Shown here: positions 1 to 64,000 of the stretch, piece after piece | Position numbering within the stretch: position 1 is the first letter of the stretch | Layout: each line of letters begins with the position of its first letter | NCBI GenBank assembly: GCA_022826705.1 | Contig: JAJDUJ010000027.1 | Location: 167,880 to 231,879 of the forward strand | Direction of reading: 5' to 3' | Source: Acidimicrobiia bacterium | Lineage (GTDB): Bacteria > Actinomycetota > Acidimicrobiia > Acidimicrobiales > Bin134 | DNA length: 64,000 bases | Notes under the pieces: generated by a model | What the model was told of the DNA's origin: nothing | What the model saw: only the letters and a program-made list of their open reading frames with translations | The model's database searches: none | Translations under genes and position numbers: made by a program

Positions 1-60
1 GTGGGCCGGGTGCTGGCCAACGCCCTGGCCCAGCTCACTCAGGAGGCTGGCAATGGCTGA
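1..60 (+). CDS. 3' end of a CDS entering from upstream (possibly the FAD-binding medium subunit of the Mo-hydroxylase; not determinable from 19 codons)
   Basis: Frame-1 reading VGRVLANALAQLTQEAGNG* stops at TGA 58-60, overlapping the ATG (53) of the [2Fe-2S] subunit gene. Supported by operon context only. Confidence 0.3.
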   Translation: MGRVLANALAQLTQEAGNG

Positions 61-541
61 TCAGATCCCCCTTTCGATGACCGTCAACGGCCGGGCCAGG
101 CGAGGAGCGGCTGAGCCTCGGCTGACCCTGGCCGACTTCCTGCGAGAGCAGGCCCTGTGTACCGGCGTCCACTTGGGCTGCGAGCACGGGGTATGCGGCT
201 CGTGCACCGTGCTGATGGACGGCGAGGCTGTGCGCTCCTGCCTTCTGTTTGCGGTGCAGGCCGACGGCGCACACATCACCACTGTCGAAGGTCTCGCCCC
301 CGACGATGAGACGCTCCACCCCGTACAGGAGGCGTTCCGCGACTGCCACGGGCTTCAGTGCGGGTTCTGCACTCCCGGCTTCGTGGTGTCGGTGGCCGCC
401 TTCTTGGAGGCCAACCCGGATCCGTCTGATGACGAGATCCGCCACGGAATCGCCGGCAACCTCTGCCGCTGCACCGGCTACCAAGGCATCGTGGCCGCCA
501 CCCGCCAAGCCGCCGCAGTGCTGAAGGGAGAAGGGCAATGA
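53..541 (+). CDS. (2Fe-2S)-binding small subunit of a xanthine dehydrogenase/CO dehydrogenase-family molybdenum hydroxylase
   Basis: 162-aa ORF with the two Fe-S cysteine clusters CEHGVCGSC and GFCTPG...CRCTGY typical of CoxS/XdhA-type subunits. ATGA overlap with the next gene. Confidence 0.9.
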   Translation: MADQIPLSMTVNGRARRGAAEPRLTLADFLREQALCTGVHLGCEHGVCGSCTVLMDGEAVRSCLLFAVQADGAHITTVEGLAPDDETLHPVQEAFRDCHGLQCGFCTPGFVVSVAAFLEANPDPSDDEIRHGIAGNLCRCTGYQGIVAATRQAAAVLKGEGQ

Positions 542-2859
542 CCAATACAGCAGCCGCCGCCAGATACGTCGGCCAGTCGGTCAAGCGGCTGGAAGACCCC
601 CGCCTGGTCACCGGTCACGGGCGCTACGTGGACGACATCGTTCTGCCCGGCATGCTCCACGCCGCTTTCGGGCGCAGCGACCTGGCCCGGGCCACCATCA
701 CCCGTCTCGATACCTCGGCCGCCGAGGCGCTCGAAGGGGTCCACGCCGTTTTCACCGGCGCCGACCTCAACTCCCACAACGATTCGCTGCGGGCGTCGCT
801 TCATCCGCCCGAGTCGCCCGCGCCCCCGGCCAACATGCTGGCCGACGGCGACGTGCGCTTCGTGGGCGACCCCTATGTGATGGTGGTGGCCGATAGCCGG
901 TACATCGCCGAAGACGCCCTCGATCTGGTGGAGGTGGAGTTCGAGCCGCTCGACCCGGTGGTCAACTACGAGACCGCGGCCGAATCCGACGATCTCGTCC
1001 ACCCCGAGTTGGGCAGCAACCTGGCCCACGACCTGCCCGTGCCCAACCCGGCCCAAGAGGAGGCGTTCGCCGACGCGGCCCACATCATCACCGAGACCTG
1101 GCACCAGCACCGCCAGACCAACGTGCCCATGGAAACCCGGGGAATTGTGGCCTCCTGGCAGCCCCACGCCGGGGTGATGGAGGTGTGGGCCTCCACCCAG
1201 AGCCCCCACGAGATGCAGCTTGTTGGCGCCCGGGTGCTGGGCATCGGCGAGCACAAGATCGTGGTCCACTTCGGCGACGTGGGCGGCGGATTCGGCCAGA
1301 AGATGTTCCTGGGACGAGAGGACATGGCAGTATTGGTGGCCGCAAAGCTCCTGGCCAGCCCGGTGAAGTGGATCGAGGACCGGCGGGAGAACCTGCTGGC
1401 TTCCAACCACGCCCGCATCGAGCAGATGACGGTCACCATGGCGGTGGACGAAGACGGCAACTTCTTGGCCGCCGACTTGGACCAGCTGGAAGACGACGGC
1501 GCCTACCCGCTGGGCGGCCCGGCCACTCCCGGCGCCATGGCCACCATGCTCTATCCCGGCCCGTACCGGATGGGACCGGTGAGCTGGCGGGCCCGCACCG
1601 TCTACACCAACACCTGCGGCCGGGGGGCCTATCGGGGCCCGTGGCAGATGGAGAGCGTGGCCCGCGAGCAGATGATCGACCGGGTGGCCCGAGAGATCGG
1701 CATGGACCCCCTCGAGCTGCGCCGCCAAAACGTGCTGAAGCCCGACGACCTTCCCTATCAGGTGTCCACCGGTCTGTTCTTCGAGACCACCATCTCCCCG
1801 GAGCAGACCCTGGAGCAGGCCGCGGAGATGATCGGCTACGACGATTTCCGGGCCGAGCAGGCCAAGGCCCGCGAGGAGGGCCGCTATCTGGGCCTGGGCA
1901 TGGCCCTCTACATAGAGCCCACGTCGATGGGCATGGGGCCGCTGGGCACCGAGTCGGCAATGCTCCGGGTGGAGGTAGACGGCCACGTCAACGTGTTCAT
2001 GGGCACCGGTTCGCACGGCCAGAGCCTGGAGACCACCATCGCCCAGCTGGTGGCCGACGAGCTCGGGGTTCGCCCCGAAGACGTCACCCTGCACCAGGGC
2101 CACGGCTCCGGCTACGGGTTCGGCACCGGAGGCAGCCGCTCGGCGGTCATCGCCGGCAGCGCGGCCCGGGCCGCGGCCTCGGGCGTGCGGGACAAAGTGG
2201 TGGCCATCGCCGCCCACCTGATGGAGGCCTCGGCCGACGACTTGGAGGTGGCCGACGGGGTGATCTCGGTCAAGGGCACGCCGGCGGCGTCGATGACGAT
2301 GGCCCAGGTGGCGGCCACCGCATACCAGAACTCCGATGCGCTGCCTGAGGGCATGGAGGCTGGCCTCGAGCACACCGCCCGGTACAAGGCACCGCCCTCC
2401 ACCCACTCCAATGCCTGCCATATCTGCACCTGCGAGCTGGATCCCGGCACCGGCAAGGTCACGCTTTTGCGCTACGTGGTGAGCGAGGACTGCGGGGTGC
2501 TGATCAACCCGATGGTGGTCGACGGCCAGATCGCCGGGGGAGTGGTGCAGGGCATCGGCGGGGTGCTGTACGAGCACTGCGTGTACGACGAGAGCGGCAA
2601 TCCGCTGGCCTCCACCTTCCTCGATTATCTGGTTCCCACTGCGGCTGAGGTGCCCGATCTGGAGTGCGGCCACGTGGTGGTGCCCTCCGACACCCCCGGC
2701 GGGCACAAGGGAACCGGCGAGGGCGGTGCCATCGGGGCGCCCCCGGCGGTGTTCAACGCGGTGGCCGACGCCCTGGCCCCCTTCGATGTGTACCCCAATC
2801 GCCAGCCCCTCGATCCCAACGCGGTGCTCAGCCTGATCGCCTCGGCTTCCGACTCCTAG
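538..2859 (+). CDS. Molybdopterin-binding large subunit, xanthine dehydrogenase/aldehyde oxidase family (CoxL-like, not form-I CODH)
   Basis: 773-aa ORF with a/b-hammerhead and MoCo-binding regions (GGGFGQK, GTGSHGQS, GTGEGG). The active-site loop reads GAYRGPW, not the AYxCSFR loop I recall for true CO dehydrogenases. Confidence 0.9.
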   Translation: MTNTAAAARYVGQSVKRLEDPRLVTGHGRYVDDIVLPGMLHAAFGRSDLARATITRLDTSAAEALEGVHAVFTGADLNSHNDSLRASLHPPESPAPPANMLADGDVRFVGDPYVMVVADSRYIAEDALDLVEVEFEPLDPVVNYETAAESDDLVHPELGSNLAHDLPVPNPAQEEAFADAAHIITETWHQHRQTNVPMETRGIVASWQPHAGVMEVWASTQSPHEMQLVGARVLGIGEHKIVVHFGDVGGGFGQKMFLGREDMAVLVAAKLLASPVKWIEDRRENLLASNHARIEQMTVTMAVDEDGNFLAADLDQLEDDGAYPLGGPATPGAMATMLYPGPYRMGPVSWRARTVYTNTCGRGAYRGPWQMESVAREQMIDRVAREIGMDPLELRRQNVLKPDDLPYQVSTGLFFETTISPEQTLEQAAEMIGYDDFRAEQAKAREEGRYLGLGMALYIEPTSMGMGPLGTESAMLRVEVDGHVNVFMGTGSHGQSLETTIAQLVADELGVRPEDVTLHQGHGSGYGFGTGGSRSAVIAGSAARAAASGVRDKVVAIAAHLMEASADDLEVADGVISVKGTPAASMTMAQVAATAYQNSDALPEGMEAGLEHTARYKAPPSTHSNACHICTCELDPGTGKVTLLRYVVSEDCGVLINPMVVDGQIAGGVVQGIGGVLYEHCVYDESGNPLASTFLDYLVPTAAEVPDLECGHVVVPSDTPGGHKGTGEGGAIGAPPAVFNAVADALAPFDVYPNRQPLDPNAVLSLIASASDS

Positions 2860-2872
2860 GAGTGTCCATCCC

Positions 2873-3982
2873 ATGAGGTTCGCCCTGTTCTACGAGATCC
2901 CCGTGCCCCGCCCGTGGGACGAAGACAGCGAGCGCCGGGCCTACGCCGAGGTGCTGGAACAGGCCATCTTGGCCGACAAGCTGGGGTTCGACAGCGTGTG
3001 GACGGTGGAGCACCACTTCTTGGAGGAGTACTCCCACTGCTCCAATCCCGAGGTGCTCTACGGCGCCATCGCGGCCCGCACCGAGAACATCCGCATCGGC
3101 TACGGGGTGCGGCTCGCGCCCCAGCCCTACAACCATCCGGTGCGCTCCGCTGAATCAGCCGCCACCCTGGATGTGATCAGCGGCGGCCGAGTGGAGTTCG
3201 GCACCGGCCGGTCCAACAGCCGGGCCGAGCTGGAGGGTTTCGGCATCGACCCCAACGAGACCCGGGCCATGTGGACCGAGGCCGTGGAGCACATCGCCGG
3301 CTGCTGGATGAACGACGAGTACAGCTTTGAGGGCCAGTACTGGTCGATGCCCCGGCGCCGGGTGATCCCCAAGCCGCTCCAGAAGCCGTGCCCGCCCATG
3401 TGGGCTGCGGCGGGCAGCGACGAAACCCACCACATCGTGGGCTCCTTGGGCATGGGGCTGCTGTCGTTCAGCGTGTTCGTGCCCATGCCCGACCTGAAGA
3501 ACAAGATCGACATCTACCGCAGTGCCATCGCTGATTGCGCCAACCCGGTGGGCGGGCGCATCAACAACCGGGTGGCCAGCTTCACCATGGTGCATTGCGC
3601 GCCCACCACCGAGGAGGCCTATGAGGTGGGGCGCCAGTCGTTCGAGTGGTACCCCATCGCCGGATTGCAGCTCTCGGCCTCGATGCCCGCCTGGCAGGCC
3701 GACCGCAATCTGGAGTTCAACGACTTCCAATACCTCGGCGCGATCACCGAGATGCTCGACAGCGGCATGGCCGAGCAGGCTATGAACCTGGAGGGGCTGG
3801 TGGATATGGGCACCGCGCTGATCGGCGATCCCGACCAGGTGATACGCCTGGCCAAGGGCTATGAGGAAATCGGCACCGACCTGCTGTTCTGCGCGGTGCA
3901 GCCCTACAACATCCCCCACGACAAAGTTATGGCTTCCATCGAGCTCCTCGGCCGCCACGTTTTGCCGGCGTTCGACCATTAG
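2873..3982 (+). CDS. LLM-class (luciferase-like) flavin-dependent oxidoreductase
   Basis: 369-aa ORF. N-terminus MRFALFYEIP...GFDSVWTVEHHF and overall layout are typical of the bacterial luciferase-like monooxygenase family. Confidence 0.85.
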   Translation: MRFALFYEIPVPRPWDEDSERRAYAEVLEQAILADKLGFDSVWTVEHHFLEEYSHCSNPEVLYGAIAARTENIRIGYGVRLAPQPYNHPVRSAESAATLDVISGGRVEFGTGRSNSRAELEGFGIDPNETRAMWTEAVEHIAGCWMNDEYSFEGQYWSMPRRRVIPKPLQKPCPPMWAAAGSDETHHIVGSLGMGLLSFSVFVPMPDLKNKIDIYRSAIADCANPVGGRINNRVASFTMVHCAPTTEEAYEVGRQSFEWYPIAGLQLSASMPAWQADRNLEFNDFQYLGAITEMLDSGMAEQAMNLEGLVDMGTALIGDPDQVIRLAKGYEEIGTDLLFCAVQPYNIPHDKVMASIELLGRHVLPAFDH

Positions 3983-4040
3983 CTCTTCGCCACCCGCCTC
4001 GGGACCGGGAACCGCCGGTGCCCCTACGTCCAAGTCCGGC

Positions 4041-4883
4041 ATGGGCTTGGGGATGTGGGCGGCGGCCACCGGCGTCTTCTTATTCAGCTGGGGTCCGGTC
4101 TTCGTTCGCGACAACGAGTTCGGGGCCCTGCCGTTCGCGTTCTGGCGGCTGATCGGGGCCGCGGCCTGGGCGGTAGCTGCGCTGCACTTGCGGGGCGGCC
4201 GGCTCGACCGCCGGGTGCTGCGCCACTCGTTGGCCGGCGGGGTGGTGTTCACCGTCAACGGGGCCACGTTCTTCACCGCCATCAAGACCACGTCGGTGGC
4301 CAACGCCATGGTCATTGGCGCCACCGCCCCCATCTTCTTGCTGTGGGCCGCCAGCCGGATCTTCAAGGAGCAGATCAGCTACCGGGTGATCGTGGCCACC
4401 CCGGTGGCCATCGCCGGGATGGTGATGATGCTGCTGGGCCGCTCGGATAGCAGCGGCGGCGGATCGCTCACCGGCGATGTGCTGGCGGTGGTGGCCGTCA
4501 TGTCCTTCTCCGGCTATCTGGTGGCTTCCCGCATCGCCCGCAATCACCTGACCGCGCTGGAGTATCAGGCGGGCTGGTCCACCATCGCCGCCGCCCTCAT
4601 GCTGCCCATCGCGCTGTTGTCGTTCGACCCCCTGTTCATAAGCGACACCTGGAGCTGGGGGGTGGCCGCCGCCATGGCGGTGACCGCCGGAGTGGCCCAC
4701 CTAACGTTCAACTACAGCCACCGGTACGTGTCTTTGCGCACCATCTCGCTGTTGAACATGACCGCCCCGGGCCTGGCCGTGATGTGGGCCTGGTTCTTGT
4801 TCGACGAGCAGCTCGGCGGATTGCAGTGGCTAGGGGTCCCCCTGGTGGCGATTTCGGTGCTCGCCGTCATATTGGATGAGTGA
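4041..4883 (+). CDS. EamA/DMT-family transporter
   Basis: Highly hydrophobic multi-TM protein with duplicated EamA-like halves. The ORF opens at 3861 but overlaps the LLM gene, so ATG 4041 (MGLGMWAAATGVFLF) was chosen. Start is uncertain. Confidence 0.7.
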   Translation: MGLGMWAAATGVFLFSWGPVFVRDNEFGALPFAFWRLIGAAAWAVAALHLRGGRLDRRVLRHSLAGGVVFTVNGATFFTAIKTTSVANAMVIGATAPIFLLWAASRIFKEQISYRVIVATPVAIAGMVMMLLGRSDSSGGGSLTGDVLAVVAVMSFSGYLVASRIARNHLTALEYQAGWSTIAAALMLPIALLSFDPLFISDTWSWGVAAAMAVTAGVAHLTFNYSHRYVSLRTISLLNMTAPGLAVMWAWFLFDEQLGGLQWLGVPLVAISVLAVILDE

Positions 4884-4917
4884 GCCAGCCGGTGGGCAGG
4901 GTAAAATCACAGGCTGA

Positions 4918-4993
4918 TCCGGGGTAGCTCAACCGGCAGAGCAAGCGGCTGTTAACCGCTAGGTTGTGAGTTCGAGTCTCACCCCCGGAGCCA
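4918..4993 (+). tRNA. tRNA-Asn (anticodon GTT), CCA encoded
   Basis: Manual cloverleaf: acceptor TCCGGGG/CCCCGGA, D stem GCTC/GAGC, anticodon stem AGCGG/CCGCT with loop CTGTTAA, T arm GTGAG-TTCGAGT-CTCAC, discriminator G, then CCA. Confidence 0.9.
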
Positions 4994-5054
4994 AACCAGC
5001 ACCAGAGCGCCAAACCAGCACCAGTGCAAGAGTCCCGCCCAATAGGCTGTCGGC

Positions 5055-5127
5055 GGGCCCGTAGCTCAGTGGTCAGAGCAGGCGACTCATAATCGCTCGG
5101 TCGCGGGTTCGATCCCCGCCGGGCCCA
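5055..5127 (+). tRNA. tRNA with CAT anticodon, probably tRNA-Ile2 (lysidine-modified) rather than elongator Met
   Basis: Cloverleaf: acceptor GGGCCCG/CGGGCCC, anticodon arm GGCGA-CTCATAA-TCGCT, T arm GCGGG-TTCGATC-CCCGC, no encoded CCA. The anticodon arm is identical to the one I recall for E. coli ileX. Confidence 0.85.
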
Positions 5128-5902
5128 CTTCTTCTTCCTCGGCTTCCTCGACGCCCTCTTCTTGCCAGCGGCGGGTGAGCCAGCCCAGGCGGTGGGCCAC
5201 GTACAGGCCGATCATGGCCAGCGCAATGCCCACGAAGCCGTCGATCACCCAGTGATTGCCGGTGAGCACCACCGCCACCGCCATCAGCAGCGGCGAGGCC
5301 ACCGCGAAGATCCGCACCGGAATCGACCGCACAGTGCGGAACAAGATCACGCAGGCCAGCACGTTCCACCCCACGTGGAAACTGGGCAAAGCGGCGTACT
5401 TGTTCACCACCGACGGGGGCTGGAGGTACTTGTAGGAGGTGGACAACTCGGTGACCGTGTCGGTGAACCCGTCGAAGAAGCGGGGCGGTGCCACCGGGAA
5501 GAAGGCGAAAAACACCAGGCCCAGCGCGCCGGAGATGATCATGGCATTGCGCATCAGGGTGTAGCGGCGCCGGTTGTAGTGGTACAGCACCAGCAGCGCT
5601 CCGATGATCACCGGCCAGTGGAGCCAGATGTACACCCAGTTGAAGAACGTCACCGCCCAGTGGTAGTCGAGGATCGCACTCTGCGACCAAGCCTCGAAGT
5701 CCAGACCCAGGGTGGACTCAAAGGTCAGCAGGTCGTAGGCGTTCTTGAATGCCGCAACCTCGGCCCCTTTGGTGATCATCCGCACCCCGAAGTAGATGAG
5801 CGCGGCCACCGTCACAATCAGCACTTGACCAGGGAAATTGCGCCAGCTCCGCGCGTTGCCGGCGATTTCCGGCGCGACGATGATCTTGAGCTGACGAACC
5901 AT
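5087..5902 (-). CDS. PAP2-superfamily membrane phosphatase / phosphotransferase-like protein
   Basis: 271-aa multi-TM ORF with the C-terminal PAP2_C-like motif (AALPSFHVGWNV). Its last ~13 codons run antisense through the CAT tRNA. Confidence 0.7.
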   Translation of the reverse strand: MVRQLKIIVAPEIAGNARSWRNFPGQVLIVTVAALIYFGVRMITKGAEVAAFKNAYDLLTFESTLGLDFEAWSQSAILDYHWAVTFFNWVYIWLHWPVIIGALLVLYHYNRRRYTLMRNAMIISGALGLVFFAFFPVAPPRFFDGFTDTVTELSTSYKYLQPPSVVNKYAALPSFHVGWNVLACVILFRTVRSIPVRIFAVASPLLMAVAVVLTGNHWVIDGFVGIALAMIGLYVAHRLGWLTRRWQEEGVEEAEEEEVGPAGIEPATERL

Positions 5903-6000
5903 GGGACCTTAATGTTACCGATTCGTTACCGAGATTTTCCACCGGTTCACTCGATGGGTTCCATCGGTGCCGGCAGAAGCTTGGGTGACCTCGGATACGC

Positions 6001-6573
6001 CTAGACTTCACCCAGCCAGGCAGGAGCCCGGTCGAGCAGGAACTCACTGATCTCCTTCACCTTGGGCATCACGCCGCCCAGGCACTCCTGGCCGGTGAAC
6101 ATGCCGCTGATCGACACCTCCACCCGGGCGGTAATGGAGATGCTCCGCTCCGGGGCGTCGGTGACCGCGGCGTAGGCGTCGATGGCCGACACATCCAGGG
6201 GCAGTTCCATGCCCCCGATGCCGGCCAAGTCGGTGGCCAACAACAGCAGGTCGGGGCCGTCGGGCAGCGGGGGCAGGCTCCACGACACCACCATGGGCAG
6301 CTTGAAGTCATCGGTGGGCTCTACCCCCTCGGGCAGCTCCATCACGTGATCCTCGAAGCTCATCATCACCCGGGGGTCAACCTCCAGCGTGATGTGTACA
6401 TCGAGCGGGCCGCCGCAGGCCGCCGCGGGGTGCAGATCCACCTCCCAGGCCTGGCGCATGGAGTAGGTCTCCACGAAATGGCGATCATCGTGGACGTGGA
6501 AGCCGTGATCAGCGGCGTGGTCCTTGAGATCGGCGATGAAGGTGGCGATATCGACGACAGCCAAGAGCCCCAC
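6001..6573 (-). CDS. Hypothetical acidic cytoplasmic protein
   Basis: 190-aa ORF with normal high-GC third-position codon usage. No family recognised. Confidence 0.55.
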   Translation of the reverse strand: MGLLAVVDIATFIADLKDHAADHGFHVHDDRHFVETYSMRQAWEVDLHPAAACGGPLDVHITLEVDPRVMMSFEDHVMELPEGVEPTDDFKLPMVVSWSLPPLPDGPDLLLLATDLAGIGGMELPLDVSAIDAYAAVTDAPERSISITARVEVSISGMFTGQECLGGVMPKVKEISEFLLDRAPAWLGEV

Positions 6574-6626
6574 ACTGCCACGAAATTGACCGTGCTGGCT
6601 ATCTGATAGCGGTTAGTTTCACCCCG

Positions 6627-7457
6627 GTGGACAGCGACCGGATTTTGACCGTCTTCGACCAGGCCGCAGCTCGGGTAGCCGAGGCGGTGGCCCGGCTAGA
6701 CGGTGGCCAGCTCACCGGTGATCGGGAAGGCCAGTACAGCTTCGACGTGGCTGCCGATGAAGCGGCCCGAGAGGTGCTGGCCGAGGCTGGCTTCGGGGTG
6801 TACAGCGAGGAATCGGGATCGCACGACGCCGACCGGGAGCTCGTAGTAGTGCTAGACCCAGTGGACGGCTCCACCAACGCGGCCCGAGGCCTTCCGTGGT
6901 ACTCCACCAGCTTCTGCGCGGTGGACTCCGAGGGGATGCTGGCCGCATTGGTGCTCAACCTGGTGAACAACAAGGCCTACCGCGCCGTTCGAGGCCAAGG
7001 GGCCACTGTGAACGGCCGCCCGCTGGCTCCCCCCGCCGAAGGCGAACCCCGCCGGGGATCGGGGCCCTCGGCTCAACAGTCGCTGGGGGAGGCCACGGTA
7101 GGGCTCACCTACATTCCCCCCCGCCACCTGGGCTGGAGGCAATACCGGGTGCTGGGATCGATTGCCCTGGATATGACCGCAGTTGCCGAGGGCGTTCTCG
7201 ACGCCTACATCGACTGCACCAACGAGGGCCACTCCACCTGGGACTATCTGGGCGCGGCGTTGGTGTGCGCCGAGGCCGGGGTGGCCATGGGCGAGGCCTG
7301 GGGGCGGCCGCTGCTGCCCGACGACCTGGCCGAGCGGCGCTACCCAGTGGTGGCCGCCACGCCGCCGCTGCTGACCGAGGCCTTGGCTCAACGGCGCACG
7401 TTCGGCGCCGACGATCCTGCTGCTATTGGTGCGGGAGAGGTCGCAAAACACCACTAG
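6627..7457 (+). CDS. Inositol monophosphatase-family protein
   Basis: 276-aa ORF with IMPase motifs DPVDGSTN and WDYLGAALV. Confidence 0.85.
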   Translation: MDSDRILTVFDQAAARVAEAVARLDGGQLTGDREGQYSFDVAADEAAREVLAEAGFGVYSEESGSHDADRELVVVLDPVDGSTNAARGLPWYSTSFCAVDSEGMLAALVLNLVNNKAYRAVRGQGATVNGRPLAPPAEGEPRRGSGPSAQQSLGEATVGLTYIPPRHLGWRQYRVLGSIALDMTAVAEGVLDAYIDCTNEGHSTWDYLGAALVCAEAGVAMGEAWGRPLLPDDLAERRYPVVAATPPLLTEALAQRRTFGADDPAAIGAGEVAKHH

Positions 7458-7472
7458 CCTGGCTGTTGCACC

Positions 7473-7549
7473 GGGCGCGTAGCTCAGATGGCAAGAGCGC
7501 TTCCCTTACAAGGAAGAGGCCGGGGGTTCAAGTCCCTCCGCGCCCACCA
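7473..7549 (+). tRNA. tRNA-Val (anticodon TAC), CCA encoded
   Basis: Cloverleaf: acceptor GGGCGCG/CGCGCCC, anticodon arm CTTCC-CTTACAA-GGAAG, T loop TTCAAGT, discriminator A, then CCA. Confidence 0.9.
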
Positions 7550-7664
7550 GTAGGCACTGTTCGTTTGCCGTGAAATATGGCGAGCAAGTGGCGTGATGGG
7601 TAACAATGTCCCCGCGTTCAATAGCTGGCGGACGAGAGGCTCTGTCGGCCAAGAAGGGGGAACC

Positions 7665-9251
7665 GTGAAGAATCTCCGTTGGATTATCGGCCTGTTGGCT
7701 GTGCTCGCTCTTGTCGCTGCTGCTTGCGGTGGCAATGACGATGACGATTCGGGGGCTGGCGACCCCGCCGCCGCGCCCACTGAGGCGCCAGACGACATGG
7801 ACGATGAGATGGATGAGTCCATGGATGACGACATGGACGATGAGATGGATGAGTCCATGGATGACGATATGGACGATGAGATGGATGAGTCCATGGATGA
7901 CGACATGGACGATGAGATGGATGAGTCCATGGATGACGATATGGACGACTCCGATGCCGAGCCAGTGGCCACCGAGGAACCCGAAGTCGATCCGTGTGAG
8001 GCCGTGGACCTAGAAGCCACCGATATCGGCATTACCGAGGACACCATCACCGTGCTGGTCATGGCCGATGTCGGCTCGCCGCTGGCTCCCGGCCTGTTCC
8101 AGGGCTCCATCGACGGTGTAAAGGCGTGGGCCAACCATGTAAACGCCGAAGGTGGCTTGGCCTGCCGACAGGTTGAGGTCATCGAGCACGACTCGGCCAT
8201 CAACCCCACCGAGACCACCAACGGTTTCCTGGTGGCCTGCGAGGAGGCATTTGCCCTGGTCGGCACCACAGCGCTGTTCGCTCTTGACACCACTGATCTC
8301 CAGACCTGCTCTGATGCTCATGGGAACGACATCGGGGTGCCCGACTTCGCCTACATCACCACTGAGCCACCCCACCAGTGCTCGGTCGTGACGTTCGCCT
8401 CCAGCCGGCCCAACAGCGAGTGCCCCTACGCCGGTACCGGCGACCGGGCCGTGCAGAGCCAGGTGGGCCATGTGCAGTACCTCTTGGAGAACGTGTCCTC
8501 GGAGCTCAACGGCGTGTACCTGGTGCCCTCCGACCTGCCGTCCACCATCGCCTCGACCATGCCCCAGCTCAGGTCATTCCAGGAAATTGGCGTGGTGGTC
8601 GACGGCGAGCCCGGCGTCAGCGGGTTCACCACCCAGTCGGAGTACGGCGCCTACATCCAGGTCATGCGAGACGCCAACTCCAACTTCGCCTACACCGGAT
8701 CCGACGATCAGTCCATGATCAAGTGGCGCAGTGAGGCCGAAGCCCAGGGCATGGACGTGGATTCCATTATCTGGATGTGCCAGCTGGCCTGCTACACCCC
8801 CAGCTTCCTTGAGGCCGGCGATGTGGTGGAGAACACCTACATCTGGATCTGGTTCCTGCCGTTCGATGAGACCGACACGAACCAAGAGCTGGCCGACTTT
8901 ATGGAGGCTATTGATGATCCATTCCCGCCGGCATGGGCTGCGGGCTCGTGGGCCGATGGTGTGCTGTTCGAGCAGGTAGTCAACGGAATTGTGGCCGAGG
9001 GCGGCCCCAACGCCGTCACTCGCCAGGCGGTGCTGGACGGCGCTCGCAACGTGACGTCGTTTGACGTAAACGGCTGGTGGAGCCCAGCGGACTACTCCAC
9101 CACCGAGAACATCATGCCCTGCTTCATGCTGATGCAGGTGCAGAACAACGAGTTCGTCCGGGTGCATCCCGCAGAGCGGGGCGAACTGGACTGCAACCCC
9201 GACAACGTGGTCGGCCTGACCAGTGACTGGGGTGCTGAGTTCGGCGGCTAG
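7665..9251 (+). CDS. ABC transporter substrate-binding lipoprotein (Leu/Ile/Val-binding, Peripla_BP_6-like) with N-terminal acidic repeat tether
   Basis: GTG 7665 is preceded by AAGAAGGGGG. Signal peptide plus lipobox LVAAACGG, then a DDMDDEMDESMD repeat, then GITEDTITVL...GGLACRQVEV typical of this SBP family. First gene of the liv-like operon. Confidence 0.85.
   Translation: MKNLRWIIGLLAVLALVAAACGGNDDDDSGAGDPAAAPTEAPDDMDDEMDESMDDDMDDEMDESMDDDMDDEMDESMDDDMDDEMDESMDDDMDDSDAEPVATEEPEVDPCEAVDLEATDIGITEDTITVLVMADVGSPLAPGLFQGSIDGVKAWANHVNAEGGLACRQVEVIEHDSAINPTETTNGFLVACEEAFALVGTTALFALDTTDLQTCSDAHGNDIGVPDFAYITTEPPHQCSVVTFASSRPNSECPYAGTGDRAVQSQVGHVQYLLENVSSELNGVYLVPSDLPSTIASTMPQLRSFQEIGVVVDGEPGVSGFTTQSEYGAYIQVMRDANSNFAYTGSDDQSMIKWRSEAEAQGMDVDSIIWMCQLACYTPSFLEAGDVVENTYIWIWFLPFDETDTNQELADFMEAIDDPFPPAWAAGSWADGVLFEQVVNGIVAEGGPNAVTRQAVLDGARNVTSFDVNGWWSPADYSTTENIMPCFMLMQVQNNEFVRVHPAERGELDCNPDNVVGLTSDWGAEFGG
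7791..7947 (+). repeat. In-frame 36-bp tandem repeat, about 4.3 copies (encodes DDMDDEMDESMD units)
   Basis: Near-perfect direct repetition of gacgatgagatggatgagtccatggatgacgacatg, read directly from the sequence. Confidence 0.9.
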
Positions 9252-9291
9252 CCAGGACAAATATGAGGAGGCCAGGAAGGTCTGAGTTCTT

Positions 9292-11550
9292 GTGATCTTC
9301 GGGGTACGTCATTCGGTTGCGGTTGCCACCGCACTGGGGACGCTAGGGGCAGTGATCATCGCTGTTCTCACCTGGAAGGGTGCCCAGGTCACCAGCGAGA
9401 CCTTTCTGGTCACCACCTACATAGGGCTCTTCCTCGGTGCCCTGTGGGCCATGTACGCCACCGGTTTGGTGGTGGTGTACACCACCACCGGGGTTTTCAA
9501 CTTCGCCCAGGGCGCCATCGGCGTCTTCGCGGCATTCTTCTATTGGGAACTCCATGTAAATCGGGGCTGGCACTCCATCCTCGCCCTGTTCGTGGTGGTG
9601 GGCCTGTTCGCGCCCGCGCTGGGCGTGGTGCTGGACATCGTGATCATGAGGCGCCTGCGTACCGCTTCGCTGGTAGTGCAGCTCATGGTCACCGTGGCAA
9701 TCATGGTGCTGCTGCTGTCGGTGGTGGGCGACATCTGGGAGGCCGATACTGCCCGCCGGGTGCCCTATTTGTTCGGCATCAACAACGGCATTGACTTGGG
9801 ACCGTCTCAGCTTCCCTGGCACCGGCTCATCGTGTTTGTGGTGGCTATCGCCATTGCCGTGGCTATGCGATATTTGCTTCGCCGCACCCGCATCGGCACG
9901 GCCATGCGGGCGGTGGTGGACAACAGGGAGCTGGCTGCTCTCAACGGGGCTCGTCCCAACGTGGTGTCGTCTACCTCCTGGGCACTGGGCTCCATGCTGG
10001 GTGCGCTGGGGGGCATCCTCATCGCCCCCGAACTCGGCCTTGATCCCGCAACCCTGAACAATGTGGTGATCATCGCCTTCGCGGCGGCGGCCTTCGGGGC
10101 CCTGAAGAACCTGCCCATGGCGGTGATCGGGGCAATGTTGATCGGACTGCTGCGAGCCCACACAGTGGCCTGGCTGGACTTCGGATCCGATTTCCGCTTC
10201 GCCCACCTCTCCATTGCCCCGCTGTTGCTGCTGTTCGTGGTCATAGCCCTGCCCCAGGCCCGCCTGGAAGTAGGACGGCTGGTCCATCATCTCCGTCGCC
10301 ACGAGCGCTTCACCAAGTGGTGGGAGGGACTCATCGGCTGCGGGGTGATCATTCTGCTGGCGGTGGCATTCTCCGGCGGCTGGTTGAACTTCTTAATCTG
10401 GGATCCTGGTGCCTGGGGCAGCCGAGAGCTGAACTCGGCCAATGAAGCCATGGCCCTGGCTCTCATCGGCTTATCGCTGGTTCCCTTGATCGGCTGGGCC
10501 GGTCAGATCAACTTCGCGCCGTTGGCATTTGCCGGATTCGGCGCCTTTGTGTACCTGAAGGTGATAGGTGCAGGGTGGGTCACGTTCCTGGGGTTGGATC
10601 GCCTGGGCTTGGATCCCCAGGACATCAGAGATATCGACAACGGCTACTGGATCCTCCTAGTAGGGCTACTATGCGCGCCCTTGGGTGCCTTGGTAGCCCT
10701 TCCCGCCGCCCGTCTCAGGGGGCTGTACCTGGCTCTCATGACTATGGCTTTCGCCCAGGCGATGTCGCTTATCTTCTTCCCCAACCCGTGGGTTATGCCC
10801 ATCATCGGGACCGGTCGGCAGTTTCCCCACATTGAGCTGTTCGGGGTTACCTTCGACGACCGCCGGGGCTTCTTCCTGCTGCTGATGTGCGTATTCGCTG
10901 TCGTTGTCTACGCGCTGGTATTGCTGCGACGGTCTCGGTATGGGCGAAGATGGATGGCCATCAATGACTCGCAGGCTGCGGCAGCCACCCTCGGGGTACC
11001 AGTGGTGTGGACCAAGGTTGTGGTGTATGCCCTTTCAGCGGTCATAGCCGGCATTGCAGGGGTGTTCTGGGCCACTGTTTCGGGCAACGTCGACAGCGTG
11101 CAGGGATTTGACTTGCTAATCGGGTTCAATATCGTGCTGTTGGTGGCGGCTGCCGGAGTGTCCATACCGGTGGCTGGCATCTTCTTGATCTTCATTCCGC
11201 TGTTCACCGGGCTGGGACATCGGCTGGAAGATTCTGGGAACGTGGATTTTCTGGTCACGCTGCTCGACATCATGACTACTTATGGACCGGGGATGCTGGT
11301 GCTCGGCATGGTGTTCAATCCTCGGGGGGCCATCTTCGAGATGGGCCGCGGGTTCTCGCCCATCCTGCCGTGGCGCAGCGATGCCCGAGCCGAGATCGCC
11401 GCCGAGAATGCCCAAAAGCGCGAGCCGGAGATCGGTGAACTGGGCATAGAGCGGCCGTTCACCCCCGAAGAGGTGATCGCCATCGACCGACGGCTGGGGA
11501 TCTTGGACGAAGTGGTACCGAAGGAGGGCTATGGCGCTGCTCGAAGCTGA
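9292..11550 (+). CDS. Fused LivH-LivM type ABC permease (two permease domains in one 752-aa polypeptide)
   Basis: The N-terminal half is LivH-like (GVFNFAQGAIG). The C-terminal half is LivM-like (GWAGQINFAPLAFAGFGAF). AGGAGG lies upstream of GTG 9292. Confidence 0.85.
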   Translation: MIFGVRHSVAVATALGTLGAVIIAVLTWKGAQVTSETFLVTTYIGLFLGALWAMYATGLVVVYTTTGVFNFAQGAIGVFAAFFYWELHVNRGWHSILALFVVVGLFAPALGVVLDIVIMRRLRTASLVVQLMVTVAIMVLLLSVVGDIWEADTARRVPYLFGINNGIDLGPSQLPWHRLIVFVVAIAIAVAMRYLLRRTRIGTAMRAVVDNRELAALNGARPNVVSSTSWALGSMLGALGGILIAPELGLDPATLNNVVIIAFAAAAFGALKNLPMAVIGAMLIGLLRAHTVAWLDFGSDFRFAHLSIAPLLLLFVVIALPQARLEVGRLVHHLRRHERFTKWWEGLIGCGVIILLAVAFSGGWLNFLIWDPGAWGSRELNSANEAMALALIGLSLVPLIGWAGQINFAPLAFAGFGAFVYLKVIGAGWVTFLGLDRLGLDPQDIRDIDNGYWILLVGLLCAPLGALVALPAARLRGLYLALMTMAFAQAMSLIFFPNPWVMPIIGTGRQFPHIELFGVTFDDRRGFFLLLMCVFAVVVYALVLLRRSRYGRRWMAINDSQAAAATLGVPVVWTKVVVYALSAVIAGIAGVFWATVSGNVDSVQGFDLLIGFNIVLLVAAAGVSIPVAGIFLIFIPLFTGLGHRLEDSGNVDFLVTLLDIMTTYGPGMLVLGMVFNPRGAIFEMGRGFSPILPWRSDARAEIAAENAQKREPEIGELGIERPFTPEEVIAIDRRLGILDEVVPKEGYGAARS

Positions 11551-12295
11551 GCAAGTGGTCATGCGCTTCGGCGGCGTGGTGGCCCTCGACAACGCCTCGG
11601 TGGACGTCGACCCCGGTGAGGTGACCGGCCTCATCGGCCCCAACGGCGCGGGCAAGACCACCCTGTTCAATGTGGTCACCGGCCTGTTGCCCCCCACCAG
11701 CGGCACGGTGAAGTTCGACGGGGTCGACATCACCCGGGCCGGCGTGTCCCGGCGGTCGCAGATGGGCATCGCCCGTACCTTCCAGAAGCTGGAGGCGTTC
11801 AACACGCTGAGCGCGTTCGACAACGTGAGGGTGGCGGTGGAGAAGAACCACCGCGCCAAGTGGAAGCACCAACGGGTCAACGATGTGGCCCACGAAATGC
11901 TGGGCAAGGTAGGCCTTGACGATGTAGCCGATGTGACGGTGGGCACCCTTCCCACCGGCAGCGCCCGGTTGGTTGAGCTGGCCCGGGCTCTGGCCTGTCG
12001 GCCCCGGGTGCTGCTTTTGGACGAGCCGTCGTCTGGTCTGAACGAAGAGGAGACCACTGCCATCGGCCAACTCCTGTTGGGGTTGGTGGCCGACAAGGAC
12101 AACGATCTGGCCGTTCTGCTGGTGGAGCACGACATGAGCTTTGTGATGGGGGTGTGTGCCCGCATCCATGTGCTGGACTTCGGCAAGATCATCGCGGTGG
12201 GCACGCCTATTGAGGTGCAGGGCAACGAGGCCGTGCGGGCCGCCTACCTTGGCGGCGACGAATTCCGGGCGGGATATGTGGGGGTCGGCGAGTGA
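11531..12295 (+). CDS. livG: Branched-chain-amino-acid-type ABC transporter ATP-binding protein (LivG-like)
   Basis: Walker A GPNGAGKTT, Walker B LLLDEPSSG, and an LivG-type C-terminal extension. Overlaps the permease stop. Confidence 0.85.
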   Translation: MALLEAEQVVMRFGGVVALDNASVDVDPGEVTGLIGPNGAGKTTLFNVVTGLLPPTSGTVKFDGVDITRAGVSRRSQMGIARTFQKLEAFNTLSAFDNVRVAVEKNHRAKWKHQRVNDVAHEMLGKVGLDDVADVTVGTLPTGSARLVELARALACRPRVLLLDEPSSGLNEEETTAIGQLLLGLVADKDNDLAVLLVEHDMSFVMGVCARIHVLDFGKIIAVGTPIEVQGNEAVRAAYLGGDEFRAGYVGVGE

Positions 12296-13008
12296 ATACC
12301 GAGACGGCAAATCCGCTTTTGGAATTGATCGGAATCCGCGCCGGCTACGGCACGATCGACGTGCTTCACGGCGTAGACCTGCGGGTCATGCCGGGCCAGG
12401 TGTATGCACTATTGGGTCCCAATGGGGCGGGCAAGACCACCACCTTGGGGGTGGCCAGTGGCCAGATCCAGCCCCACGCCGGATCGGTATTGCTCGACGG
12501 CCACGAAGTGAACGGCGTGTCTCCCGACCGGCTGGCCCGGGCCGGGGTGTGTCTGATTCCCGAGGGCCGGGGGATCTTCCCCAACCTCTCTGTGGCCGAG
12601 AACCTGCGGATGTCCACCTATGCCGGTGTGTCCTACAAGCAGGTGCAGGAGCGGGCCTTCGCCCAATTCCCCCGCCTCCAGGAGCGCCGCAATCAGATGG
12701 CGGGCACGTTGTCGGGCGGGGAGCAGCAGATGCTGGCCATGTCTCGGGCGCTGTCCACAGACCCAGCCATCTTGATGCTCGACGAGCTGTCCATGGGACT
12801 GGCCCCCATCATCGTGGAGGAGCTTTACGAGCAGGTGGCGTCTCTGGCCGAGGCCGGACTGTCCATCCTTATCGTCGAGCAGTTTGCCCAAGCGGTGCTG
12901 GGAGTGGCCAATGAGGCCGCCATCATGCTTCATGGCCGTATCCAGCGCACTGGGCCGCCGGCAGAGATCGCCGAAGAATTGACCGCCGCCTATCTAGGCA
13001 TGTCTTGA
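12292..13008 (+). CDS. livF: Branched-chain-amino-acid-type ABC transporter ATP-binding protein (LivF-like)
   Basis: Walker A GPNGAGKTT, signature LSGGEQQML, C-terminal AAYLG. GTGA overlap with livG. Confidence 0.85.
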   Translation: MNTETANPLLELIGIRAGYGTIDVLHGVDLRVMPGQVYALLGPNGAGKTTTLGVASGQIQPHAGSVLLDGHEVNGVSPDRLARAGVCLIPEGRGIFPNLSVAENLRMSTYAGVSYKQVQERAFAQFPRLQERRNQMAGTLSGGEQQMLAMSRALSTDPAILMLDELSMGLAPIIVEELYEQVASLAEAGLSILIVEQFAQAVLGVANEAAIMLHGRIQRTGPPAEIAEELTAAYLGMS

Positions 13009-13017
13009 GGAGACACC

Positions 13018-13377
13018 ATGAGTGACACAACCGACGCCGCGGGCGAAAGCAGCCGTCTCGAGGAATTCCACCAAGAGGTGGGCAAGCTCCGGGCTTCCGG
13101 CGGACGGGCCAACCCCGACCGGTGGGTGTTCCGAATCGGATTGATAATCACCATCGTTGGGCTGGCCTTCACCCTGGTGTCGTTCATCATGACCGGCGGC
13201 GCTTCGAATGCGGTCAACCATCTCGACTTGGTGGTCTCCGCCATATTCGGGCTCAGCCTCACGTTCATCGGCTTGGTGATGATCGCGGTCAGCTCCTTTA
13301 AGCGCTTCATGCGCTACTGGCTGGTCCGCCTTGTCTACGAATACCGCGAGCAGACCGACCGGGTGGTGGGCAGCTAG
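13018..13377 (+). CDS. Small membrane protein (2 predicted TM helices), hypothetical
   Basis: 119-aa ORF 9 bp after livF, with hydrophobic segments IGLIITIVGLAFTLVSFIM and VVSAIFGLSLTFIGLVMIAV. Confidence 0.55.
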   Translation: MSDTTDAAGESSRLEEFHQEVGKLRASGGRANPDRWVFRIGLIITIVGLAFTLVSFIMTGGASNAVNHLDLVVSAIFGLSLTFIGLVMIAVSSFKRFMRYWLVRLVYEYREQTDRVVGS

Positions 13378-13395
13378 CCACCGGCTCTTTCCGGC

Positions 13396-14499
13396 TCAGA
13401 GTTCGTCGAGCTGGGCCTTCAGACAGTCGCTGGAGGGGTTCTCCAGCCAGAACGGGTTGTCGGCGGGCATCTCGCCTCGCAGCACGGTGCGGTTCATCAC
13501 CCTCACCACGATGGCGGTGTAGCGGGCCGCAGCGAAAACCTCGTACCAGGTGGTGTCTCCCGGATCGCGCCCCGCGTGGGCGGCGTAGAGATCGCGCTGT
13601 TCGGCCCGAGAGGGCTCGCCCTCCAGGCGGGGTTGGTTGCCCATGTGCTCGTGCGACCAACGGTCGAACATCAGCCACCATCCCAGGTCCACCAGCGGTG
13701 AGGCGATGCAGGCGGCCTCGAAGTCGGTGACGCAGGCGGGCTCGAAGTCCTGCCAGATGATGTTGCCGGGCCGCCCGTCGCCCCAGTTCAGGCACAGGCC
13801 GTCGTCAGCGGGCATGTTCTCGTAGAGATAGGCGAACCCGGCTTCCAGCACCGGATGGTCCCGGCCGTCGAGCTCCCGGTCGGAGTAGTCCCGCCAGATT
13901 CGCACCTGGGTGGCCGTGCTCGGCTGGTCGCCGGTGGCCACCAGCCAGTTGAGTCCGGCGGCCTGCCAGTCGATGCTGTGGATCTGGGCCATGGTCCGCA
14001 ATCCCTGGTCCACCAGCTGGCGGCGCTGGCCAGGCTGGGCGTCGAAGAAGAAGCCGGAGCCGGTGTAGATCGGGTCTTCCCGGGGAATGTCACCGCCCAC
14101 GAACCCCATCACGAAGAACGGCCCGCCCAGGGTGGCGTCGTCGGCTTCGTAGCCCACCAGTGGGGCGATGGGGGCATCGCTGTGGGCGGCGACCGCCGAC
14201 ATCACCCGGTACTGGATGTCCACCTCGACGTCCAGCTCGCCCGGAGCCTGTTGGGGATACACCGGCGGCTCGGGCAGCTCCCGACGGACCACGAACCGCT
14301 CGACCGTCGACCCGGCACCCCGGTCCACGTCTGCGTCGAACAGCAGGGTCTCTGCTGAGTAGCCCCCTGACGGCACCTCAAATGGTCCGACGTCCACGCT
14401 CCGAGCGCCGAGCCGCTCAGCCAACCACCCGGCCAGCGGCTCCCTAAGCTCAGATCGGTCGCTTCTCACCCCCAGGATGTCGGGTCCCTGGTCGCTCAT
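13396..14499 (-). CDS. Phosphotransferase-family protein (APH/choline-kinase-like fold)
   Basis: 367-aa ORF with a variant Brenner motif WGDGRPGNIIW and a downstream DFE, as in acyl-CoA-dehydrogenase-associated APH-like kinases. Confidence 0.75.
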   Translation of the reverse strand: MSDQGPDILGVRSDRSELREPLAGWLAERLGARSVDVGPFEVPSGGYSAETLLFDADVDRGAGSTVERFVVRRELPEPPVYPQQAPGELDVEVDIQYRVMSAVAAHSDAPIAPLVGYEADDATLGGPFFVMGFVGGDIPREDPIYTGSGFFFDAQPGQRRQLVDQGLRTMAQIHSIDWQAAGLNWLVATGDQPSTATQVRIWRDYSDRELDGRDHPVLEAGFAYLYENMPADDGLCLNWGDGRPGNIIWQDFEPACVTDFEAACIASPLVDLGWWLMFDRWSHEHMGNQPRLEGEPSRAEQRDLYAAHAGRDPGDTTWYEVFAAARYTAIVVRVMNRTVLRGEMPADNPFWLENPSSDCLKAQLDEL

Positions 14500-14518
14500 A
14501 GCCGTTGTCGCTCAATTG

Positions 14519-15712
14519 CTATGCGAGTTCTTCGGCCCGGGGAACCTCGTACAGCGGGTCGGGCGTCATCTCCAGCGGGCCACCGTGCTCGATCCGCTGG
14601 CGGGTGCTGCGGTGCAGCGGGTCTTTGTCCAGCTTGGGGATCACGTGGGTGCCGAACAGCCGGATGGTCTCCAGGCAATTCTCGTGGCTTAGCTGGATGG
14701 GCAGCCCGAACGACACCTGGTCGCAGCCGATCTCCTCATAGCGCTTCACCTGCTCCAACACCTCGTCGGGGTCGCCGCACAGCAGGAAACCGGCGGCGAT
14801 GCGCTCCTCCACGTCCTCCAAGGTGGGTTCGGGGATGATCGTGGGGTAGGGCGGCAGGTCCTCGGGCTTGGGGAAGGTGTCGTGGTACTTGAACACCAGC
14901 GACTGGAGGTAGCTGAGCTGCATCTGCTCGCACACCACCCGGCGGGCCTCCTGGCCGTCTTCCAGGCACACCAGGCCGTTGGCGATCATCACGTTGTCGT
15001 TCACGTACTCGCCGGCGGGCTCGGCATGGGGGATGGCGTTCTTGTAGGCCTCCACGTGGGGGGCCATCTCGTAGATGGCGGCCACGTTGAACCCCAGCAC
15101 GCCCAAGCCGTGGCGGGCGGCCTTCTCATAGGTGGGGGTGTTGCCCGCCGCCACCCACATGGGCGGGTGGGAGTGGCAGTAGGGCTTGGGCAGCACGTTG
15201 AAGGTGCCCCACGTGCCGGTCTCGGGGGTTTGGAAGGCAGTGCCGTCGGGGTGGGAGTAGGCGGTGTTGCCCCAGATCTTCTTGAACTCCCAGATCACCT
15301 CGTCCCAGTTGGCCTTGGTCTCTGATGGGTCGATGCCGAAGCCGCCGATCTCGTGGCTGCCCGCTCCGCGGCCGGTGCCGAACTCGAACCGGCCCTTGCT
15401 CATGTGGTCGAGCATGGCCACCCGCTCGGCCAGCTTGATGGGATGGTTCACGATGGGGTTCAGGTTGAAGATGCCCGATCCCATGTGGATTTGGGAGGTT
15501 TGGGCGAAGGAGTAGGCCATGAACACCTCGCTGGCCGAGGTGTGGGAGTAGTCCTCCAAGAAGTGGTGCTCGCTCACCCAGATGTACTTCCAGTTGTGCT
15601 GGTCGGCCACCCGGACCATCTCCAGCTCGTTCTCAAAGGCCTGATGCTCCCAGTAGGGGCTGCGCGCTCCGCCCCGGCGAGGCGATCCCTGCAAGAAAAT
15701 GGCGAACTCCAC
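14519..15712 (-). CDS. LLM-class flavin-dependent oxidoreductase
   Basis: 397-aa ORF: MEFAIFLQG...WKYIWVSEHHFLEDYSH...FEFGTGRG, typical of luciferase-like monooxygenases. Confidence 0.85.
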   Translation of the reverse strand: MEFAIFLQGSPRRGGARSPYWEHQAFENELEMVRVADQHNWKYIWVSEHHFLEDYSHTSASEVFMAYSFAQTSQIHMGSGIFNLNPIVNHPIKLAERVAMLDHMSKGRFEFGTGRGAGSHEIGGFGIDPSETKANWDEVIWEFKKIWGNTAYSHPDGTAFQTPETGTWGTFNVLPKPYCHSHPPMWVAAGNTPTYEKAARHGLGVLGFNVAAIYEMAPHVEAYKNAIPHAEPAGEYVNDNVMIANGLVCLEDGQEARRVVCEQMQLSYLQSLVFKYHDTFPKPEDLPPYPTIIPEPTLEDVEERIAAGFLLCGDPDEVLEQVKRYEEIGCDQVSFGLPIQLSHENCLETIRLFGTHVIPKLDKDPLHRSTRQRIEHGGPLEMTPDPLYEVPRAEELA

Positions 15713-15800
15713 GATGTGCTCCCTTTGGTCCCGGTGTTTTGCTTGTGTCTGCGGCTGGCAGAATACTCGCCGTCGCAGCGGCAGGCTCAGCCCGGCCCGC

Positions 15801-16787
15801 TCACGCCCTCATTTCCAGCACCACCCGGCCGACCACCTGGCGAGACTCCAGGGCGGTCATGGCCTCGGGCAGCTCCTCAAACGAGTAGGTGGCACTGACC
15901 ACCGAGGCGAGGCTGCCCGCGTCCCACAGCGCGCTGAGCTGGCGGTGGTCGTCCAACCGCTCCTCCCGGCTGTAGCGGGCAGGGATGGCCCCCACCACCG
16001 AGTAGTTGCGCTGCACCATGTGGCGCACGTTCACCGGCGCCCACTCGCCGCTGGCAAAACCGATGAGCACGATTCGGGCGTCGCGGGCCACGCACCGAGA
16101 GGCCGCGGTGTAGGCATCACCCCCCACCGGGTCGTACACCACGTTGACCCCCTGCCCGTCGGTCAGCTCCATTACCGCAGCGGCGATGTCGCCCTCTCGG
16201 TGGTCCACTGTCTGTTGGGCGCCAAAGCCTGCGGCCGTCTCGCAGCGCTCCGGGCCGCCGGCCACCCCGATCACCCGGGCCCCTAGGGCGGCACCCAATG
16301 AGCAGGCCGCCGCCCCGGTGCCGCCGGCCGCTCCCAGCACCAGCAGGGTCTCGCCCGCCTTCAGCCCGCCCCGGCGCACCAGGCCTATCCACGCGGTGTG
16401 GTAGGGGATCAGGAATCCGGCCGCCGCGGCGTCGTCCATGGAGTCGGGCACGGTGAACGCCGATCCCCCCAGCCCCAGGCACAGCTCGGCGAACCCGCCG
16501 TCGCCGGTCTGAAACGAGGTAACGGCCATCACTCGCTGACCGGGGGTCAGGTCGACGCCGTCGCCGGCCTCCACCACCGTCCCGCACACCTCCTGGCCGG
16601 GGGTGAACGACCCCTCCGACGGTCCCAGCGGATACACCCCCCGGCACATGAACACGTCGGGCAAGCCGACGCCCACTGCGCCCACCTTCATCTGGAACGT
16701 CCCCTCTCGGGGATCGGGCGCGGCCCTGTCCGTCAACCGCAGCACCTCGCCCGGCGCTCCCGACCCTTCGACCACCCAAGCTCGCAT
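15801..16787 (-). CDS. Zinc-type alcohol dehydrogenase / NADPH:quinone oxidoreductase (MDR family)
   Basis: Start moved to ATG 16787 (MRAWVVEGSG...). Rossmann motif VLGAAGGTGAAA. The upstream 157 codons of the ORF are Arg/Ser/Pro-rich read-through. Confidence 0.85.
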   Translation of the reverse strand: MRAWVVEGSGAPGEVLRLTDRAAPDPREGTFQMKVGAVGVGLPDVFMCRGVYPLGPSEGSFTPGQEVCGTVVEAGDGVDLTPGQRVMAVTSFQTGDGGFAELCLGLGGSAFTVPDSMDDAAAAGFLIPYHTAWIGLVRRGGLKAGETLLVLGAAGGTGAAACSLGAALGARVIGVAGGPERCETAAGFGAQQTVDHREGDIAAAVMELTDGQGVNVVYDPVGGDAYTAASRCVARDARIVLIGFASGEWAPVNVRHMVQRNYSVVGAIPARYSREERLDDHRQLSALWDAGSLASVVSATYSFEELPEAMTALESRQVVGRVVLEMRA

Positions 16788-16872
16788 CCGCCTAGCTTCG
16801 CCCACCGCGCCTGAAATCCACCACCCGGCCTGAAATCCACTGCCCAGTCTGCGAAGTGCGAAGCTAACCCCC

Positions 16873-17688
16873 ATGGCTGACCGGTACGGATTGGAAACCA
16901 TCGCCACGGAGCTCGACTCCTCCGGAGTGCTCACCGCCACGCTGAACCGGCCCGACCGGGGCAACGGCCTCAACAAGCAGATGCACCTCGACCTGCGGGA
17001 CTTGTACCGCCGCATCGCCGAAGACGCAGAGGTGCGGGCGGTGGTGCTCACCGGAGCGGGCCGGTCGTTCTGCGTGGGGGCCGACTTCGCGGTGATGGAG
17101 GAGAACCTGGAAACCGGGTATCCCGAGGGGCGTCCCGACCTGCTCGACGACGGTATCGACATCGCCCGGGGCGCGCTGCGGGTCCGCCAACCGATGGTGG
17201 CCGCGGTCAATGGCCACGCCATCGGGCTGGGTGCCTCGCTGGCCCTGTTCTGCGACATCGTCTATCTGAGCGACGCGGCCCGCATCGGCGACCCTCACGT
17301 GAACGCCGGGTTGGTGGCTGGCGACGGGGGAGCGGTGCTGTGGCCACTGCTGGTGGGGCTCAACCGGGCCAAGGAGCTGCTCATGACCGGCGACCTCCTC
17401 GACGCCGCCCAAGCAGAGAGCTACGGGCTGGTGAACCACGTTGTGCCCGCGGAGGAGGTGCTGGCCTCCGCCACCGCCATGGCTCAGCGGCTGGCCTCTG
17501 GTCCGCGCCATGCCATCGAGTTCAACAAGCGGCTGTGCAATAAAGAGCTGGAAGACCGGGTCAATCGCCTCTACGACCTGGCCTTCGCGCTGGAGGCCAT
17601 CACCTTCGACACCGACGACCACCGGGAGGCTGTGGACGCCTTCTTGAACAAGCGCACGCCCAACTTCAGCCAGGGTAAGGAAGGCTGA
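16873..17688 (+). CDS. Enoyl-CoA hydratase/isomerase (crotonase) family protein
   Basis: 271-aa ORF with the crotonase core (VLTGAGRSFCVGAD, VAAVNGHAIGLGASLALFCD). Confidence 0.85.
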   Translation: MADRYGLETIATELDSSGVLTATLNRPDRGNGLNKQMHLDLRDLYRRIAEDAEVRAVVLTGAGRSFCVGADFAVMEENLETGYPEGRPDLLDDGIDIARGALRVRQPMVAAVNGHAIGLGASLALFCDIVYLSDAARIGDPHVNAGLVAGDGGAVLWPLLVGLNRAKELLMTGDLLDAAQAESYGLVNHVVPAEEVLASATAMAQRLASGPRHAIEFNKRLCNKELEDRVNRLYDLAFALEAITFDTDDHREAVDAFLNKRTPNFSQGKEG

Positions 17689-17690
17689 TC

Positions 17691-18431
17691 GTGGCCAACA
17701 ACAAGCTCTACATCCACGAGTTCATCGACATAATCGGCCATAACCGGGCCAACTACATGCACCACATGACGGCCAACTGGTCGCCCATCGCTCAAGACGA
17801 GCGCGATCAGCTCTGTTACGGGGTATGGGCCATTGTCGGCACCACGAGGGGCTGGCCGCAGGTGCTGAACCTCTGGGAGGAGGACGGCTGGGACGGCATG
17901 GCCACCTCATTCCGCCTCGAGTGCCAGGGTGCCGGGGCCCAAGACCCCAAACTGGCCAAGTGGTGGGCTCAGGCGGCCAACTACCGCAGCGGGGGGACCG
18001 ACCGGCTGCTAGTGCCCGCCCCCTGGACCCGGACCATCGAGGAGCTGTGCGCCGACGGCGTCACCGGCGAGTGCTACGCCCACGAGCAGGTGAGCCTCAA
18101 ACTGGGGACGTCGGCCGAGTTCTTGGAGCGGGTGCGCACCGACGCCATAGCCGCCCATGAGCCCTTTGGCTGGGAGTTGGCCGGGGCGTGGGAAACGGCC
18201 ATGGTGGCCGACGACGAGGCCTTCCTGCTGTGGGCCATCCCCACCTGGGAGGCGTGGGCTGACTTCGAAAAGGCCCAGCGCACCGATCCGGGCCTGGCCC
18301 GATGGCAGAGTGAGGTGGACGAACTCGTAGAAGGCTGGCACCGCTTCCTACTGGTAGACGCCCCGCTTTGCCCGTTCAAAACCGGCCGCCAACCGGCCCG
18401 CAGCGACCGGATCGACTACGAGGACCTCTAG
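17691..18431 (+). CDS. Hypothetical protein (possibly NIPSNAP/dimeric alpha-beta-barrel-like)
   Basis: 246-aa ORF 2 bp after the crotonase gene with good coding composition. Family assignment is tentative and from memory only. Confidence 0.5.
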   Translation: MANNKLYIHEFIDIIGHNRANYMHHMTANWSPIAQDERDQLCYGVWAIVGTTRGWPQVLNLWEEDGWDGMATSFRLECQGAGAQDPKLAKWWAQAANYRSGGTDRLLVPAPWTRTIEELCADGVTGECYAHEQVSLKLGTSAEFLERVRTDAIAAHEPFGWELAGAWETAMVADDEAFLLWAIPTWEAWADFEKAQRTDPGLARWQSEVDELVEGWHRFLLVDAPLCPFKTGRQPARSDRIDYEDL

Positions 18432-18446
18432 GCGAGCTGTCCGCCG

Positions 18447-19613
18447 CTAGACCGCGATCTTGTAGAGCTCGGCGGCGTTGTCTTGGAGCACCTTGCGGGC
18501 CACGTCATCACCAACATCGCTCAACGCATCGGTGGCTTGATCTAGGCCGAAGGGGTACAGGCAGGTGGGATGGGGGAAGTCGGTCTCGAACAGCACGTTT
18601 TCGGGTCCGACTTGGTTGATGAGTTTGTCGGGGGACAGGTCCTCGAACCAGTAGCAGCCGTACATCTGTCGGCGGAAGTACTCGGTTGGGCTCAGGCTGA
18701 ATTGGGCCTGTACGTCGGTGCGGAGCTGCTCCATCTGGTAGTCCAGCGACTCCAGCACGAACGGGATCCAGCCGACTCCCGACTCCACCGACACGATCTT
18801 GAGCGTCGGATGGCGTTCCAGCACACCGGAGAAGATCAGGTTGGCCAGCACCCGGGCGTTGGTCAAATACATCATGGCTGAGCCAATGGCCAGCTTTTCG
18901 TCGTCGCCCTGCGACGGCCACGGCGAGGTGCCGAACCAGCCCATCGAGCTCTCACTGGCCCCGATGTGGAAGTTCACCGGCAGCTCGTGGTCGCAGCAGA
19001 ATTCCCACAGCGGCCGCCACGCCTCCTCACCCAGGTCGGGCAGCCCCCGCAACTGCGGATCACTGCACATCACGATGCCTCGCAAGCCCAGGCCCACAAT
19101 GCGCTCGGCCTCGGCTAGCGAACCCTCGATGTCCCACCACGGGATCAGGCCCATCGGGAACAGGCGCTCACCAGAGTTGTCCTGGATCTCGGCCATGGCG
19201 TCGTTGTACACCGACACGCACAGCCGCTTGAGTTCCACGTCATCGATCTGGCCGAACTTCTGGCTGCCGAAGCCGGCCAGATTGGGGTAGATGATCTGGG
19301 CGTGGATGCCGAGCTGGTCCATGACCTCCACCCGGGCGTCCATGTCGTAGGCGCCGGGATGCACTTCGTCGATGGTCCAGCCGAAGAATTCGGTGCCCAG
19401 GGCCTTGGAGCCGTCGGGGCGCACCACGCCGCTGGCGGTGGCGAAGCCCAGGAGCTCCCCGTCGAGCACCCAGTGAGGCCGCCCGTCCACATCGGCCACC
19501 TTCGGGAGCCGGTCGACATAGTCCGCCGGCGCCCGGCTGCTCCACAGGTCGTGGGGTTCAGTTAGATGGGTGTCTACGTCAATAACTCGGATCTGATCTC
19601 GCGTCGCGGTCAT
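18447..19613 (-). CDS. Amidohydrolase-2 family metal-dependent hydrolase/decarboxylase (ACMSD-like)
   Basis: 388-aa ORF with N-terminal IDVDTHLTEP metal ligands and C-terminal FETDFPHP. Confidence 0.85.
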   Translation of the reverse strand: MTATRDQIRVIDVDTHLTEPHDLWSSRAPADYVDRLPKVADVDGRPHWVLDGELLGFATASGVVRPDGSKALGTEFFGWTIDEVHPGAYDMDARVEVMDQLGIHAQIIYPNLAGFGSQKFGQIDDVELKRLCVSVYNDAMAEIQDNSGERLFPMGLIPWWDIEGSLAEAERIVGLGLRGIVMCSDPQLRGLPDLGEEAWRPLWEFCCDHELPVNFHIGASESSMGWFGTSPWPSQGDDEKLAIGSAMMYLTNARVLANLIFSGVLERHPTLKIVSVESGVGWIPFVLESLDYQMEQLRTDVQAQFSLSPTEYFRRQMYGCYWFEDLSPDKLINQVGPENVLFETDFPHPTCLYPFGLDQATDALSDVGDDVARKVLQDNAAELYKIAV

Positions 19614-19866
19614 GCACTAGTGTGCCACGTTTGACCATTCGACGGCGGGGCGGCGGGCCGCAAAATTGATTGACGGCCCATGGATCCCCAGCTAGCGTAC
19701 GAGATAGCCCAGATGGCCGGGGAGGTTGGTTCTCCCCGGCCTAAGGCTCGCCTTAGCCACGGACGAGCCCTGCGGGGACAGTATCAAAAGCTAGCTAGGT
19801 TTGCTACACCCAATTAGATATACTGAAATTGCCTATAAATAACTGAAAATTAGTAATATGGTTGGG

Positions 19867-20637
19867 TTACGCTGAACTCGAATCCGACAAATAAGCGCGG
19901 GCGACGGTCATTACTGATTGGGCCAGGGGACCGTGGGCCTTGAGGTCAGATTCAGCGGAGTTCATGCGGCGGGTGGCTACTCGGCACCAGTGGGCGGCGG
20001 AGCCGGTGATGGACTGGGGGGCTTTGGGGTCGCCGTAGGTCCAGGCTTCCCCGGAGGGGGAGGTCAGCTCTAGGCGGAGCTCAGACAGCGGGGCGGGCGG
20101 GGTTACTCCTTGGCTTCGGAAGGCGTAGGGGAGGGCCCGGAAGCCGAGGTGGGCGACGTGGCGGAGGCGGTCGGTGTCAACCGGTTCGACCCCGGCGGTG
20201 GTGAAGCAGTCGAGGCCGTGGGCCCAGGTCTCCATCAATCGGGCAGTGGCGAACGAGCGGCAGGTCATGGGGCCGTCTCCCCAGATAATCGGGGCTTTAG
20301 CGTTCAGCGTGGCCATCGCCTCGAAGCTGGTCGCCCGCGACCTTCGCCAATTGCCCAGCACTTCGGCCGGATCACCGGGCAGAGGGCGGTCGGGCCAGCG
20401 GCCGGTGGGGGCGAACACCTGGTCGCTGTGGCCGGTCAAGGCCAGCAGCGCGGCCCCTTCGCTCACGTCGAGATGGTGGATCTGGTGGGCCAGTGTCCAT
20501 CCGGGGGACGGCGAAGGCTTGGCCCACACGTCAGGGGGCAACGGTGCTACCAGGTTGTCCAGCACCTGATGCTCGGCGGCGAGGTCGGCCAACAACACGT
20601 CGTCCATCCCCCGAATGTACTGATCGGGGCGGGCCAC
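19867..20637 (-). CDS. DinB-like / maleylpyruvate-isomerase-N-terminal-domain (mycothiol-dependent family) protein
   Basis: 256-aa ORF with LVAPLPPDVWAKPSPSPGWTLAHQIHHL, typical of the TIGR03083/03084 group. The start may be ATG 20607. Confidence 0.7.
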   Translation of the reverse strand: MARPDQYIRGMDDVLLADLAAEHQVLDNLVAPLPPDVWAKPSPSPGWTLAHQIHHLDVSEGAALLALTGHSDQVFAPTGRWPDRPLPGDPAEVLGNWRRSRATSFEAMATLNAKAPIIWGDGPMTCRSFATARLMETWAHGLDCFTTAGVEPVDTDRLRHVAHLGFRALPYAFRSQGVTPPAPLSELRLELTSPSGEAWTYGDPKAPQSITGSAAHWCRVATRRMNSAESDLKAHGPLAQSVMTVARAYLSDSSSA

Positions 20638-20678
20638 TAAGGTGGCGCAGGTCGAATAGTCCAGGGGGAAATAATCGG

Positions 20679-23600
20679 GTGGGCGAGTTCATCCAATTGC
20701 TCGTGAGCGGGGCCATTGCCGGCTCCATCTACTCGCTGATCGCCGCTGGACTCACGCTGAGCTACACCTCCACCGGCATCTTCAACCTGGCCTACGGGGG
20801 CATCGCCTACACCTCGGCCATGCTCTACTTCCAACTCATCAATGCCCTGGGCATCGAGAGCCTGGGCATGCGGTTGCTGTCGTTCTTCCTGGTGGTGCTG
20901 GTGTTTTGTCCGCTGCTCGGCCAGCTACTGAACGTGGCGGTATTCCGTCCCCTGGCCCGGGCCAACGACGCGGCCAAAGTCATGGCCACCATCGGGATTC
21001 TGGTGGCGTTGCCGGCGCTCACCGATTTGCTGGTCGACTTGGGCACCAAGACCTGGGACTGGGGTCTGCAATCCACCGACTACGTGTTCCTCACCCCCGG
21101 GGTGTGGAAGGTGCCCAGCGAGACTTGGCCCTACGACCTGGACGTTATCGGCCTTGATGGCATCAGACTGCTCATAAACAGCAACCAGTGGACGGTGCTG
21201 GTGGTGGCGGCAGTCGTCGCGGTGACGCTGTGGGCCCTAATGCGCCACACCCGCATTGGGCTCCAGATGCGAGCGGTGGTGGACCGTCCCGATTTGGCCG
21301 GTTTGCGGGGGGTCAGCGAATCGTTCACCTCGTCGGCCGCCTGGATCATCGGCACCATGCTGGCCGGGCTGGCTGGGGTGATCGGCGCACCGGTGTTCAA
21401 CTCTCTCGAGTCCAATCAGTACAACGTGTTCATGTTCATCGCTACCGCCGCCGCGGTAGTAGGCGGTTTGCGCTCCATTCCGCTGGCTTTCGCTGGCGGA
21501 GTGGCCCTGGGCGTGGTCACCAGCTTGGTGGGCCGGTACGCCACGTTCGCCCAGGACATCCGGGGTTTCGAGAGCTCGGTGCCTTTCGTGGTGCTGCTGG
21601 TGGGGCTGCTGTTCATGGCCCGGGAGCGGACTCGTCGCAGCGGCGTAGTGGCCGACGCGCCTCCGGCCACCGTTTACACCGACGACCTGCCGGCATGGAG
21701 GGTGCAATTGCCCTGGGTGCTGGGGGCGGCGTTCATCGTGTTGCAGGTATTCGTCTTTGCTGATCAGTTCTGGCTTGGGCTGTGGGTCACCGGTCTGGCC
21801 TTTGGCCTGGTGTTCATGTCCTGGGTGCTGCTCACCGGCCTAGGCGGCATGGTCAGCCTGGCCCAAGCGGCCTTTGTGACCATGGCCGCCATGACCGCCG
21901 GTCTGATCTTGGACAAGACCGGGCTGCCGTTCATTCCCGCGCTGATCGTGGGCGTGATAATCGCGGGGGTGCTCGGCGTGATCGTGGCCCTGCCCGCCCT
22001 GCGGCTGGGTGGTTTGCCCTTGGCGCTGGCCACCCTCGCGCTGGCCTTCATGAGCGAGCGGGTGCTGTTCGAGTGGAGCTGGTTCAAGAACGGCCAGGGC
22101 ACCAAGGGGTGGGACATCCCCCGCCCCAAACTGGGGCCGTTCGACTTCCAAGACACGAAGTCCCTTGCGGTGCTCTTGGTGATGCTGGTGTTGGCTGCGG
22201 GCTGGTTGGTGAGAAACCTGCAACGCTCGGTCACGGGCCGGGCCATAATCGCGGTACGCAACTCCGAACCCGCCGCGGCCACCTCAGGCCACTCCATCGT
22301 TCGCACCAAGCTGGCGGTGTTCGCCCTGTCGGCGCTGTTGGCCGGGTTCGGCGGCGTCTTCTTTGCCGTCTTCATCGGCAACGTGACCCCGTTCACCGCC
22401 ACCACTCAAGCCGGGCTGTTCTGGCTGGCGGTGGTGATCTTGGTCGGCATCCGCCGTGCCGGCGCCGCGGTGATGGCTGGCATCATGGTGGCGGCCAGCG
22501 GCCACACGTTCGGTGCAGGCTGGCATTGGGACTGGATGGAGTCGTGGCACGTGGTGCTGGTGGCCTCGGTGTTCGGGGCGGCGGCGCTGGCTACCGCCAT
22601 CCGCGACCATCAGGTGGGATTGCCGTTTTCGCCACCGATCCTCGGCGTGTTGGCGGTGCTGGCCTTCATTTGCCTGGCTCGGGTGTACTCCTGGTATCCC
22701 ATCGACTGGGACGGGTTCGACCAGTACGACGAAGCCCGAAACATCACCGCCTTCATGTTCGGCCTCGGCGCCATGCAGCTGGCCCGCGAGCCCGATGGAA
22801 TCCTGGCGTTTACCGCCGCCCAGAACCGGGCCCGCCGCGACTCTTGGCGCCGGCGGCTGGCAGCGTGGAACGAAGGCTCCGTCGTTGCCGCACAGGTTCC
22901 AGCCGCTGTCACCGCTTCGGCACCTCCCACGGCCGCCTCCGAGCCGGCCGACACTCCTGAGCCAGGCCAACTCTCGGGCGATCAGTACGTGGGTGATCAC
23001 CCTCCTGCCCTCGAACTCGTGGGAGTGCGGGCCAGCTACGGGTTGGTTGAGGCCCTGCACGGAATTGACTTGTCGGTACCCCGGGGCGAGATCACTGCGC
23101 TGCTGGGGCCCAACGGCGCGGGCAAATCCACCACATGTTCGGTGGCATCGGGCCTTCTGCCGGTCACCCATGGTCACGTCCGGCTCGACGGTGAAGATAT
23201 TACGGCGCTGCGCAGTCATCGCCGGGCCCGCCGGGGCGTCGTGTTGGCCCCCGAGGCCCGGGGCATATTCGGTGGCCTGACTGTGAGGGAGAACATGCAG
23301 CTCTGGCTGCCCAACCCCGATGACCGCGAGCTGTGCTGCGAGCGGTTCCCCATCCTGGGGGAGCGCCAGAACCAGCTGGCCGGCAACCTCTCGGGAGGCG
23401 AGCAGCAGATCCTGACCCTGGCGCCGCTGCTGGCCCATCCGCCGGAGGTGCTGATCGCCGACGAGCCGTCGTTGGGGCTGGCTCCGCTTATCGTGAACCA
23501 GATCCTGGAGCTGTTCATCGAATTCAAGGAGCGGGGTGTGGCTCTGCTTCTGGTGGAAGAGAAAGCCCGAGACGTGCTGGAGATCGCCGACTCGGTGGCG

Positions 23601-23699
23601 TTCATCAGCCTGGGCCACATCACCTGGCACGGCACCCGCTCCGAAGTGGACCACGATCAGCTCGACGCCGCCTATCTCGGGGAAGCCACCTCTACATAA
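20679..23699 (+). CDS. Triple-fused Liv-type ABC transporter: LivH-like permease + LivM-like permease + LivF-like ATPase (about 1006 aa)
   Basis: GTG 20679 follows GGGGGA. Domains run in order: GIFNLAYGGIAY (LivH), LLTGLGGMVSLAQAAFV (LivM), a low-complexity linker, then GPNGAGKST...LSGGEQQIL...AAYLG (ATPase). Confidence 0.8.
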   Translation: MGEFIQLLVSGAIAGSIYSLIAAGLTLSYTSTGIFNLAYGGIAYTSAMLYFQLINALGIESLGMRLLSFFLVVLVFCPLLGQLLNVAVFRPLARANDAAKVMATIGILVALPALTDLLVDLGTKTWDWGLQSTDYVFLTPGVWKVPSETWPYDLDVIGLDGIRLLINSNQWTVLVVAAVVAVTLWALMRHTRIGLQMRAVVDRPDLAGLRGVSESFTSSAAWIIGTMLAGLAGVIGAPVFNSLESNQYNVFMFIATAAAVVGGLRSIPLAFAGGVALGVVTSLVGRYATFAQDIRGFESSVPFVVLLVGLLFMARERTRRSGVVADAPPATVYTDDLPAWRVQLPWVLGAAFIVLQVFVFADQFWLGLWVTGLAFGLVFMSWVLLTGLGGMVSLAQAAFVTMAAMTAGLILDKTGLPFIPALIVGVIIAGVLGVIVALPALRLGGLPLALATLALAFMSERVLFEWSWFKNGQGTKGWDIPRPKLGPFDFQDTKSLAVLLVMLVLAAGWLVRNLQRSVTGRAIIAVRNSEPAAATSGHSIVRTKLAVFALSALLAGFGGVFFAVFIGNVTPFTATTQAGLFWLAVVILVGIRRAGAAVMAGIMVAASGHTFGAGWHWDWMESWHVVLVASVFGAAALATAIRDHQVGLPFSPPILGVLAVLAFICLARVYSWYPIDWDGFDQYDEARNITAFMFGLGAMQLAREPDGILAFTAAQNRARRDSWRRRLAAWNEGSVVAAQVPAAVTASAPPTAASEPADTPEPGQLSGDQYVGDHPPALELVGVRASYGLVEALHGIDLSVPRGEITALLGPNGAGKSTTCSVASGLLPVTHGHVRLDGEDITALRSHRRARRGVVLAPEARGIFGGLTVRENMQLWLPNPDDRELCCERFPILGERQNQLAGNLSGGEQQILTLAPLLAHPPEVLIADEPSLGLAPLIVNQILELFIEFKERGVALLLVEEKARDVLEIADSVAFISLGHITWHGTRSEVDHDQLDAAYLGEATST

Positions 23700-23773
23700 G
23701 ACTGACCATCTCAAGGATGACAGTCGAGGGTCGCTGTCCTACTATGTCGGCAGCCCAAATTTCGGAGGGGGAC

Positions 23774-25180
23774 ATGAAGAAATCACTGCTGTACAAGCTT
23801 CTCGCGCTCTTGGCCGCGTTGACGCTGGTGGTCGCCGCGTGCGGCAACGACGACGATGACGACGGAGCAGCCGCGCCAGCGCCAGAGGCCACCGAGGCTC
23901 CCATGGACGATGCCGAGCCTATGGACGATGCCGAGCCTATGGACGACGAGGAGCCCATGGATGACGAGGAGCCCATGGACGATGGGGAGATGGCAACCTC
24001 CCGCACGTGGGGCGCCTACACCTACGAGATAGATTTCGAGCCTTCCACCCGAGGCGTGAGCGACGACACCGTGCGCCTCGGTGCCATGACCCAGGATGCT
24101 CTGTACGGCGGGTTCGCCGATGGCATCGAAGCCCGTCTCGGACGGGCCAACCGCGACGGCGAGCTGCCCGGCGGTCGGTCGGTTGAGCTGGTCCATTTCG
24201 TGGACGATGGCAGTGATCCGCAGACCAACTTCGAGGGTGCCCGGAGCATGGTGGAGAACCACGAGGTGTTCGGCATCATGGTTACCTCAGCGGTCTCGCT
24301 TCCCCAGACCACCGACTATCTGGCCGAGAATCAGGTGCCGTTCACCGGCTGGGGATTCATGCCCGGCTTCTGCGCCCCCAACGATTGGGGCTTCGGCTTC
24401 AACGGCTGCCTCAGCGGCTTCGCCTTCGGAGTCGAAGGCGCTGATCCCCTGGTGTCGGTCCAGAACATATGGTACGACTTCTTCGGTAATGAGGACATCG
24501 TGGTCGGCATCTTCAACAGCGATGACGACGCCGGTCGAGCCGGTGCCGCGCTGTACGAGAACCTGTGGGCGGGCAAGCTGGCGTTCAACGATTTCGTGCC
24601 CACCCAAACAGGGGGGGGGATCACCGATGCCACCCGGTTTGTGAACACGGTGCTGGAGCACGAGCCCGACTTGGTGATCCTGTCCACCGACTTCGCCGGA
24701 GCCATCACCCTCAAGGCGACCATCGCCGCCTCGGGATATGAGGGTCCGGTGGCCGACTACCTGACCTATGTGCCCGGCCTCCCCGGATCCAGCCCCGACC
24801 TGGGCCAAGCACTGGAAGGTGGCTACGCCGTGACCCAGGTGCCCCCGCTGGACGACTCCGAGCCGGCAATCCAGCAGCTTTTGGCCGACTACGAGGCAGT
24901 CGGAGCCTTCCCCGGATTCGGCAGCCTGGTCGGTTACTGGTCGGCTGATCTGATGATCCAGATGATGGCGGCTGCCGGCGAGGATCTGAACACCGGCAGC
25001 TTCTACCAGGCAGTCAACATCGACGGCTTCGAGACAACCCAGCAGTCCGGTGGCCTCGGCCCGGTGAAGTGGCCGGCCGACCACGTCATCGCCCCCGACT
25101 GCACCGGCATGGTGCAGGTAGTGGACGCCGACTACGTGGTGGCTCACCCGTTCGTCTGCTACGGCGATCCCAACCGGTAA
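23774..25180 (+). CDS. ABC transporter substrate-binding lipoprotein (Peripla_BP_6-like) with N-terminal acidic repeat tether
   Basis: ATG 23774 follows GGAGGGGGA. Lipobox LVVAACGN, five PMDD(A/E)E units, then the SBP core GVSDDTVRLGAM... Confidence 0.85.
   Translation: MKKSLLYKLLALLAALTLVVAACGNDDDDDGAAAPAPEATEAPMDDAEPMDDAEPMDDEEPMDDEEPMDDGEMATSRTWGAYTYEIDFEPSTRGVSDDTVRLGAMTQDALYGGFADGIEARLGRANRDGELPGGRSVELVHFVDDGSDPQTNFEGARSMVENHEVFGIMVTSAVSLPQTTDYLAENQVPFTGWGFMPGFCAPNDWGFGFNGCLSGFAFGVEGADPLVSVQNIWYDFFGNEDIVVGIFNSDDDAGRAGAALYENLWAGKLAFNDFVPTQTGGGITDATRFVNTVLEHEPDLVILSTDFAGAITLKATIAASGYEGPVADYLTYVPGLPGSSPDLGQALEGGYAVTQVPPLDDSEPAIQQLLADYEAVGAFPGFGSLVGYWSADLMIQMMAAAGEDLNTGSFYQAVNIDGFETTQQSGGLGPVKWPADHVIAPDCTGMVQVVDADYVVAHPFVCYGDPNR
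23900..23989 (+). repeat. In-frame 18-bp tandem repeat, 5 copies (encodes PMDDAE/PMDDEE units)
   Basis: cccatggacgatgccgag-type unit repeated five times with few substitutions, read directly. Confidence 0.9.
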
Positions 25181-25205
25181 GCCAACTAAGTCAACAGGGA
25201 CTGTG

Positions 25206-25248
25206 CCGTGCCCGATCGGCTGCCCCAACGGCGGCGGGTCGGGCACGG
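25206..25248 (+). terminator. Terminator-like hairpin after the SBP gene
   Basis: 10-bp stem ccgtgcccga/tcgggcacgg enclosing a partly paired GC-rich loop, 26 nt after the stop. No clear T-tract. Confidence 0.35.
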
Positions 25249-25273
25249 ACGCGTTCTCCGCCGCTGATCGGCA

Positions 25274-26431
25274 ATGACGAAGGGGCCGCTGGACGGCATC
25301 CGGGTGGTGGATCTCACTCGGATCTTCTCCGGTCCGATCTGCGGGCGGGTGCTGGCCGACTTGGGGGCCGATGTGGTCAAGGTCGAGCCTCCGGCCGGCG
25401 ATCTCACCCGGCCGGTTCCTCCGGTGGACGAAGACGGCATCGGCCCAACGTTCAGCCACATGAACGCGGGCAAGCGCAACATATGCGTGGACCTCAAGGC
25501 CGAAGGCGGCCCCGAGGTGGTGGCCGCGCTGGCTGACCGGGCCGACGTGCTGCTGGAGAACTACCGTCCGGGCGTGATGGCCCGCTACGGGCTCTCGTAT
25601 GAGGAGCTTTCAGCCCGCAATCAGCGGCTGGTGTTCTGCTCCATCACCGGGTTCGGCCAGACCGGCCCGTGGTCGCACCGCAAGGCCCACGCCCCCATGA
25701 TGCATGCCGAGGCCGGCACCATCGAGATGGCCGCCCGGCTCCGGGGGGCCGAGCCTTTACAGGAGATCCATCAGCACGGCGACCTGTACGCCGGGTTCTT
25801 GTCGGTATCGGCGGTGCTGGCCGCTCTCTACCAGCGGGAGCACACCGGCGCTGGGCAGCAGCTCGACATCGCCATGGCCGAGACCCTCATCTACGCCAAC
25901 GACCAAACCGGCAACGACTTGTCGGGCTACGAAGGGCCGCGGGAGTTCGACACCTGGAACTACGCCATCGTCCACACCGCCGACGGCCAGGCGGTGTCGC
26001 TGGTGGGCAACCCCCAGCGCCTGCTGCCCCGGTGGGTGGAGGCCCTCGGTGGCGACCCTTCCGGTTGCCCCGAAAATCCCACCCACGAGGAAGCGGTCGC
26101 CATCCTGCGAGAGCTTGCGGCTGGATACGCCACCCATGAGGGCTTGGCCAAAGCCGTCGAAGGTCTCCCGCTGCCCGCAGCCCGCATCGGCTCGGTGTCC
26201 GATCTGGCCGCCACCGACTGGGCCCGCGATCGGGGCCTGATAGCCGAGATCCGTCCCGGCCTGCCCGTGCCGGCCAAGCCGTTCGCCATGGGCGACGCCA
26301 CGGTCGGAGTCACCCCCCGAACTGCCCGCCTCGGCGAGGATACCCGCGCTGTTTTGGCTGATGACCTTGGGATGGACGACGAGGAAATCGACAAGTTGAT
26401 CGCCCTGGGTGCTGTCCTAACCGCCGACTAG
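25274..26431 (+). CDS. Family III CoA-transferase (CaiB/BaiF)
   Basis: 385-aa ORF with GIRVVDLTRIFSGPICGRVLADLGADVVKVEPP, typical of the family. Confidence 0.85.
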   Translation: MTKGPLDGIRVVDLTRIFSGPICGRVLADLGADVVKVEPPAGDLTRPVPPVDEDGIGPTFSHMNAGKRNICVDLKAEGGPEVVAALADRADVLLENYRPGVMARYGLSYEELSARNQRLVFCSITGFGQTGPWSHRKAHAPMMHAEAGTIEMAARLRGAEPLQEIHQHGDLYAGFLSVSAVLAALYQREHTGAGQQLDIAMAETLIYANDQTGNDLSGYEGPREFDTWNYAIVHTADGQAVSLVGNPQRLLPRWVEALGGDPSGCPENPTHEEAVAILRELAAGYATHEGLAKAVEGLPLPAARIGSVSDLAATDWARDRGLIAEIRPGLPVPAKPFAMGDATVGVTPRTARLGEDTRAVLADDLGMDDEEIDKLIALGAVLTAD

Positions 26432-26477
26432 CCGGCCAACTCCGATGATCCCAAAGCAGTGAATTAGGGTCGCAGCC

Positions 26478-28055
26478 ATGTCCGATGCCCCGTGGACCAC
26501 AATCTGCGAGTTGGTCGATGACGCGGCCCAGCGGTTCCCCGATCTGGAGGCGCTAGTGGACGGCGAAGTGCGCTGGACCTTCCCCGAGCTGCGAGATCGC
26601 GTCCGGGCCTCGGCCCGGGCGCTGATGGCCTCGGGCATCGAGCCCGGCGACCGGGTGGCGGTGTGGGCCCCCAACATCTGGGAGTGGGTGGTGGCCGGCC
26701 TGGGCATCCATCTGGCCGGGGGCGTGCTGGTGCCGGTGAACACCCGATTCAAGGGCCGGGAGGCCGACTTCATCCTCCAGAAGTCCGGGGCCCGCATCCT
26801 GTTCACGGTCACCGACTTCTTGGACACCGACTACGTGGCGCTGCTGCGCGACGCCGACGGCGGCCGCAGCCTCGACGAGATCGTGGTACTGCGGGGGACC
26901 GTTCCCGAGGGCACCACCGGTTTCACCCAGTTCCTGGAGCGGGCCGATCAGGTGGCCGAGGCCGACGGCGATGCCCGGGCGGCCGGGGTGAGCGGCGACG
27001 ACCTGTGCCACATCATGTTCACCTCGGGCACCACCGGCCTGCCCAAAGGGGCCATGCTCATCCACTCCGCCATCTGCCGGGGATTCCAATCGTGGTGTGA
27101 CGTGATCGGCTTGCGGGCCGGCGATCGCTATCTGATCGTCAATCCCTACTTCCACGCCTTCGGCCTCAACTCCGGCATCTTGGCCTGTCTCATGACCGGG
27201 GCCACCAACATCCCCCACGCGGTGTTCGACGTCCCCTCAGTGATGGCACGGGTGCCCGAAGAGCGCATTTCCATGCTCCCCGGTCCGCCTGCCATCTACC
27301 AGACCATCTTGAACCACCCCGACCTGGACAGCTTCGACATGTCCACTTTGCGATTGGCGGTCACCGGAGCAGCCGCCATCCCGGTGGAGATGGTCCTCCA
27401 AATGCGGTCCCGACTGGGGTTCGAGACCATCGTCACCGGCTACGGCCTCACCGAGGGATCGGGCATCGCCACCATGTGCCGCCACGACGACGACCCCGAG
27501 ACCATCGCCAACACCTCGGGCCGGGCCATACCCGACGTGGAGGTGCAGATTGTGGACGACGACGGCAACGAGATGCCCCGAGGCGAGCCCGGTGAGATCG
27601 TGGTGCGGGGCTACAACGTGATGCTCGGGTATTTGGACGACCCCGAGCAGACTGCCGAGACCATCGACACCGACGGTTGGCTCCACACCGGCGACATCGG
27701 GGTGATGGACGAACAGGGCAACATCGACATCACCGACCGAAAGAAGGACATGTTCATCGTGGGCGGGTTCAACGCCTATCCGGCCGAGATCGAGAACATC
27801 ATGCTGGCCCACCCCCAGATCGGACAGGTGGCGGTGATCGGGATGCCCGACGACCGGCTCGGCGAGGTGGCGGTGGCCACCGTGGTGCCCGCCCCCGGAG
27901 CCGAGCTCTCCGAAACGGAGGTCATCGCCTGGTGCCGCGGCGAGATGGCCAACTACAAGGTGCCCCGCCGGGTGCGATTCACCGACGCCCTCCCGCTCAA
28001 CGCATCGGGCAAAGTGCTGAAGTACGTGCTCCGCGAGCAGGCAGCCGCCGATTGA
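26478..28055 (+). CDS. AMP-dependent acyl-CoA synthetase/ligase
   Basis: 525-aa ORF with the AMP-binding motifs FTSGTTGLPKGA, GYGLTE, TGDIG and the C-terminal catalytic Lys region. Confidence 0.9.
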   Translation: MSDAPWTTICELVDDAAQRFPDLEALVDGEVRWTFPELRDRVRASARALMASGIEPGDRVAVWAPNIWEWVVAGLGIHLAGGVLVPVNTRFKGREADFILQKSGARILFTVTDFLDTDYVALLRDADGGRSLDEIVVLRGTVPEGTTGFTQFLERADQVAEADGDARAAGVSGDDLCHIMFTSGTTGLPKGAMLIHSAICRGFQSWCDVIGLRAGDRYLIVNPYFHAFGLNSGILACLMTGATNIPHAVFDVPSVMARVPEERISMLPGPPAIYQTILNHPDLDSFDMSTLRLAVTGAAAIPVEMVLQMRSRLGFETIVTGYGLTEGSGIATMCRHDDDPETIANTSGRAIPDVEVQIVDDDGNEMPRGEPGEIVVRGYNVMLGYLDDPEQTAETIDTDGWLHTGDIGVMDEQGNIDITDRKKDMFIVGGFNAYPAEIENIMLAHPQIGQVAVIGMPDDRLGEVAVATVVPAPGAELSETEVIAWCRGEMANYKVPRRVRFTDALPLNASGKVLKYVLREQAAAD

Positions 28056-28095
28056 CTGCTGTTATAGCCCCTGACGCTGCAATCATCGCCATGTC

Positions 28096-28911
28096 ATGAA
28101 CAAGTCGAAGTGGGGTCGGGGTGGCCACCTCATGAACAACTCCAAGTGGGGGCCAATCGGGGTCGGAGTGGCCACCGGTTTTCTGTCCGGGCTGTTCGGA
28201 GTTGGCGGCGGGATCCTCATGGTGCCCTGCCTGGTGCTGCTGTTGGGCATGGAGCAGCGCCGAGCCCATGGCACTTCACTGGGCGCCATGGTGCTCATTT
28301 CCGCCTCCGCCCTAGGCGGATTCCTGCTCGAAGGCTCGGTGGCCTGGGCGCCCGGTCTGCTGATCTTCGCCGGCGCCTCGGTAGGGGTCACCGTCGGCAC
28401 GTCACTGCTCGATCGGGTTCCCATCCGGTCGCTTCGGGTTGGCTTCGCCCTGCTGCTGTTGGCCACCGCGGCCCGCTTCTTGGCCGTCGCCCCCGACACC
28501 GACGGCCACAGCGACATCACCGTGGCCTTGGCCTTTGCCTATGTGGCCTGCGGTCTGGCCACCGGACTGTTGTCGGGCACCATGGGGGTGGGTGGCGGCG
28601 TGATCATGATTCCGGCTCTGATCTTGCTTTTCGGCTTTGTCGACCCCACCGCCAAGGGCACCTCATTGCTGGTGATCCTGCCCACGTCCATTGTCGGCAC
28701 CCTTCGGAATCGCCGCTCCGGCAACATCGACCCCAAGTCGGCGCTCACTGTCGGTACATCTGGGGTGGCTTCGGCGTTCGTCGGCGCACTGGGCGCCAGT
28801 GCTCTCAGCCCCCGTTTGTCGGGCATCTTGTTCGCCATCTTGCTCATCGTCAGCGCAGTGCAAATGCTGCGCCACGCCAACGACCCGTCGCCGCCGAGCG
28901 AAGCGATATGA
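28096..28911 (+). CDS. TauE/SafE-family anion exporter-like membrane protein
   Basis: 271-aa polytopic membrane ORF with the duplicated GxGGG motif (LFGVGGGILMVP, TMGVGGGVIMIP). The start could be ATG 28132. Confidence 0.75.
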   Translation: MNKSKWGRGGHLMNNSKWGPIGVGVATGFLSGLFGVGGGILMVPCLVLLLGMEQRRAHGTSLGAMVLISASALGGFLLEGSVAWAPGLLIFAGASVGVTVGTSLLDRVPIRSLRVGFALLLLATAARFLAVAPDTDGHSDITVALAFAYVACGLATGLLSGTMGVGGGVIMIPALILLFGFVDPTAKGTSLLVILPTSIVGTLRNRRSGNIDPKSALTVGTSGVASAFVGALGASALSPRLSGILFAILLIVSAVQMLRHANDPSPPSEAI

Positions 28912-29013
28912 GAGACCTCGAAAGTTCGTCTTTGCCGTGGTCGGGTGCCCGGTTGAAGCCAGTCCAAAGTTTTTTGGGTGCGAAGGCGGGGCAACAGGAT
29001 AGAGTGTGGGCAG

Positions 29014-29283
29014 ATGAGCAACGCCCAGATTGTGTGGCTGAACACCGAGACCGCGGCAAAGCGGCTGGGGATCACTACGCGAACGCTGTACCGGTTCATC
29101 AACGAAGGGGGTTTGCCCGCCTATCGAATGGGCCGGGTAATCCGGGTCAAGCAGGCCGATGTGGATGCCTTCATAGAGAGCAGCCGCATCGAGCCCGGCA
29201 CACTCGGCCATCTGTATCCCGACCCTGTCTCTGTCGGCAGCGCCGACAAGGGAGAGGAAGGCGATGCAGACGCTGAGTCCTGA
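29014..29283 (+). CDS. Excisionase/MerR-type helix-turn-helix DNA-binding protein
   Basis: 89-aa ORF from ATG 29014: LNTETAAKRLGITTRTLYRFINEGGLPAYRMGRVIRVKQADVDAFI. Lies directly upstream of phoH. Confidence 0.75.
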   Translation: MSNAQIVWLNTETAAKRLGITTRTLYRFINEGGLPAYRMGRVIRVKQADVDAFIESSRIEPGTLGHLYPDPVSVGSADKGEEGDADAES

Positions 29284-30231
29284 ATGACCACCGCAGCGCC
29301 GGTCACCATAGACATCCCGCGCAATGGGCTCATGGCAGCCCTATTGGGCGAGCGCGATCAGCATCTTCGTCAGATCGAGCAGTCGTTCCCCGATGCCGAC
29401 ATCTTCGTGCGGGGCAACCGGATCACGGTATCGGGCCAAAGCGCCGACCGAGTGGCCGGTCTCTTCGATGAGATGATCCTGCTGGTGCAGGGCGGCCACC
29501 AACTCGATTCCCGCACGCTGGGCCGGGCGATCAAGATGGTGGAGGCCGATGAGAGCCCCTCGGGAGTGATGGACACCGACGTTCTGCGGTCGGGGCGGGG
29601 TCGGGTGATCCGGCCCCAATCGGGTGGCCAGCGCCGCTACGTCGACGCCATGCGGAGCAACATCATCACCTTCAGCATCGGCCCGGCTGGCACCGGCAAG
29701 AGCTGGCTGGCCGTGGCCACCGCGGTGCGGGAACTTAAGGCTCAGAGCGTGGAGCGGATCATTCTGACCCGGCCCGCGGTGGAAGCAGGGGAGCGCTTGG
29801 GGTTTCTGCCCGGTGACATGATTGCCAAGGTCGATCCCTATCTGCGCCCGCTCTACGATGCCCTCTACGACATGCTCGACACCGAGGAAGTGCAATCGCT
29901 GATCGACCGAGGGGTGATTGAGATCGCCCCGCTGGCCTACATGCGGGGCCGCACCCTCAACGACAGCTTCATCATTCTGGATGAGGCCCAGAACACCACC
30001 CCCGAGCAGATGAAGATGTTCTTGACCCGCATCGGCTTCGGCTCCAAAGCCGTGGTGACCGGCGACGTGACCCAGGTGGACGTCGAGGGGGGCCGCAGCG
30101 GGCTGGTCTCCCTGGAGAAGATCCTGGTCGGCATCGACGGCCTGTCGTTCATCCATCTGAGTTCTCGCGATGTGGTTCGCCACCCCATCGTGGCCGACAT
30201 TGTGAACGCCTACGAGCGGGCCGAGCAGTGA
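29284..30231 (+). CDS. phoH: PhoH-family ATPase
   Basis: 315-aa ORF with Walker A GPAGTGKSWLA, ILDEAQN, and the phoH-ybeY operon context. Confidence 0.9.
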   Translation: MTTAAPVTIDIPRNGLMAALLGERDQHLRQIEQSFPDADIFVRGNRITVSGQSADRVAGLFDEMILLVQGGHQLDSRTLGRAIKMVEADESPSGVMDTDVLRSGRGRVIRPQSGGQRRYVDAMRSNIITFSIGPAGTGKSWLAVATAVRELKAQSVERIILTRPAVEAGERLGFLPGDMIAKVDPYLRPLYDALYDMLDTEEVQSLIDRGVIEIAPLAYMRGRTLNDSFIILDEAQNTTPEQMKMFLTRIGFGSKAVVTGDVTQVDVEGGRSGLVSLEKILVGIDGLSFIHLSSRDVVRHPIVADIVNAYERAEQ

Positions 30232-30761
30232 TGGCCGACGGCGACTCCGGCCCGAGACCCGGCGACTCTGACTCTTATCACGAGGTGGTCGTGGTGTCCG
30301 ACCGCCAACAAGATCTGCTCGTGGCCCAAGACCGCTGGGCCAGGCTGCTTCGCCGGGTGCTGGCCGAAGAACGGGTAGCCGCCCCCTGGGAGGCGGGGCT
30401 GTCGTTCGTGGCCGCTGACGAGATGGCCGCCCTCAACGACGCGCACCGGGGCATCGACCGGCCCACCGATGTGCTGGCCTTTGGCGCCGACGACGGCAGC
30501 GCCCCCCGAGCTGACGACGAGCCCCGACTGGTGGGCGACGTGGTGATCTGTCCCTCGGTAGCTGCGTCCAACGCTGAGGTTCACGGCAGGACCGTCGACG
30601 ATGAGCTGGCCTTGCTCGTAGTACACGGCGCTCTGCACCTGTTGGGCTACGACCACCTCGACGACAACGACGCCCAGGTGATGGAGCAACGGGAGCGGGA
30701 GCTGCTGGCGAGGGCTTCGGCTGCGGACGCGCTGGCGGGGTCACGGGCGGGGTCGCGATGA
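30228..30761 (+). CDS. ybeY: rRNA maturation endoribonuclease YbeY
   Basis: Zinc-binding motif HGALHLLGYDH. ATGA overlap with phoH. Confidence 0.9.
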   Translation: MMADGDSGPRPGDSDSYHEVVVVSDRQQDLLVAQDRWARLLRRVLAEERVAAPWEAGLSFVAADEMAALNDAHRGIDRPTDVLAFGADDGSAPRADDEPRLVGDVVICPSVAASNAEVHGRTVDDELALLVVHGALHLLGYDHLDDNDAQVMEQRERELLARASAADALAGSRAGSR

Positions 30762-31600
30762 GCGTTCTCGGCCGATTCAATCTCCTGCGGCGGCTGGTGC
30801 GAGCCAGTTGGCGTCGGGAGGCGCCGCAAGTCTCCGAGGAAGAGCTGCTGGCCATGGCCGAAGCGGCCGAAGCGTCGGACGCTATTGAGCCCGAAGAACG
30901 GGAGCTGATCGGCCAGATCATCGAGTTTGGCGACACGGTGGTTCGAGAGGTGATGGTGCCCCGTACCGACACGGTGGCGATGAGCAATCAGCACACGGTG
31001 GAAGAGGCCATCGCCATCGTCATCGAGCACGGCTATAGCCGGGTGCCGGTGTACGCCGAGGGCATCGACGACGTGGTGGGAGTGGTCCACGCCAAAGACC
31101 TGATGCGCGCCGAGCGGGACCAGGGTCCCGGTTCTCCCGCAGTAGCGGTGGCCCGAACGCCCCGCTTCGTGCCCGAGACCAAGCGAATATCCCTTCTGTT
31201 GCGGGAGATGCAGGCCGAGAAGTTCCATATCGCCATCGTGGTGGACGAGTACGGCGGCACCGCCGGAGTGGTCACGCTGGAAGACCTCATCGAGGAGCTG
31301 GTGGGCGAGATCGTCGACGAGTTCGATGTGGAGGAGCCCATGATCGAGCGGGTGGCGCCCGGCACGGTGCGGGTCAACGGGCGGGTGCCCATCGACGAGC
31401 TCAGCGAAGTGCTGGACGCGCCCCTGCCCAACGGCGATTGGGACACGGTGGGCGGCCTGATCTTCAACACTCTGGGCCATGTGCCCGAAGAGGGGGAGAC
31501 GTTGGTGGTGGACGGTTGGGAGCTGTTGGTGGAGCGGGTGACCGGGCGGCGCATCGCCCGGGTTATCGTGAAACCGGTTCCCGACCCAGCCCAGACCTGA
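30758..31600 (+). CDS. CBS-pair + CorC/HlyC C-terminal domain protein (no DUF21 membrane domain)
   Basis: 280-aa ORF with FGDTVVREVMVPRTD, a CBS pair, and a CorC_HlyC-like tail. ATGA overlap with ybeY. Confidence 0.8.
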   Translation: MSVLGRFNLLRRLVRASWRREAPQVSEEELLAMAEAAEASDAIEPEERELIGQIIEFGDTVVREVMVPRTDTVAMSNQHTVEEAIAIVIEHGYSRVPVYAEGIDDVVGVVHAKDLMRAERDQGPGSPAVAVARTPRFVPETKRISLLLREMQAEKFHIAIVVDEYGGTAGVVTLEDLIEELVGEIVDEFDVEEPMIERVAPGTVRVNGRVPIDELSEVLDAPLPNGDWDTVGGLIFNTLGHVPEEGETLVVDGWELLVERVTGRRIARVIVKPVPDPAQT

Positions 31601-31628
31601 CCTGCCCGATTTATCGCCGGAGCGGGTA

Positions 31629-32240
31629 GTGGCCAAAGTGAGCTTGACCGAGGCCAGCCATGCGTTGGCCCAGACCTCAGAGGTGATGGCCGGACTCGTG
31701 CAGCGGTTCGGCCCGGCCCGATTCGGCCCCAAGCCCTCCGTGGGGGAGCGGTTCGAGGTGCTGAGCCGCGAGATCGCCTACCAGCAACTGGCCGGCAAGG
31801 CGGCCGGGGCAATTTGGGGTCGGGTGCGGGAGCAGGCGTCGGAGTGGGCACCGGGTGCGGTGCTGGCGCTGGGCGAGCAGCCGCTGCGAGAAGCAGGGTT
31901 GTCGGGGGCCAAGACCCGGGCGATGCTCGACCTTGCCGCCCACTGCGAGCAGGGCTTGCTGGACTTGGCCAAGCTGGGGCGGCTGTCCGATCAAGAGGTG
32001 GTCGACCGGCTCAGCCAGGTGTGGGGCATCGGCACCTGGACCGCCCATATGTTCTTGATCTTCTCGCTCCGCCGCCTGGATGTGTGGCCGGTGGGCGACT
32101 TCGGCGTCCGCAAAGGGTACGGCCTGGCCCACAACTGGACCGAGCCCCCCACCGCCGAGGAATTGGAACCACTGGGCGATCAGTTCCGCCCCTACCGCAG
32201 CGTCGCCGCCTGGTACTGCTGGCGAGCCACCGAGATCTGA
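31629..32240 (+). CDS. HhH-GPD DNA glycosylase (DNA-3-methyladenine glycosylase II / AlkA-like)
   Basis: 203-aa ORF with the helix-hairpin-helix region VWGIGTWTAHMFLIF...DVWPVGDFGVRKG. Confidence 0.75.
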   Translation: MAKVSLTEASHALAQTSEVMAGLVQRFGPARFGPKPSVGERFEVLSREIAYQQLAGKAAGAIWGRVREQASEWAPGAVLALGEQPLREAGLSGAKTRAMLDLAAHCEQGLLDLAKLGRLSDQEVVDRLSQVWGIGTWTAHMFLIFSLRRLDVWPVGDFGVRKGYGLAHNWTEPPTAEELEPLGDQFRPYRSVAAWYCWRATEI

Positions 32241-32289
32241 CGTTCCCAAGGGGGCATTGCCAGGGGATGGCCGGGGATATGCTGGCTCG

Positions 32290-33033
32290 ATGTCTGAGGC
32301 AACATCTGCCGCGCCGGCTGCCTATGCGGTCGGTGCCGCCAAGTATTACGGAAGCGGTGCCGCCGAAGTTCGGGCCCTTGACGGCTTGGACGTGGCCTTC
32401 GCACCCGGCGAGTTCACCGCCATCATGGGTCCGTCGGGGTCGGGCAAGTCCACGCTGATGCACTGCATGGCCGGCCTCGACACCCTCACCTCCGGCCATG
32501 TCTACATCGACGGCGAGGATGTGAGCGCCATGTCCGACCGTCAGCGCACAGTGCTGCGGCGCGAGAAGCTGGGCTTCATCTTTCAGGCCTTCAACCTGGT
32601 TCCCATGCTCAACGCCAGGGCCAACATCGTGCTGCCCCAGCGACTGGCCGGGCACGACCCCGACGAAGGCTGGCTGAACGAGGTGGTCTCCACCGTAGGG
32701 CTGGCCGATCGCCTGGACCACCGCCCCAGCGAGCTTTCCGGGGGACAGCAGCAGCGGGTTGCCGTGTCGCGGGCGTTGGCCTCGAAGCCGAAGCTGGTCT
32801 TTGCCGACGAGCCCACCGGGAACCTCGACAGCACCACCAGCAATGAGATCCTCACCTTCATGCGTCAGGCGGTCGACGACCTGGGCCAGACCATCGTGAT
32901 GGTCACTCACGACCCCAAGGCGGCCTCCTACGCCGATCGGGTTGTGTTCCTCGTGGACGGCCAGATCGCCAATGAGATGCGCGATCCCACCAGCGATGCG
33001 GTGCTCGACCACATGAAGACGCTGGGCAACTGA
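32290..33033 (+). CDS. ABC transporter ATP-binding protein (MacB/LolD-type)
   Basis: Start moved to ATG 32290 (MSEATS...). Walker A GPSGSGKST, signature LSGGQQQRV, Walker B LVFADEPTGNLD. Confidence 0.9.
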   Translation: MSEATSAAPAAYAVGAAKYYGSGAAEVRALDGLDVAFAPGEFTAIMGPSGSGKSTLMHCMAGLDTLTSGHVYIDGEDVSAMSDRQRTVLRREKLGFIFQAFNLVPMLNARANIVLPQRLAGHDPDEGWLNEVVSTVGLADRLDHRPSELSGGQQQRVAVSRALASKPKLVFADEPTGNLDSTTSNEILTFMRQAVDDLGQTIVMVTHDPKAASYADRVVFLVDGQIANEMRDPTSDAVLDHMKTLGN

Positions 33034-33039
33034 CCCGAC

Positions 33040-35556
33040 ATGCTCTCGATCGCTCTGCTGAGAGTCGTCCAAAACCCCTTCCGGTACGTCGCCACCGCTC
33101 TCGCCATCATCTTGGGGATCGCCTTCTTCACCGCCACCTCGGTGCTGACGACCTCATTCGAGAAGTCGCTCAATACCAGCATCGAAGAGAGCTTCAAGGA
33201 CGTCGACGTCGCCGTGCGCTCGACGAACAAGATCGACACTCCGGTGTTCGACGCCCGCGAGCGCATACCGGCATCACTGGCCGATGAGATCGCGGCCGTT
33301 GAGGGAGTGGCCGGCACATTTCCCTATCTCGCAGGGTACGCCCAGGCCGTCACCGCCGAAGGCAAGACGATTGGCGGCGCCGATGCCGGGGCGCAGGGAA
33401 TCGCCTGGATCGACGACCCCGTAGCCAACCCGTTCGATGTCGTGGAAGGCCGGGCACCGGTTGCCGCCAATGAGATCGTCATCGACGCCGACACCTTTGA
33501 GAGCGGCGACTTTGCCTTGGGCCAATCAGTGTGGGTGCTGCCCGCGCCGGCCAGCTCGCCGTTCACGGTGACCGGCGTCATCCTCGACCGCGAAGGTAGC
33601 TTCCCGGGCCAGGTGGTGTCCTTCACCTTGGATGGGGCATTGGCGGTATTGGGCACCTCCGATGTGGATCAGATTTTCGTAGAGGCCGACGACGGCGTTG
33701 ATCCCCTCGTGCTCGCGGAGCGGATCAACCAGCAGTTCGGCGGAGAGATCGAGGCCGTCACCGGAAATACCCTGGTGAGCGAGTTCCAAGATGTGATTGG
33801 CTCGTTCGCCAGGATCATTGAGATCGCCCTCCAGATCTTTGCCGGTGTGGCGCTGTTCGTCGGTGCGTTCGTGATCTACAACACCTTCACGATCACCGTC
33901 GCCCAGCGGATGCGGGAGATGGCCCTGCTGCGGGCGATCGGGGCCTCCCGCCGCCAGGTGACGGTCAGCGTCATGGCTGAGTCGACGGCCATCGGCCTGG
34001 TGGCATCGGCTCTCGGAGCGGCCGCGGGAATCGGAATCGGTTGGATACTGCTCCGGCTCCTGAGCGGTTTTCTCGGAGACTTGGACATGAGCCTGCACGT
34101 CCCGACCGGCGCGCTCGTCGGCGGGGTATTGCTGGGCACGGTGATAACCGTGGCCGCTGCGTATTTCCCGGCGCGCCGGGGCGCGCGAGTAGACCCGGTG
34201 CAAGCGCTTCGCGAGACGGCCACCGAGACCGTGCTGGCCAGCCGGGGCCGCTCCCTCGCCGGGTTCGCGGTATTGGCTGCGGGACTCGCCATCACAATCT
34301 GGGCCGCCCTCGGCGGCGACTCCCGGCTGCTCATTGCCGCGGTCCCGCTGGTGGTCATCGCCGCTGTGGTGCTCGGCCCGGTAGTGGTACGACCGCTCAG
34401 CCATCTGCTCGCCGCACCATGGGTTCGCTCCGGCTCGATTACAGCAGAACTGGCACGCGACAACGCCTCCCGCAACCCCAAGCGCACCGCCACCACCTCG
34501 CTCACGCTGATGATCGGGGTGGCCCTGATCGCCACCGCCACCATGTTCGCGGCCACGCTGAGCAACCTCATCGCCGGAGACCTCGATGAGGAGCTGTTGG
34601 CCGACCACGTGGTGGAGATCAACTCCAACCTGACCTTTGTCGGCGCGGGCCTCGACCCCGAGACCGCATCCGAGATCGCAGCCATCGACGGTGTGGCGGC
34701 CGCAGTAGCGGTGCGCGACTCATTTGCTGAGATCGACGGCTCCTTCACCCCTGTCACCGGCATCGACACCGCGCAAGTGACGCTGGTGGCAGACATCGAA
34801 GTGGTCGACGGCACGGTGACTGGTCTGGGCGCCGATGAAGTGGCGGTGAGTATTGATACCGCGGAAGACGAAGAGCTCGCCGTCGGCGACCGCGTCGCGG
34901 TGCGGTTCCAGCAGGGTGCCGCCAGCCTGGTGGTGGCCGGAATCTACGACCGCGGCGAACAGCTCTTGCAGAGCTGGCTAGTGGACAACGCTGTTCTCGA
35001 CGCCAACCTGCCCCGCAGTCTCGACACTCGAATTCTCATCCGCACCGACGGCGCCGACGCGGCAATGCTGGCCCAAATCGATGAAGCGCTCGCCGGCAAC
35101 CCCACTGCCAGTGCCAAGAGCCGCGACGACTACATCGACGATCAGGCTGGCCAGCTCTCCGGTCTGCTCACGCTGTTGTACGCGCTGCTCGGCATGTCGG
35201 TGGTGGTCGCCCTGCTCGGCATCGTGAACACGATGTCGCTTTCGATCTATGAGCGCACCCGCGAACTGGGGCTGTTACGGGCCGTCGGGATGACCAGCCG
35301 ACAGCTTCGTCGTGCAGTCCGCTACGAGTCGGCCATCATTGCTCTGATCGGCACCCTTGCGGGGCTGGTCCTTGGCGTTTTCTTGGGCTGGGCCGCCTTC
35401 GATGCCCTCGGTGTGGGCTACTCCGACTTCACCGTGCCGTGGGGATCGCTGATCGCCATCGGCGTCGCCGGCCTCGTCGCCGGCCTCCTTTCCGGGGTCC
35501 TTCCCGCCCGCCGAGCAGGCCGATTGGAAGTGCTCGACGCAATCGCAGCGCCCTAG
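33040..35556 (+). CDS. FtsX-family ABC permease with two FtsX domains (MacB-like)
   Basis: 838-aa ORF with two MacB-type periplasmic regions, each followed by an FtsX 4-TM module (LRAIGASRRQV, LRAVGMTSRQL). Confidence 0.85.
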   Translation: MLSIALLRVVQNPFRYVATALAIILGIAFFTATSVLTTSFEKSLNTSIEESFKDVDVAVRSTNKIDTPVFDARERIPASLADEIAAVEGVAGTFPYLAGYAQAVTAEGKTIGGADAGAQGIAWIDDPVANPFDVVEGRAPVAANEIVIDADTFESGDFALGQSVWVLPAPASSPFTVTGVILDREGSFPGQVVSFTLDGALAVLGTSDVDQIFVEADDGVDPLVLAERINQQFGGEIEAVTGNTLVSEFQDVIGSFARIIEIALQIFAGVALFVGAFVIYNTFTITVAQRMREMALLRAIGASRRQVTVSVMAESTAIGLVASALGAAAGIGIGWILLRLLSGFLGDLDMSLHVPTGALVGGVLLGTVITVAAAYFPARRGARVDPVQALRETATETVLASRGRSLAGFAVLAAGLAITIWAALGGDSRLLIAAVPLVVIAAVVLGPVVVRPLSHLLAAPWVRSGSITAELARDNASRNPKRTATTSLTLMIGVALIATATMFAATLSNLIAGDLDEELLADHVVEINSNLTFVGAGLDPETASEIAAIDGVAAAVAVRDSFAEIDGSFTPVTGIDTAQVTLVADIEVVDGTVTGLGADEVAVSIDTAEDEELAVGDRVAVRFQQGAASLVVAGIYDRGEQLLQSWLVDNAVLDANLPRSLDTRILIRTDGADAAMLAQIDEALAGNPTASAKSRDDYIDDQAGQLSGLLTLLYALLGMSVVVALLGIVNTMSLSIYERTRELGLLRAVGMTSRQLRRAVRYESAIIALIGTLAGLVLGVFLGWAAFDALGVGYSDFTVPWGSLIAIGVAGLVAGLLSGVLPARRAGRLEVLDAIAAP

Positions 35557-35713
35557 AGGTGGATCGCAGACCGGCAATCAGCGGCGCGTGGATTACTAAC
35601 CCGGCCTAGACGGTGTTTACATTCTTGCCAGTTGAGTTGACAGAAGAGGTGGTTTGTAGGGTGGTGACCAGCGGTTATACCAATGCTACGGCCTTGTAAA
35701 AAGGGCGTTGGTG

Positions 35714-35752
35714 GCCCCCGCCATGCTGGCTGTATGGCGGGGGCTTTCGCTT
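35714..35752. terminator. Bidirectional terminator-like hairpin between the convergent FtsX gene and the island ORFs
   Basis: Perfect 11-bp stem gcccccgccat/atggcgggggc with a 9-nt loop. TTTCGCTT follows on the plus strand and a CTTTTT run lies nearby on the minus strand. Confidence 0.65.
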
Positions 35753-35807
35753 CATGGACGCAGTGTGGCAAGCCGGGAGCGAGGGTAGGGCGATGTCCCA
35801 CTGTGGG

Positions 35808-36050
35808 TTACCGGGAGGTCCCCGCCCGGTCGACTAGGCGCCTTACCTCTCTCCGTAGCGCGTCGGGAGCGACCCCGGCAACGCAAAGGCCGACGAGAAC
35901 GACGACCACTGCCAACCATCGGGGCAGGTCGATGAGAGTGGTGAATGCGCCCACCCAACCGAGGAGCACGGCGAGGAAAATCCAGTAGTCCAGGACGCTT
36001 CTCTTATTGAACGCTTCGAGTAGCCTCTTGATCGCTTCGAGTAGCCTCAT
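35808..36050 (-). CDS. Small membrane protein (80 aa, 2 TM), hypothetical
   Basis: AGGGGG lies 6 nt upstream of ATG 36050. Hydrophobic segments YWIFLAVLLGWVGAFTTLI and LAVVVVLVGLCVAGV. ATGA overlap with the preceding micro-ORF. Confidence 0.6.
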   Translation of the reverse strand: MRLLEAIKRLLEAFNKRSVLDYWIFLAVLLGWVGAFTTLIDLPRWLAVVVVLVGLCVAGVAPDALRREVRRLVDRAGTSR

Positions 36051-36127
36051 CGACGCCCCCTGGCGATGTAGAGGCCGGTACCGATGGCGACGGCCAGCAC
36101 GATCAGGAAGAACTCGTAGAAGCCCAT
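36047..36127 (-). CDS. Candidate 26-aa single-TM micro-protein (MGFYEFFLIVLAVAIGTGLYIARGRR)
   Basis: Its ATG shares one nucleotide with the upstream stop (TGATG), and its stop overlaps the downstream ATG (ATGA). It has a hydrophobic core and a basic tail. Confidence 0.35.
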   Translation of the reverse strand: MGFYEFFLIVLAVAIGTGLYIARGRR

Positions 36128-36366
36128 CAGCCCGTCTTGACCTGTTCGTCGTCCCAGTAGAAGATTTTCGGGACGTGCCGCCTGACCCCGTTGAGTAGTG
36201 GTGTACCGACGAGCATCGCCACCGCTGCGAACCAGTACCAGGTGTTGGTGGCGGCCTGGGCGAAGGTCAACGTTCCGAACAGGCAGGCGAAACCGGTCCA
36301 CCACTCCACCCGTTTACGGTATAGCCACCGGGGTAGCTTTACCGGCCGGGAGAAGCGTCCTGGCAT
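36127..36366 (-). CDS. Small membrane protein (79 aa from ATG 36366), hypothetical
   Basis: The ORF is open to 36471, but that part is antisense to the transposase relic. Hydrophobic segments WWTGFACLFGTLTF and WYWFAAVAMLVGTPLL. Confidence 0.45.
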   Translation of the reverse strand: MPGRFSRPVKLPRWLYRKRVEWWTGFACLFGTLTFAQAATNTWYWFAAVAMLVGTPLLNGVRRHVPKIFYWDDEQVKTG

Positions 36367-36369
36367 GGT

Positions 36370-36900
36370 CTCGACGATAGCCGACCTAGCAGTACCGCCT
36401 AGCAGTACCGCCATCAAAGCCCACCAGCACTCGGCGGGCGCAAAAAGCGGTTTGACCCCCGAGAAGTCCAAGACCCAGCAGGGGATCGGGAGGACTCACG
36501 GGGGTCTTAACTCGAAGGTGGTGCCGGTGTGCGACAAACAGGGTCTTATCTGTTCGTTCACGTTGGCTCCCGGTCCACGGTAGGAAGTGAAACTAGCCGG
36601 TGAGGTGGTTGGCGGGTTGGGTTGTGTGGGCCGGTTCCTGGGGGACAAGGCCTACGAAAGTTGTTCCCTCCGAACCCAGGTCGAACAGCTTGGGGTGGAG
36701 GTGGTGATCCCGTACCGGCGTACCGTGAAACGGCCGGGACCCTGTGACATGGAAGCGTACAAAGCCCGCCACTTGGTGGAGAACGCTTTCGCCGACTTGA
36801 AACAGTTCCGGGGTATCGCGACCCGTTACTGCAAGCTGGCTTTGACGTTCGGGGAGATGTTCGCCCTGTGCTATTGGCTCATATCAGGCTGGCAAGACAT
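36370..36900 (+). pseudogene. IS5/IS4-superfamily (IS427/IS1031-like) DDE transposase relic, 5'-truncated and with an in-frame TAG
   Basis: Contains AIKAHQHSAGAK...GIGRTHGGLNSKV and GDKAYES...YKARHLVENAFADLKQFRGIATRYCK (Y-x2-R-x3-E-x6-K signature). In-frame stop at 36581-36583. The N-terminal ~100 aa and inverted repeats were not found. Confidence 0.8.
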
Positions 36901-36995
36901 ACCCGGCGATGAGCGTCTTTTGACCGCGGGCACACTGCCGACCTGCGCGAGAACCGGGGAGGCCCAAGATGGGACGAGGATTTGCTGAGGATCGT

Positions 36996-37898
36996 TTACT
37001 TGGCCTTTGCCCATCCGGCTATGTGATTGCCGCTTATGGGCATGTCCCTAGCTCTCAAGAGCAAACCGGGCGGAAAATGCCAATACTTCGCCAGCAGCCT
37101 GATTCTTCGCGTTGGCCAGAGCTCGAACGGCAAGCCGAACACCCATGTGGCCGCGAACAGCGCCGCTGTCAACACAGAGACCTCTGAGACTGGATAGAAG
37201 ATCCAAAAGTCGAACACCGTGAACTCCTCGACGACACGAAGGACGCAGAACACCGCAAACAGGCCATGAACAAACCCGACGATTGACGGCAGCGGCAAGA
37301 AGCGGGATGTCTTGGCGCGATCAGCCCACGAGTTTCTGAGGCTGCGGGCCCTGATGGCGGCGCGCGCCTTCACCCGGGCTTTGTCGCGGCAGGGGATCAA
37401 TGTCAGGACCATCGCGTCTCCACCGTCAAGATGGGCGTTCAGGTTCGCGGCGAGGCCCTTGAGATAATCATTGCCGGGCCTCGGGACCTTCGAATCTCCG
37501 GAAGCCCCGTTAGACCTGACATAAGAGATCCTCCAGCCGGAAGCTCGGGCGATCCCAGTCGGGGGAGCGCACTGCGTCGCCACGCACCCCGCGGCTTCGG
37601 CGACATGGTGGGCAACTACATCGTCTTTCTCGGCGCTCGTGCCGATCCACACCCGCGGGGCGGCGCCGGGCTGGCGGACTCTCACGATCACCAAAGAGCG
37701 CGCCGGCCACCATCCACTCTTCAGTTCTTGCAGGGCGAATCCCACTCTCAAGGGCTTCACGCTGTCCTTCGAGTGCGTCAGCTCCCACCACTTGCGCTTT
37801 CGCGCCCACATCGGCTGACGCCTCGACAACAACACGGAAACAACAGCAAGCACGGCCCCAAAAGCGACGAACAGCAGCGATGCCATGAAAGATCCCAC
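36996..37898 (-). CDS. Hypothetical membrane protein (300 aa; N-terminal TM, soluble middle, 2 C-terminal TM), third gene of the island operon
   Basis: Begins 48 nt after the STAND gene stop. Start is GTG 37898 or ATG 37886 (GGGA 6 nt upstream). TM segments ASLLFVAFGAVLAVVSVLL, IVGFVHGLFAVFCVLRVV and VLTAALFAATWVFGLPF. No family recognised. Confidence 0.6.
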   Translation of the reverse strand: MGSFMASLLFVAFGAVLAVVSVLLSRRQPMWARKRKWWELTHSKDSVKPLRVGFALQELKSGWWPARSLVIVRVRQPGAAPRVWIGTSAEKDDVVAHHVAEAAGCVATQCAPPTGIARASGWRISYVRSNGASGDSKVPRPGNDYLKGLAANLNAHLDGGDAMVLTLIPCRDKARVKARAAIRARSLRNSWADRAKTSRFLPLPSIVGFVHGLFAVFCVLRVVEEFTVFDFWIFYPVSEVSVLTAALFAATWVFGLPFELWPTRRIRLLAKYWHFPPGLLLRARDMPISGNHIAGWAKAK

Positions 37899-37946
37899 TC
37901 TAACCGCCGAGAAGGGACGAGGCTCTGCGGTCAGTATGGGACCTAC

Positions 37947-40900
37947 TCAGGGTTTGGTTACGTCGAGCACTGTGACGGAGATCTTGGTGGATTGCTCCGG
38001 CGTCAGGCTTTGTTCGAGGACCTGCTTCAACTCTTGGGGAGTGGCGGGGCGGTGGCCCTCTGGTGATCGGGCCGTTTTTTCGGCGCCGAACCATAGAACG
38101 AGGTAGATGCCGTGCCCAGAGGTAGCGGGGTCGGTGGTGTACAGGGCGATCAGCTGCTTATGGAGAGAGTCCCAGAGGTCAGGGTGGGGATTCTTCTTGA
38201 TTTCGACCGGCACGTTGAAATCCCCATATTTCGCGCTGATATCAGCTCTCCTGGCTGAGGGGTAGCGGCGCTCCGGCTCAAGGTCGATCTTGTGAGAAAG
38301 ATCGCATGCTCGAAGGATTCGGATCAGCGTGTCTCGGCAGGACTCTTCGTGCCTAGGTGTCGGCTCTGGGCCTTCGTTCCAAAAGTCCTGCCAAGGGTTG
38401 CTGTTATCGCCCAGGATGTATGCTGCGGCTTCGATGAGGTGGTCATTCAACAGCGCCGCCAAGTCTGCCGCGTTGGCTGGTAGGCCGTTGTCGAGCGTGC
38501 GCTGTACTTGCTCGACGCTGGGCTGGCTGTAGTTGGCGTCGCGAAGCAGTATGCGCTGTTGTTCTTCTGCCCGTCTGAGTTGGTCTCTCCAGGGCACAAG
38601 TTGGGGATTGCTGATCAGGTCCAATAAGGCAGCATTGGCTTCGCGACTTGCATTTGAGCTGAGCAACAAAATTAGGTCGTTCATCCGCCAGGATGCATCT
38701 AGCTCTGGGCCGCCCGATACTGCCCCCATGCCGGTGATGTCAATTGGGTCGTAAAAGCTGCCTATGAGCCTTATGAGTGTAGAGATGGCTTGGGGACTTA
38801 GGTTCTTTAGTAGCGGAGATTCGGGGAACCAGTCGTTGTGGAAGCGGCCGCAGAGGAAACCGGTGAGATGTTGGATCCTCGTCTGGTTCTCGCATGCGTA
38901 CTCATCAAGGGAGGCCTGATGTTGTTCAGGCGAGATCAGCGCCCCAACCACTAGCCATCGAACCCGCTGAGCGACGCTCATGCTGTTCATGGAGAGCTTT
39001 TGATCAATTAGTTGCTCAAGGTCGGGCTTGTCAACCCTAAGCAACTTGTCCAGGAGCCGGTCGAGAAGGTGCATTTGGTCTTTCGGAGCGCGTACGGGAA
39101 ACGAACTCAGCAGCCTTGCGGTCAGTTGGTGGGCGAGGTCGGGATGCGTGCCTTCGATGCGCTCCAGTTCATTGAGCCCAGGTAGGATTTGCTCACCCGA
39201 TCGCATCGCGGCGTGGGCACACTTGAAGAGAACATCGGCTACTGATTCGGGGTCCTGTTCCAGCCATCGGTCAAACCAGTGCGTTGGCAGATTGGGGCGA
39301 TTTGCGAACGGGGAGAAAACACAGAAGTAGGTGGCAAGGGTGTTGCGCCTTTGCGTCTCGTCGAGTTGGTCCAGCAACGTCGGGTCTTCCCTAGAGAGCA
39401 AGTCGAGGCTCGTGATCACCGGATATGCCAACCACGAGTGCTTCGATTCCAAGGACAACAAGATCGTTTCTTGGGCATCGGGAACGTCATCCCGCCAGAC
39501 GGCATCCCGTAAAGCCACCATGACAGCGTCGACGAGGTTGGGGTCGCCTCCGATGAACTCCCCGATTCGTTGGCGGGGATTGGCATCTTTGTCGGCCCAG
39601 CCGAGTTCACCAAAGTACGCCCGTGCCAAGGTGTGGAGATTCGGGGGGTGGAACCGGTTTGCCCGCAGCTCCGACTCTTGGGACCGCAGTTGAGTGTCCC
39701 AGTCTTCCCGTCTTTGACGCTCTTCCTCCTCCTGCTCAGCGATTCGGATTTGCCGCCGCTGCTGGGATTCGGTCGGTTTAGGATCAGGAGTGCGTGGCGT
39801 GCGGAGTTCCTCAAGTCGCTGCTCCAGATCGCCGTGCCCCCGTGTTCGGGCCTGCAGCAATTCAAGCGATAGGCCATCGTTGATCGCCGGGTTATGTAGT
39901 GATCGGTACGACTCTGCAAGGAAGTAACGGGCCGCAGGCAGCTCAGAATCTGCCAGCTCTACCGCTTTGTCCAAACACCACTGGCCAAAATCTGCGGGAG
40001 GCGCGCTTCCTAGTAGCACGTCACAGAATTCCCAATTGTGGAGCATCGAGAAGCGTTCCTGATCGTCCTGCTTGAGCCAAGCCAGAAACAGTGCCTTTTG
40101 GATCTGAGGACGAGCATTTAGCCACTCTTGAATGGGGCGTAGATGGTCTTCCCTCCAATGGGATCTCTCCACAAGTTCGGCGACAAGGCCGAGCCAGTTG
40201 TATAGGCGAGACAGCTCGACATCCTCTCCGCACTCCGCTAACGCACGGGCCAGCAGTTTGAAGGGTAAGTCGTCGGCCATCGATGCGCTGAGGGCGGGAA
40301 TGAGGTTCGAAGCGTCTTCGTGCAGGGCGTCGAGCAACTCCAATATCTGCTGACTGGAGGATTCCTTGATCAAATCTTCGTATAGGAACTGACTAAGGCG
40401 GTAGCGGACGTTGTGCGGGTTGAAGGGCAGGGCGTACCGCCACACCTGCGAGGGGCTCAGAGGATCGGGGTAAAGGCTGTTGAGCAGGATTCCCCGAAGT
40501 TGCCCGTCTGGGTCTGGAAGCACGTTGCTGCGGATTTCTTCAAGGAGCTGCTGAAGTTGGCGTGTCCTTACGTTGCATGGGGGGGCGACATGCAAGAACG
40601 TTTCCAAGGCAAAGCCCCTGGTATCCGGTGGCCGTCCGGGGTCGCACGCGATTGCCCATACGTCAGAGGTCAGTTCGGCTAGACGATCCAGTTCCGACTC
40701 TTCAGCCTCGGACAGGATTTCAAGGACGAACTCGACAATTCGGTGTTCGCCGATTCCAGACCCCGGTCTTGTGAGCACATCTCTTATGGCGTCTGCCATG
40801 TCGGCCGAGGCCAGAGACCGAAATGCTTGAGCGGTAGACCCCGGGTGCCAACCGCTGCGGTCGTCGGGCCTCTCATGGCCGAACAGCGGACCCTGCTCGG

Positions 40901-42110
40901 CGAACGTGGCCAGTGACTCCAAAAGCTGTTCCTTCTCGTCGGGGGTTAAGCCTCCGATATCTCCGTATAAGCCGACGCCAATGGGGTCGGCCTCAATCAG
41001 CTTTCGACGGGCGGTGGAGGAGTGCGCTGCCAGCCAGGCGGAGAGTCCCCTTAGCACGGTCGCGACCCTTTGGTCGCTGGGGCTGGTCATCAGCGACATG
41101 GTTCTGCTTGCTGGAAGGCCATCTCTGGTCAGCTTGGCCAGGTAGCGACCCCCCAAGAACTCTGCGACGTGTCGGTGAACAGGTCTGACTCGTCGCTCGT
41201 CGGCACCGCTGAACAATCTTGTTCCAAGGGTTCGTTTCAGGCTGCTGCGGGATAGTTGGTCTGGCGGTTCCTGTAGTTCGTCGACGGATGGGAACAAGAG
41301 GTCGTCGAGTAGGGGAGTCAAGGAGTACCCCTCGGTGCCGGCAAGCAACTGCAATGCGCACAGATAGCCAGCAGCATCCATGGCGGTATCCGACGGAATG
41401 TGATCAGCTCGCTCCAGGTGCTCCTCGTTCTGCTCAGCAGCCATCTTGTGGCAGGCCAACTCAAAGGTCTCCTGTCTGCTCTTGGGCCACACTCCACCTT
41501 GGCCCACCGCTTTGGCGAGCAGTGTCAGCGTCTGTGGGTTGCGCAGCACCGCGCCCATACCTCGCTCTTTGGCCTTAGTGATGAACTCTTGGGCGTCTCG
41601 GGAGCCGTCAAGTGAGTTCAAAAGGGCGATGATCGCATCATCATTGAGGGGATCGAGCCGCAACTCGGTGATCTGTGAGTCGGGAGAGACGGTAGCTAGA
41701 TTCTTGCGGTCGTTGGTACCGAGCCAGTCTGCCTCTCGGCAGGAGATGCGGAAGAGGGGCCGTCCAAGCCGGTCGAGTTGGCTGATGATCTGATCCAACG
41801 GCGTTAGAGAGTCAGTAGTGCCAGCCCGCATCTCGTCGAGTCCGTCAATGAAGAGGGTCTTTCCTCGCCACTCTGGATGGGAGTCCACATCAGACCTGTT
41901 GAACTGGCGGGCGCTCAGGTACTCAGCTGCGTCGCCCAACGCTTCAGCCTCTTGCTTGAATTCGGTTGTTTTGCCTGAGCCGGCGTCGCCCAGGAGGGCA
42001 TAAGCCTGGGACTGCCTGAATGCGCTGAGCGGTTTGGGTTCGCTGAGAATGATGCCTCGGTAACCGTCTGAGTCGAGCTCAGTGCAGGTTCGATCGACTG
42101 GGGTGCTCAT
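37947..42110 (-). CDS. 1387-aa STAND/NACHT-like P-loop NTPase with a long helical region and a C-terminal PD-(D/E)xK-like nuclease motif
   Basis: Walker A LLGDAGSGKTT (41964-41990), Walker B TLFIDGLDE, NPQTLTLLA after the NTPase core, and a charged coiled-coil segment QRRQIRIAEQEEEERQRRED. The C-terminus reads EESCRD...RRADIS...VPVEIKK...HKQLIALY (D1290, E1303, K1305; 38196-38243). Confidence 0.75.
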   Translation of the reverse strand: MSTPVDRTCTELDSDGYRGIILSEPKPLSAFRQSQAYALLGDAGSGKTTEFKQEAEALGDAAEYLSARQFNRSDVDSHPEWRGKTLFIDGLDEMRAGTTDSLTPLDQIISQLDRLGRPLFRISCREADWLGTNDRKNLATVSPDSQITELRLDPLNDDAIIALLNSLDGSRDAQEFITKAKERGMGAVLRNPQTLTLLAKAVGQGGVWPKSRQETFELACHKMAAEQNEEHLERADHIPSDTAMDAAGYLCALQLLAGTEGYSLTPLLDDLLFPSVDELQEPPDQLSRSSLKRTLGTRLFSGADERRVRPVHRHVAEFLGGRYLAKLTRDGLPASRTMSLMTSPSDQRVATVLRGLSAWLAAHSSTARRKLIEADPIGVGLYGDIGGLTPDEKEQLLESLATFAEQGPLFGHERPDDRSGWHPGSTAQAFRSLASADMADAIRDVLTRPGSGIGEHRIVEFVLEILSEAEESELDRLAELTSDVWAIACDPGRPPDTRGFALETFLHVAPPCNVRTRQLQQLLEEIRSNVLPDPDGQLRGILLNSLYPDPLSPSQVWRYALPFNPHNVRYRLSQFLYEDLIKESSSQQILELLDALHEDASNLIPALSASMADDLPFKLLARALAECGEDVELSRLYNWLGLVAELVERSHWREDHLRPIQEWLNARPQIQKALFLAWLKQDDQERFSMLHNWEFCDVLLGSAPPADFGQWCLDKAVELADSELPAARYFLAESYRSLHNPAINDGLSLELLQARTRGHGDLEQRLEELRTPRTPDPKPTESQQRRQIRIAEQEEEERQRREDWDTQLRSQESELRANRFHPPNLHTLARAYFGELGWADKDANPRQRIGEFIGGDPNLVDAVMVALRDAVWRDDVPDAQETILLSLESKHSWLAYPVITSLDLLSREDPTLLDQLDETQRRNTLATYFCVFSPFANRPNLPTHWFDRWLEQDPESVADVLFKCAHAAMRSGEQILPGLNELERIEGTHPDLAHQLTARLLSSFPVRAPKDQMHLLDRLLDKLLRVDKPDLEQLIDQKLSMNSMSVAQRVRWLVVGALISPEQHQASLDEYACENQTRIQHLTGFLCGRFHNDWFPESPLLKNLSPQAISTLIRLIGSFYDPIDITGMGAVSGGPELDASWRMNDLILLLSSNASREANAALLDLISNPQLVPWRDQLRRAEEQQRILLRDANYSQPSVEQVQRTLDNGLPANAADLAALLNDHLIEAAAYILGDNSNPWQDFWNEGPEPTPRHEESCRDTLIRILRACDLSHKIDLEPERRYPSARRADISAKYGDFNVPVEIKKNPHPDLWDSLHKQLIALYTTDPATSGHGIYLVLWFGAEKTARSPEGHRPATPQELKQVLEQSLTPEQSTKISVTVLDVTKP

Positions 42111-43378
42111 GTTGCCTCGAACCAGTGGTCGGCGGGTTCGGACAGGAACTCGTGTAGGGGCACGCCGGAGTTCCCTACAACGACGGTTGCTCGGGGCTTG
42201 AAGCGGCGCTCGAATTCCAGAAGTCCGCGATTGGTAGTCCGCGCATGTCCGCTCTTGACTTCGATGCCAACCACTTGGGGGCCCCTTTGGAGCACGAAGT
42301 CCACCTCGTAGTTCCCTTCTCTCCAGTACTTGACCGCGGTGGCCGACGAGGCCGTGTTGAACAGGTGCGCTCCCACTGCGCTCTCCACCAGTCGGCCCCA
42401 GAATGTGCTGTCGGCTCGGGCTTCCTCAAAGGAGTACCTCAAGGCTGTCGACATCAGAGCCGTGTTGAGCACATTCAGCTTTGGTGTTGAGGCCCTGGCT
42501 GAAACCGGACGCTCGGTGTGCTTGGAAAGGCCGGTGATCAGTCCCGCCTGTGAGAGCAGGTCCAGATATCTCGCCAAGGTGGTGGTGTTGCCTGCGTCTT
42601 GAAGATGGCCCAGCATCTTGTTGAACGACAGGATTTGGCCGGAGTACAGCGCCCCGAGCTCGAAGAGCCGCTTCAACAGCGCAGGCTTGTCAACCCTGGT
42701 CATCGCGAGCACGTCCCGCTCGATGTTGGGTTCCACCAGCGCGCCGCGTACATAGGCCCGCCAGCGCTCTTGGTCGTGGGCCAATGACGCGGCCCCTGGA
42801 TAGCCGCCGAAATACACGTACTCATCAAGGCTGTAGCCGAAGGCGTCGGCCATTTCTGGGTAGGACCAGTGCCTGACGTGGATTGGCTCGAACCGGCCGG
42901 CCAGGCTCTCGCTCAATCCCGCCTGCATCAAGATCGGTGCCGAGCCGAGAACAATCACATGGAGGGGACAACCGCTGGCGCGGTCGGCATCCCAAAGACC
43001 CTTGACCACTTCCGACCATTGCTCGATCTTCTGGATCTCGTCGAGAACCAAAACAAAACCCTGTGGCGAGTTCCACGCCTGGCGCCGACTCTGCTTCCAC
43101 ACTTTTTCCAGCCATCGGGCATCACGGAAAGTGGGGTCCAACACCGCGTAGTCGGCTTCTGAGGTGGCCGACGCAAGATCAGCCCTCTGTTCCGGAGCGT
43201 CTATCGCCTCGTAGTGGTGTCGCAGCCCGACCTGCTGGAGACCTTGTCGCGTCGCGGTTGTCTTGCCAGTCTGGCGAGGTCCGAATACGGCAATGAGCCA
43301 TTGCGGGGGCTCTGACAGCCGCTGGACAAGAGTGTCGACGTGCGAACGCCGGAATTCGGCCATACACGCAGTATACAC
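42107..43378 (-). CDS. AAA ATPase of the COG1373 / AAA_14 + DUF4143 type with a restriction-endonuclease-like C-terminus
   Basis: Walker A FGPRQTGKTT, Walker B FVLVLDEIQKI, C-terminal YEVDFV...VGIEVKSG motif. Stop overlaps the next ATG (ATGA at 42107-42110). The likely true start is ATG 43363 (MAEFRR). Confidence 0.8.
   Translation of the reverse strand: MYTACMAEFRRSHVDTLVQRLSEPPQWLIAVFGPRQTGKTTATRQGLQQVGLRHHYEAIDAPEQRADLASATSEADYAVLDPTFRDARWLEKVWKQSRRQAWNSPQGFVLVLDEIQKIEQWSEVVKGLWDADRASGCPLHVIVLGSAPILMQAGLSESLAGRFEPIHVRHWSYPEMADAFGYSLDEYVYFGGYPGAASLAHDQERWRAYVRGALVEPNIERDVLAMTRVDKPALLKRLFELGALYSGQILSFNKMLGHLQDAGNTTTLARYLDLLSQAGLITGLSKHTERPVSARASTPKLNVLNTALMSTALRYSFEEARADSTFWGRLVESAVGAHLFNTASSATAVKYWREGNYEVDFVLQRGPQVVGIEVKSGHARTTNRGLLEFERRFKPRATVVVGNSGVPLHEFLSEPADHWFEAT
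43363..43375 (-). promoter_or_regulatory. Putative -10 box (TATACT) positioned for a leaderless transcript of the AAA ATPase gene
   Basis: The minus strand reads TATACTgcgtgtATG, with the hexamer ending 6 nt before the A of ATG 43363. There is no Shine-Dalgarno sequence. Leaderless mRNAs are common in Actinobacteria. Confidence 0.35.
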
Positions 43379-43383
43379 GGTCG

Positions 43384-43421
43384 GATTATGCTATTGAGTA
43401 AAGTTACTCAATAGCATAATC
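43384..43421. repeat. Perfect 18-bp AT-rich inverted repeat (gattatgctattgagtaa / ttactcaatagcataatc) with a 2-nt spacer
   Basis: Read directly. Lies between the tmRNA 3' end (43424) and the AAA gene start. Could be an operator, a recombination site or an ssrA terminator stem. Confidence 0.9.
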
Positions 43422-43423
43422 AG

Positions 43424-43811
43424 GGTGGAGCTGGGGGGAATCGAACCCCCGTCCGCTGGGCGAGATCTGTCTGTGATACGACCATTCCCGGTGTGTGGCG
43501 TCGATGGCAGCCGCGCCGCCGGGTCGGGCGGCCCCCGTTAGGGGGCCCGCCACCGGGTCTGTTCCCCGGAGCCAGCGGTCTTTCCCGCCGTCAGTGGTCT
43601 GTCCCTACTGTCTCCACCGCTTCTGTTGCCGGGCTGCGGTGGACCGGCCCCGCGTGCCGTTACCGGTCGCGGTTCTTCTCTAGGCCAGAAAGATCAGGCT
43701 GCGAGAAGTTCACGGTCTTCGCCGTTTAGTTGGTTGCCCCGTTTTGCGAGTCTGAGCAACTCGGGTCGCACAGCGCAGCCCTCGGTCCCAACGTCGAAAC
43801 CGATCAGCCCC
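43424..43811 (-). ncRNA. ssrA: tmRNA (SsrA), one-piece
   Basis: The minus strand begins GGGGCTGATCGGTTTCGAC and ends GGGGGTTCGATTCCCCCCAGCTCCACC (tRNA-Ala-like acceptor and T arm). The internal tag frame GGC GAA GAC CGT GAA CTT CTC GCA GCC TGA ends in LAA (43694-43723). Confidence 0.9.
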
Positions 43812-43977
43812 GTGTGCACAGTTGTCAAGGTGCCCCGCCATGATACCGGCCCGGCGCGACAGCGATCCCCAGGATTTGGTAGCTAAGTCCGTCTCTTGAC
43901 GGGCTTCGTCGGCTGAAGAGGCCCGACGCTGCGGGGATTCTGGGCTAGATTTCTCGCCAATAACCGGGTAGGGCGAG

Positions 43978-44910
43978 GTGCTCGGATCAGAGGAGGCTCG
44001 GCTGCGGGTTGGTTTCGTTGGGTTGGGGACGATGGGCGGGCCCATGTGCCGGCGACTGGTGGCCGCGGGTTACTCAGTGATTGCGTTCGATCTCAGCGAG
44101 GAGGCGCTGAGTGTCGCGGTTGAGGCCGGTGCGGAAGCGGGGAAGTCGGCCCGCCAGTGCGCTAAAGACGCCGATTTCATGTTGACGTCGCTGCCAGCGC
44201 CTCACCACGTGGAATTGGTGATGGCTGGGCCGGACGGTGCTTTGGCGGCCATGAAGCCGGGCGCGGTGTGGGTGGATCTCACCACTAACCGCCGAGAGCT
44301 GGTGCTGGAGTTGGCTGCGGCTGCCCCAGAGGGTGTGTCGGTGGTGGACGCTCCGGTGACCGGGGCAGTGGACGGAGCTCGCCAAGGCCAGCTGACGGTG
44401 TTCGCGGGCGGCGATCCCGAACCGGTGGCCGCGGCCCGAGAATTGCTGGGACATCTCGGCAATGTGCTGGAGTGCGGGCCTCTCGGCACCGGCAACGTGG
44501 TGAAGCTGGTTACCAACCAGCTGTGGTTCGTTGCTGCGGCCGCGCTGGGGGAGGGGCTGGCGGTGGGGGTGGCCAACAACGTGGACTTGCGAACACTGTG
44601 GGAGGCCATCTGCGACAGCGTTGGCGACAGCTTCGTGGCCCGCCATGACGCCCCGAGCATCTTCGCCGGCCACTACGACCCGTCGTTTCCGCTCGGGCTA
44701 TGCCTCAAAGACCTGGGGCTGATCGAGGAACTGGAGGCGGGTGTGAATGCCGAATTGCCCATGACTGCTGCGGCTAGAAGTGCCTTCGAGCGCGCCGCGC
44801 AGCGCTACGGCGTCGACGCCGCCGAACTGTGCGTGGCCCGGCGCATTGCCGACGATGCCGGTGTCTGCTTGCAGCTCGACGGAGACTGGACACCCCATTG
44901 GGAGGCGTGA
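43978..44910 (+). CDS. NAD(P)-dependent oxidoreductase, 3-hydroxyisobutyrate/6-phosphogluconate dehydrogenase-like
   Basis: 310-aa ORF with the N-terminal Rossmann motif VGFVGLGTMGGPM and the HIBADH-type C-terminal helical domain. Confidence 0.8.
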   Translation: MLGSEEARLRVGFVGLGTMGGPMCRRLVAAGYSVIAFDLSEEALSVAVEAGAEAGKSARQCAKDADFMLTSLPAPHHVELVMAGPDGALAAMKPGAVWVDLTTNRRELVLELAAAAPEGVSVVDAPVTGAVDGARQGQLTVFAGGDPEPVAAARELLGHLGNVLECGPLGTGNVVKLVTNQLWFVAAAALGEGLAVGVANNVDLRTLWEAICDSVGDSFVARHDAPSIFAGHYDPSFPLGLCLKDLGLIEELEAGVNAELPMTAAARSAFERAAQRYGVDAAELCVARRIADDAGVCLQLDGDWTPHWEA

Positions 44911-45782
44911 TGCAACCGACCGCGCCGGTTTCGCTGGCCGACTTGGTTGAATTGGAGGAATTTCCGATCCACGATCCGGCCTCACCGCGATACCTAGAGG
45001 TGGTAGACGTTGCCCGGAGCGGCCTGCGGGCCGAGGGCTGTGCCGTGCTCAGCGGCTTCGTGCGGGCTGAAGCGATCGAGCTGCTCAACGAAGAAGTCCT
45101 CGAGCGCAAGGAGGCCACCCACTACTCCACCCAGGTGATCAATCCCTACTTCCACACTGCCGTGAACCCCGATTATCCGTCCGATCACCCGGTGAACACC
45201 TTCCTCGAGCGCACCAGCGGCTTCATCCCCGGGGACGCCTGGGACCAGGACTCTGCCACCGACATGTTGTTTCGGTCACCGGAGGTGGCTCGCTTCGTCG
45301 CCGATTGCCTGGAGATTCCGGCGCTGCATTGCTACGACGATCCACTGGCCCGGCTGGTCACCAACGTCTGTGACCCGGGCCAGCAGCTGACCTGGCACTT
45401 CGACACCAATGAATTCACGGTCACCGTGTTGGTTCAGCCTGCCGACGAGGGCGGCATGTTCGAGTACGCGCCGAGTATCCGATCAGCCGACGACGAGGGG
45501 TTCGACGCCATCGCCGAGGTGCTGGCCGGAGGCCGACGCGGAGTGACAACCCTGGATCTTCGCCCCGGCGACCTCCAGATCTTTATGGGCCGCTTCTCGA
45601 TGCATCGGGTGACCAGGGTGGGGGAGAAGTCAAGGCCCCGCCACACCACCATTTTGGCCTACACCCCCGAGCCCGGCGTGATCGGCCGCGTGGAGCGCAC
45701 CCGCCAGCTCTTTGGGCGCGTTTTGCCTGCCCACGAGCACGCCGAACAGGAACGAGTCCGCGCCGACGCCCTGCTCGATTGA
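44910..45782 (+). CDS. Putative Fe(II)/2-oxoglutarate-dependent oxygenase
   Basis: ATG 44910 overlaps the upstream stop (TGATG). Contains an HxD...H facial-triad candidate (WHFD ... FSMHRV). The assignment is tentative. Confidence 0.5.
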   Translation: MQPTAPVSLADLVELEEFPIHDPASPRYLEVVDVARSGLRAEGCAVLSGFVRAEAIELLNEEVLERKEATHYSTQVINPYFHTAVNPDYPSDHPVNTFLERTSGFIPGDAWDQDSATDMLFRSPEVARFVADCLEIPALHCYDDPLARLVTNVCDPGQQLTWHFDTNEFTVTVLVQPADEGGMFEYAPSIRSADDEGFDAIAEVLAGGRRGVTTLDLRPGDLQIFMGRFSMHRVTRVGEKSRPRHTTILAYTPEPGVIGRVERTRQLFGRVLPAHEHAEQERVRADALLD

Positions 45783-45785
45783 AGT

Positions 45786-46283
45786 TCAGGGGTTGGCCGC
45801 TCGGCCCATCTCGTTGCGAGCCTCGCGGCGGGCGTCTTGTTCGGCAATGGTTTGGCGCTTGTCGGCTCGGCGGCGGCCCCGGGCCAGACCGATCTGCACC
45901 TTGGCCCGGCCTTGCTTGAAGTAGAGGGACAGAGGGACGACGGTGAGGCGGTCTTGCTCTAGGCGGGCCTTGATGCGGTTGAGCTCGCCTCGGTGCAAGA
46001 GCAGCTTCTTGGGGCGGTCGGGGTCGTGGCCACCGGCGCCTCCGGCGTGGCTGTAGGGGGCGATGTGCAGCGACTGGAGCCACAGCTCGCCATCGGCCAT
46101 GCGGGCGTACGACTCGGTGAGGGTCACGTTGGATTCCCGCAGCGACTTCACTTCCGATCCCACCAGCACCAGGCCGGCCTCGTACTCGTCGAGGATCTCG
46201 TAGTCCCTCCGGGCGCGGCGATTGGTAGCCACCACCTTGGTGCGCTCTTGCTCGCTACTCGTCCCCGGCTTCGGCCCGGCCAT
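45786..46283 (-). CDS. smpB: SsrA-binding protein SmpB
   Basis: VATNRRARRDYEILDEYEAGLVLVGSEVKSLRE... and the basic C-terminal tail are typical of SmpB. ATG 46283 is preferred over TTG 46307. Confidence 0.9.
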   Translation of the reverse strand: MAGPKPGTSSEQERTKVVATNRRARRDYEILDEYEAGLVLVGSEVKSLRESNVTLTESYARMADGELWLQSLHIAPYSHAGGAGGHDPDRPKKLLLHRGELNRIKARLEQDRLTVVPLSLYFKQGRAKVQIGLARGRRRADKRQTIAEQDARREARNEMGRAANP

Positions 46284-46339
46284 TGGCTCACGGTACCCGG
46301 GCGGCAAGGGCAGGACAGCGGCAATTGAGCGGTACCCTG

Positions 46340-47284
46340 GTGGGCGTGGCCAACCCGGGAGACACGCCGACAGACGATGCAGTCGGCGATCCCGGTGGCC
46401 AAAATCCGTGGGAGGGCTTCCGGTCGGGGTTCGTGACGCTGTTGGGCCGGCCCAACTCGGGCAAGTCCACCCTCATCAACGCCATCGTGGGCACCAAGGT
46501 GGCCATCGTCTCCGACAAGGCCCAGACCACCCGCCACGCGGTGCGAGGCGTGCTGCACCGCGACGAAGTGCAAGTGGTGTTCGTGGATACCCCTGGTATC
46601 CACAAGCCCCGCACCGCGCTGGGGGAGCGGCTGAACGCCACCGCGGCCGACGCGGCCGACGATGTGGACGTGGTGTGCTTGTGCATCGACGCCACCCGGC
46701 CGCTGGGGCGGGGCGACCGGTTCATCGCCGAACGGCTGGGCCCCGACTCCATCGTGGTGGTGACGAAGATCGACGCCGCCCCCCGCTCCAAGGTGGTGGC
46801 CCAGTTGGCCGCGGCCGGCGAACTGGGGTTCGCCGAGTATTTCCCCACCTCGGCCCGCACCGGAAAGGGGGTGGACGCCCTGGTGGAACGGTTGTGCGAG
46901 CTCATGCCGCCCGGCCCCCCGCTGTACCCCCCCGACATGGTTCGCGACATGCCCGAGGCCCGCTGGGTGGCCGAGTTGGTGCGCGAGCAGCTTCTGGCCG
47001 TGACCCGCGAGGAGCTGCCGCATTCCATAACCGTGGCGGTAACCGAATGGGAGTGGCCCCGCATCAAGGTGGAGATATTGGTGGAGCGGGAGTCGCAGAA
47101 GCCCATGGTGATCGGCAAGAAGGGCACGGTGCTCAAGAAGGTGGGTACCGCGGCCCGGGCCCAGCTCCCCAAGGGCGTGTTCTTGGAGCTGTACGTAGGG
47201 GTGGAGAAGAACTGGCAGCGCCGCCCCGAGATGCTCGACCGCTTCGGCTACGGGCCGGGCTCCATGACTAGCCCCGATCTCTAG
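46340..47284 (+). CDS. era: GTPase Era
   Basis: G1 GRPNSGKST, G3 DTPG, G4 TKID, and a C-terminal KH domain. Start is uncertain (GTG 46340 or 46346; the track start 46283 would collide with smpB). Confidence 0.85.
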   Translation: MGVANPGDTPTDDAVGDPGGQNPWEGFRSGFVTLLGRPNSGKSTLINAIVGTKVAIVSDKAQTTRHAVRGVLHRDEVQVVFVDTPGIHKPRTALGERLNATAADAADDVDVVCLCIDATRPLGRGDRFIAERLGPDSIVVVTKIDAAPRSKVVAQLAAAGELGFAEYFPTSARTGKGVDALVERLCELMPPGPPLYPPDMVRDMPEARWVAELVREQLLAVTREELPHSITVAVTEWEWPRIKVEILVERESQKPMVIGKKGTVLKKVGTAARAQLPKGVFLELYVGVEKNWQRRPEMLDRFGYGPGSMTSPDL

Positions 47285-47299
47285 GCCCCGACCTGTAGG

Positions 47300-49183
47300 T
47301 CAGACCCCGTCGCGAATAGACCGCAGCAGAACTTCGGCCTGGTCGCGCTCGGCGGTACGGGGGAACGGGGGTAGGGCGTCGACGAGCGTCCAGCGGTAGC
47401 CGGCGGTGGCCATCCGGGAGTCGAGCACCGCCACCACGCCCCGGTCGTCGCCTCGTCGGATGAGCCGCCCCGCGCCCTGGGCCAGCCGGGTGGCGGCCCG
47501 GGGCAGGTCTACGAGGCGGAAGGCCTCTTTGCCGTAGCGCTCTCGCCGGGCCTCCAGCAGGGGGTCGTCGGGCCGGGGGAACGGCAGGCGGTCGATCACC
47601 ACCAGCGACAGCGACTCTCCCGGCACGTCCACTCCCTGCCAAAAGCTCATGGTGGCGAACAGGCAGCTCTCCACCTCGGCGACGAAGCGCCGCAACAGCT
47701 CGGGTTTGGGCAGGTCGCGCTGGGTATAGATCTCGAAGTCGAGCTGGCCTCGCAGCACCTCGGCGGCCCGGTCCATGGCCCGGTAGCTGGTGAACAGGGC
47801 CAAGGTCCGGCCCCCCGCGGCCTTGATCAGCGCGGCCAGTTCCTCGTGGGCAGCCGACTCGTAGTCAGGGCCACGGGGTTCCGGCAGGTGCTTGGCGCAG
47901 TAGAGCAGCGCGTTGGCCTCGTAGTCGAACGGACTGCCCACGTCGACGGCGTCGTGCTCGTCGGGGTGCAGCCCCAGCACCTCGCCCAGGTTCATCGGGA
48001 TGGTGGCGCTGGTCAGCACCGCGGTGGTGTGCTCCCACAGGTGCTCGGTCAACAGTTCCCCCAGTTGGATAGGGGCGATCCGCCATGCGGGGGCCGACTC
48101 GGTGCCCGACACCCAGGCCACCTCAGCGGGGGTGGCGTCCACTGCCCGGGCTAGATCCTCCGCTAAGGCACCTGCCGACAGCATGGCCCGCAGTTTGCGG
48201 GGGGCGACGTCGCCGGGAGCGTCCTCGGGCACTCCCCGCAGCTCGACAAGCGCCTGCTCCACCCGGCCCCGGGCCACCACGGCTGTGCGCTGGAGTTCGT
48301 CGGGCAACGGAACCGGCAACGGCTTGTCCCGGTAAGGCGACAGGGCCTCCCGCAAAAGCTCGCCGGCATCCTCCAAGTCGCCGGCCGCGGCCGACTCGGC
48401 CACCACCGCCCGAACGCGGCGGGCCAACTCGTCGAACCGCCCCCCGGACAAAGACAGCCCCGCGGTGTCGGACACGATGTCTTCCAGGCCGTGGGCCTCG
48501 TCGATCACCACCGTGTCGTGCTCGGGCAGAAGCGGGACTTCGCTGAACAGGTGCAGGCAGTAGAGGTGGGTGTTCACCACCACAACCTCGGCGGCCCCGG
48601 CCCGGTGGCGGGCCTTCTCCGCGAAGCACACCTCACCCGACGGGCAGCGCTGCGCCCCCGGACACTCCCGGCCCGACACGCTGAGCGCATCCCAGGCGGC
48701 GGGGGAGGGCTCGAAGTCGAGCTCGGCCCGGTCGCCGGTGTCGGTTTGTCCGGCCCACGCCGCCAGCCGCTTGATCTCCGCTTTGGGGCGGTCGGCGATT
48801 TCCAGGCTCAGCTGGTCGTCGGCGAGGTGCTCTTCCAAGCGCTGGAGGCACAGATAATTGGACCGCCCCTTGAGCACGGCGAAACGCACCGGTTGTCCCA
48901 GCGCCTCGGCCAGTTGGGGGAGGTCTTTGTCGACTAGCTGGTCTTGGAGGGTCTTGGTGGCGGTGGCCACCACCGAGGGGCCTTCACCCAGAACCAGCGG
49001 CACCAGATAGGCCAGCGACTTGCCGGTGCCGGTGCCGGCGGCCACCACCAGATGCCGCCCCGACTCCATCGCATCAGCCACTGCCTCACACATGGCCCGC
49101 TGCCCCGGCCGACGCTCGCCGCCGCCGTCTAACGCGGCGACGGCCGCCTCCAGAGCCTCGTCGACAGCGGCGATTTCCGGCAT
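47300..49183 (-). CDS. ATP-dependent DNA helicase, DinG/XPD-like (superfamily 2, Fe-S type)
   Basis: Start moved to ATG 49183 (MPEIAAVDE...). Motif I AGTGTGKSLAYL, DEAH box VVIDEAHGLED, and a Cys cluster ECPGAQRCPSGEVC. Confidence 0.85.
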   Translation of the reverse strand: MPEIAAVDEALEAAVAALDGGGERRPGQRAMCEAVADAMESGRHLVVAAGTGTGKSLAYLVPLVLGEGPSVVATATKTLQDQLVDKDLPQLAEALGQPVRFAVLKGRSNYLCLQRLEEHLADDQLSLEIADRPKAEIKRLAAWAGQTDTGDRAELDFEPSPAAWDALSVSGRECPGAQRCPSGEVCFAEKARHRAGAAEVVVVNTHLYCLHLFSEVPLLPEHDTVVIDEAHGLEDIVSDTAGLSLSGGRFDELARRVRAVVAESAAAGDLEDAGELLREALSPYRDKPLPVPLPDELQRTAVVARGRVEQALVELRGVPEDAPGDVAPRKLRAMLSAGALAEDLARAVDATPAEVAWVSGTESAPAWRIAPIQLGELLTEHLWEHTTAVLTSATIPMNLGEVLGLHPDEHDAVDVGSPFDYEANALLYCAKHLPEPRGPDYESAAHEELAALIKAAGGRTLALFTSYRAMDRAAEVLRGQLDFEIYTQRDLPKPELLRRFVAEVESCLFATMSFWQGVDVPGESLSLVVIDRLPFPRPDDPLLEARRERYGKEAFRLVDLPRAATRLAQGAGRLIRRGDDRGVVAVLDSRMATAGYRWTLVDALPPFPRTAERDQAEVLLRSIRDGV

Positions 49184-49285
49184 CACCCCGACGCTAGTGG
49201 TGGCTGGTCGAAGAATCGGGGAGAAACCCGATTGGGAGGCTTCTCCCGCACACAATCGGGGCTCGCGGGGGAGTACCGTGCAGGT

Positions 49286-50008
49286 GTGGACTTGTCGGGT
49301 CATGGCCTGGATCTGAATCGAATCCCCCGCCATGTCGGATGCGTGATGGACGGCAACGGGCGCTGGGCCGAGCAGCGGGGCATGGCCCGCACCGAGGGCC
49401 ACGAGCAGGGTGAGCACGCTCTGTTCGACGTGATCGAGGGGGCGCTGGAGCTGGGCATCGAGTGGCTCACGGTGTACGCCTTCTCCACTGAGAACTGGAA
49501 CCGGCCCGACGACGAGGTGCGGTTCTTGCTGAACTTCAACCGCACCATCTTGCGGCGGCGATGTGACGAGCTGAACGAGATGGGGGTGCGGATCCGCTTC
49601 ATCGGCCGACGCGATTGGCGAGTGCCCAAAGGCCTGATCAAAGAGATGGACGAGGCCATCGAGCTCACCCAGCACAACAAGCGGATGACGCTGGCGGTGG
49701 CCTTCAATTACGGAGGCCGAGCTGAGATCGTGGACGCGGTGAAGCGCATCGCGGCCCAGCGGACCCCGTCTCGCATGATCAACGAGCGGACCATCGCTCG
49801 CCACCTGTACGACCAAGAAATGCCCGAGCCCGACCTCATCATCCGCACCTCGGGTGAATACCGCATCTCCAATTTCCTGTTGTGGGAGCTGGCCTACTCA
49901 GAACTGGTGTTCAGCGATGTGCTGTGGCCCGACTTCACCCGCCACGACCTGTTTGCCGCCATTGCCGAGTACCAGCACCGCCACCGCCGCTTCGGCCGGG
50001 TCAGATAA
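49286..50008 (+). CDS. uppS: Isoprenyl transferase / undecaprenyl-diphosphate synthase
   Basis: Motifs DGNGRWA, AFSTENWNRP and IRTSGEYRISNFLLWE. Start is GTG 49286 or an upstream alternative at 49232. Confidence 0.9.
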   Translation: MDLSGHGLDLNRIPRHVGCVMDGNGRWAEQRGMARTEGHEQGEHALFDVIEGALELGIEWLTVYAFSTENWNRPDDEVRFLLNFNRTILRRRCDELNEMGVRIRFIGRRDWRVPKGLIKEMDEAIELTQHNKRMTLAVAFNYGGRAEIVDAVKRIAAQRTPSRMINERTIARHLYDQEMPEPDLIIRTSGEYRISNFLLWELAYSELVFSDVLWPDFTRHDLFAAIAEYQHRHRRFGRVR

Positions 50009-50058
50009 CGGGCGCACCATGAGCCACTCCCGGTTCGAGGAGTGAGAGGCTTGGTCCG

Positions 50059-50772
50059 GTGAGCCTCTACCGGGACCAGGGGATCGTGCTTCGCACCTAC
50101 AAGTTGGGCGAGGCCGATCGCATCGTGGTGTTCTGCACTCGGGGGCACGGCAAGGTAAGGGCGGTGGCCAAAGGCGTCCGCAAAACCCGCAGCCGGTTCG
50201 GAGGCCGCCTCGAGCCCACCAGCCATGTGCAACTCCAGCTCCACCGGGGGCGAAGCGAACTCGACATAGTTACCCAGGTCGAGTCGGTGGACCAGTTCCG
50301 GGAGGTGCGGGAGGATTTGGGCCGGCTGGGCAAGGCCATGGCCATGCTGGAGGCGATCGACCGCGTGGGAGTCGACCGGGAGTCCGACGGCGCGCTCTAC
50401 CGGATGCTGCTGGGCGGACTCCGGGCGCTGGACGCGGGCGACTCGGCGCTGGTGGTGCCCGCCTTCTATCTCAAGCTCCTGGTCCACGACGGTGTCGGAC
50501 CCGAGGTGGGGGCATGCGCTTCGTGCGGAGCTGATGGCGATCTTTCGGCCTTCGACTACGGCAGCGGCGGCGCGCTGTGCCGCAACTGCCGCCGAGGAAC
50601 CCCCCTGTCGCCCGACGCCCTAGACCTGATGCGCATGGTGCTTGGCGGCAGCCTCAGCGCCGCCCTGTCTCTGCCCCCCTCGCCCGCCACCAGCGAAGTC
50701 GAGCACTTGGCTACCGCCGCCATGGAGCACCACCTAGAACGCCGCCTCCGCGCCGCGGGTGCCTACAGCTGA
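50059..50772 (+). CDS. recO: DNA repair protein RecO
   Basis: 237-aa ORF: [21 protein letters not shown] (OB fold) and a C-x2-C...C-x2-C zinc motif (CASCG...CRNCR). Confidence 0.9.
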
Positions 50773-50845
50773 GAGTCTCGGTCCGAAGTGTGCCCGCCCC
50801 TTTTCGGTGTCAGGCCTGTCACTGGGGGCCGGTAGCCTGCGGGCC

Positions 50846-52183
50846 ATGAGTGGTGGCGACGTCGACCGGGGTGCGGGCGACGAGGTGATGGACAAGGTGG
50901 TGAACCTCTGCAAGCGGCGGGGGTTCGTGTACCAGTCGGCGGAGATCTACGGCGGATTCCGCAGCGCCTACGACTACGGCCCTCTGGGCGTGCTGCTGCT
51001 GCGCAACGTGAAGGACGCCTGGTGGCGGACCATGGTGCAGCTCCGCACCGATGTGGTGGGCCTGGACGCATCCATCCTGTCGCCCCCCCAGGTGTGGGAG
51101 GCATCGGGTCACCTGACCAACTTCACCGACCCCCTGGTGGACTGTCGCAACTGCGGCGCGCGCCACCGCGAGGACCAGCTGGAAGACCCAGATACGTGCC
51201 CGAGTTGCGGCGCAAAGGGCCAGCTCACCGAGGCGCGGGAATTCAATCTGATGTTCCAAACCCAGGCTGGCCCGGTGGCCGGGGCCGGCGCCGACGTATA
51301 CCTGCGGCCCGAGACGGCCCAGGGCATGTTCATCAACTTCGCCAACGTGTTGAACACCGTGCGCACCAAGCCGCCCTTCGGCATCGCCCAGATCGGCAAG
51401 TCGTTTCGCAACGAGATCACCCCGGGCAACTTCATCTTCCGCACTCGGGAGTTCGAGCAGATGGAGATGGAGTTTTTCGTGCCCCCTGACGAAGCCGCCA
51501 TGTGGTTCGAATACTGGTGCAGCGCCCGGATGGACTGGTACACCGAACTGGGCATCCCCGCCGACAAGCTGCGGCTGCGGCCCCACGACGCCGACGAGCT
51601 GAGCCACTACTCGGCCGGCACCGCCGATGTGGAATACCTGTTTCCGTGGGGCTGGGGTGAGCTGGAGGGCATAGCCAACCGCAGCGACTACGACCTCACC
51701 CAGCACGCTGAGCACTCCGGCGTCGACCTGGACTACTACGACCAGCAGGCCGACGAGCGCTACCGCCCCCACGTAATCGAGCCGGCCGCAGGGGCCACCC
51801 GCACGATGATGGCGTTTCTGCTGGCCGCCTTCGACACCGAGGAGGTGCGGGGGGAGACCCGCACCGTGCTTCGGCTCCACCCCCGGCTGGCCCCCTACAA
51901 GGCCGCGGTACTGCCCCTGTCGAAGAAGCCCGAGCTCCAAGCGGTATCCGAGGAGGTACTGGGACTGCTCCAACCCCGCTGGATGACCGACTACGACGTG
52001 ACCCAGTCGATCGGCCGCCGCTATCGCCGCCAGGACGAGATCGGCACTCCCTACTGCGTGACCGTGGACTTCGACTCCCTGGAAGATCGGGCGGTTACGG
52101 TGCGCGACCGCGACACCATGGACCAAGACCGGGTGCCCATCGACGGGCTGGCCGAGCATCTGGACGCCAAGCTGGGGCTTTGA
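50846..52183 (+). CDS. glyQS: Glycine--tRNA ligase (dimeric class II type)
   Basis: [34 protein letters not shown] and class II motifs. Start is ATG 50846 or 50888. Confidence 0.9.
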
Positions 52184-52193
52184 GGTTGCGGCG

Positions 52194-53714
52194 GTGACCA
52201 GCCCGATCGTCGCCGCGGTGCAGGCCGTCGAACGGGGCGAGCTAGAGAGGGCTGACGCGGTGCTGGCGGTGGCGCCCGACGACGTGGAAGACCTGCTCCA
52301 CGCAAAGATGACCGATGGCCCGTCGGCGCCGGTGGCTGCCCACGGGGTGGCCGCTTCGCCAGGAGCGGCGTCGGGCCGGGTGTGCCTGACGGTGGATGCG
52401 GTGCTGGACGCCGACGACGAGGGTGTCTCCGCGGTGTTTGTTAGGCCGTTCACCACCCCGGCCGACGAAGTAGCCATGTCGGCCGCCGCCGCCATCATCA
52501 CTGCCAAAGGGGGAATGGCCAGCCACGCAGCGGTGATCGCCCGAGGCTGGGGCATCCCCGCAGTGGTGGGGGTGGAGACCCTGGCGGTGGACGTCGCAGC
52601 CGGAGCAGCCCGGTTGGGCGAGGTGGAACTGCGCGACGGCGATCCCATCACCGTGGACGGCTCGGCGGGCACAATCATGCTGGGCGCCGCTGAGGTGGGC
52701 GAAGTGGAGATTCCCGACGAGCTGTTCACGCTGCTGGGCTGGGCCGACGAACTACGGGGCGGGCGGTTGGCGGTGCAAGCCAACGCCGACGATGCCTTCT
52801 CGGCCCGACTGGCCCGAGAATTCGGGGCCACCGGGTTGGGGCTGTGCCGCACCGAGCACATGTTCTTGGGGGAGCGGCTGCCGCTCATCCAGCGGGCCAT
52901 CACCGACGGCGGGCCGGCGGCGCTGGACGCCCTGGCCGAGGCACAGGTTGGGGATCTGGTGGATCTCTTGGAGGTCATGGATGGTTTGCCGGTGACCGTC
53001 CGGATGCTTGATCCGCCCCTGCACGAGTTCTTGCCCGACCATCCCGAGCTGGTTGAGGAGAACCCCATGCTCGGCGTGCGGGGCGCTCGGCTGGGGGTGC
53101 TGCGTCCTGAGCTGTATCGAGCCCAGGCCAAAGCAGTGGCCGAGGCGGCCGCTCGTCAGGAGGCGGCCGGAGGCGATCCCCGGGTGCAGATCATGGTGCC
53201 ACTGGTGGTGGGCGGCCCCGAGCTGTCCCATGTGCGGGCTGCGGTGGCCAACGTGCTGGCCGGATTCGAGAGCCGATTGGGGGGCCGAGCCATCCCGGTG
53301 GGGGCCATGATCGAAACCCCCCGCTCGGCGCTGGCCGCGGCTGAAATCGCCGCTTGCGCCGACTTCTTGTCGGTGGGCACCAACGACTTGACCCAGATGA
53401 CCTTCGGATTCTGCCGCGATGACATCGAAGCCCGGATCATGCGGCCCTACATCGATCACGGCCTTCTGGCGGCCAACCCGTTCGAGACCCTGGACGAGAC
53501 CGGGGTGGGCCGGCTGGTGGCCGATGCGGTGACCGCGGCCCACGGCGCCCGCCCCGGCGTCGAGATCGGGGTGTGCGGCGAGCACGGCGGCGATCCTGCG
53601 TCGATCGCGTTCTTGGCCGCCGCGGGGGTGGACTATGTTTCCTGCTCCCCGCATCGGGTACCGGTGGCCCGGCTGGCGGCTGCCCAGGCGGTTGTGGCCT
53701 CGTGGTCCGGCTAG
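52194..53714 (+). CDS. ppdK: Short pyruvate,phosphate dikinase-like protein (phosphohistidine swivel + PEP/pyruvate TIM-barrel domains only)
   Basis: 506-aa ORF with TAKGGMASHAAVIARGWGIPAVVG (catalytic His), GLCRTEHMF, SVGTNDLTQM and CGEHGGDP. There is no N-terminal ATP-grasp domain. Confidence 0.8.
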   Translation: MTSPIVAAVQAVERGELERADAVLAVAPDDVEDLLHAKMTDGPSAPVAAHGVAASPGAASGRVCLTVDAVLDADDEGVSAVFVRPFTTPADEVAMSAAAAIITAKGGMASHAAVIARGWGIPAVVGVETLAVDVAAGAARLGEVELRDGDPITVDGSAGTIMLGAAEVGEVEIPDELFTLLGWADELRGGRLAVQANADDAFSARLAREFGATGLGLCRTEHMFLGERLPLIQRAITDGGPAALDALAEAQVGDLVDLLEVMDGLPVTVRMLDPPLHEFLPDHPELVEENPMLGVRGARLGVLRPELYRAQAKAVAEAAARQEAAGGDPRVQIMVPLVVGGPELSHVRAAVANVLAGFESRLGGRAIPVGAMIETPRSALAAAEIAACADFLSVGTNDLTQMTFGFCRDDIEARIMRPYIDHGLLAANPFETLDETGVGRLVADAVTAAHGARPGVEIGVCGEHGGDPASIAFLAAAGVDYVSCSPHRVPVARLAAAQAVVASWSG

Positions 53715-53755
53715 CGACTGCCCAAGCTGTCATCGGTTCGGCCTAATCTCCCACT

Positions 53756-55633
53756 GTGGGCATCCACGACGAAGACGTGGCCCGGGTGAGAGAAGCGACG
53801 GACATCGTCGCGGTCATCAGCGAATACGTACAGCTGAAGCGGGTCGGGCGCCGCTGGCAGGGACTGTGCCCGTTCCATGCTGAGAAAACCCCTTCGTTCT
53901 CGGTGAACGCGGAGATGGGCGTGTATCACTGCTTCGGGTGCAAGGCCAGCGGCGACGCCATCACCTTTGTAAGGGAGGTGGAGCACGCCGATTTCGTCGA
54001 GGCGGTGGAGCGCTTGGCCGCGCGGTCGGGGATCGTGCTGCGCTACACCTCGCCCGGCGAGGGCGCCGACCGTCAGAAACGGGGCAAGCTCACCGAGGCC
54101 CTAGAGCAGGCAGTGGAGTGGTACCACCAGCGGCTGTTGACCTCCCCCGACGCCGGACAGGCCCGCGGCTATCTCCGCCACCGGGGCTACGACGGAGACG
54201 TGGTGCGCCAGTACAAGCTGGGATGGGCGCCCGACGACTGGGATGCGCTGGCCGCCGACCTCGGGGTGGGCAAAGACGGGGGGATGCCAGTGCAGGTGTT
54301 CTCCGACGCCGGACTGGGGTTCCGCAACAAGGGCAGGCGCATCCAAGACAGCTTCCGAGCCCGGCTCCTGTTCCCCATCTTCGACCCCAGCGGCAAGCCG
54401 GTGGGGTTCGGAGGTCGCGTCTTGCCCGGTGGGGAGGGGCCCAAGTACAAGAACTCGGTGGACAACGCCGTGTATTGCAAGTCCCGAGTGCTGTACGGCC
54501 TCAACTGGGCCAAACAGGACATTGTGAACGCCGGCGAAGTGATCGTGTGCGAGGGCTACACCGACGTGATCGGCTTCGCCCAAGCCGGCATCTCCCGAGC
54601 CGTGGCCACCTGCGGAACGGCCCTCACCGAGGACCATGTGCGGGTGCTGCGCCGGTTCGCCCCCCGAATCGTGTTGGCCTTCGACGCCGACTCCGCCGGC
54701 CAGACCGCAGCCGAGCGATTCTCCCAGTGGGAGCACGCCTTCGAGCTGGAGGTGGCGGTGGCCGACCTGCCCACGGGGGCCGACCCCGGCGACCTGGCCC
54801 AGAGCGATCCCGAGCGGCTGGCGGGTGCGGTGGGGAGCGCGGTGGACTTCATGGACTTCCGCATCAACCGGGTGTTGGGGGAGGCCGACCTGTCGACGGT
54901 CAAGGGACAGGTGCGGGCGGGGGAGCGGGCCGCCCGGCTGGTGTCCGAGCACCCCAATCCCGAAATCCGCGACAAGTATCTGGTGGAGGTGGCTGATCGC
55001 TGCTCAGTGAGCACCGATCATCTGCGAGGAGTGGTGGCCGACGCCCGCCGCCGGGGTCGGGGACGGGCGACCCGCCCGGCTGGCGACGATGCGCCCCATC
55101 CGGCCGACGCGGGCAGCCAGCCGAGCGGGGATCGCGGGGACCACTCGGTTTACGAGGGCAGCGGGGCCAACGGCAGTCCCGACAGCCCTCCGCCTAACAA
55201 TGTGGAACGCCAAGTGCTGTGGCTGGCGGCCAATGAGCCCAGCGAAGTGTGGCCGGAGATCGTCCCAGAGATGTTCGACCATCCCCTGTACCGAGGCGGG
55301 TTCGAGGCCATGTTGGAGTACCCGGACATGGAAGCGCTGCTGGCCGAGGCAGACCCGCCGCTGGTGGGCCTCATGAGGGAGCTGCTGGTGGCCGAGGACG
55401 AGGACCTGCGGGCCAGCACTCATCGCCAAGAGGTGGCCATGGCCATCCTGTTGTACGAGTCGGCCCAGCGGGAGCTGGCCTACCTAGAGCGCCAAGCCCG
55501 AACCGGAGTCGTCGATGACGACCTGCTGCGCCGGGTAGCGAGTTTGAAAACGGCGATGGACAAGCTCCGGGAGTCGGAGTGGGAGGCCGAGCAGGCCCGC
55601 GCCCTGCTGGAGCTGCTGCGGCCCGGGGTGTAG
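53756..55633 (+). CDS. dnaG: DNA primase DnaG
   Basis: Zinc ribbon CPFHAEKTPSF...YHCFGC, RNA polymerase core, Toprim EGYTDV...FDADSAG. Confidence 0.9.
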   Translation: MGIHDEDVARVREATDIVAVISEYVQLKRVGRRWQGLCPFHAEKTPSFSVNAEMGVYHCFGCKASGDAITFVREVEHADFVEAVERLAARSGIVLRYTSPGEGADRQKRGKLTEALEQAVEWYHQRLLTSPDAGQARGYLRHRGYDGDVVRQYKLGWAPDDWDALAADLGVGKDGGMPVQVFSDAGLGFRNKGRRIQDSFRARLLFPIFDPSGKPVGFGGRVLPGGEGPKYKNSVDNAVYCKSRVLYGLNWAKQDIVNAGEVIVCEGYTDVIGFAQAGISRAVATCGTALTEDHVRVLRRFAPRIVLAFDADSAGQTAAERFSQWEHAFELEVAVADLPTGADPGDLAQSDPERLAGAVGSAVDFMDFRINRVLGEADLSTVKGQVRAGERAARLVSEHPNPEIRDKYLVEVADRCSVSTDHLRGVVADARRRGRGRATRPAGDDAPHPADAGSQPSGDRGDHSVYEGSGANGSPDSPPPNNVERQVLWLAANEPSEVWPEIVPEMFDHPLYRGGFEAMLEYPDMEALLAEADPPLVGLMRELLVAEDEDLRASTHRQEVAMAILLYESAQRELAYLERQARTGVVDDDLLRRVASLKTAMDKLRESEWEAEQARALLELLRPGV

Positions 55634-55638
55634 GCAGG

Positions 55639-56736
55639 TTAGAAGTCTTCGTCGAAGGCGACGTCGCCCTCGACACCTACCTGGTAGGAGGCCACGGTGC
55701 GCTCGAAGAAGTTGGTCAGCTCCTGCACGTCTTGGAGCTCCATGAACGAGAACGGGTTCTTGGCCCCGAACTGCTTGGGCAACCCGAGCTGGGTGAGGCG
55801 CTGGTCGGCCACGAACTCCAGGTAGCGGCGGGTGTCGGCCACCGACATGCCGGGCACGCCCTGGCCCAGCAGGTCCTCGGCGAACTGGTACTCGCAGTCG
55901 ACCGCCTCGCGGATCATGGTGGTGACCTGCTGGCTGAGCTCGGCGTCGAACAGATCGGGTTCTTCGGCCCGAACCGTGTTAACCACCTCGAGGGCGAAGT
56001 TCATGTGGCAGCTTTCGTCGCGGAACACCCAGTTGGTGCCGGCGGCCAGCCCGTTCAACAGCCCCTTGGACCGCAGGAAGTACACGTAGGCGAACGCGGC
56101 GAAGAAGAACAGCCCCTCGATGCAGGTGGCGAAGCAGATCAGGTTCAACAGGAACTGGCGGCGCTGCTGGGGGGTGTCGCACTGGTTGATGTCGTCCATC
56201 GAGTTCATCCACCGGAAGCAGAACTCGGCCTTCTGGCGGATGGAGGGAATGTTGTCGATGGCCGCGAATGCGGCCTCCCGCTCTGCGAGGTCGGGGATGT
56301 AGTTGTCGAGCAGAGTCAAGTAGAACTGGACGTGCAACGCCTCCTCATAGAGCTGCCGCGACAGATACATCCGGGCCTCGGGGGCGTTGACGTGTTGGTA
56401 GAGGTTCAGAACCAAGTTGTTGGCCACGATGGAGTCGCCGGTGGCGAAGAACGCCACCAGTCGGTTCACCAGATGCTTCTCGGCGGGAAGAAGGGTGCGC
56501 TCCAAATCGACCAGGTCGTCGGAAAAGTCGATCTCGTCCACCGTCCAGGTGTTCTTGATGGCGTCGCGGTACATGTCGAAGAACTGCGGATAGCGCATGG
56601 GGCGCAGCGTCAGCTTGAAGCCGGGATCGAGGATGCGTCCCTGGGTTGGTACGGCCGCAGGTACCGCCTCAGGCGCCGGGCTGAGGCCCAGGTCTTTTTC
56701 GAGGAAGGGGGTTTCTGCCAGAGCCATCAGTCGCAT
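55639..56736 (-). CDS. nrdB: Class Ia ribonucleotide reductase beta subunit
   Basis: Di-iron/tyrosyl radical ferritin-like protein (EEALHVQFY, EGLFFFAAFAY, RDESCHMNF). An alternative ATG at 56727 shares one nt with the nrdA stop (TGATG). Confidence 0.9.
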   Translation of the reverse strand: MRLMALAETPFLEKDLGLSPAPEAVPAAVPTQGRILDPGFKLTLRPMRYPQFFDMYRDAIKNTWTVDEIDFSDDLVDLERTLLPAEKHLVNRLVAFFATGDSIVANNLVLNLYQHVNAPEARMYLSRQLYEEALHVQFYLTLLDNYIPDLAEREAAFAAIDNIPSIRQKAEFCFRWMNSMDDINQCDTPQQRRQFLLNLICFATCIEGLFFFAAFAYVYFLRSKGLLNGLAAGTNWVFRDESCHMNFALEVVNTVRAEEPDLFDAELSQQVTTMIREAVDCEYQFAEDLLGQGVPGMSVADTRRYLEFVADQRLTQLGLPKQFGAKNPFSFMELQDVQELTNFFERTVASYQVGVEGDVAFDEDF

Positions 56737-59153
56737 GCCTCACACATTTCAGGGTTTTCCAATGAGCAGGCCACCGCCTCGGCGTCGGGAACCGGGGCGG
56801 CGGTCGCGGCATCGGGACCGCCGGTGGTGGTTTGGTTGATTCGGGTGGCTGGCCGGGATCTCAGGTAGTAGGTGGTTTTCAGTCCGGCCTTCCACGCGTG
56901 CAGATACATGGAACTGAGCTTGCCGATGGTGGGCGACTCCATGAACAGGTTCAGCGACTGGGACTGGTCGATGAACGCCCCTCGGTCGGCGGCCATGTCG
57001 ATGAGGGAGCGCTGGGGGAGTTCCCACGCGGTGCGGTACACCGCCTTGAGGCCCTCGGGGATGCGCTCGATGTCGGCCACTGAACCCTCGGAGCGCTTCA
57101 CGTCGGCGATCATCTGGTCGTCCCACAGGCCCAACTCCTGGAGGTCGCGCACCAGATAGCGGTTGATCTGCAAGAACTCCCCGGAGAGGGTCTCCCGCTT
57201 GAACAGGTTGGACACCTGGGGCTCGATGCACTCGTAGCACCCGGCGATGGAGGCGATGGTGGCGGTGGGGGCGATGGCAATGAGCAGGGAGTTGCGCAGA
57301 CCGTGCTCGGCGATGCGGTCCCGCAGCATCTGCCACCGGGCCGGATCGGATGACTCCTTGTCCCACAGGTCGAACTGGAGCTGGCCGACGGCCGCCCGAG
57401 TCTCGGCGAACGCCGGATGGGGTCCGTACTTTTCGGCCAGCTCGGTGGAGGCCCACAGGGCGTTGAAGTAGATCTCCTCGGAGATGCGGGCCGACAGTTG
57501 GCGGGCCTCGTCGCTGTCGAACGGCATGGCCAGATGGAAGAACACGTCTTGGAGGCCCATCAGGCCCAGGCCCACCGGGCGCCACTTGGCGTTGGAGTTG
57601 GCCGCCTCGGTAGTGGGGTAGAAGTTGATGTCGATCACCCGGTCCAAGAAGGGCACCACGGTGCGGATCACATCCCCGAGCCGCTCGAAGTCCATCTTGC
57701 CGCTGTCGGTGTCGACGAACTCTCCCAGATTGACCGACCCCAGATTGCACACCGCGGTCTCATCGTCGCTGGTGATCTCGATGATCTCGGTACACAGGTT
57801 GGACAGGTGTACGGTGCGGCCCTCTTGTCCGGTCTGGTTGCAGCGCAGGTTGGAGGCGTCTTTGAACGTCATCCATCCGTTGCCGGTCTGGGCCAAGCAC
57901 CGCATCATGCGGCTGTAGAGCTGGCGGGCGGGGAGCTGGACCTCGTATAGCTTCTCGCGCTCAGCTTCCTCGTAGGCCTCGCGGAATTCATCGCCGTACA
58001 GGTCGGTGAAGTGGGGGACCTTCTTGGGGTCGAACAGCGACCACTGCCAGTCTTTCTCCACCCGCTCCATGAACAGATCGGGAACCCAGTTGGCCAGGTT
58101 CAGGTTGTGGGCCCGGCGGTTGTGGTCGCCGGTGTTCTCCTTGAGCTCCAAGAAGTCCTCGATGTCGGCGTGCCAGGACTCGAGGTAGACGCAGGCCGCG
58201 CCCTTGCGCTTGCCGCCCTGATTGACGGCGGCCACCGAGCTGTCCAGGGTCTTCAGCCACGGCACGATGCCGTTGGACAGGCCGTTGGTGCCCCGGATGA
58301 GTGAGCCCTTGGAGCGGATGCGGTGCCAGGCCACGCCGATGCCACCGGCGAACTTCGACAGCCGGGCGATGTCGGTATAGCGCTGGTAGATGCCCTCGAG
58401 GCTGTCGGTGGGGGAGTCGAGCAGGTAGCACGACGACATCTGCGGGTGGGCGGTGCCCGAGTTGAACAGCGTGGGGCTCGACGGCAGATAGGCCAGCGAG
58501 CTCATCAGGTCGTAGAAGGCAATGGCCTCATCGGCGTCGGCAGAGAGCCCGCAGGCCACCCGCAAGAAGAAGTACTGCGGGGTCTCGATCACCTGGCGGG
58601 TGTCGGGATGGCGCAGCAGGTAGCGGTCGTACACCGTGCGCAGGCCGAAGAATTCGAAGTTCCGATCGCGCAGCGAGCTGATGGAGGCGTTCAACGCGGG
58701 GGCGTATTTCTCAGCGAAGTCGGCAGTCTCATCGCCGATCAGGCCCAGGCTGTGACCGGATTTGATCGACTCGGTGAACCAGGGGATGTTCTGGTTGCGG
58801 ACCTCTTTGTCGATACAGGTAGACAGGAGGCGGGCGGCCAGCTTGGAGTAGTTGGGCTCGGTGACGATGAGCCCGGCCGCAGTGCGGATGGACAGCTCGT
58901 CGAGCTCTCGGGTGGTGGCCCCATCGGCCAGGGCGGAAATGGTGCGGGTGGCCACCCGCATCGGGTCGACTCCCACAAGGCCCTCGGCGCAGCGGGCCAC
59001 CGCGTTGACGATCTTGTTGACGTCCACCGGCTCCAGTTCGCCGTTGCGCTTGCGGACCCGCATCCCGGTGTCGCTGGCGGCATGCTCTCCGTTTTGGTCG
59101 GCATCGGCCCCATTGGTGACCACTGCGGCCAATGGCTCCTGTATGAGTGTCAT
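56727..59153 (-). CDS. nrdA: Class Ia ribonucleotide reductase alpha subunit (with ATP-cone)
   Basis: 808-aa ORF with ATP-cone VRKRNGELEPVDVNKI, active site NLCTEI, and a C-terminal redox Cys pair CSLENPEMCEAC. GGGGGG Shine-Dalgarno sequence before ATG 59153. Confidence 0.9.
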   Translation of the reverse strand: MTLIQEPLAAVVTNGADADQNGEHAASDTGMRVRKRNGELEPVDVNKIVNAVARCAEGLVGVDPMRVATRTISALADGATTRELDELSIRTAAGLIVTEPNYSKLAARLLSTCIDKEVRNQNIPWFTESIKSGHSLGLIGDETADFAEKYAPALNASISSLRDRNFEFFGLRTVYDRYLLRHPDTRQVIETPQYFFLRVACGLSADADEAIAFYDLMSSLAYLPSSPTLFNSGTAHPQMSSCYLLDSPTDSLEGIYQRYTDIARLSKFAGGIGVAWHRIRSKGSLIRGTNGLSNGIVPWLKTLDSSVAAVNQGGKRKGAACVYLESWHADIEDFLELKENTGDHNRRAHNLNLANWVPDLFMERVEKDWQWSLFDPKKVPHFTDLYGDEFREAYEEAEREKLYEVQLPARQLYSRMMRCLAQTGNGWMTFKDASNLRCNQTGQEGRTVHLSNLCTEIIEITSDDETAVCNLGSVNLGEFVDTDSGKMDFERLGDVIRTVVPFLDRVIDINFYPTTEAANSNAKWRPVGLGLMGLQDVFFHLAMPFDSDEARQLSARISEEIYFNALWASTELAEKYGPHPAFAETRAAVGQLQFDLWDKESSDPARWQMLRDRIAEHGLRNSLLIAIAPTATIASIAGCYECIEPQVSNLFKRETLSGEFLQINRYLVRDLQELGLWDDQMIADVKRSEGSVADIERIPEGLKAVYRTAWELPQRSLIDMAADRGAFIDQSQSLNLFMESPTIGKLSSMYLHAWKAGLKTTYYLRSRPATRINQTTTGGPDAATAAPVPDAEAVACSLENPEMCEACD

Positions 59154-59334
59154 CAGTCCCCCCTGAGAACGAGGCTTGGATGCTGCAAGCGCGAAGTTCT
59201 CAAAGTGTAATTACAAAGGGGAAACTTCATCAATGAACTTCTTTGGCGCGACGCTATGACCAGGGATTTCGCGCTCAAGGAATTTTCCTGAGTGCTCCAC
59301 AAGGCACTTTGGCGCGCGCGTCCGCGCGCGCGAA

Positions 59335-60375
59335 CTAGGCCTCTCGGACGGTCAATTCGGTGGCTTTGAGGGCGGCCCAGCACCGCGATCCGGCACTCAG
59401 TGCCAACTCGCCCACCGCCTGGGGTGTGACCCATGCCTGGCAGGGCACCGGGGCCCCTAGAAGCACCCTGACCCGGTCGCTCTCGGGCTGGATGCGGGCC
59501 ACTTCGGCCTCCCAGGTGTTGCGGGCGCTGGTGTGGGGCTCGACCGTTGAAAGGGTGACGGCCGCGGGGGAGAAGGTAACCAGAACTGGCCCGGTCATTG
59601 GGGTGGCTGTGGTGAGGACGACGCCGCTGTGCAGGGCCACTTGGGTGCCCGAGGCGGTACCGGTGAGCAGGTTTATGTCGAGCAATCCAGCGGTCCACGG
59701 GGTGCGGGGATCGCCGGCCACTTCCTCGGGAGTGCCGGTCTGCACGATCTCACCCTTTTCCATCACCAAGAGTTGGTCGGCCAGCACCCTTGTTTCCACC
59801 GGATCGTGGGTGATGAGCACCCGAGTGGCCTCGATATCGGCAAGCAAGTGGCGCACGTCGGTGCGGGTTTCGGCGTCGAGGGAGGCCAGGGACTCATCGA
59901 GGAGCAGAACGGCGGGTTGGCAGGCCGCGGCCCGGGCCAAGCCCACCCGCTGGGCCTGCCCGCCTGAGAGCTGCGCGGGACGCAGTCCGGCCAGGTCGGC
60001 CAGGCCGACCCTGCTGAGCCATTCCTCGGCCCGCTGGCGAGCCGGACGAGCGGCCAGGCCCGCACACCGGGGGCCGAACGCCACGTTGTCTACCACGCTG
60101 AGGTGGGGAAACAGCAGGTTGTGCTGGCTGTGAAGGGCGATGGGCCGGCGGTCGGGTGGTGTCTGGATGCCTTGGGCAGGATCTTCGACCACCTGACCAG
60201 CCAGCACGATCTTGCCTTGCCGCAGCGGGATCAGACCGGCGAGCGCGTGAACCAGGGTGGTCTTGCCCGCCCCGTTGGGGCCGACGATGGCGGTACAGCT
60301 CCCGGTGGGTGCATCGAACGCGGCGTGGATAGCAAAGCCTCCGGTGGCGGCATGGATCTCAGCCTGGATGCTCAT
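59335..60375 (-). CDS. modC: Molybdate-type ABC transporter ATP-binding protein with C-terminal TOBE-like domain
   Basis: Walker A GPNGAGKTT, signature LSGGQAQRV, and a ~110-aa C-terminal beta-rich extension. Operon with modB and modA. Confidence 0.8.
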   Translation of the reverse strand: MSIQAEIHAATGGFAIHAAFDAPTGSCTAIVGPNGAGKTTLVHALAGLIPLRQGKIVLAGQVVEDPAQGIQTPPDRRPIALHSQHNLLFPHLSVVDNVAFGPRCAGLAARPARQRAEEWLSRVGLADLAGLRPAQLSGGQAQRVGLARAAACQPAVLLLDESLASLDAETRTDVRHLLADIEATRVLITHDPVETRVLADQLLVMEKGEIVQTGTPEEVAGDPRTPWTAGLLDINLLTGTASGTQVALHSGVVLTTATPMTGPVLVTFSPAAVTLSTVEPHTSARNTWEAEVARIQPESDRVRVLLGAPVPCQAWVTPQAVGELALSAGSRCWAALKATELTVREA

Positions 60376-61226
60376 GAGGGCGACGTCTCCGATGAGGTAT
60401 CGGGTTGGCTAGTGCGGGGGGCGATCCAACGGTGGCGCAGACCGATGAGGATGAGCAGTGACACCCCGATTAGCAGCACCGACATGGCGATGGCCGCCTC
60501 GGGCTGGCCGGCCTCGTTGGCTTGGGCAATGGCCAGGGGCAGTGTGCGAGTGCGGCCCGGGTGGTTGCCGGCGAAGGTGATGGTGGCCCCGAACTCGCCG
60601 AGGGCCCGGGCCCACGACAGGGTGGCCCCTGCGGCCAGCGACGGGGCCAGCAGCGGCAGCGTGATGCGGCGCAGCACGGTCCAGCGTCCGGCGCCCAGGG
60701 TGGAGGCGGCCGACTCAAGCCGGGTGTCGAGCTGGCGCAGGCCGGCCTCGGCGGTGATCACGAAGAACGGCATCGACACGAACGCAGCGGCGATCACCGC
60801 GCCGGCGGTGGTGCCGATGAGGGTGTCGACGCCGAACCAGTCTTGCAACGCCCGGCCGACCAGTCCTTTTCGGCCGAGGGCGAAGAACAGGGCGATGCCG
60901 CCCACCACTGGGGGCAGCACCATGGGCAGCAGCACTACGGCCCGCACCAGCGCCCGCCCTCGGAACGTCAGCCGGGCCAACACCCAGGCCAAAGGCAGCC
61001 CCAGCACCACCGACACCGCCGCAGCCAGAAGCGACACCACCACCGACACCCGGAGGGCCTCCAAGGTGGCCGTCTCGCCCAGCCTGGTGCCCAGCGTTGA
61101 CCACGGCGTTCGCTGCAACAGGCCCACCAGGGGCAGCGCCAAGACGGCCACCGCGATGATGGCGGCCACAAGGACAGCGATGGGCGGCCTGCGATTGGGC
61201 TCTTTGGGGGAGGAACGGTCGGTCAT
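60372..61226 (-). CDS. modB: Molybdate ABC transporter permease
   Basis: 284-aa ORF with a CysT/ModB-type MetI-like permease (EAA loop LGAGRWTVLRRITLPL...ALGEFGATITFAGN). Confidence 0.85.
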   Translation of the reverse strand: MTDRSSPKEPNRRPPIAVLVAAIIAVAVLALPLVGLLQRTPWSTLGTRLGETATLEALRVSVVVSLLAAAVSVVLGLPLAWVLARLTFRGRALVRAVVLLPMVLPPVVGGIALFFALGRKGLVGRALQDWFGVDTLIGTTAGAVIAAAFVSMPFFVITAEAGLRQLDTRLESAASTLGAGRWTVLRRITLPLLAPSLAAGATLSWARALGEFGATITFAGNHPGRTRTLPLAIAQANEAGQPEAAIAMSVLLIGVSLLILIGLRHRWIAPRTSQPDTSSETSPS

Positions 61227-61957
61227 GCGAAATCGAATCCGTGACTCCAGAGGATGCGCTGGCCATCAGGACCGAGGATGAAATCCACAAAATCGGCGGC
61301 AACGGCCCGATCGCTCACCGCCACCACTGGGTAGTCGTTGACCCTGATCTGGGGGCCGAGGGGCACGGTGGCCACTTTGTTTCCGCCGGCCGCCACGTCG
61401 GTGGCATACACCAGCCCGGCGTCGGCCTCTCCCAGCATCACCTTGGTGAGCACGGCCCGCACGCTTGTCTCCTCGGTGTCGGGGTTGGCGTTTACCCCGG
61501 CGTCGGCCAGCACAGCCTGGGCGAGGGCGCCGCAGGGCACCTCGGGGGCGCACATCGCCAGCACCAAGCTGTCATCTGACAGGTCTTCCAATTCGGTGAC
61601 ATCGCCGGGGTTGTCCACTGGCACCACCAAGGCCAGTCGATTGCGGGCGAATAAGACGGGGAGTCCGGCGGTGCGCCCTTCGGCTACAACCCGGCTCATG
61701 TTGGCGCGGTTGGCCGATGCGAACACGTCAGCCCGGGCGCCGGCGCTGATTTGGGCGGCCAGCCGAGCGCTGCCCGCAAAGTTGAGCTTCACGTCGACAT
61801 CGGGGTTGGCGGCCTCGTATTCGGCGGCCAAGTCCTCGAATGCTTCCGACAGCGACGCTGCCGCGTACACCGTCACCGCGGTCTTGCCTTCACCCCCGCA
61901 TCCTGTCACCAACCAGGCAAGAACCCCGGCCAAAACACCGAGGCCCAATCTGTTCAT
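61223..61957 (-). CDS. modA: Molybdate ABC transporter substrate-binding lipoprotein
   Basis: 244-aa ORF with lipobox LVTGCGG and ModA-type motifs (VYAAASL, NFAGS, VYATDV). Confidence 0.85.
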   Translation of the reverse strand: MNRLGLGVLAGVLAWLVTGCGGEGKTAVTVYAAASLSEAFEDLAAEYEAANPDVDVKLNFAGSARLAAQISAGARADVFASANRANMSRVVAEGRTAGLPVLFARNRLALVVPVDNPGDVTELEDLSDDSLVLAMCAPEVPCGALAQAVLADAGVNANPDTEETSVRAVLTKVMLGEADAGLVYATDVAAGGNKVATVPLGPQIRVNDYPVVAVSDRAVAADFVDFILGPDGQRILWSHGFDFA

Positions 61958-61966
61958 CTCAGACCA

Positions 61967-64000
61967 CTAGGCCGCGGACTCGGTTTCCAGTTCCGCAGTC
62001 ACCGACAGCTCCGGGCCCTCCGAGGTGAGCAGTTCTCGGCACCGCCCGGCGTCGGCCACGTCGTCGGCCACCTGCTCCAAGATGGCCAGCCGCTCAGCGG
62101 TGTCGGTGACGGTGGCGGTGGTGACCGCAGTGGCCAGGCGCACCTTGGCGTCGCTCTTGATGCGGCGGATCTCCCGCAGAGCGTCGGCGGCCACCGCGGC
62201 GGCCTCGGGGTTCACGTCGCCGGCCGCGGCCCGCAGCTCGGCCCCGACAGGCCAGGCGGAGCGGTGGACTGAGCCCTGTTGCCACCACGACCACACTTCT
62301 TCGGTCACATACGGCAGGAACGGGGCGAACAGCTTGAGGTAGGCGATGAGGGCCGTCTCCAGGGTGGAGCGGGCCGACTCGCCCGCTGGCCCGCCCCGGC
62401 CGCCGTAGGCCCGGTTCTTCACCAGCTCCAGGTAGTCGTCGGTGAACGACCAGAACGACGTCTCGGCGCTCTCCAGGGCTCGGGCGTAGTCGCCCCTGTC
62501 GAAGGCGGCGGTGGCGTCGTCGATCAGGTCGGCCAGGTGGGCGAGCAGGGCCCGGTCGAGGGTCTCGGTGGGCTGGGCGTCGGCTGCGGGCTCCTGGCCG
62601 AGCACGAACCGGCTGGCGTTGAGGATCTTCACCGCCAGGCGCCGGCCCACCTTCATCTGGCCTTCCTCAAAGGCGGTGTCGGTGCCGGGGCGCCCCGAAG
62701 ACGCCCAGTAGCGCAGCGCGTCGGCGCCGAATTGCTCCAGGGTGCCCATGGGGGTGACCACGTTGCCCTTCGACTTGGACATCTTCTTGCGGTCGGGGTC
62801 GAGCACCCAGCCGGATATGGCCGCGGTGGACCACGGCAGCCCGCCGTGCTCGAAGTGGGCCCGGGTCACAGTGGCGAACAGCCAGGTGCGGATGATCTCG
62901 TGGGCCTGGGGGCGCAGGTCCATGGGGAAGGTGCGCTCGAACAGGTCGGGGTCGTCCTCCCAGTAGCAGGCGATCTGAGGGCTCAGCGACGAGGTGGCCC
63001 AGGTGTCCATCACGTCGGGATCTGCGGCGAAACCGCCGGGTCGGTCCCGCTGATCCTCGGTGTAGCCGGGGGGTGTGTCAGAGGATGGGTCGATCGGCAG
63101 GTTGGCCTCGTCGGCGGCGATGGGGTTGTCGTAGTCGGGCTGGCCGTCGTCGTCCAGCGGGTACCAGATGGGGAAGGGCACACCGAAGAAGCGCTGGCGG
63201 CTGATGAGCCAGTCGCCGTTCAGCCCGCCGACCCAGTTCTCGTAGCGGACCCGCATGTGCTCGGGCACCCAGTTGAGCTCCCGGCCCCTGTCGATGAGGG
63301 CGTCGCGCAGGTCCTGGTCGCGCCCGCCGTTGCGGATGTACCACTGGCGGGAGGTGACGATCTCGAGGGGGCGCTGGCCCTTCTCGAAGAACTTCACAGG
63401 GTGGGTGATGGGGCGGGGCTCGCCGATCAACTCGCCCGACTCGGTGAGGAGCTCAACCATGCGCTGCTGGGCGCCGTGGATGGTGCGCCCGGCGATCTCG
63501 GCGTAGGGGGCGGCGTCGATCCCCTCAGGGGCGTCGGCCACGATGCGGCCGCCCCGGTCGACGATGGCCCGTACCGGCAGATTCAGCTCCCGCCACCAGG
63601 TCACGTCGGTGGTATCGCCGAAGGTGCAGATCATGGCCGCGCCGGTGCCCTTCTCGGGGTCGGCGAGGGTGTGGGCCACCATGGGCACCGCCGCCTTGAA
63701 CAGCGGGGTGGTGATGGTCTGGCCGAACAGGGGCTGGTAGCGCTGGTCGTCGGGGTGGGCCACCACGGCCACGCAGGCGGCCAGCAGCTCGGGTCGGGTG
63801 GTGTCGATAGGCAGGTCGCCGCCGTCGGGCAGGTGGAAGGCCAGGCGGTGGTAAGCGCCGGGGCGCTCCCGGTCTTCCAGCTCGGCCTGGGCCACTGCGG
63901 TGCGGAAGGTCACGTCCCACAGGCTGGGGGCCTCGCTCTGGTAGGCCTCGCCCCGGGCCAGGTTGCGGAGGAAGGCCCGCTGGGAGGCCCGGCGGCTGCG
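61967..64000 (-). CDS. valS: Valine--tRNA ligase, 3' portion (gene continues beyond the window end)
   Basis: TTRPELLAACVAVVAHPDDQRY, KMSKSKGNVV and the anticodon-binding region. The frame stays open from 63913 to 64000, so the N-terminus lies outside the window. Confidence 0.85.
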   Translation of the reverse strand, partial: RSRRASQRAFLRNLARGEAYQSEAPSLWDVTFRTAVAQAELEDRERPGAYHRLAFHLPDGGDLPIDTTRPELLAACVAVVAHPDDQRYQPLFGQTITTPLFKAAVPMVAHTLADPEKGTGAAMICTFGDTTDVTWWRELNLPVRAIVDRGGRIVADAPEGIDAAPYAEIAGRTIHGAQQRMVELLTESGELIGEPRPITHPVKFFEKGQRPLEIVTSRQWYIRNGGRDQDLRDALIDRGRELNWVPEHMRVRYENWVGGLNGDWLISRQRFFGVPFPIWYPLDDDGQPDYDNPIAADEANLPIDPSSDTPPGYTEDQRDRPGGFAADPDVMDTWATSSLSPQIACYWEDDPDLFERTFPMDLRPQAHEIIRTWLFATVTRAHFEHGGLPWSTAAISGWVLDPDRKKMSKSKGNVVTPMGTLEQFGADALRYWASSGRPGTDTAFEEGQMKVGRRLAVKILNASRFVLGQEPAADAQPTETLDRALLAHLADLIDDATAAFDRGDYARALESAETSFWSFTDDYLELVKNRAYGGRGGPAGESARSTLETALIAYLKLFAPFLPYVTEEVWSWWQQGSVHRSAWPVGAELRAAAGDVNPEAAAVAADALREIRRIKSDAKVRLATAVTTATVTDTAERLAILEQVADDVADAGRCRELLTSEGPELSVTAELETESAA

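Follow-up and report, generated by a model that had tools for sequence, protein, structure and literature searches.

What is the lower-GC stretch that lies against the 3' end of ssrA in this genome, and how did it come to stand between corC and era? The window analysed here, a stretch of 64,000 nucleotides, belongs to a metagenome scaffold from an uncultured, sponge-associated Acidimicrobiia bacterium close to Candidatus Poriferisocius, and the genomes compared with it are likewise all MAGs or contigs from metagenomes. The tmRNA gene is a well-known integration site for islands and prophages. The original prediction had read positions 35753-43423 as an integrase-less island, horizontally acquired and since decayed, that interrupts a conserved gene block. 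We are fairly confident that the low-GC stretch is a defence island that integrated into ssrA and has since decayed, and that it represents a strain-variable hotspot in its occupied form; this hotspot lies between the ssrA 3' end and the HhH-GPD gene in Candidatus Poriferisocius and its relatives.

Composition and boundaries of the region

The G+C content of positions 35753-43423 was found to be 0.595 as compared with 0.663 in the window outside 32249-43424. Over 35.5-43.5 kb the tetranucleotide distance to the remainder of the window rises to z = 3.2-7.3, with background values on either side (2-kb windows), and GC3 is 0.67 in the NACHT gene, 0.73 in the ATPase gene and 0.72-0.79 in the small ORFs and the IS relic, against 0.81-0.90 in the flanking core genes. 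None of these profiles is flat, in agreement with the predicted drop in G+C, and the two single-line counts given for it are exact (32/60 at 38581-38640 and 47/60 at 48601-48660). The atypical composition holds for the cassette side of the region; the ABC segment at 32249-35581 has native composition. Composition also dips beside tRNA-Val (7.5-11.5 kb); this stretch was set aside, as it holds a Liv-type amino-acid ABC uptake operon and is no obvious island.

The gene block is indeed interrupted. The phoH-ybeY-corC part ends at 31600 and era begins at about 46325, and corC is directly followed by era in more distant Acidimicrobiia (L018, L019, L022 and L025). We noticed that the gap is composite: HhH-GPD, ssrA and smpB are found in it in all close relatives, and it also holds two strain-variable segments, 32249-43424 and a dehydrogenase/HalD pair at 43914-45792.

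As ssrA is on the minus strand, its 3' end faces the low-GC region. Homology with the relatives L003 and L015, in which the site is empty, ends at 32248 and is found again from 43425 on, a single nucleotide away from the ssrA 3' end, with flanks that are 97% identical, and the strain-variable region is therefore 32249-43424. The proposed island start at 35753 stands in part: strain-variable DNA already begins at 32249, and the true mosaic boundary, 35581, does lie near the proposed one. Three parts make up the region: an ABC exporter pair, strain-unique DNA that carries the IS5 relic, and a defence cassette (Table 1).

Table 1. Features of the strain-variable region and its borders, in window coordinates
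Feature	Position	Strand	Description
HhH-GPD glycosylase gene	31629-32240	+	Pfam; conserved core flank, far side of hotspot
MacB/FtsX-type ABC exporter pair	32249-35581	+	ATPase 32290-33033, permease 33040-35556; GC3 0.81-0.85
Strain-unique DNA	35582-36400		Terminator-like hairpin 35714-35752 (+); two minus-strand ORFs, 35808-36050 and 36127-36366
IS5-family transposase relic	36401-36988	+	5'-truncated, internally interrupted; NCBIfam transpos_IS5_3, Pfam DDE_Tnp_1
Chimeric ORF (271-300 aa)	36996-37898	-	First 210 aa 97% common with L031/L032 (tblastn)
Erebus/Avs10-like NACHT STAND NTPase, 1387 aa	37947-42110	-	Predicted C-terminal PD-(D/E)xK nuclease domain; DUF8371
PDC-S01-type AAA+ ATPase, 418 aa	42107-43363	-	AAA_14 and DUF4143 (Pfam); C-terminal D...ExK nuclease motif
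-10-like hexamer TATACT	43370-43375	-	6 nt upstream of ATG 43363; putative leaderless-mRNA promoter
Perfect 17-bp AT-rich hairpin	43384-43421	-	2-3 nt past ssrA 3' end; cassette 5' edge
ssrA (tmRNA)	43424-43811	-	ARAGORN; Rfam RF00023, 69 bits; fixed island border at 3' end 43424
20-nt att core TCGATTCCCCCCAGCTCCAC	43425-43444	-	Spans T-loop to discriminator of ssrA

A variable site next to ssrA

Comparison of the ssrA loci of relatives, which had been suggested as a check, involved about 18 genomes with the same flanks; ssrA itself is 89-99% conserved in 16 relatives. The site was observed to be empty in L003, L015 and L010, where the HhH-GPD gene lies 13 nt (L010) or 25 nt (L003 and L015) from the ssrA 3' end and the spacers are short, mutually alignable and scarless. 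About 15 others carry different cargo, in most cases unrelated to that of the window. This cargo includes other PDC-S01 genes, PDC-M38 A/B, a DpdF/UvrD-like helicase, QueC and AbiEii genes, as well as an RCC1 giant protein, a hybrid kinase and metabolic genes, so that not all of it is defence. Conserved core flanks thus surround variable, defence-rich cargo across strains, as in a core defence hotspot. With cassette genes that are not at this position in all relatives, and with GC3 and k-mer profiles that deviate as described above, the reading of horizontal acquisition survived the tests set for it. A further locus, L007, looks like a deletion scar in which the hairpin alone has been retained.

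The 20-nt core at the ssrA 3' end is single-copy in the window: no second copy was found elsewhere in it at three mismatches or fewer, the best other match inside 32-43.4 kb has six, and the distal direct repeat is missing. The region was likewise found to be free of an integrase, since its ORFs contain no Pfam integrase domain and a tblastn search of the window with the integrase of L004 gave nothing there (best E about 0.9, solely outside the region). On both points the original prediction was correct.

The relatives are more complete in this respect. A P4-type tyrosine integrase adjoins ssrA in L004, and displaced direct repeats of the att core were found in L033 (17524-17544), L032 (5279-5296, 18-nt) and L023 (273-293, 21-nt), the last of these together with an integrase relic. 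In L032 and L023, a newer element at ssrA displaces the older cassette and the ssrA 3' copy is kept between the two. L033 carries the same defence cassette with a helicase gene, precisely bounded by a 20-nt ssrA direct repeat, and its flank beyond the repeat matches the pre-insertion sequence of the L008 type. Site-specific integration by P4-type tyrosine integrases, with tandem stacking, thus operates in this lineage and is directed at the terminal 18-21 nt of ssrA, from T-loop to discriminator. For the window copy, which holds neither an integrase relic nor an attR, we infer from these relatives that positions 35582-43424 are the remains of an ssrA-integrated island. In addition, the hairpin at the 5' edge of the cassette begins 2-3 nt past the ssrA end in four independent genomes, which is the expectation for an attL junction.

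The precise repeat boundaries in L033, the attL-like position of the hairpin and the presence of the cassette away from ssrA as well, in two cases immediately downstream of a tRNA gene, all bear on a different account of this hotspot. According to it, the cassette was never site-specifically integrated and moves solely by homologous recombination between the ssrA/smpB and HhH-GPD/corC flanks, and the ssrA repeats of the relatives belong to unrelated elements. The cassette has never been seen with a recombinase of its own in any locus, since the L033 island with its att repeats also has no integrase, and elsewhere core defence hotspots without an integrase are known (PMC10250203). Furthermore, the identity of the cassette to that of the closest strain is a mosaic from 99% to 63% that changes abruptly to 99% at about 38050-38250, and the flanks remain 97-99% identical between strains with different cargo. 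The mosaic is in favour of this account, but the L033 boundaries, the hairpin position and the tRNA-associated copies speak against it and we consider it unlikely. Under integration into ssrA, the reading we prefer, homologous recombination would have reshuffled the cassette further between strains.

The distal part of the region

The ABC exporter pair is missing at the site in 16 relatives, whereas L043 has it with 97.3% nucleotide identity up to 35581, and an orthologue of 87% identity in L042 sits in a housekeeping locus. The fully ameliorated look of these genes prompted a strict reading in which the oldest layer lies farthest from ssrA. This was dropped, and with it a simple order of accretion, because L031 has a kinase beside HhH-GPD and no ABC pair, in L043 the ABC pair adjoins HhH-GPD and separates it from the kinase, and the L042 orthologue lies elsewhere. 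We find it more apt to regard the ABC segment as DNA of native type that was moved to the hotspot or exchanged there, a piece placed separately from the island.

The native composition of the ABC pair, together with the deletions that L007 shows to happen at this site, would also accord with differential loss, in which the ancestor of the clade already carried the whole of 32249-43424 and separate deletions removed it wherever it is missing. We regard this as very improbable given that the cassette deviates strongly in GC3 and 4-mers, that the spacers of the empty sites show no scar, that about 10 unrelated cargoes occur at the same site and that the L042 orthologue occupies a different locus. 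An assembly or binning chimera, with low-GC DNA from another organism joined at the repeated ssrA sequence, is hardly credible: tRNA-like repeats can cause misjoins in a metagenome scaffold such as this one, but the independent Logan assembly L002 is colinear over the ssrA 3' end, cassette, IS relic, permease and ATPase, the ssrA-hairpin-cassette junction is also found in closed or megabase-scale assemblies (L006, 3.59 Mb; L033, 3.51 Mb), and NCBI assigns close homologues of both cassette proteins to Candidatus Poriferisocius or Acidimicrobiia.

Among the loci of relatives, no homology to positions 35582-36400 was found except in L001/L002, which are from the same sample. The hairpin that had been noted at 35714-35752 is present, being GC-rich, with a free energy of -39 kcal/mol for 35705-35765, and followed by TTTCGCTTC. 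The first of the two small ORFs (35808-36050) gave a weak, sub-threshold 8xMP match. The IS relic was observed to be made up of two ORF fragments of an IS5-family transposase (about 36401-36883) that cover model positions 95-148 and 172-256 of 258, approximately the first 94 residues being missing. It has no intact DDE transposase, which agrees with its earlier description as a relic.

The C-terminal 90 or so residues of the chimeric ORF run into the strain-unique DNA beside the IS relic, and the nucleotide homology with L031/L032 ends at 37270. Pfam, PADLOC and NCBIfam returned no family for this ORF (300 aa), for either of the small ORFs or for two proteins of the relatives (776 aa in L032 and 406 aa in L031), and therefore none of them can be called a recombinase. 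In the integrated island that we propose, the ssrA-proximal part would be intact and the distal part, with attR and any integrase, would have been lost through insertion of IS5 and deletion, an event that would have left behind the truncated IS and the chimeric ORF. Such an IS5-driven loss is backed by the presence of the chimeric ORF and the IS5 relic at the place where the L031 homology ends. The description of the island as decayed is therefore apt for its mobility functions and distal end (IS5 relic, chimeric ORF, no attR, no integrase) but not for its cargo.

The defence cassette

The cargo appears from its gene families to be an intact two-gene anti-phage operon that runs in the same direction as ssrA. 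The earlier description of these genes as orphans was wrong, since thousands of homologues exist for each of the two large genes. The ATPase matches PADLOC PDLC04791 with an E-value of 6.9e-163 (residues 9-420 against model positions 2-394 of 395), and its start at ATG 43363 is backed by alignment with L006, L020 and L033. The NACHT protein matches NCBIfam NF058535 (EruA) over model positions 17-1318 of 1318 with 880.7 bits, which is below the 1000-bit cutoff. A Pfam search gave no match for its NACHT module, the family name being that of NCBIfam, and a PDB sequence search found no solved relative of either cassette protein.

Walker A (GDAGSGKT) and Walker B (FIDGLDE) were observed to be nearly invariant in 35 homologues of the NACHT protein. 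In its C-terminal fragment, residues E160, D170, E183-x-K185 and Q199..Y204 are invariant. A model of this predicted nuclease domain has a pLDDT of 82.8, and its top Foldseek matches are all PD-(D/E)xK nucleases, with weak E-values of about 1e-2. The protein is 28-33% identical to proteobacterial homologues; at this distance, and with a score below the EruA cutoff, its trigger cannot be taken for granted. By analogy with the tested Avs10 proteins, the NACHT protein most likely would sense a phage structural protein and bring about abortive infection. In this scheme it would bind a conserved phage structural protein, which for Avs10 is the major capsid protein, oligomerise and switch the nuclease on, so that the infection would be aborted.

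In all ten contexts examined, the NACHT gene (DUF8371) comes directly after the ATPase gene and overlaps it by 4 nt. The AAA+ ATPase-PD-(D/E)xK protein of the first gene would thus be translationally coupled to the NACHT STAND NTPase, with its helical sensor and predicted C-terminal PD-(D/E)xK domain. Viral contigs scanned with the ATPase yielded nothing closely related, and hence no evidence for a phage or satellite as the vehicle.

The hairpin upstream of the cassette has a free energy of -29.7 kcal/mol (z -6.8). Across ten loci, 82.5% of its cells are paired and 7 of the 17 pairs change on both sides; this covariation includes U.G pairs that are workable on the sense strand only. The hairpin is also kept upstream of the cassette at non-ssrA sites. 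Its most likely role is to stop read-through from the highly transcribed ssrA. A TAnnnT hexamer was found exactly 6 nt before the start codon in 10/10 cassette loci, and the operon may be expressed on its own as a leaderless mRNA. As a sigma-70 consensus scan of 35.4-44 kb found no promoter, it is the conservation of this hexamer at a fixed distance that suggests one.

It is possible, though we put this forward tentatively and as somewhat doubtful, that in a large clade the PDC-S01-type ATPase-nuclease is the obligate, translationally coupled partner of the Erebus/Avs10-type NACHT sensor-nuclease. Together they would make up a STAND system of two components, rather than an independent single-gene system, and would travel in a self-contained module (insulating hairpin, leaderless promoter and overlapping genes) that is inserted at t(m)RNA hotspots.

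Relation to known systems and significance

The element is of a known kind and the pairing in its operon is mildly new. The nearest counterpart as a site is cDHS2 of Pseudomonas aeruginosa, a core defence hotspot flanked by ssrA (Johnson et al. 2023, PMC10250203). Both sites are bounded by ssrA and core genes and are sometimes empty, otherwise holding varied anti-phage systems and remnants of mobile elements. The present site differs in its host, a sponge-associated member of the Acidimicrobiia, in its flanks (HhH-GPD/corC as opposed to VOC/LysR/RidA in cDHS2) and in its cargo repertoire, and here the att core and the nested insertions can be read directly.

Islands that integrate into tRNA and tmRNA genes with P4-type tyrosine integrases were reportedly classified by Williams in 2002. 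The present element is similar to these in that it abuts the ssrA 3' end, in the 18-21 nt identity block from the T-loop to the 3' end and in the L004 integrase that adjoins the t(m)RNA gene; unlike these, the window copy now lacks both the integrase and the distal repeat. The att sites of integrative elements are also places of tandem accretion and of cis-mobilisable elements (CIMEs). The nested arrangements of L032 and L023 and the att-bounded units without integrase in L033 and L032 resemble these, but no conjugation or mobilisation genes were seen here.

Avs10 belongs to the same family as Erebus, Hypnos and bNACHT64, the tested members of which are activated by the major capsid protein (PMC12803255). 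The NACHT protein is colinear with Erebus/Avs10 (EruA NF058535) over its full length, shares the GDAGSGKT and DGLDE motifs and the long helical sensor, and is likewise found in a defence-island context. It falls below the curated cutoff, however, and its gene is coupled to that of a PDC-S01 ATPase, whereas the proteobacterial plasmid homologues are solitary genes. PDC-S01 has been described as an ATPase fused to a PD-(D/E)xK domain, a candidate without experimental validation (PMC12988326). The window protein agrees with it in the full-length PDLC04791 match and in having an ATPase and a PD-(D/E)xK-type domain, but PADLOC catalogues PDC-S01 as a single-gene candidate and here it is paired with a NACHT gene.

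As an island the element is of little importance, since ssrA-flanked defence hotspots have already been described. To our knowledge, the mobile-element biology of sponge-symbiont Acidimicrobiia is almost unknown, and these uncultured symbionts now provide a documented hotspot in which the att core can be read and nested insertions and several states of decay are seen. The terminator-like hairpin and the putative leaderless promoter could account for the tolerance of a toxic defence operon immediately downstream of a very strongly transcribed RNA gene. In addition, one abundant subfamily of PDC-S01 is found consistently in an operon with an Erebus/Avs10-type NACHT protein, which provides a testable hypothesis for both. 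If the two proteins are indeed an obligate pair, part of the "PDC-S01" that is very common in surveys would be one half of a two-gene system.

Composition and boundaries of the variable DNA

The stretch at 35753-43423, which the original prediction had read as a horizontally acquired and decayed island, was found to have a GC of 0.595 against 0.663 in the window outside 32249-43424, and the G+C spot counts given with that prediction were exact on recount. The tetranucleotide distance to the remainder of the window reached z 3.2-7.3 over 35.5-43.5 kb and was back at background on either side, and GC3 was 0.67-0.79 in the island genes against 0.81-0.90 in the flanking core genes (phoH, ybeY, corC, HhH-GPD, smpB, era and dinG), whose annotation was correct. 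The observation is thus confirmed and its interpretation supported, while the boundaries and gene content needed correcting. A mild dip (GC 0.61-0.62, 4-mer z 2-3) at 7473-11550, just past tRNA-Val, is probably not an island since its genes encode a Liv-type solute-binding protein, a fused permease and two ATPases.

Scanning species-representative genomes with Era as the anchor gave 16 close relatives with Era identities of 85-98%, all of them Acidimicrobiia MAGs and several named Candidatus Poriferisocius or Sva0996, as well as more distant Acidimicrobiia (relative loci are designated L001-L043). The predicted interruption of a conserved gene block is real when compared with the distant Acidimicrobiia, where era directly follows corC. 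However, ssrA and smpB lie between corC and era in all readable close relatives, as does HhH-GPD wherever corC is in view, and therefore the interruption is partly a genus-level feature. Empty sites, with HhH-GPD near ssrA and without the island, were observed in L003, L015 and L010. In L003 and L015, identity to the window is 97% both over 28000-32248 and from 43425 on, with only 25 nt from the HhH-GPD stop region to the ssrA 3' end; L010 is arranged likewise, its spacer measuring 13 nt. These breakpoints therefore place the strain-variable DNA at 32249-43424 (11,176 nt).

Features of the variable DNA and its surroundings (window positions)
Feature	Position	Strand	Description
HhH-GPD	31629-32240	plus	Glycosylase gene, conserved flank
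Segment A	32249-35581		MacB/FtsX-type ABC exporter pair, native composition
Segment B	35582-37269		Unique to the window strain
Segment C	37270-43424		Defence cassette
NACHT gene (second)	37947-42110		1387 aa; NCBIfam EruA
PDC-S01-type ATPase gene (first)	42107-43363		418 aa; PADLOC PDLC04791
Perfect 17-bp hairpin	43384-43421		-29.7 kcal/mol, z -6.8
tmRNA gene (ssrA)	43424-43811	minus	3' end toward the low-GC stretch
smpB	45786-46283	minus	Added to the predicted flank

Segment A is 97.3% identical in nucleotides to strain L043, where a hybrid kinase comes after it, and an orthologue at 87% lies within a housekeeping neighbourhood in L042; it is not present at the ssrA site in the 16 close relatives. 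Segment B contains a terminator-like hairpin (35714-35752), two small ORFs and the predicted IS relic, which proved to be a 5'-truncated and interrupted IS5 transposase gene, and also includes the last ~90 codons of a 300-aa ORF. Because homology to the nearest strain (L031/L032) starts abruptly at 37270, within this ORF, the ORF is chimeric.

A hotspot between ssrA and HhH-GPD

The ssrA/HhH-GPD interval is a hotspot. Its cargo in other relatives is unrelated to that of the window, and was observed to be a different PDC-S01-family ATPase in L014, PDC-M38 A/B in L013, a 1471-aa DpdF/UvrD-like helicase in L009, QueC and other genes with an integrase in L004, an RCC1-repeat giant protein in L023, a hybrid sensor kinase in L005 and L012, a short-chain dehydrogenase in L007 and L008, and metabolic genes in L026. 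A giant fused DEAD/Helicase_C and UvrD helicase (1471-1695 aa; DpdF-like in PADLOC, E 1e-115) recurs here (L020 1-3457, L009 254-4669, L033 12295-17382), its gene directly following the NACHT gene in L020 and L033.

Between ssrA and smpB, a second segment that varies among strains consists of dehydrogenase and HalD-like genes (43914-45792); L004, L009 and L015 have it, and L003, L010, L014 and others do not. At its left junction, ~45 nt form a degenerate copy, identical at 33/45 positions, of the smpB 3' end, the original of which was found at the right junction. The tmRNA itself scores only 69 bits against Rfam, and the L005 gene, 96% identical, was missed by ARAGORN; the predicted tag differs from one close relative to another, the forms being GEDRELLAA, GNDRELLAA, DT[NDK]RVPLAA, DNDAELLAA and GEDRQLLAA. 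L008 carries a partial duplication, a 68-nt copy (8584-8651, 94% identity) of an internal tmRNA part (window 43587-43652), ~300 nt downstream of intact ssrA. Sequences of 24-25 nt that match the ssrA 3' end at 92% identity occur in inverted orientation ~10 kb past era in L009 (19417-19441) and L014 (19696-19719), with no tRNA called at either.

Integration, accretion and decay

In L004, a P4-type tyrosine integrase (Arm-DNA-bind_3, Phage_int_M, Phage_integrase) adjoins ssrA; in L023, only the first 55 integrase codons are left beside ssrA, whose 3' end recurs as a 21-nt copy 8.7 kb away. L032 has a 4-kb insert (1230-5278, also in L031) that separates ssrA from an 18-nt ssrA copy, after which come the hairpin and then the cassette. 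This insert carries a 110-aa ORF, an AbiEii toxin gene and a gene for a 776-aa protein without family match, and no integrase. In L033, the hairpin, PDC-S01, NACHT and helicase genes form a 10.8-kb unit bounded by ssrA and a 20-nt copy, TCGATTCCCCCCAGCTCCAC, past which the sequence matches the L008-type flank. What is left in L007 is the hairpin with ~10 further nt, joined directly to the dehydrogenase flank in what looks like a deletion scar. The integrases, ssrA copies and L007 junction of these relatives show site-specific integration into the ssrA T-loop-to-3'-end block in this lineage, together with tandem accretion and decay by deletion.

As originally predicted, the window is without trace of an integrase, and its ssrA 3' core (20 nt, T-loop to discriminator) is single-copy, with no att duplication. 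Since homology ends exactly where the chimeric ORF and truncated IS5 lie, we infer that an IS-associated deletion took away the distal end of the island. Compared with L032, the cassette is 99% identical at 37270-38050 and 63-71% identical at 38650-38850 and 40850-41650, with the flanks outside it at 97-99%; this mosaic indicates that homologous recombination between strains also remodels the cassette.

The paired cassette genes

The cargo, originally taken as orphan genes, was identified as a PDC-S01 ATPase gene and an EruA-like NACHT gene. The first protein matches the PADLOC PDC-S01 model over its full length (E 7e-163) and contains AAA_14 and DUF4143 domains with a C-terminal D...E-V-K motif. 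PDC-S01 has been described as a very common, experimentally unvalidated fusion of an ATPase with a PD-(D/E)xK domain (PMC12988326). The NACHT gene starts 4 nt ahead of the first gene's stop. With 880.7 bits, its product falls short of the 1000-bit cutoff of the NCBIfam model 'NACHT domain-containing antiphage protein EruA', which it covers in full. EruA corresponds to Erebus; under the name Avs10, a 2026 preprint unites it with Hypnos and bNACHT64 and reports that the phage major capsid protein activates those members that were tested (PMC12803255). Among 35 homologues, Walker A and B are nearly invariant, as are E160, D170, E183-x-K185 and Q199..Y204 of the C-terminal 267 residues. The AlphaFold model of these residues (pLDDT 82.8) had only PD-(D/E)xK nucleases as best PDB matches, with weak E-values. 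The 1387-aa protein has a match identical at every residue on a 231.7-kb metagenome scaffold (KELL22-1_SAMN22237336 scaffold_89), and an independent 10.6-kb Logan contig with identical gene order carries it as well.

The two genes co-occurred in 10/10 contexts, each time overlapping by 4 nt, five at ssrA (window, L006, L020, L031/L032, L033) and five elsewhere (L034, L038, L039, L040, L041). Identities to the window are 59-89% for the ATPase and 46-76% for NACHT, the L040 and L041 partners being left out of the latter. Proteobacterial plasmid NACHT homologues (28-33% identity) have no ATPase neighbour. At two of the five non-ssrA sites, the surrounding DNA is defence-rich and a tRNA gene lies just upstream of the cassette (L034 1673-1750, tRNA-Pro; L039 3457-3533, tRNA-Met), and the L039 cassette is also beside IS21 and SIR2-HerA genes.

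The hairpin starts 2-3 nt past ssrA. It is part of the cassette, since the ATPase gene has related inverted repeats ahead of it at non-ssrA sites too. Over 10 loci, standard pairs occupy 82.5% of pair cells, both sides have changed in 7/17 pairs, and several U.G pairs fit the sense strand only. A TAnnnT hexamer lies exactly 6 nt ahead of the start codon in 10/10 loci, the usual geometry of actinobacterial leaderless transcripts, and the operon may be transcribed in this way. We read the hairpin as a putative insulator or terminator that stops read-through from ssrA; alternatively, it could be an operator overlapping the -35 region.

In the literature searched, we found no description of this PDC-S01/NACHT pairing, and the constant operon of a PDC-S01 ATPase-nuclease and an Erebus/Avs10-like NACHT putative nuclease is the one feature not found described. 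The island itself, an ssrA-integrated and decayed defence island in a hotspot, is of an ordinary kind and similar to the ssrA-flanked core defence hotspot cDHS2 of P. aeruginosa (PMC10250203).
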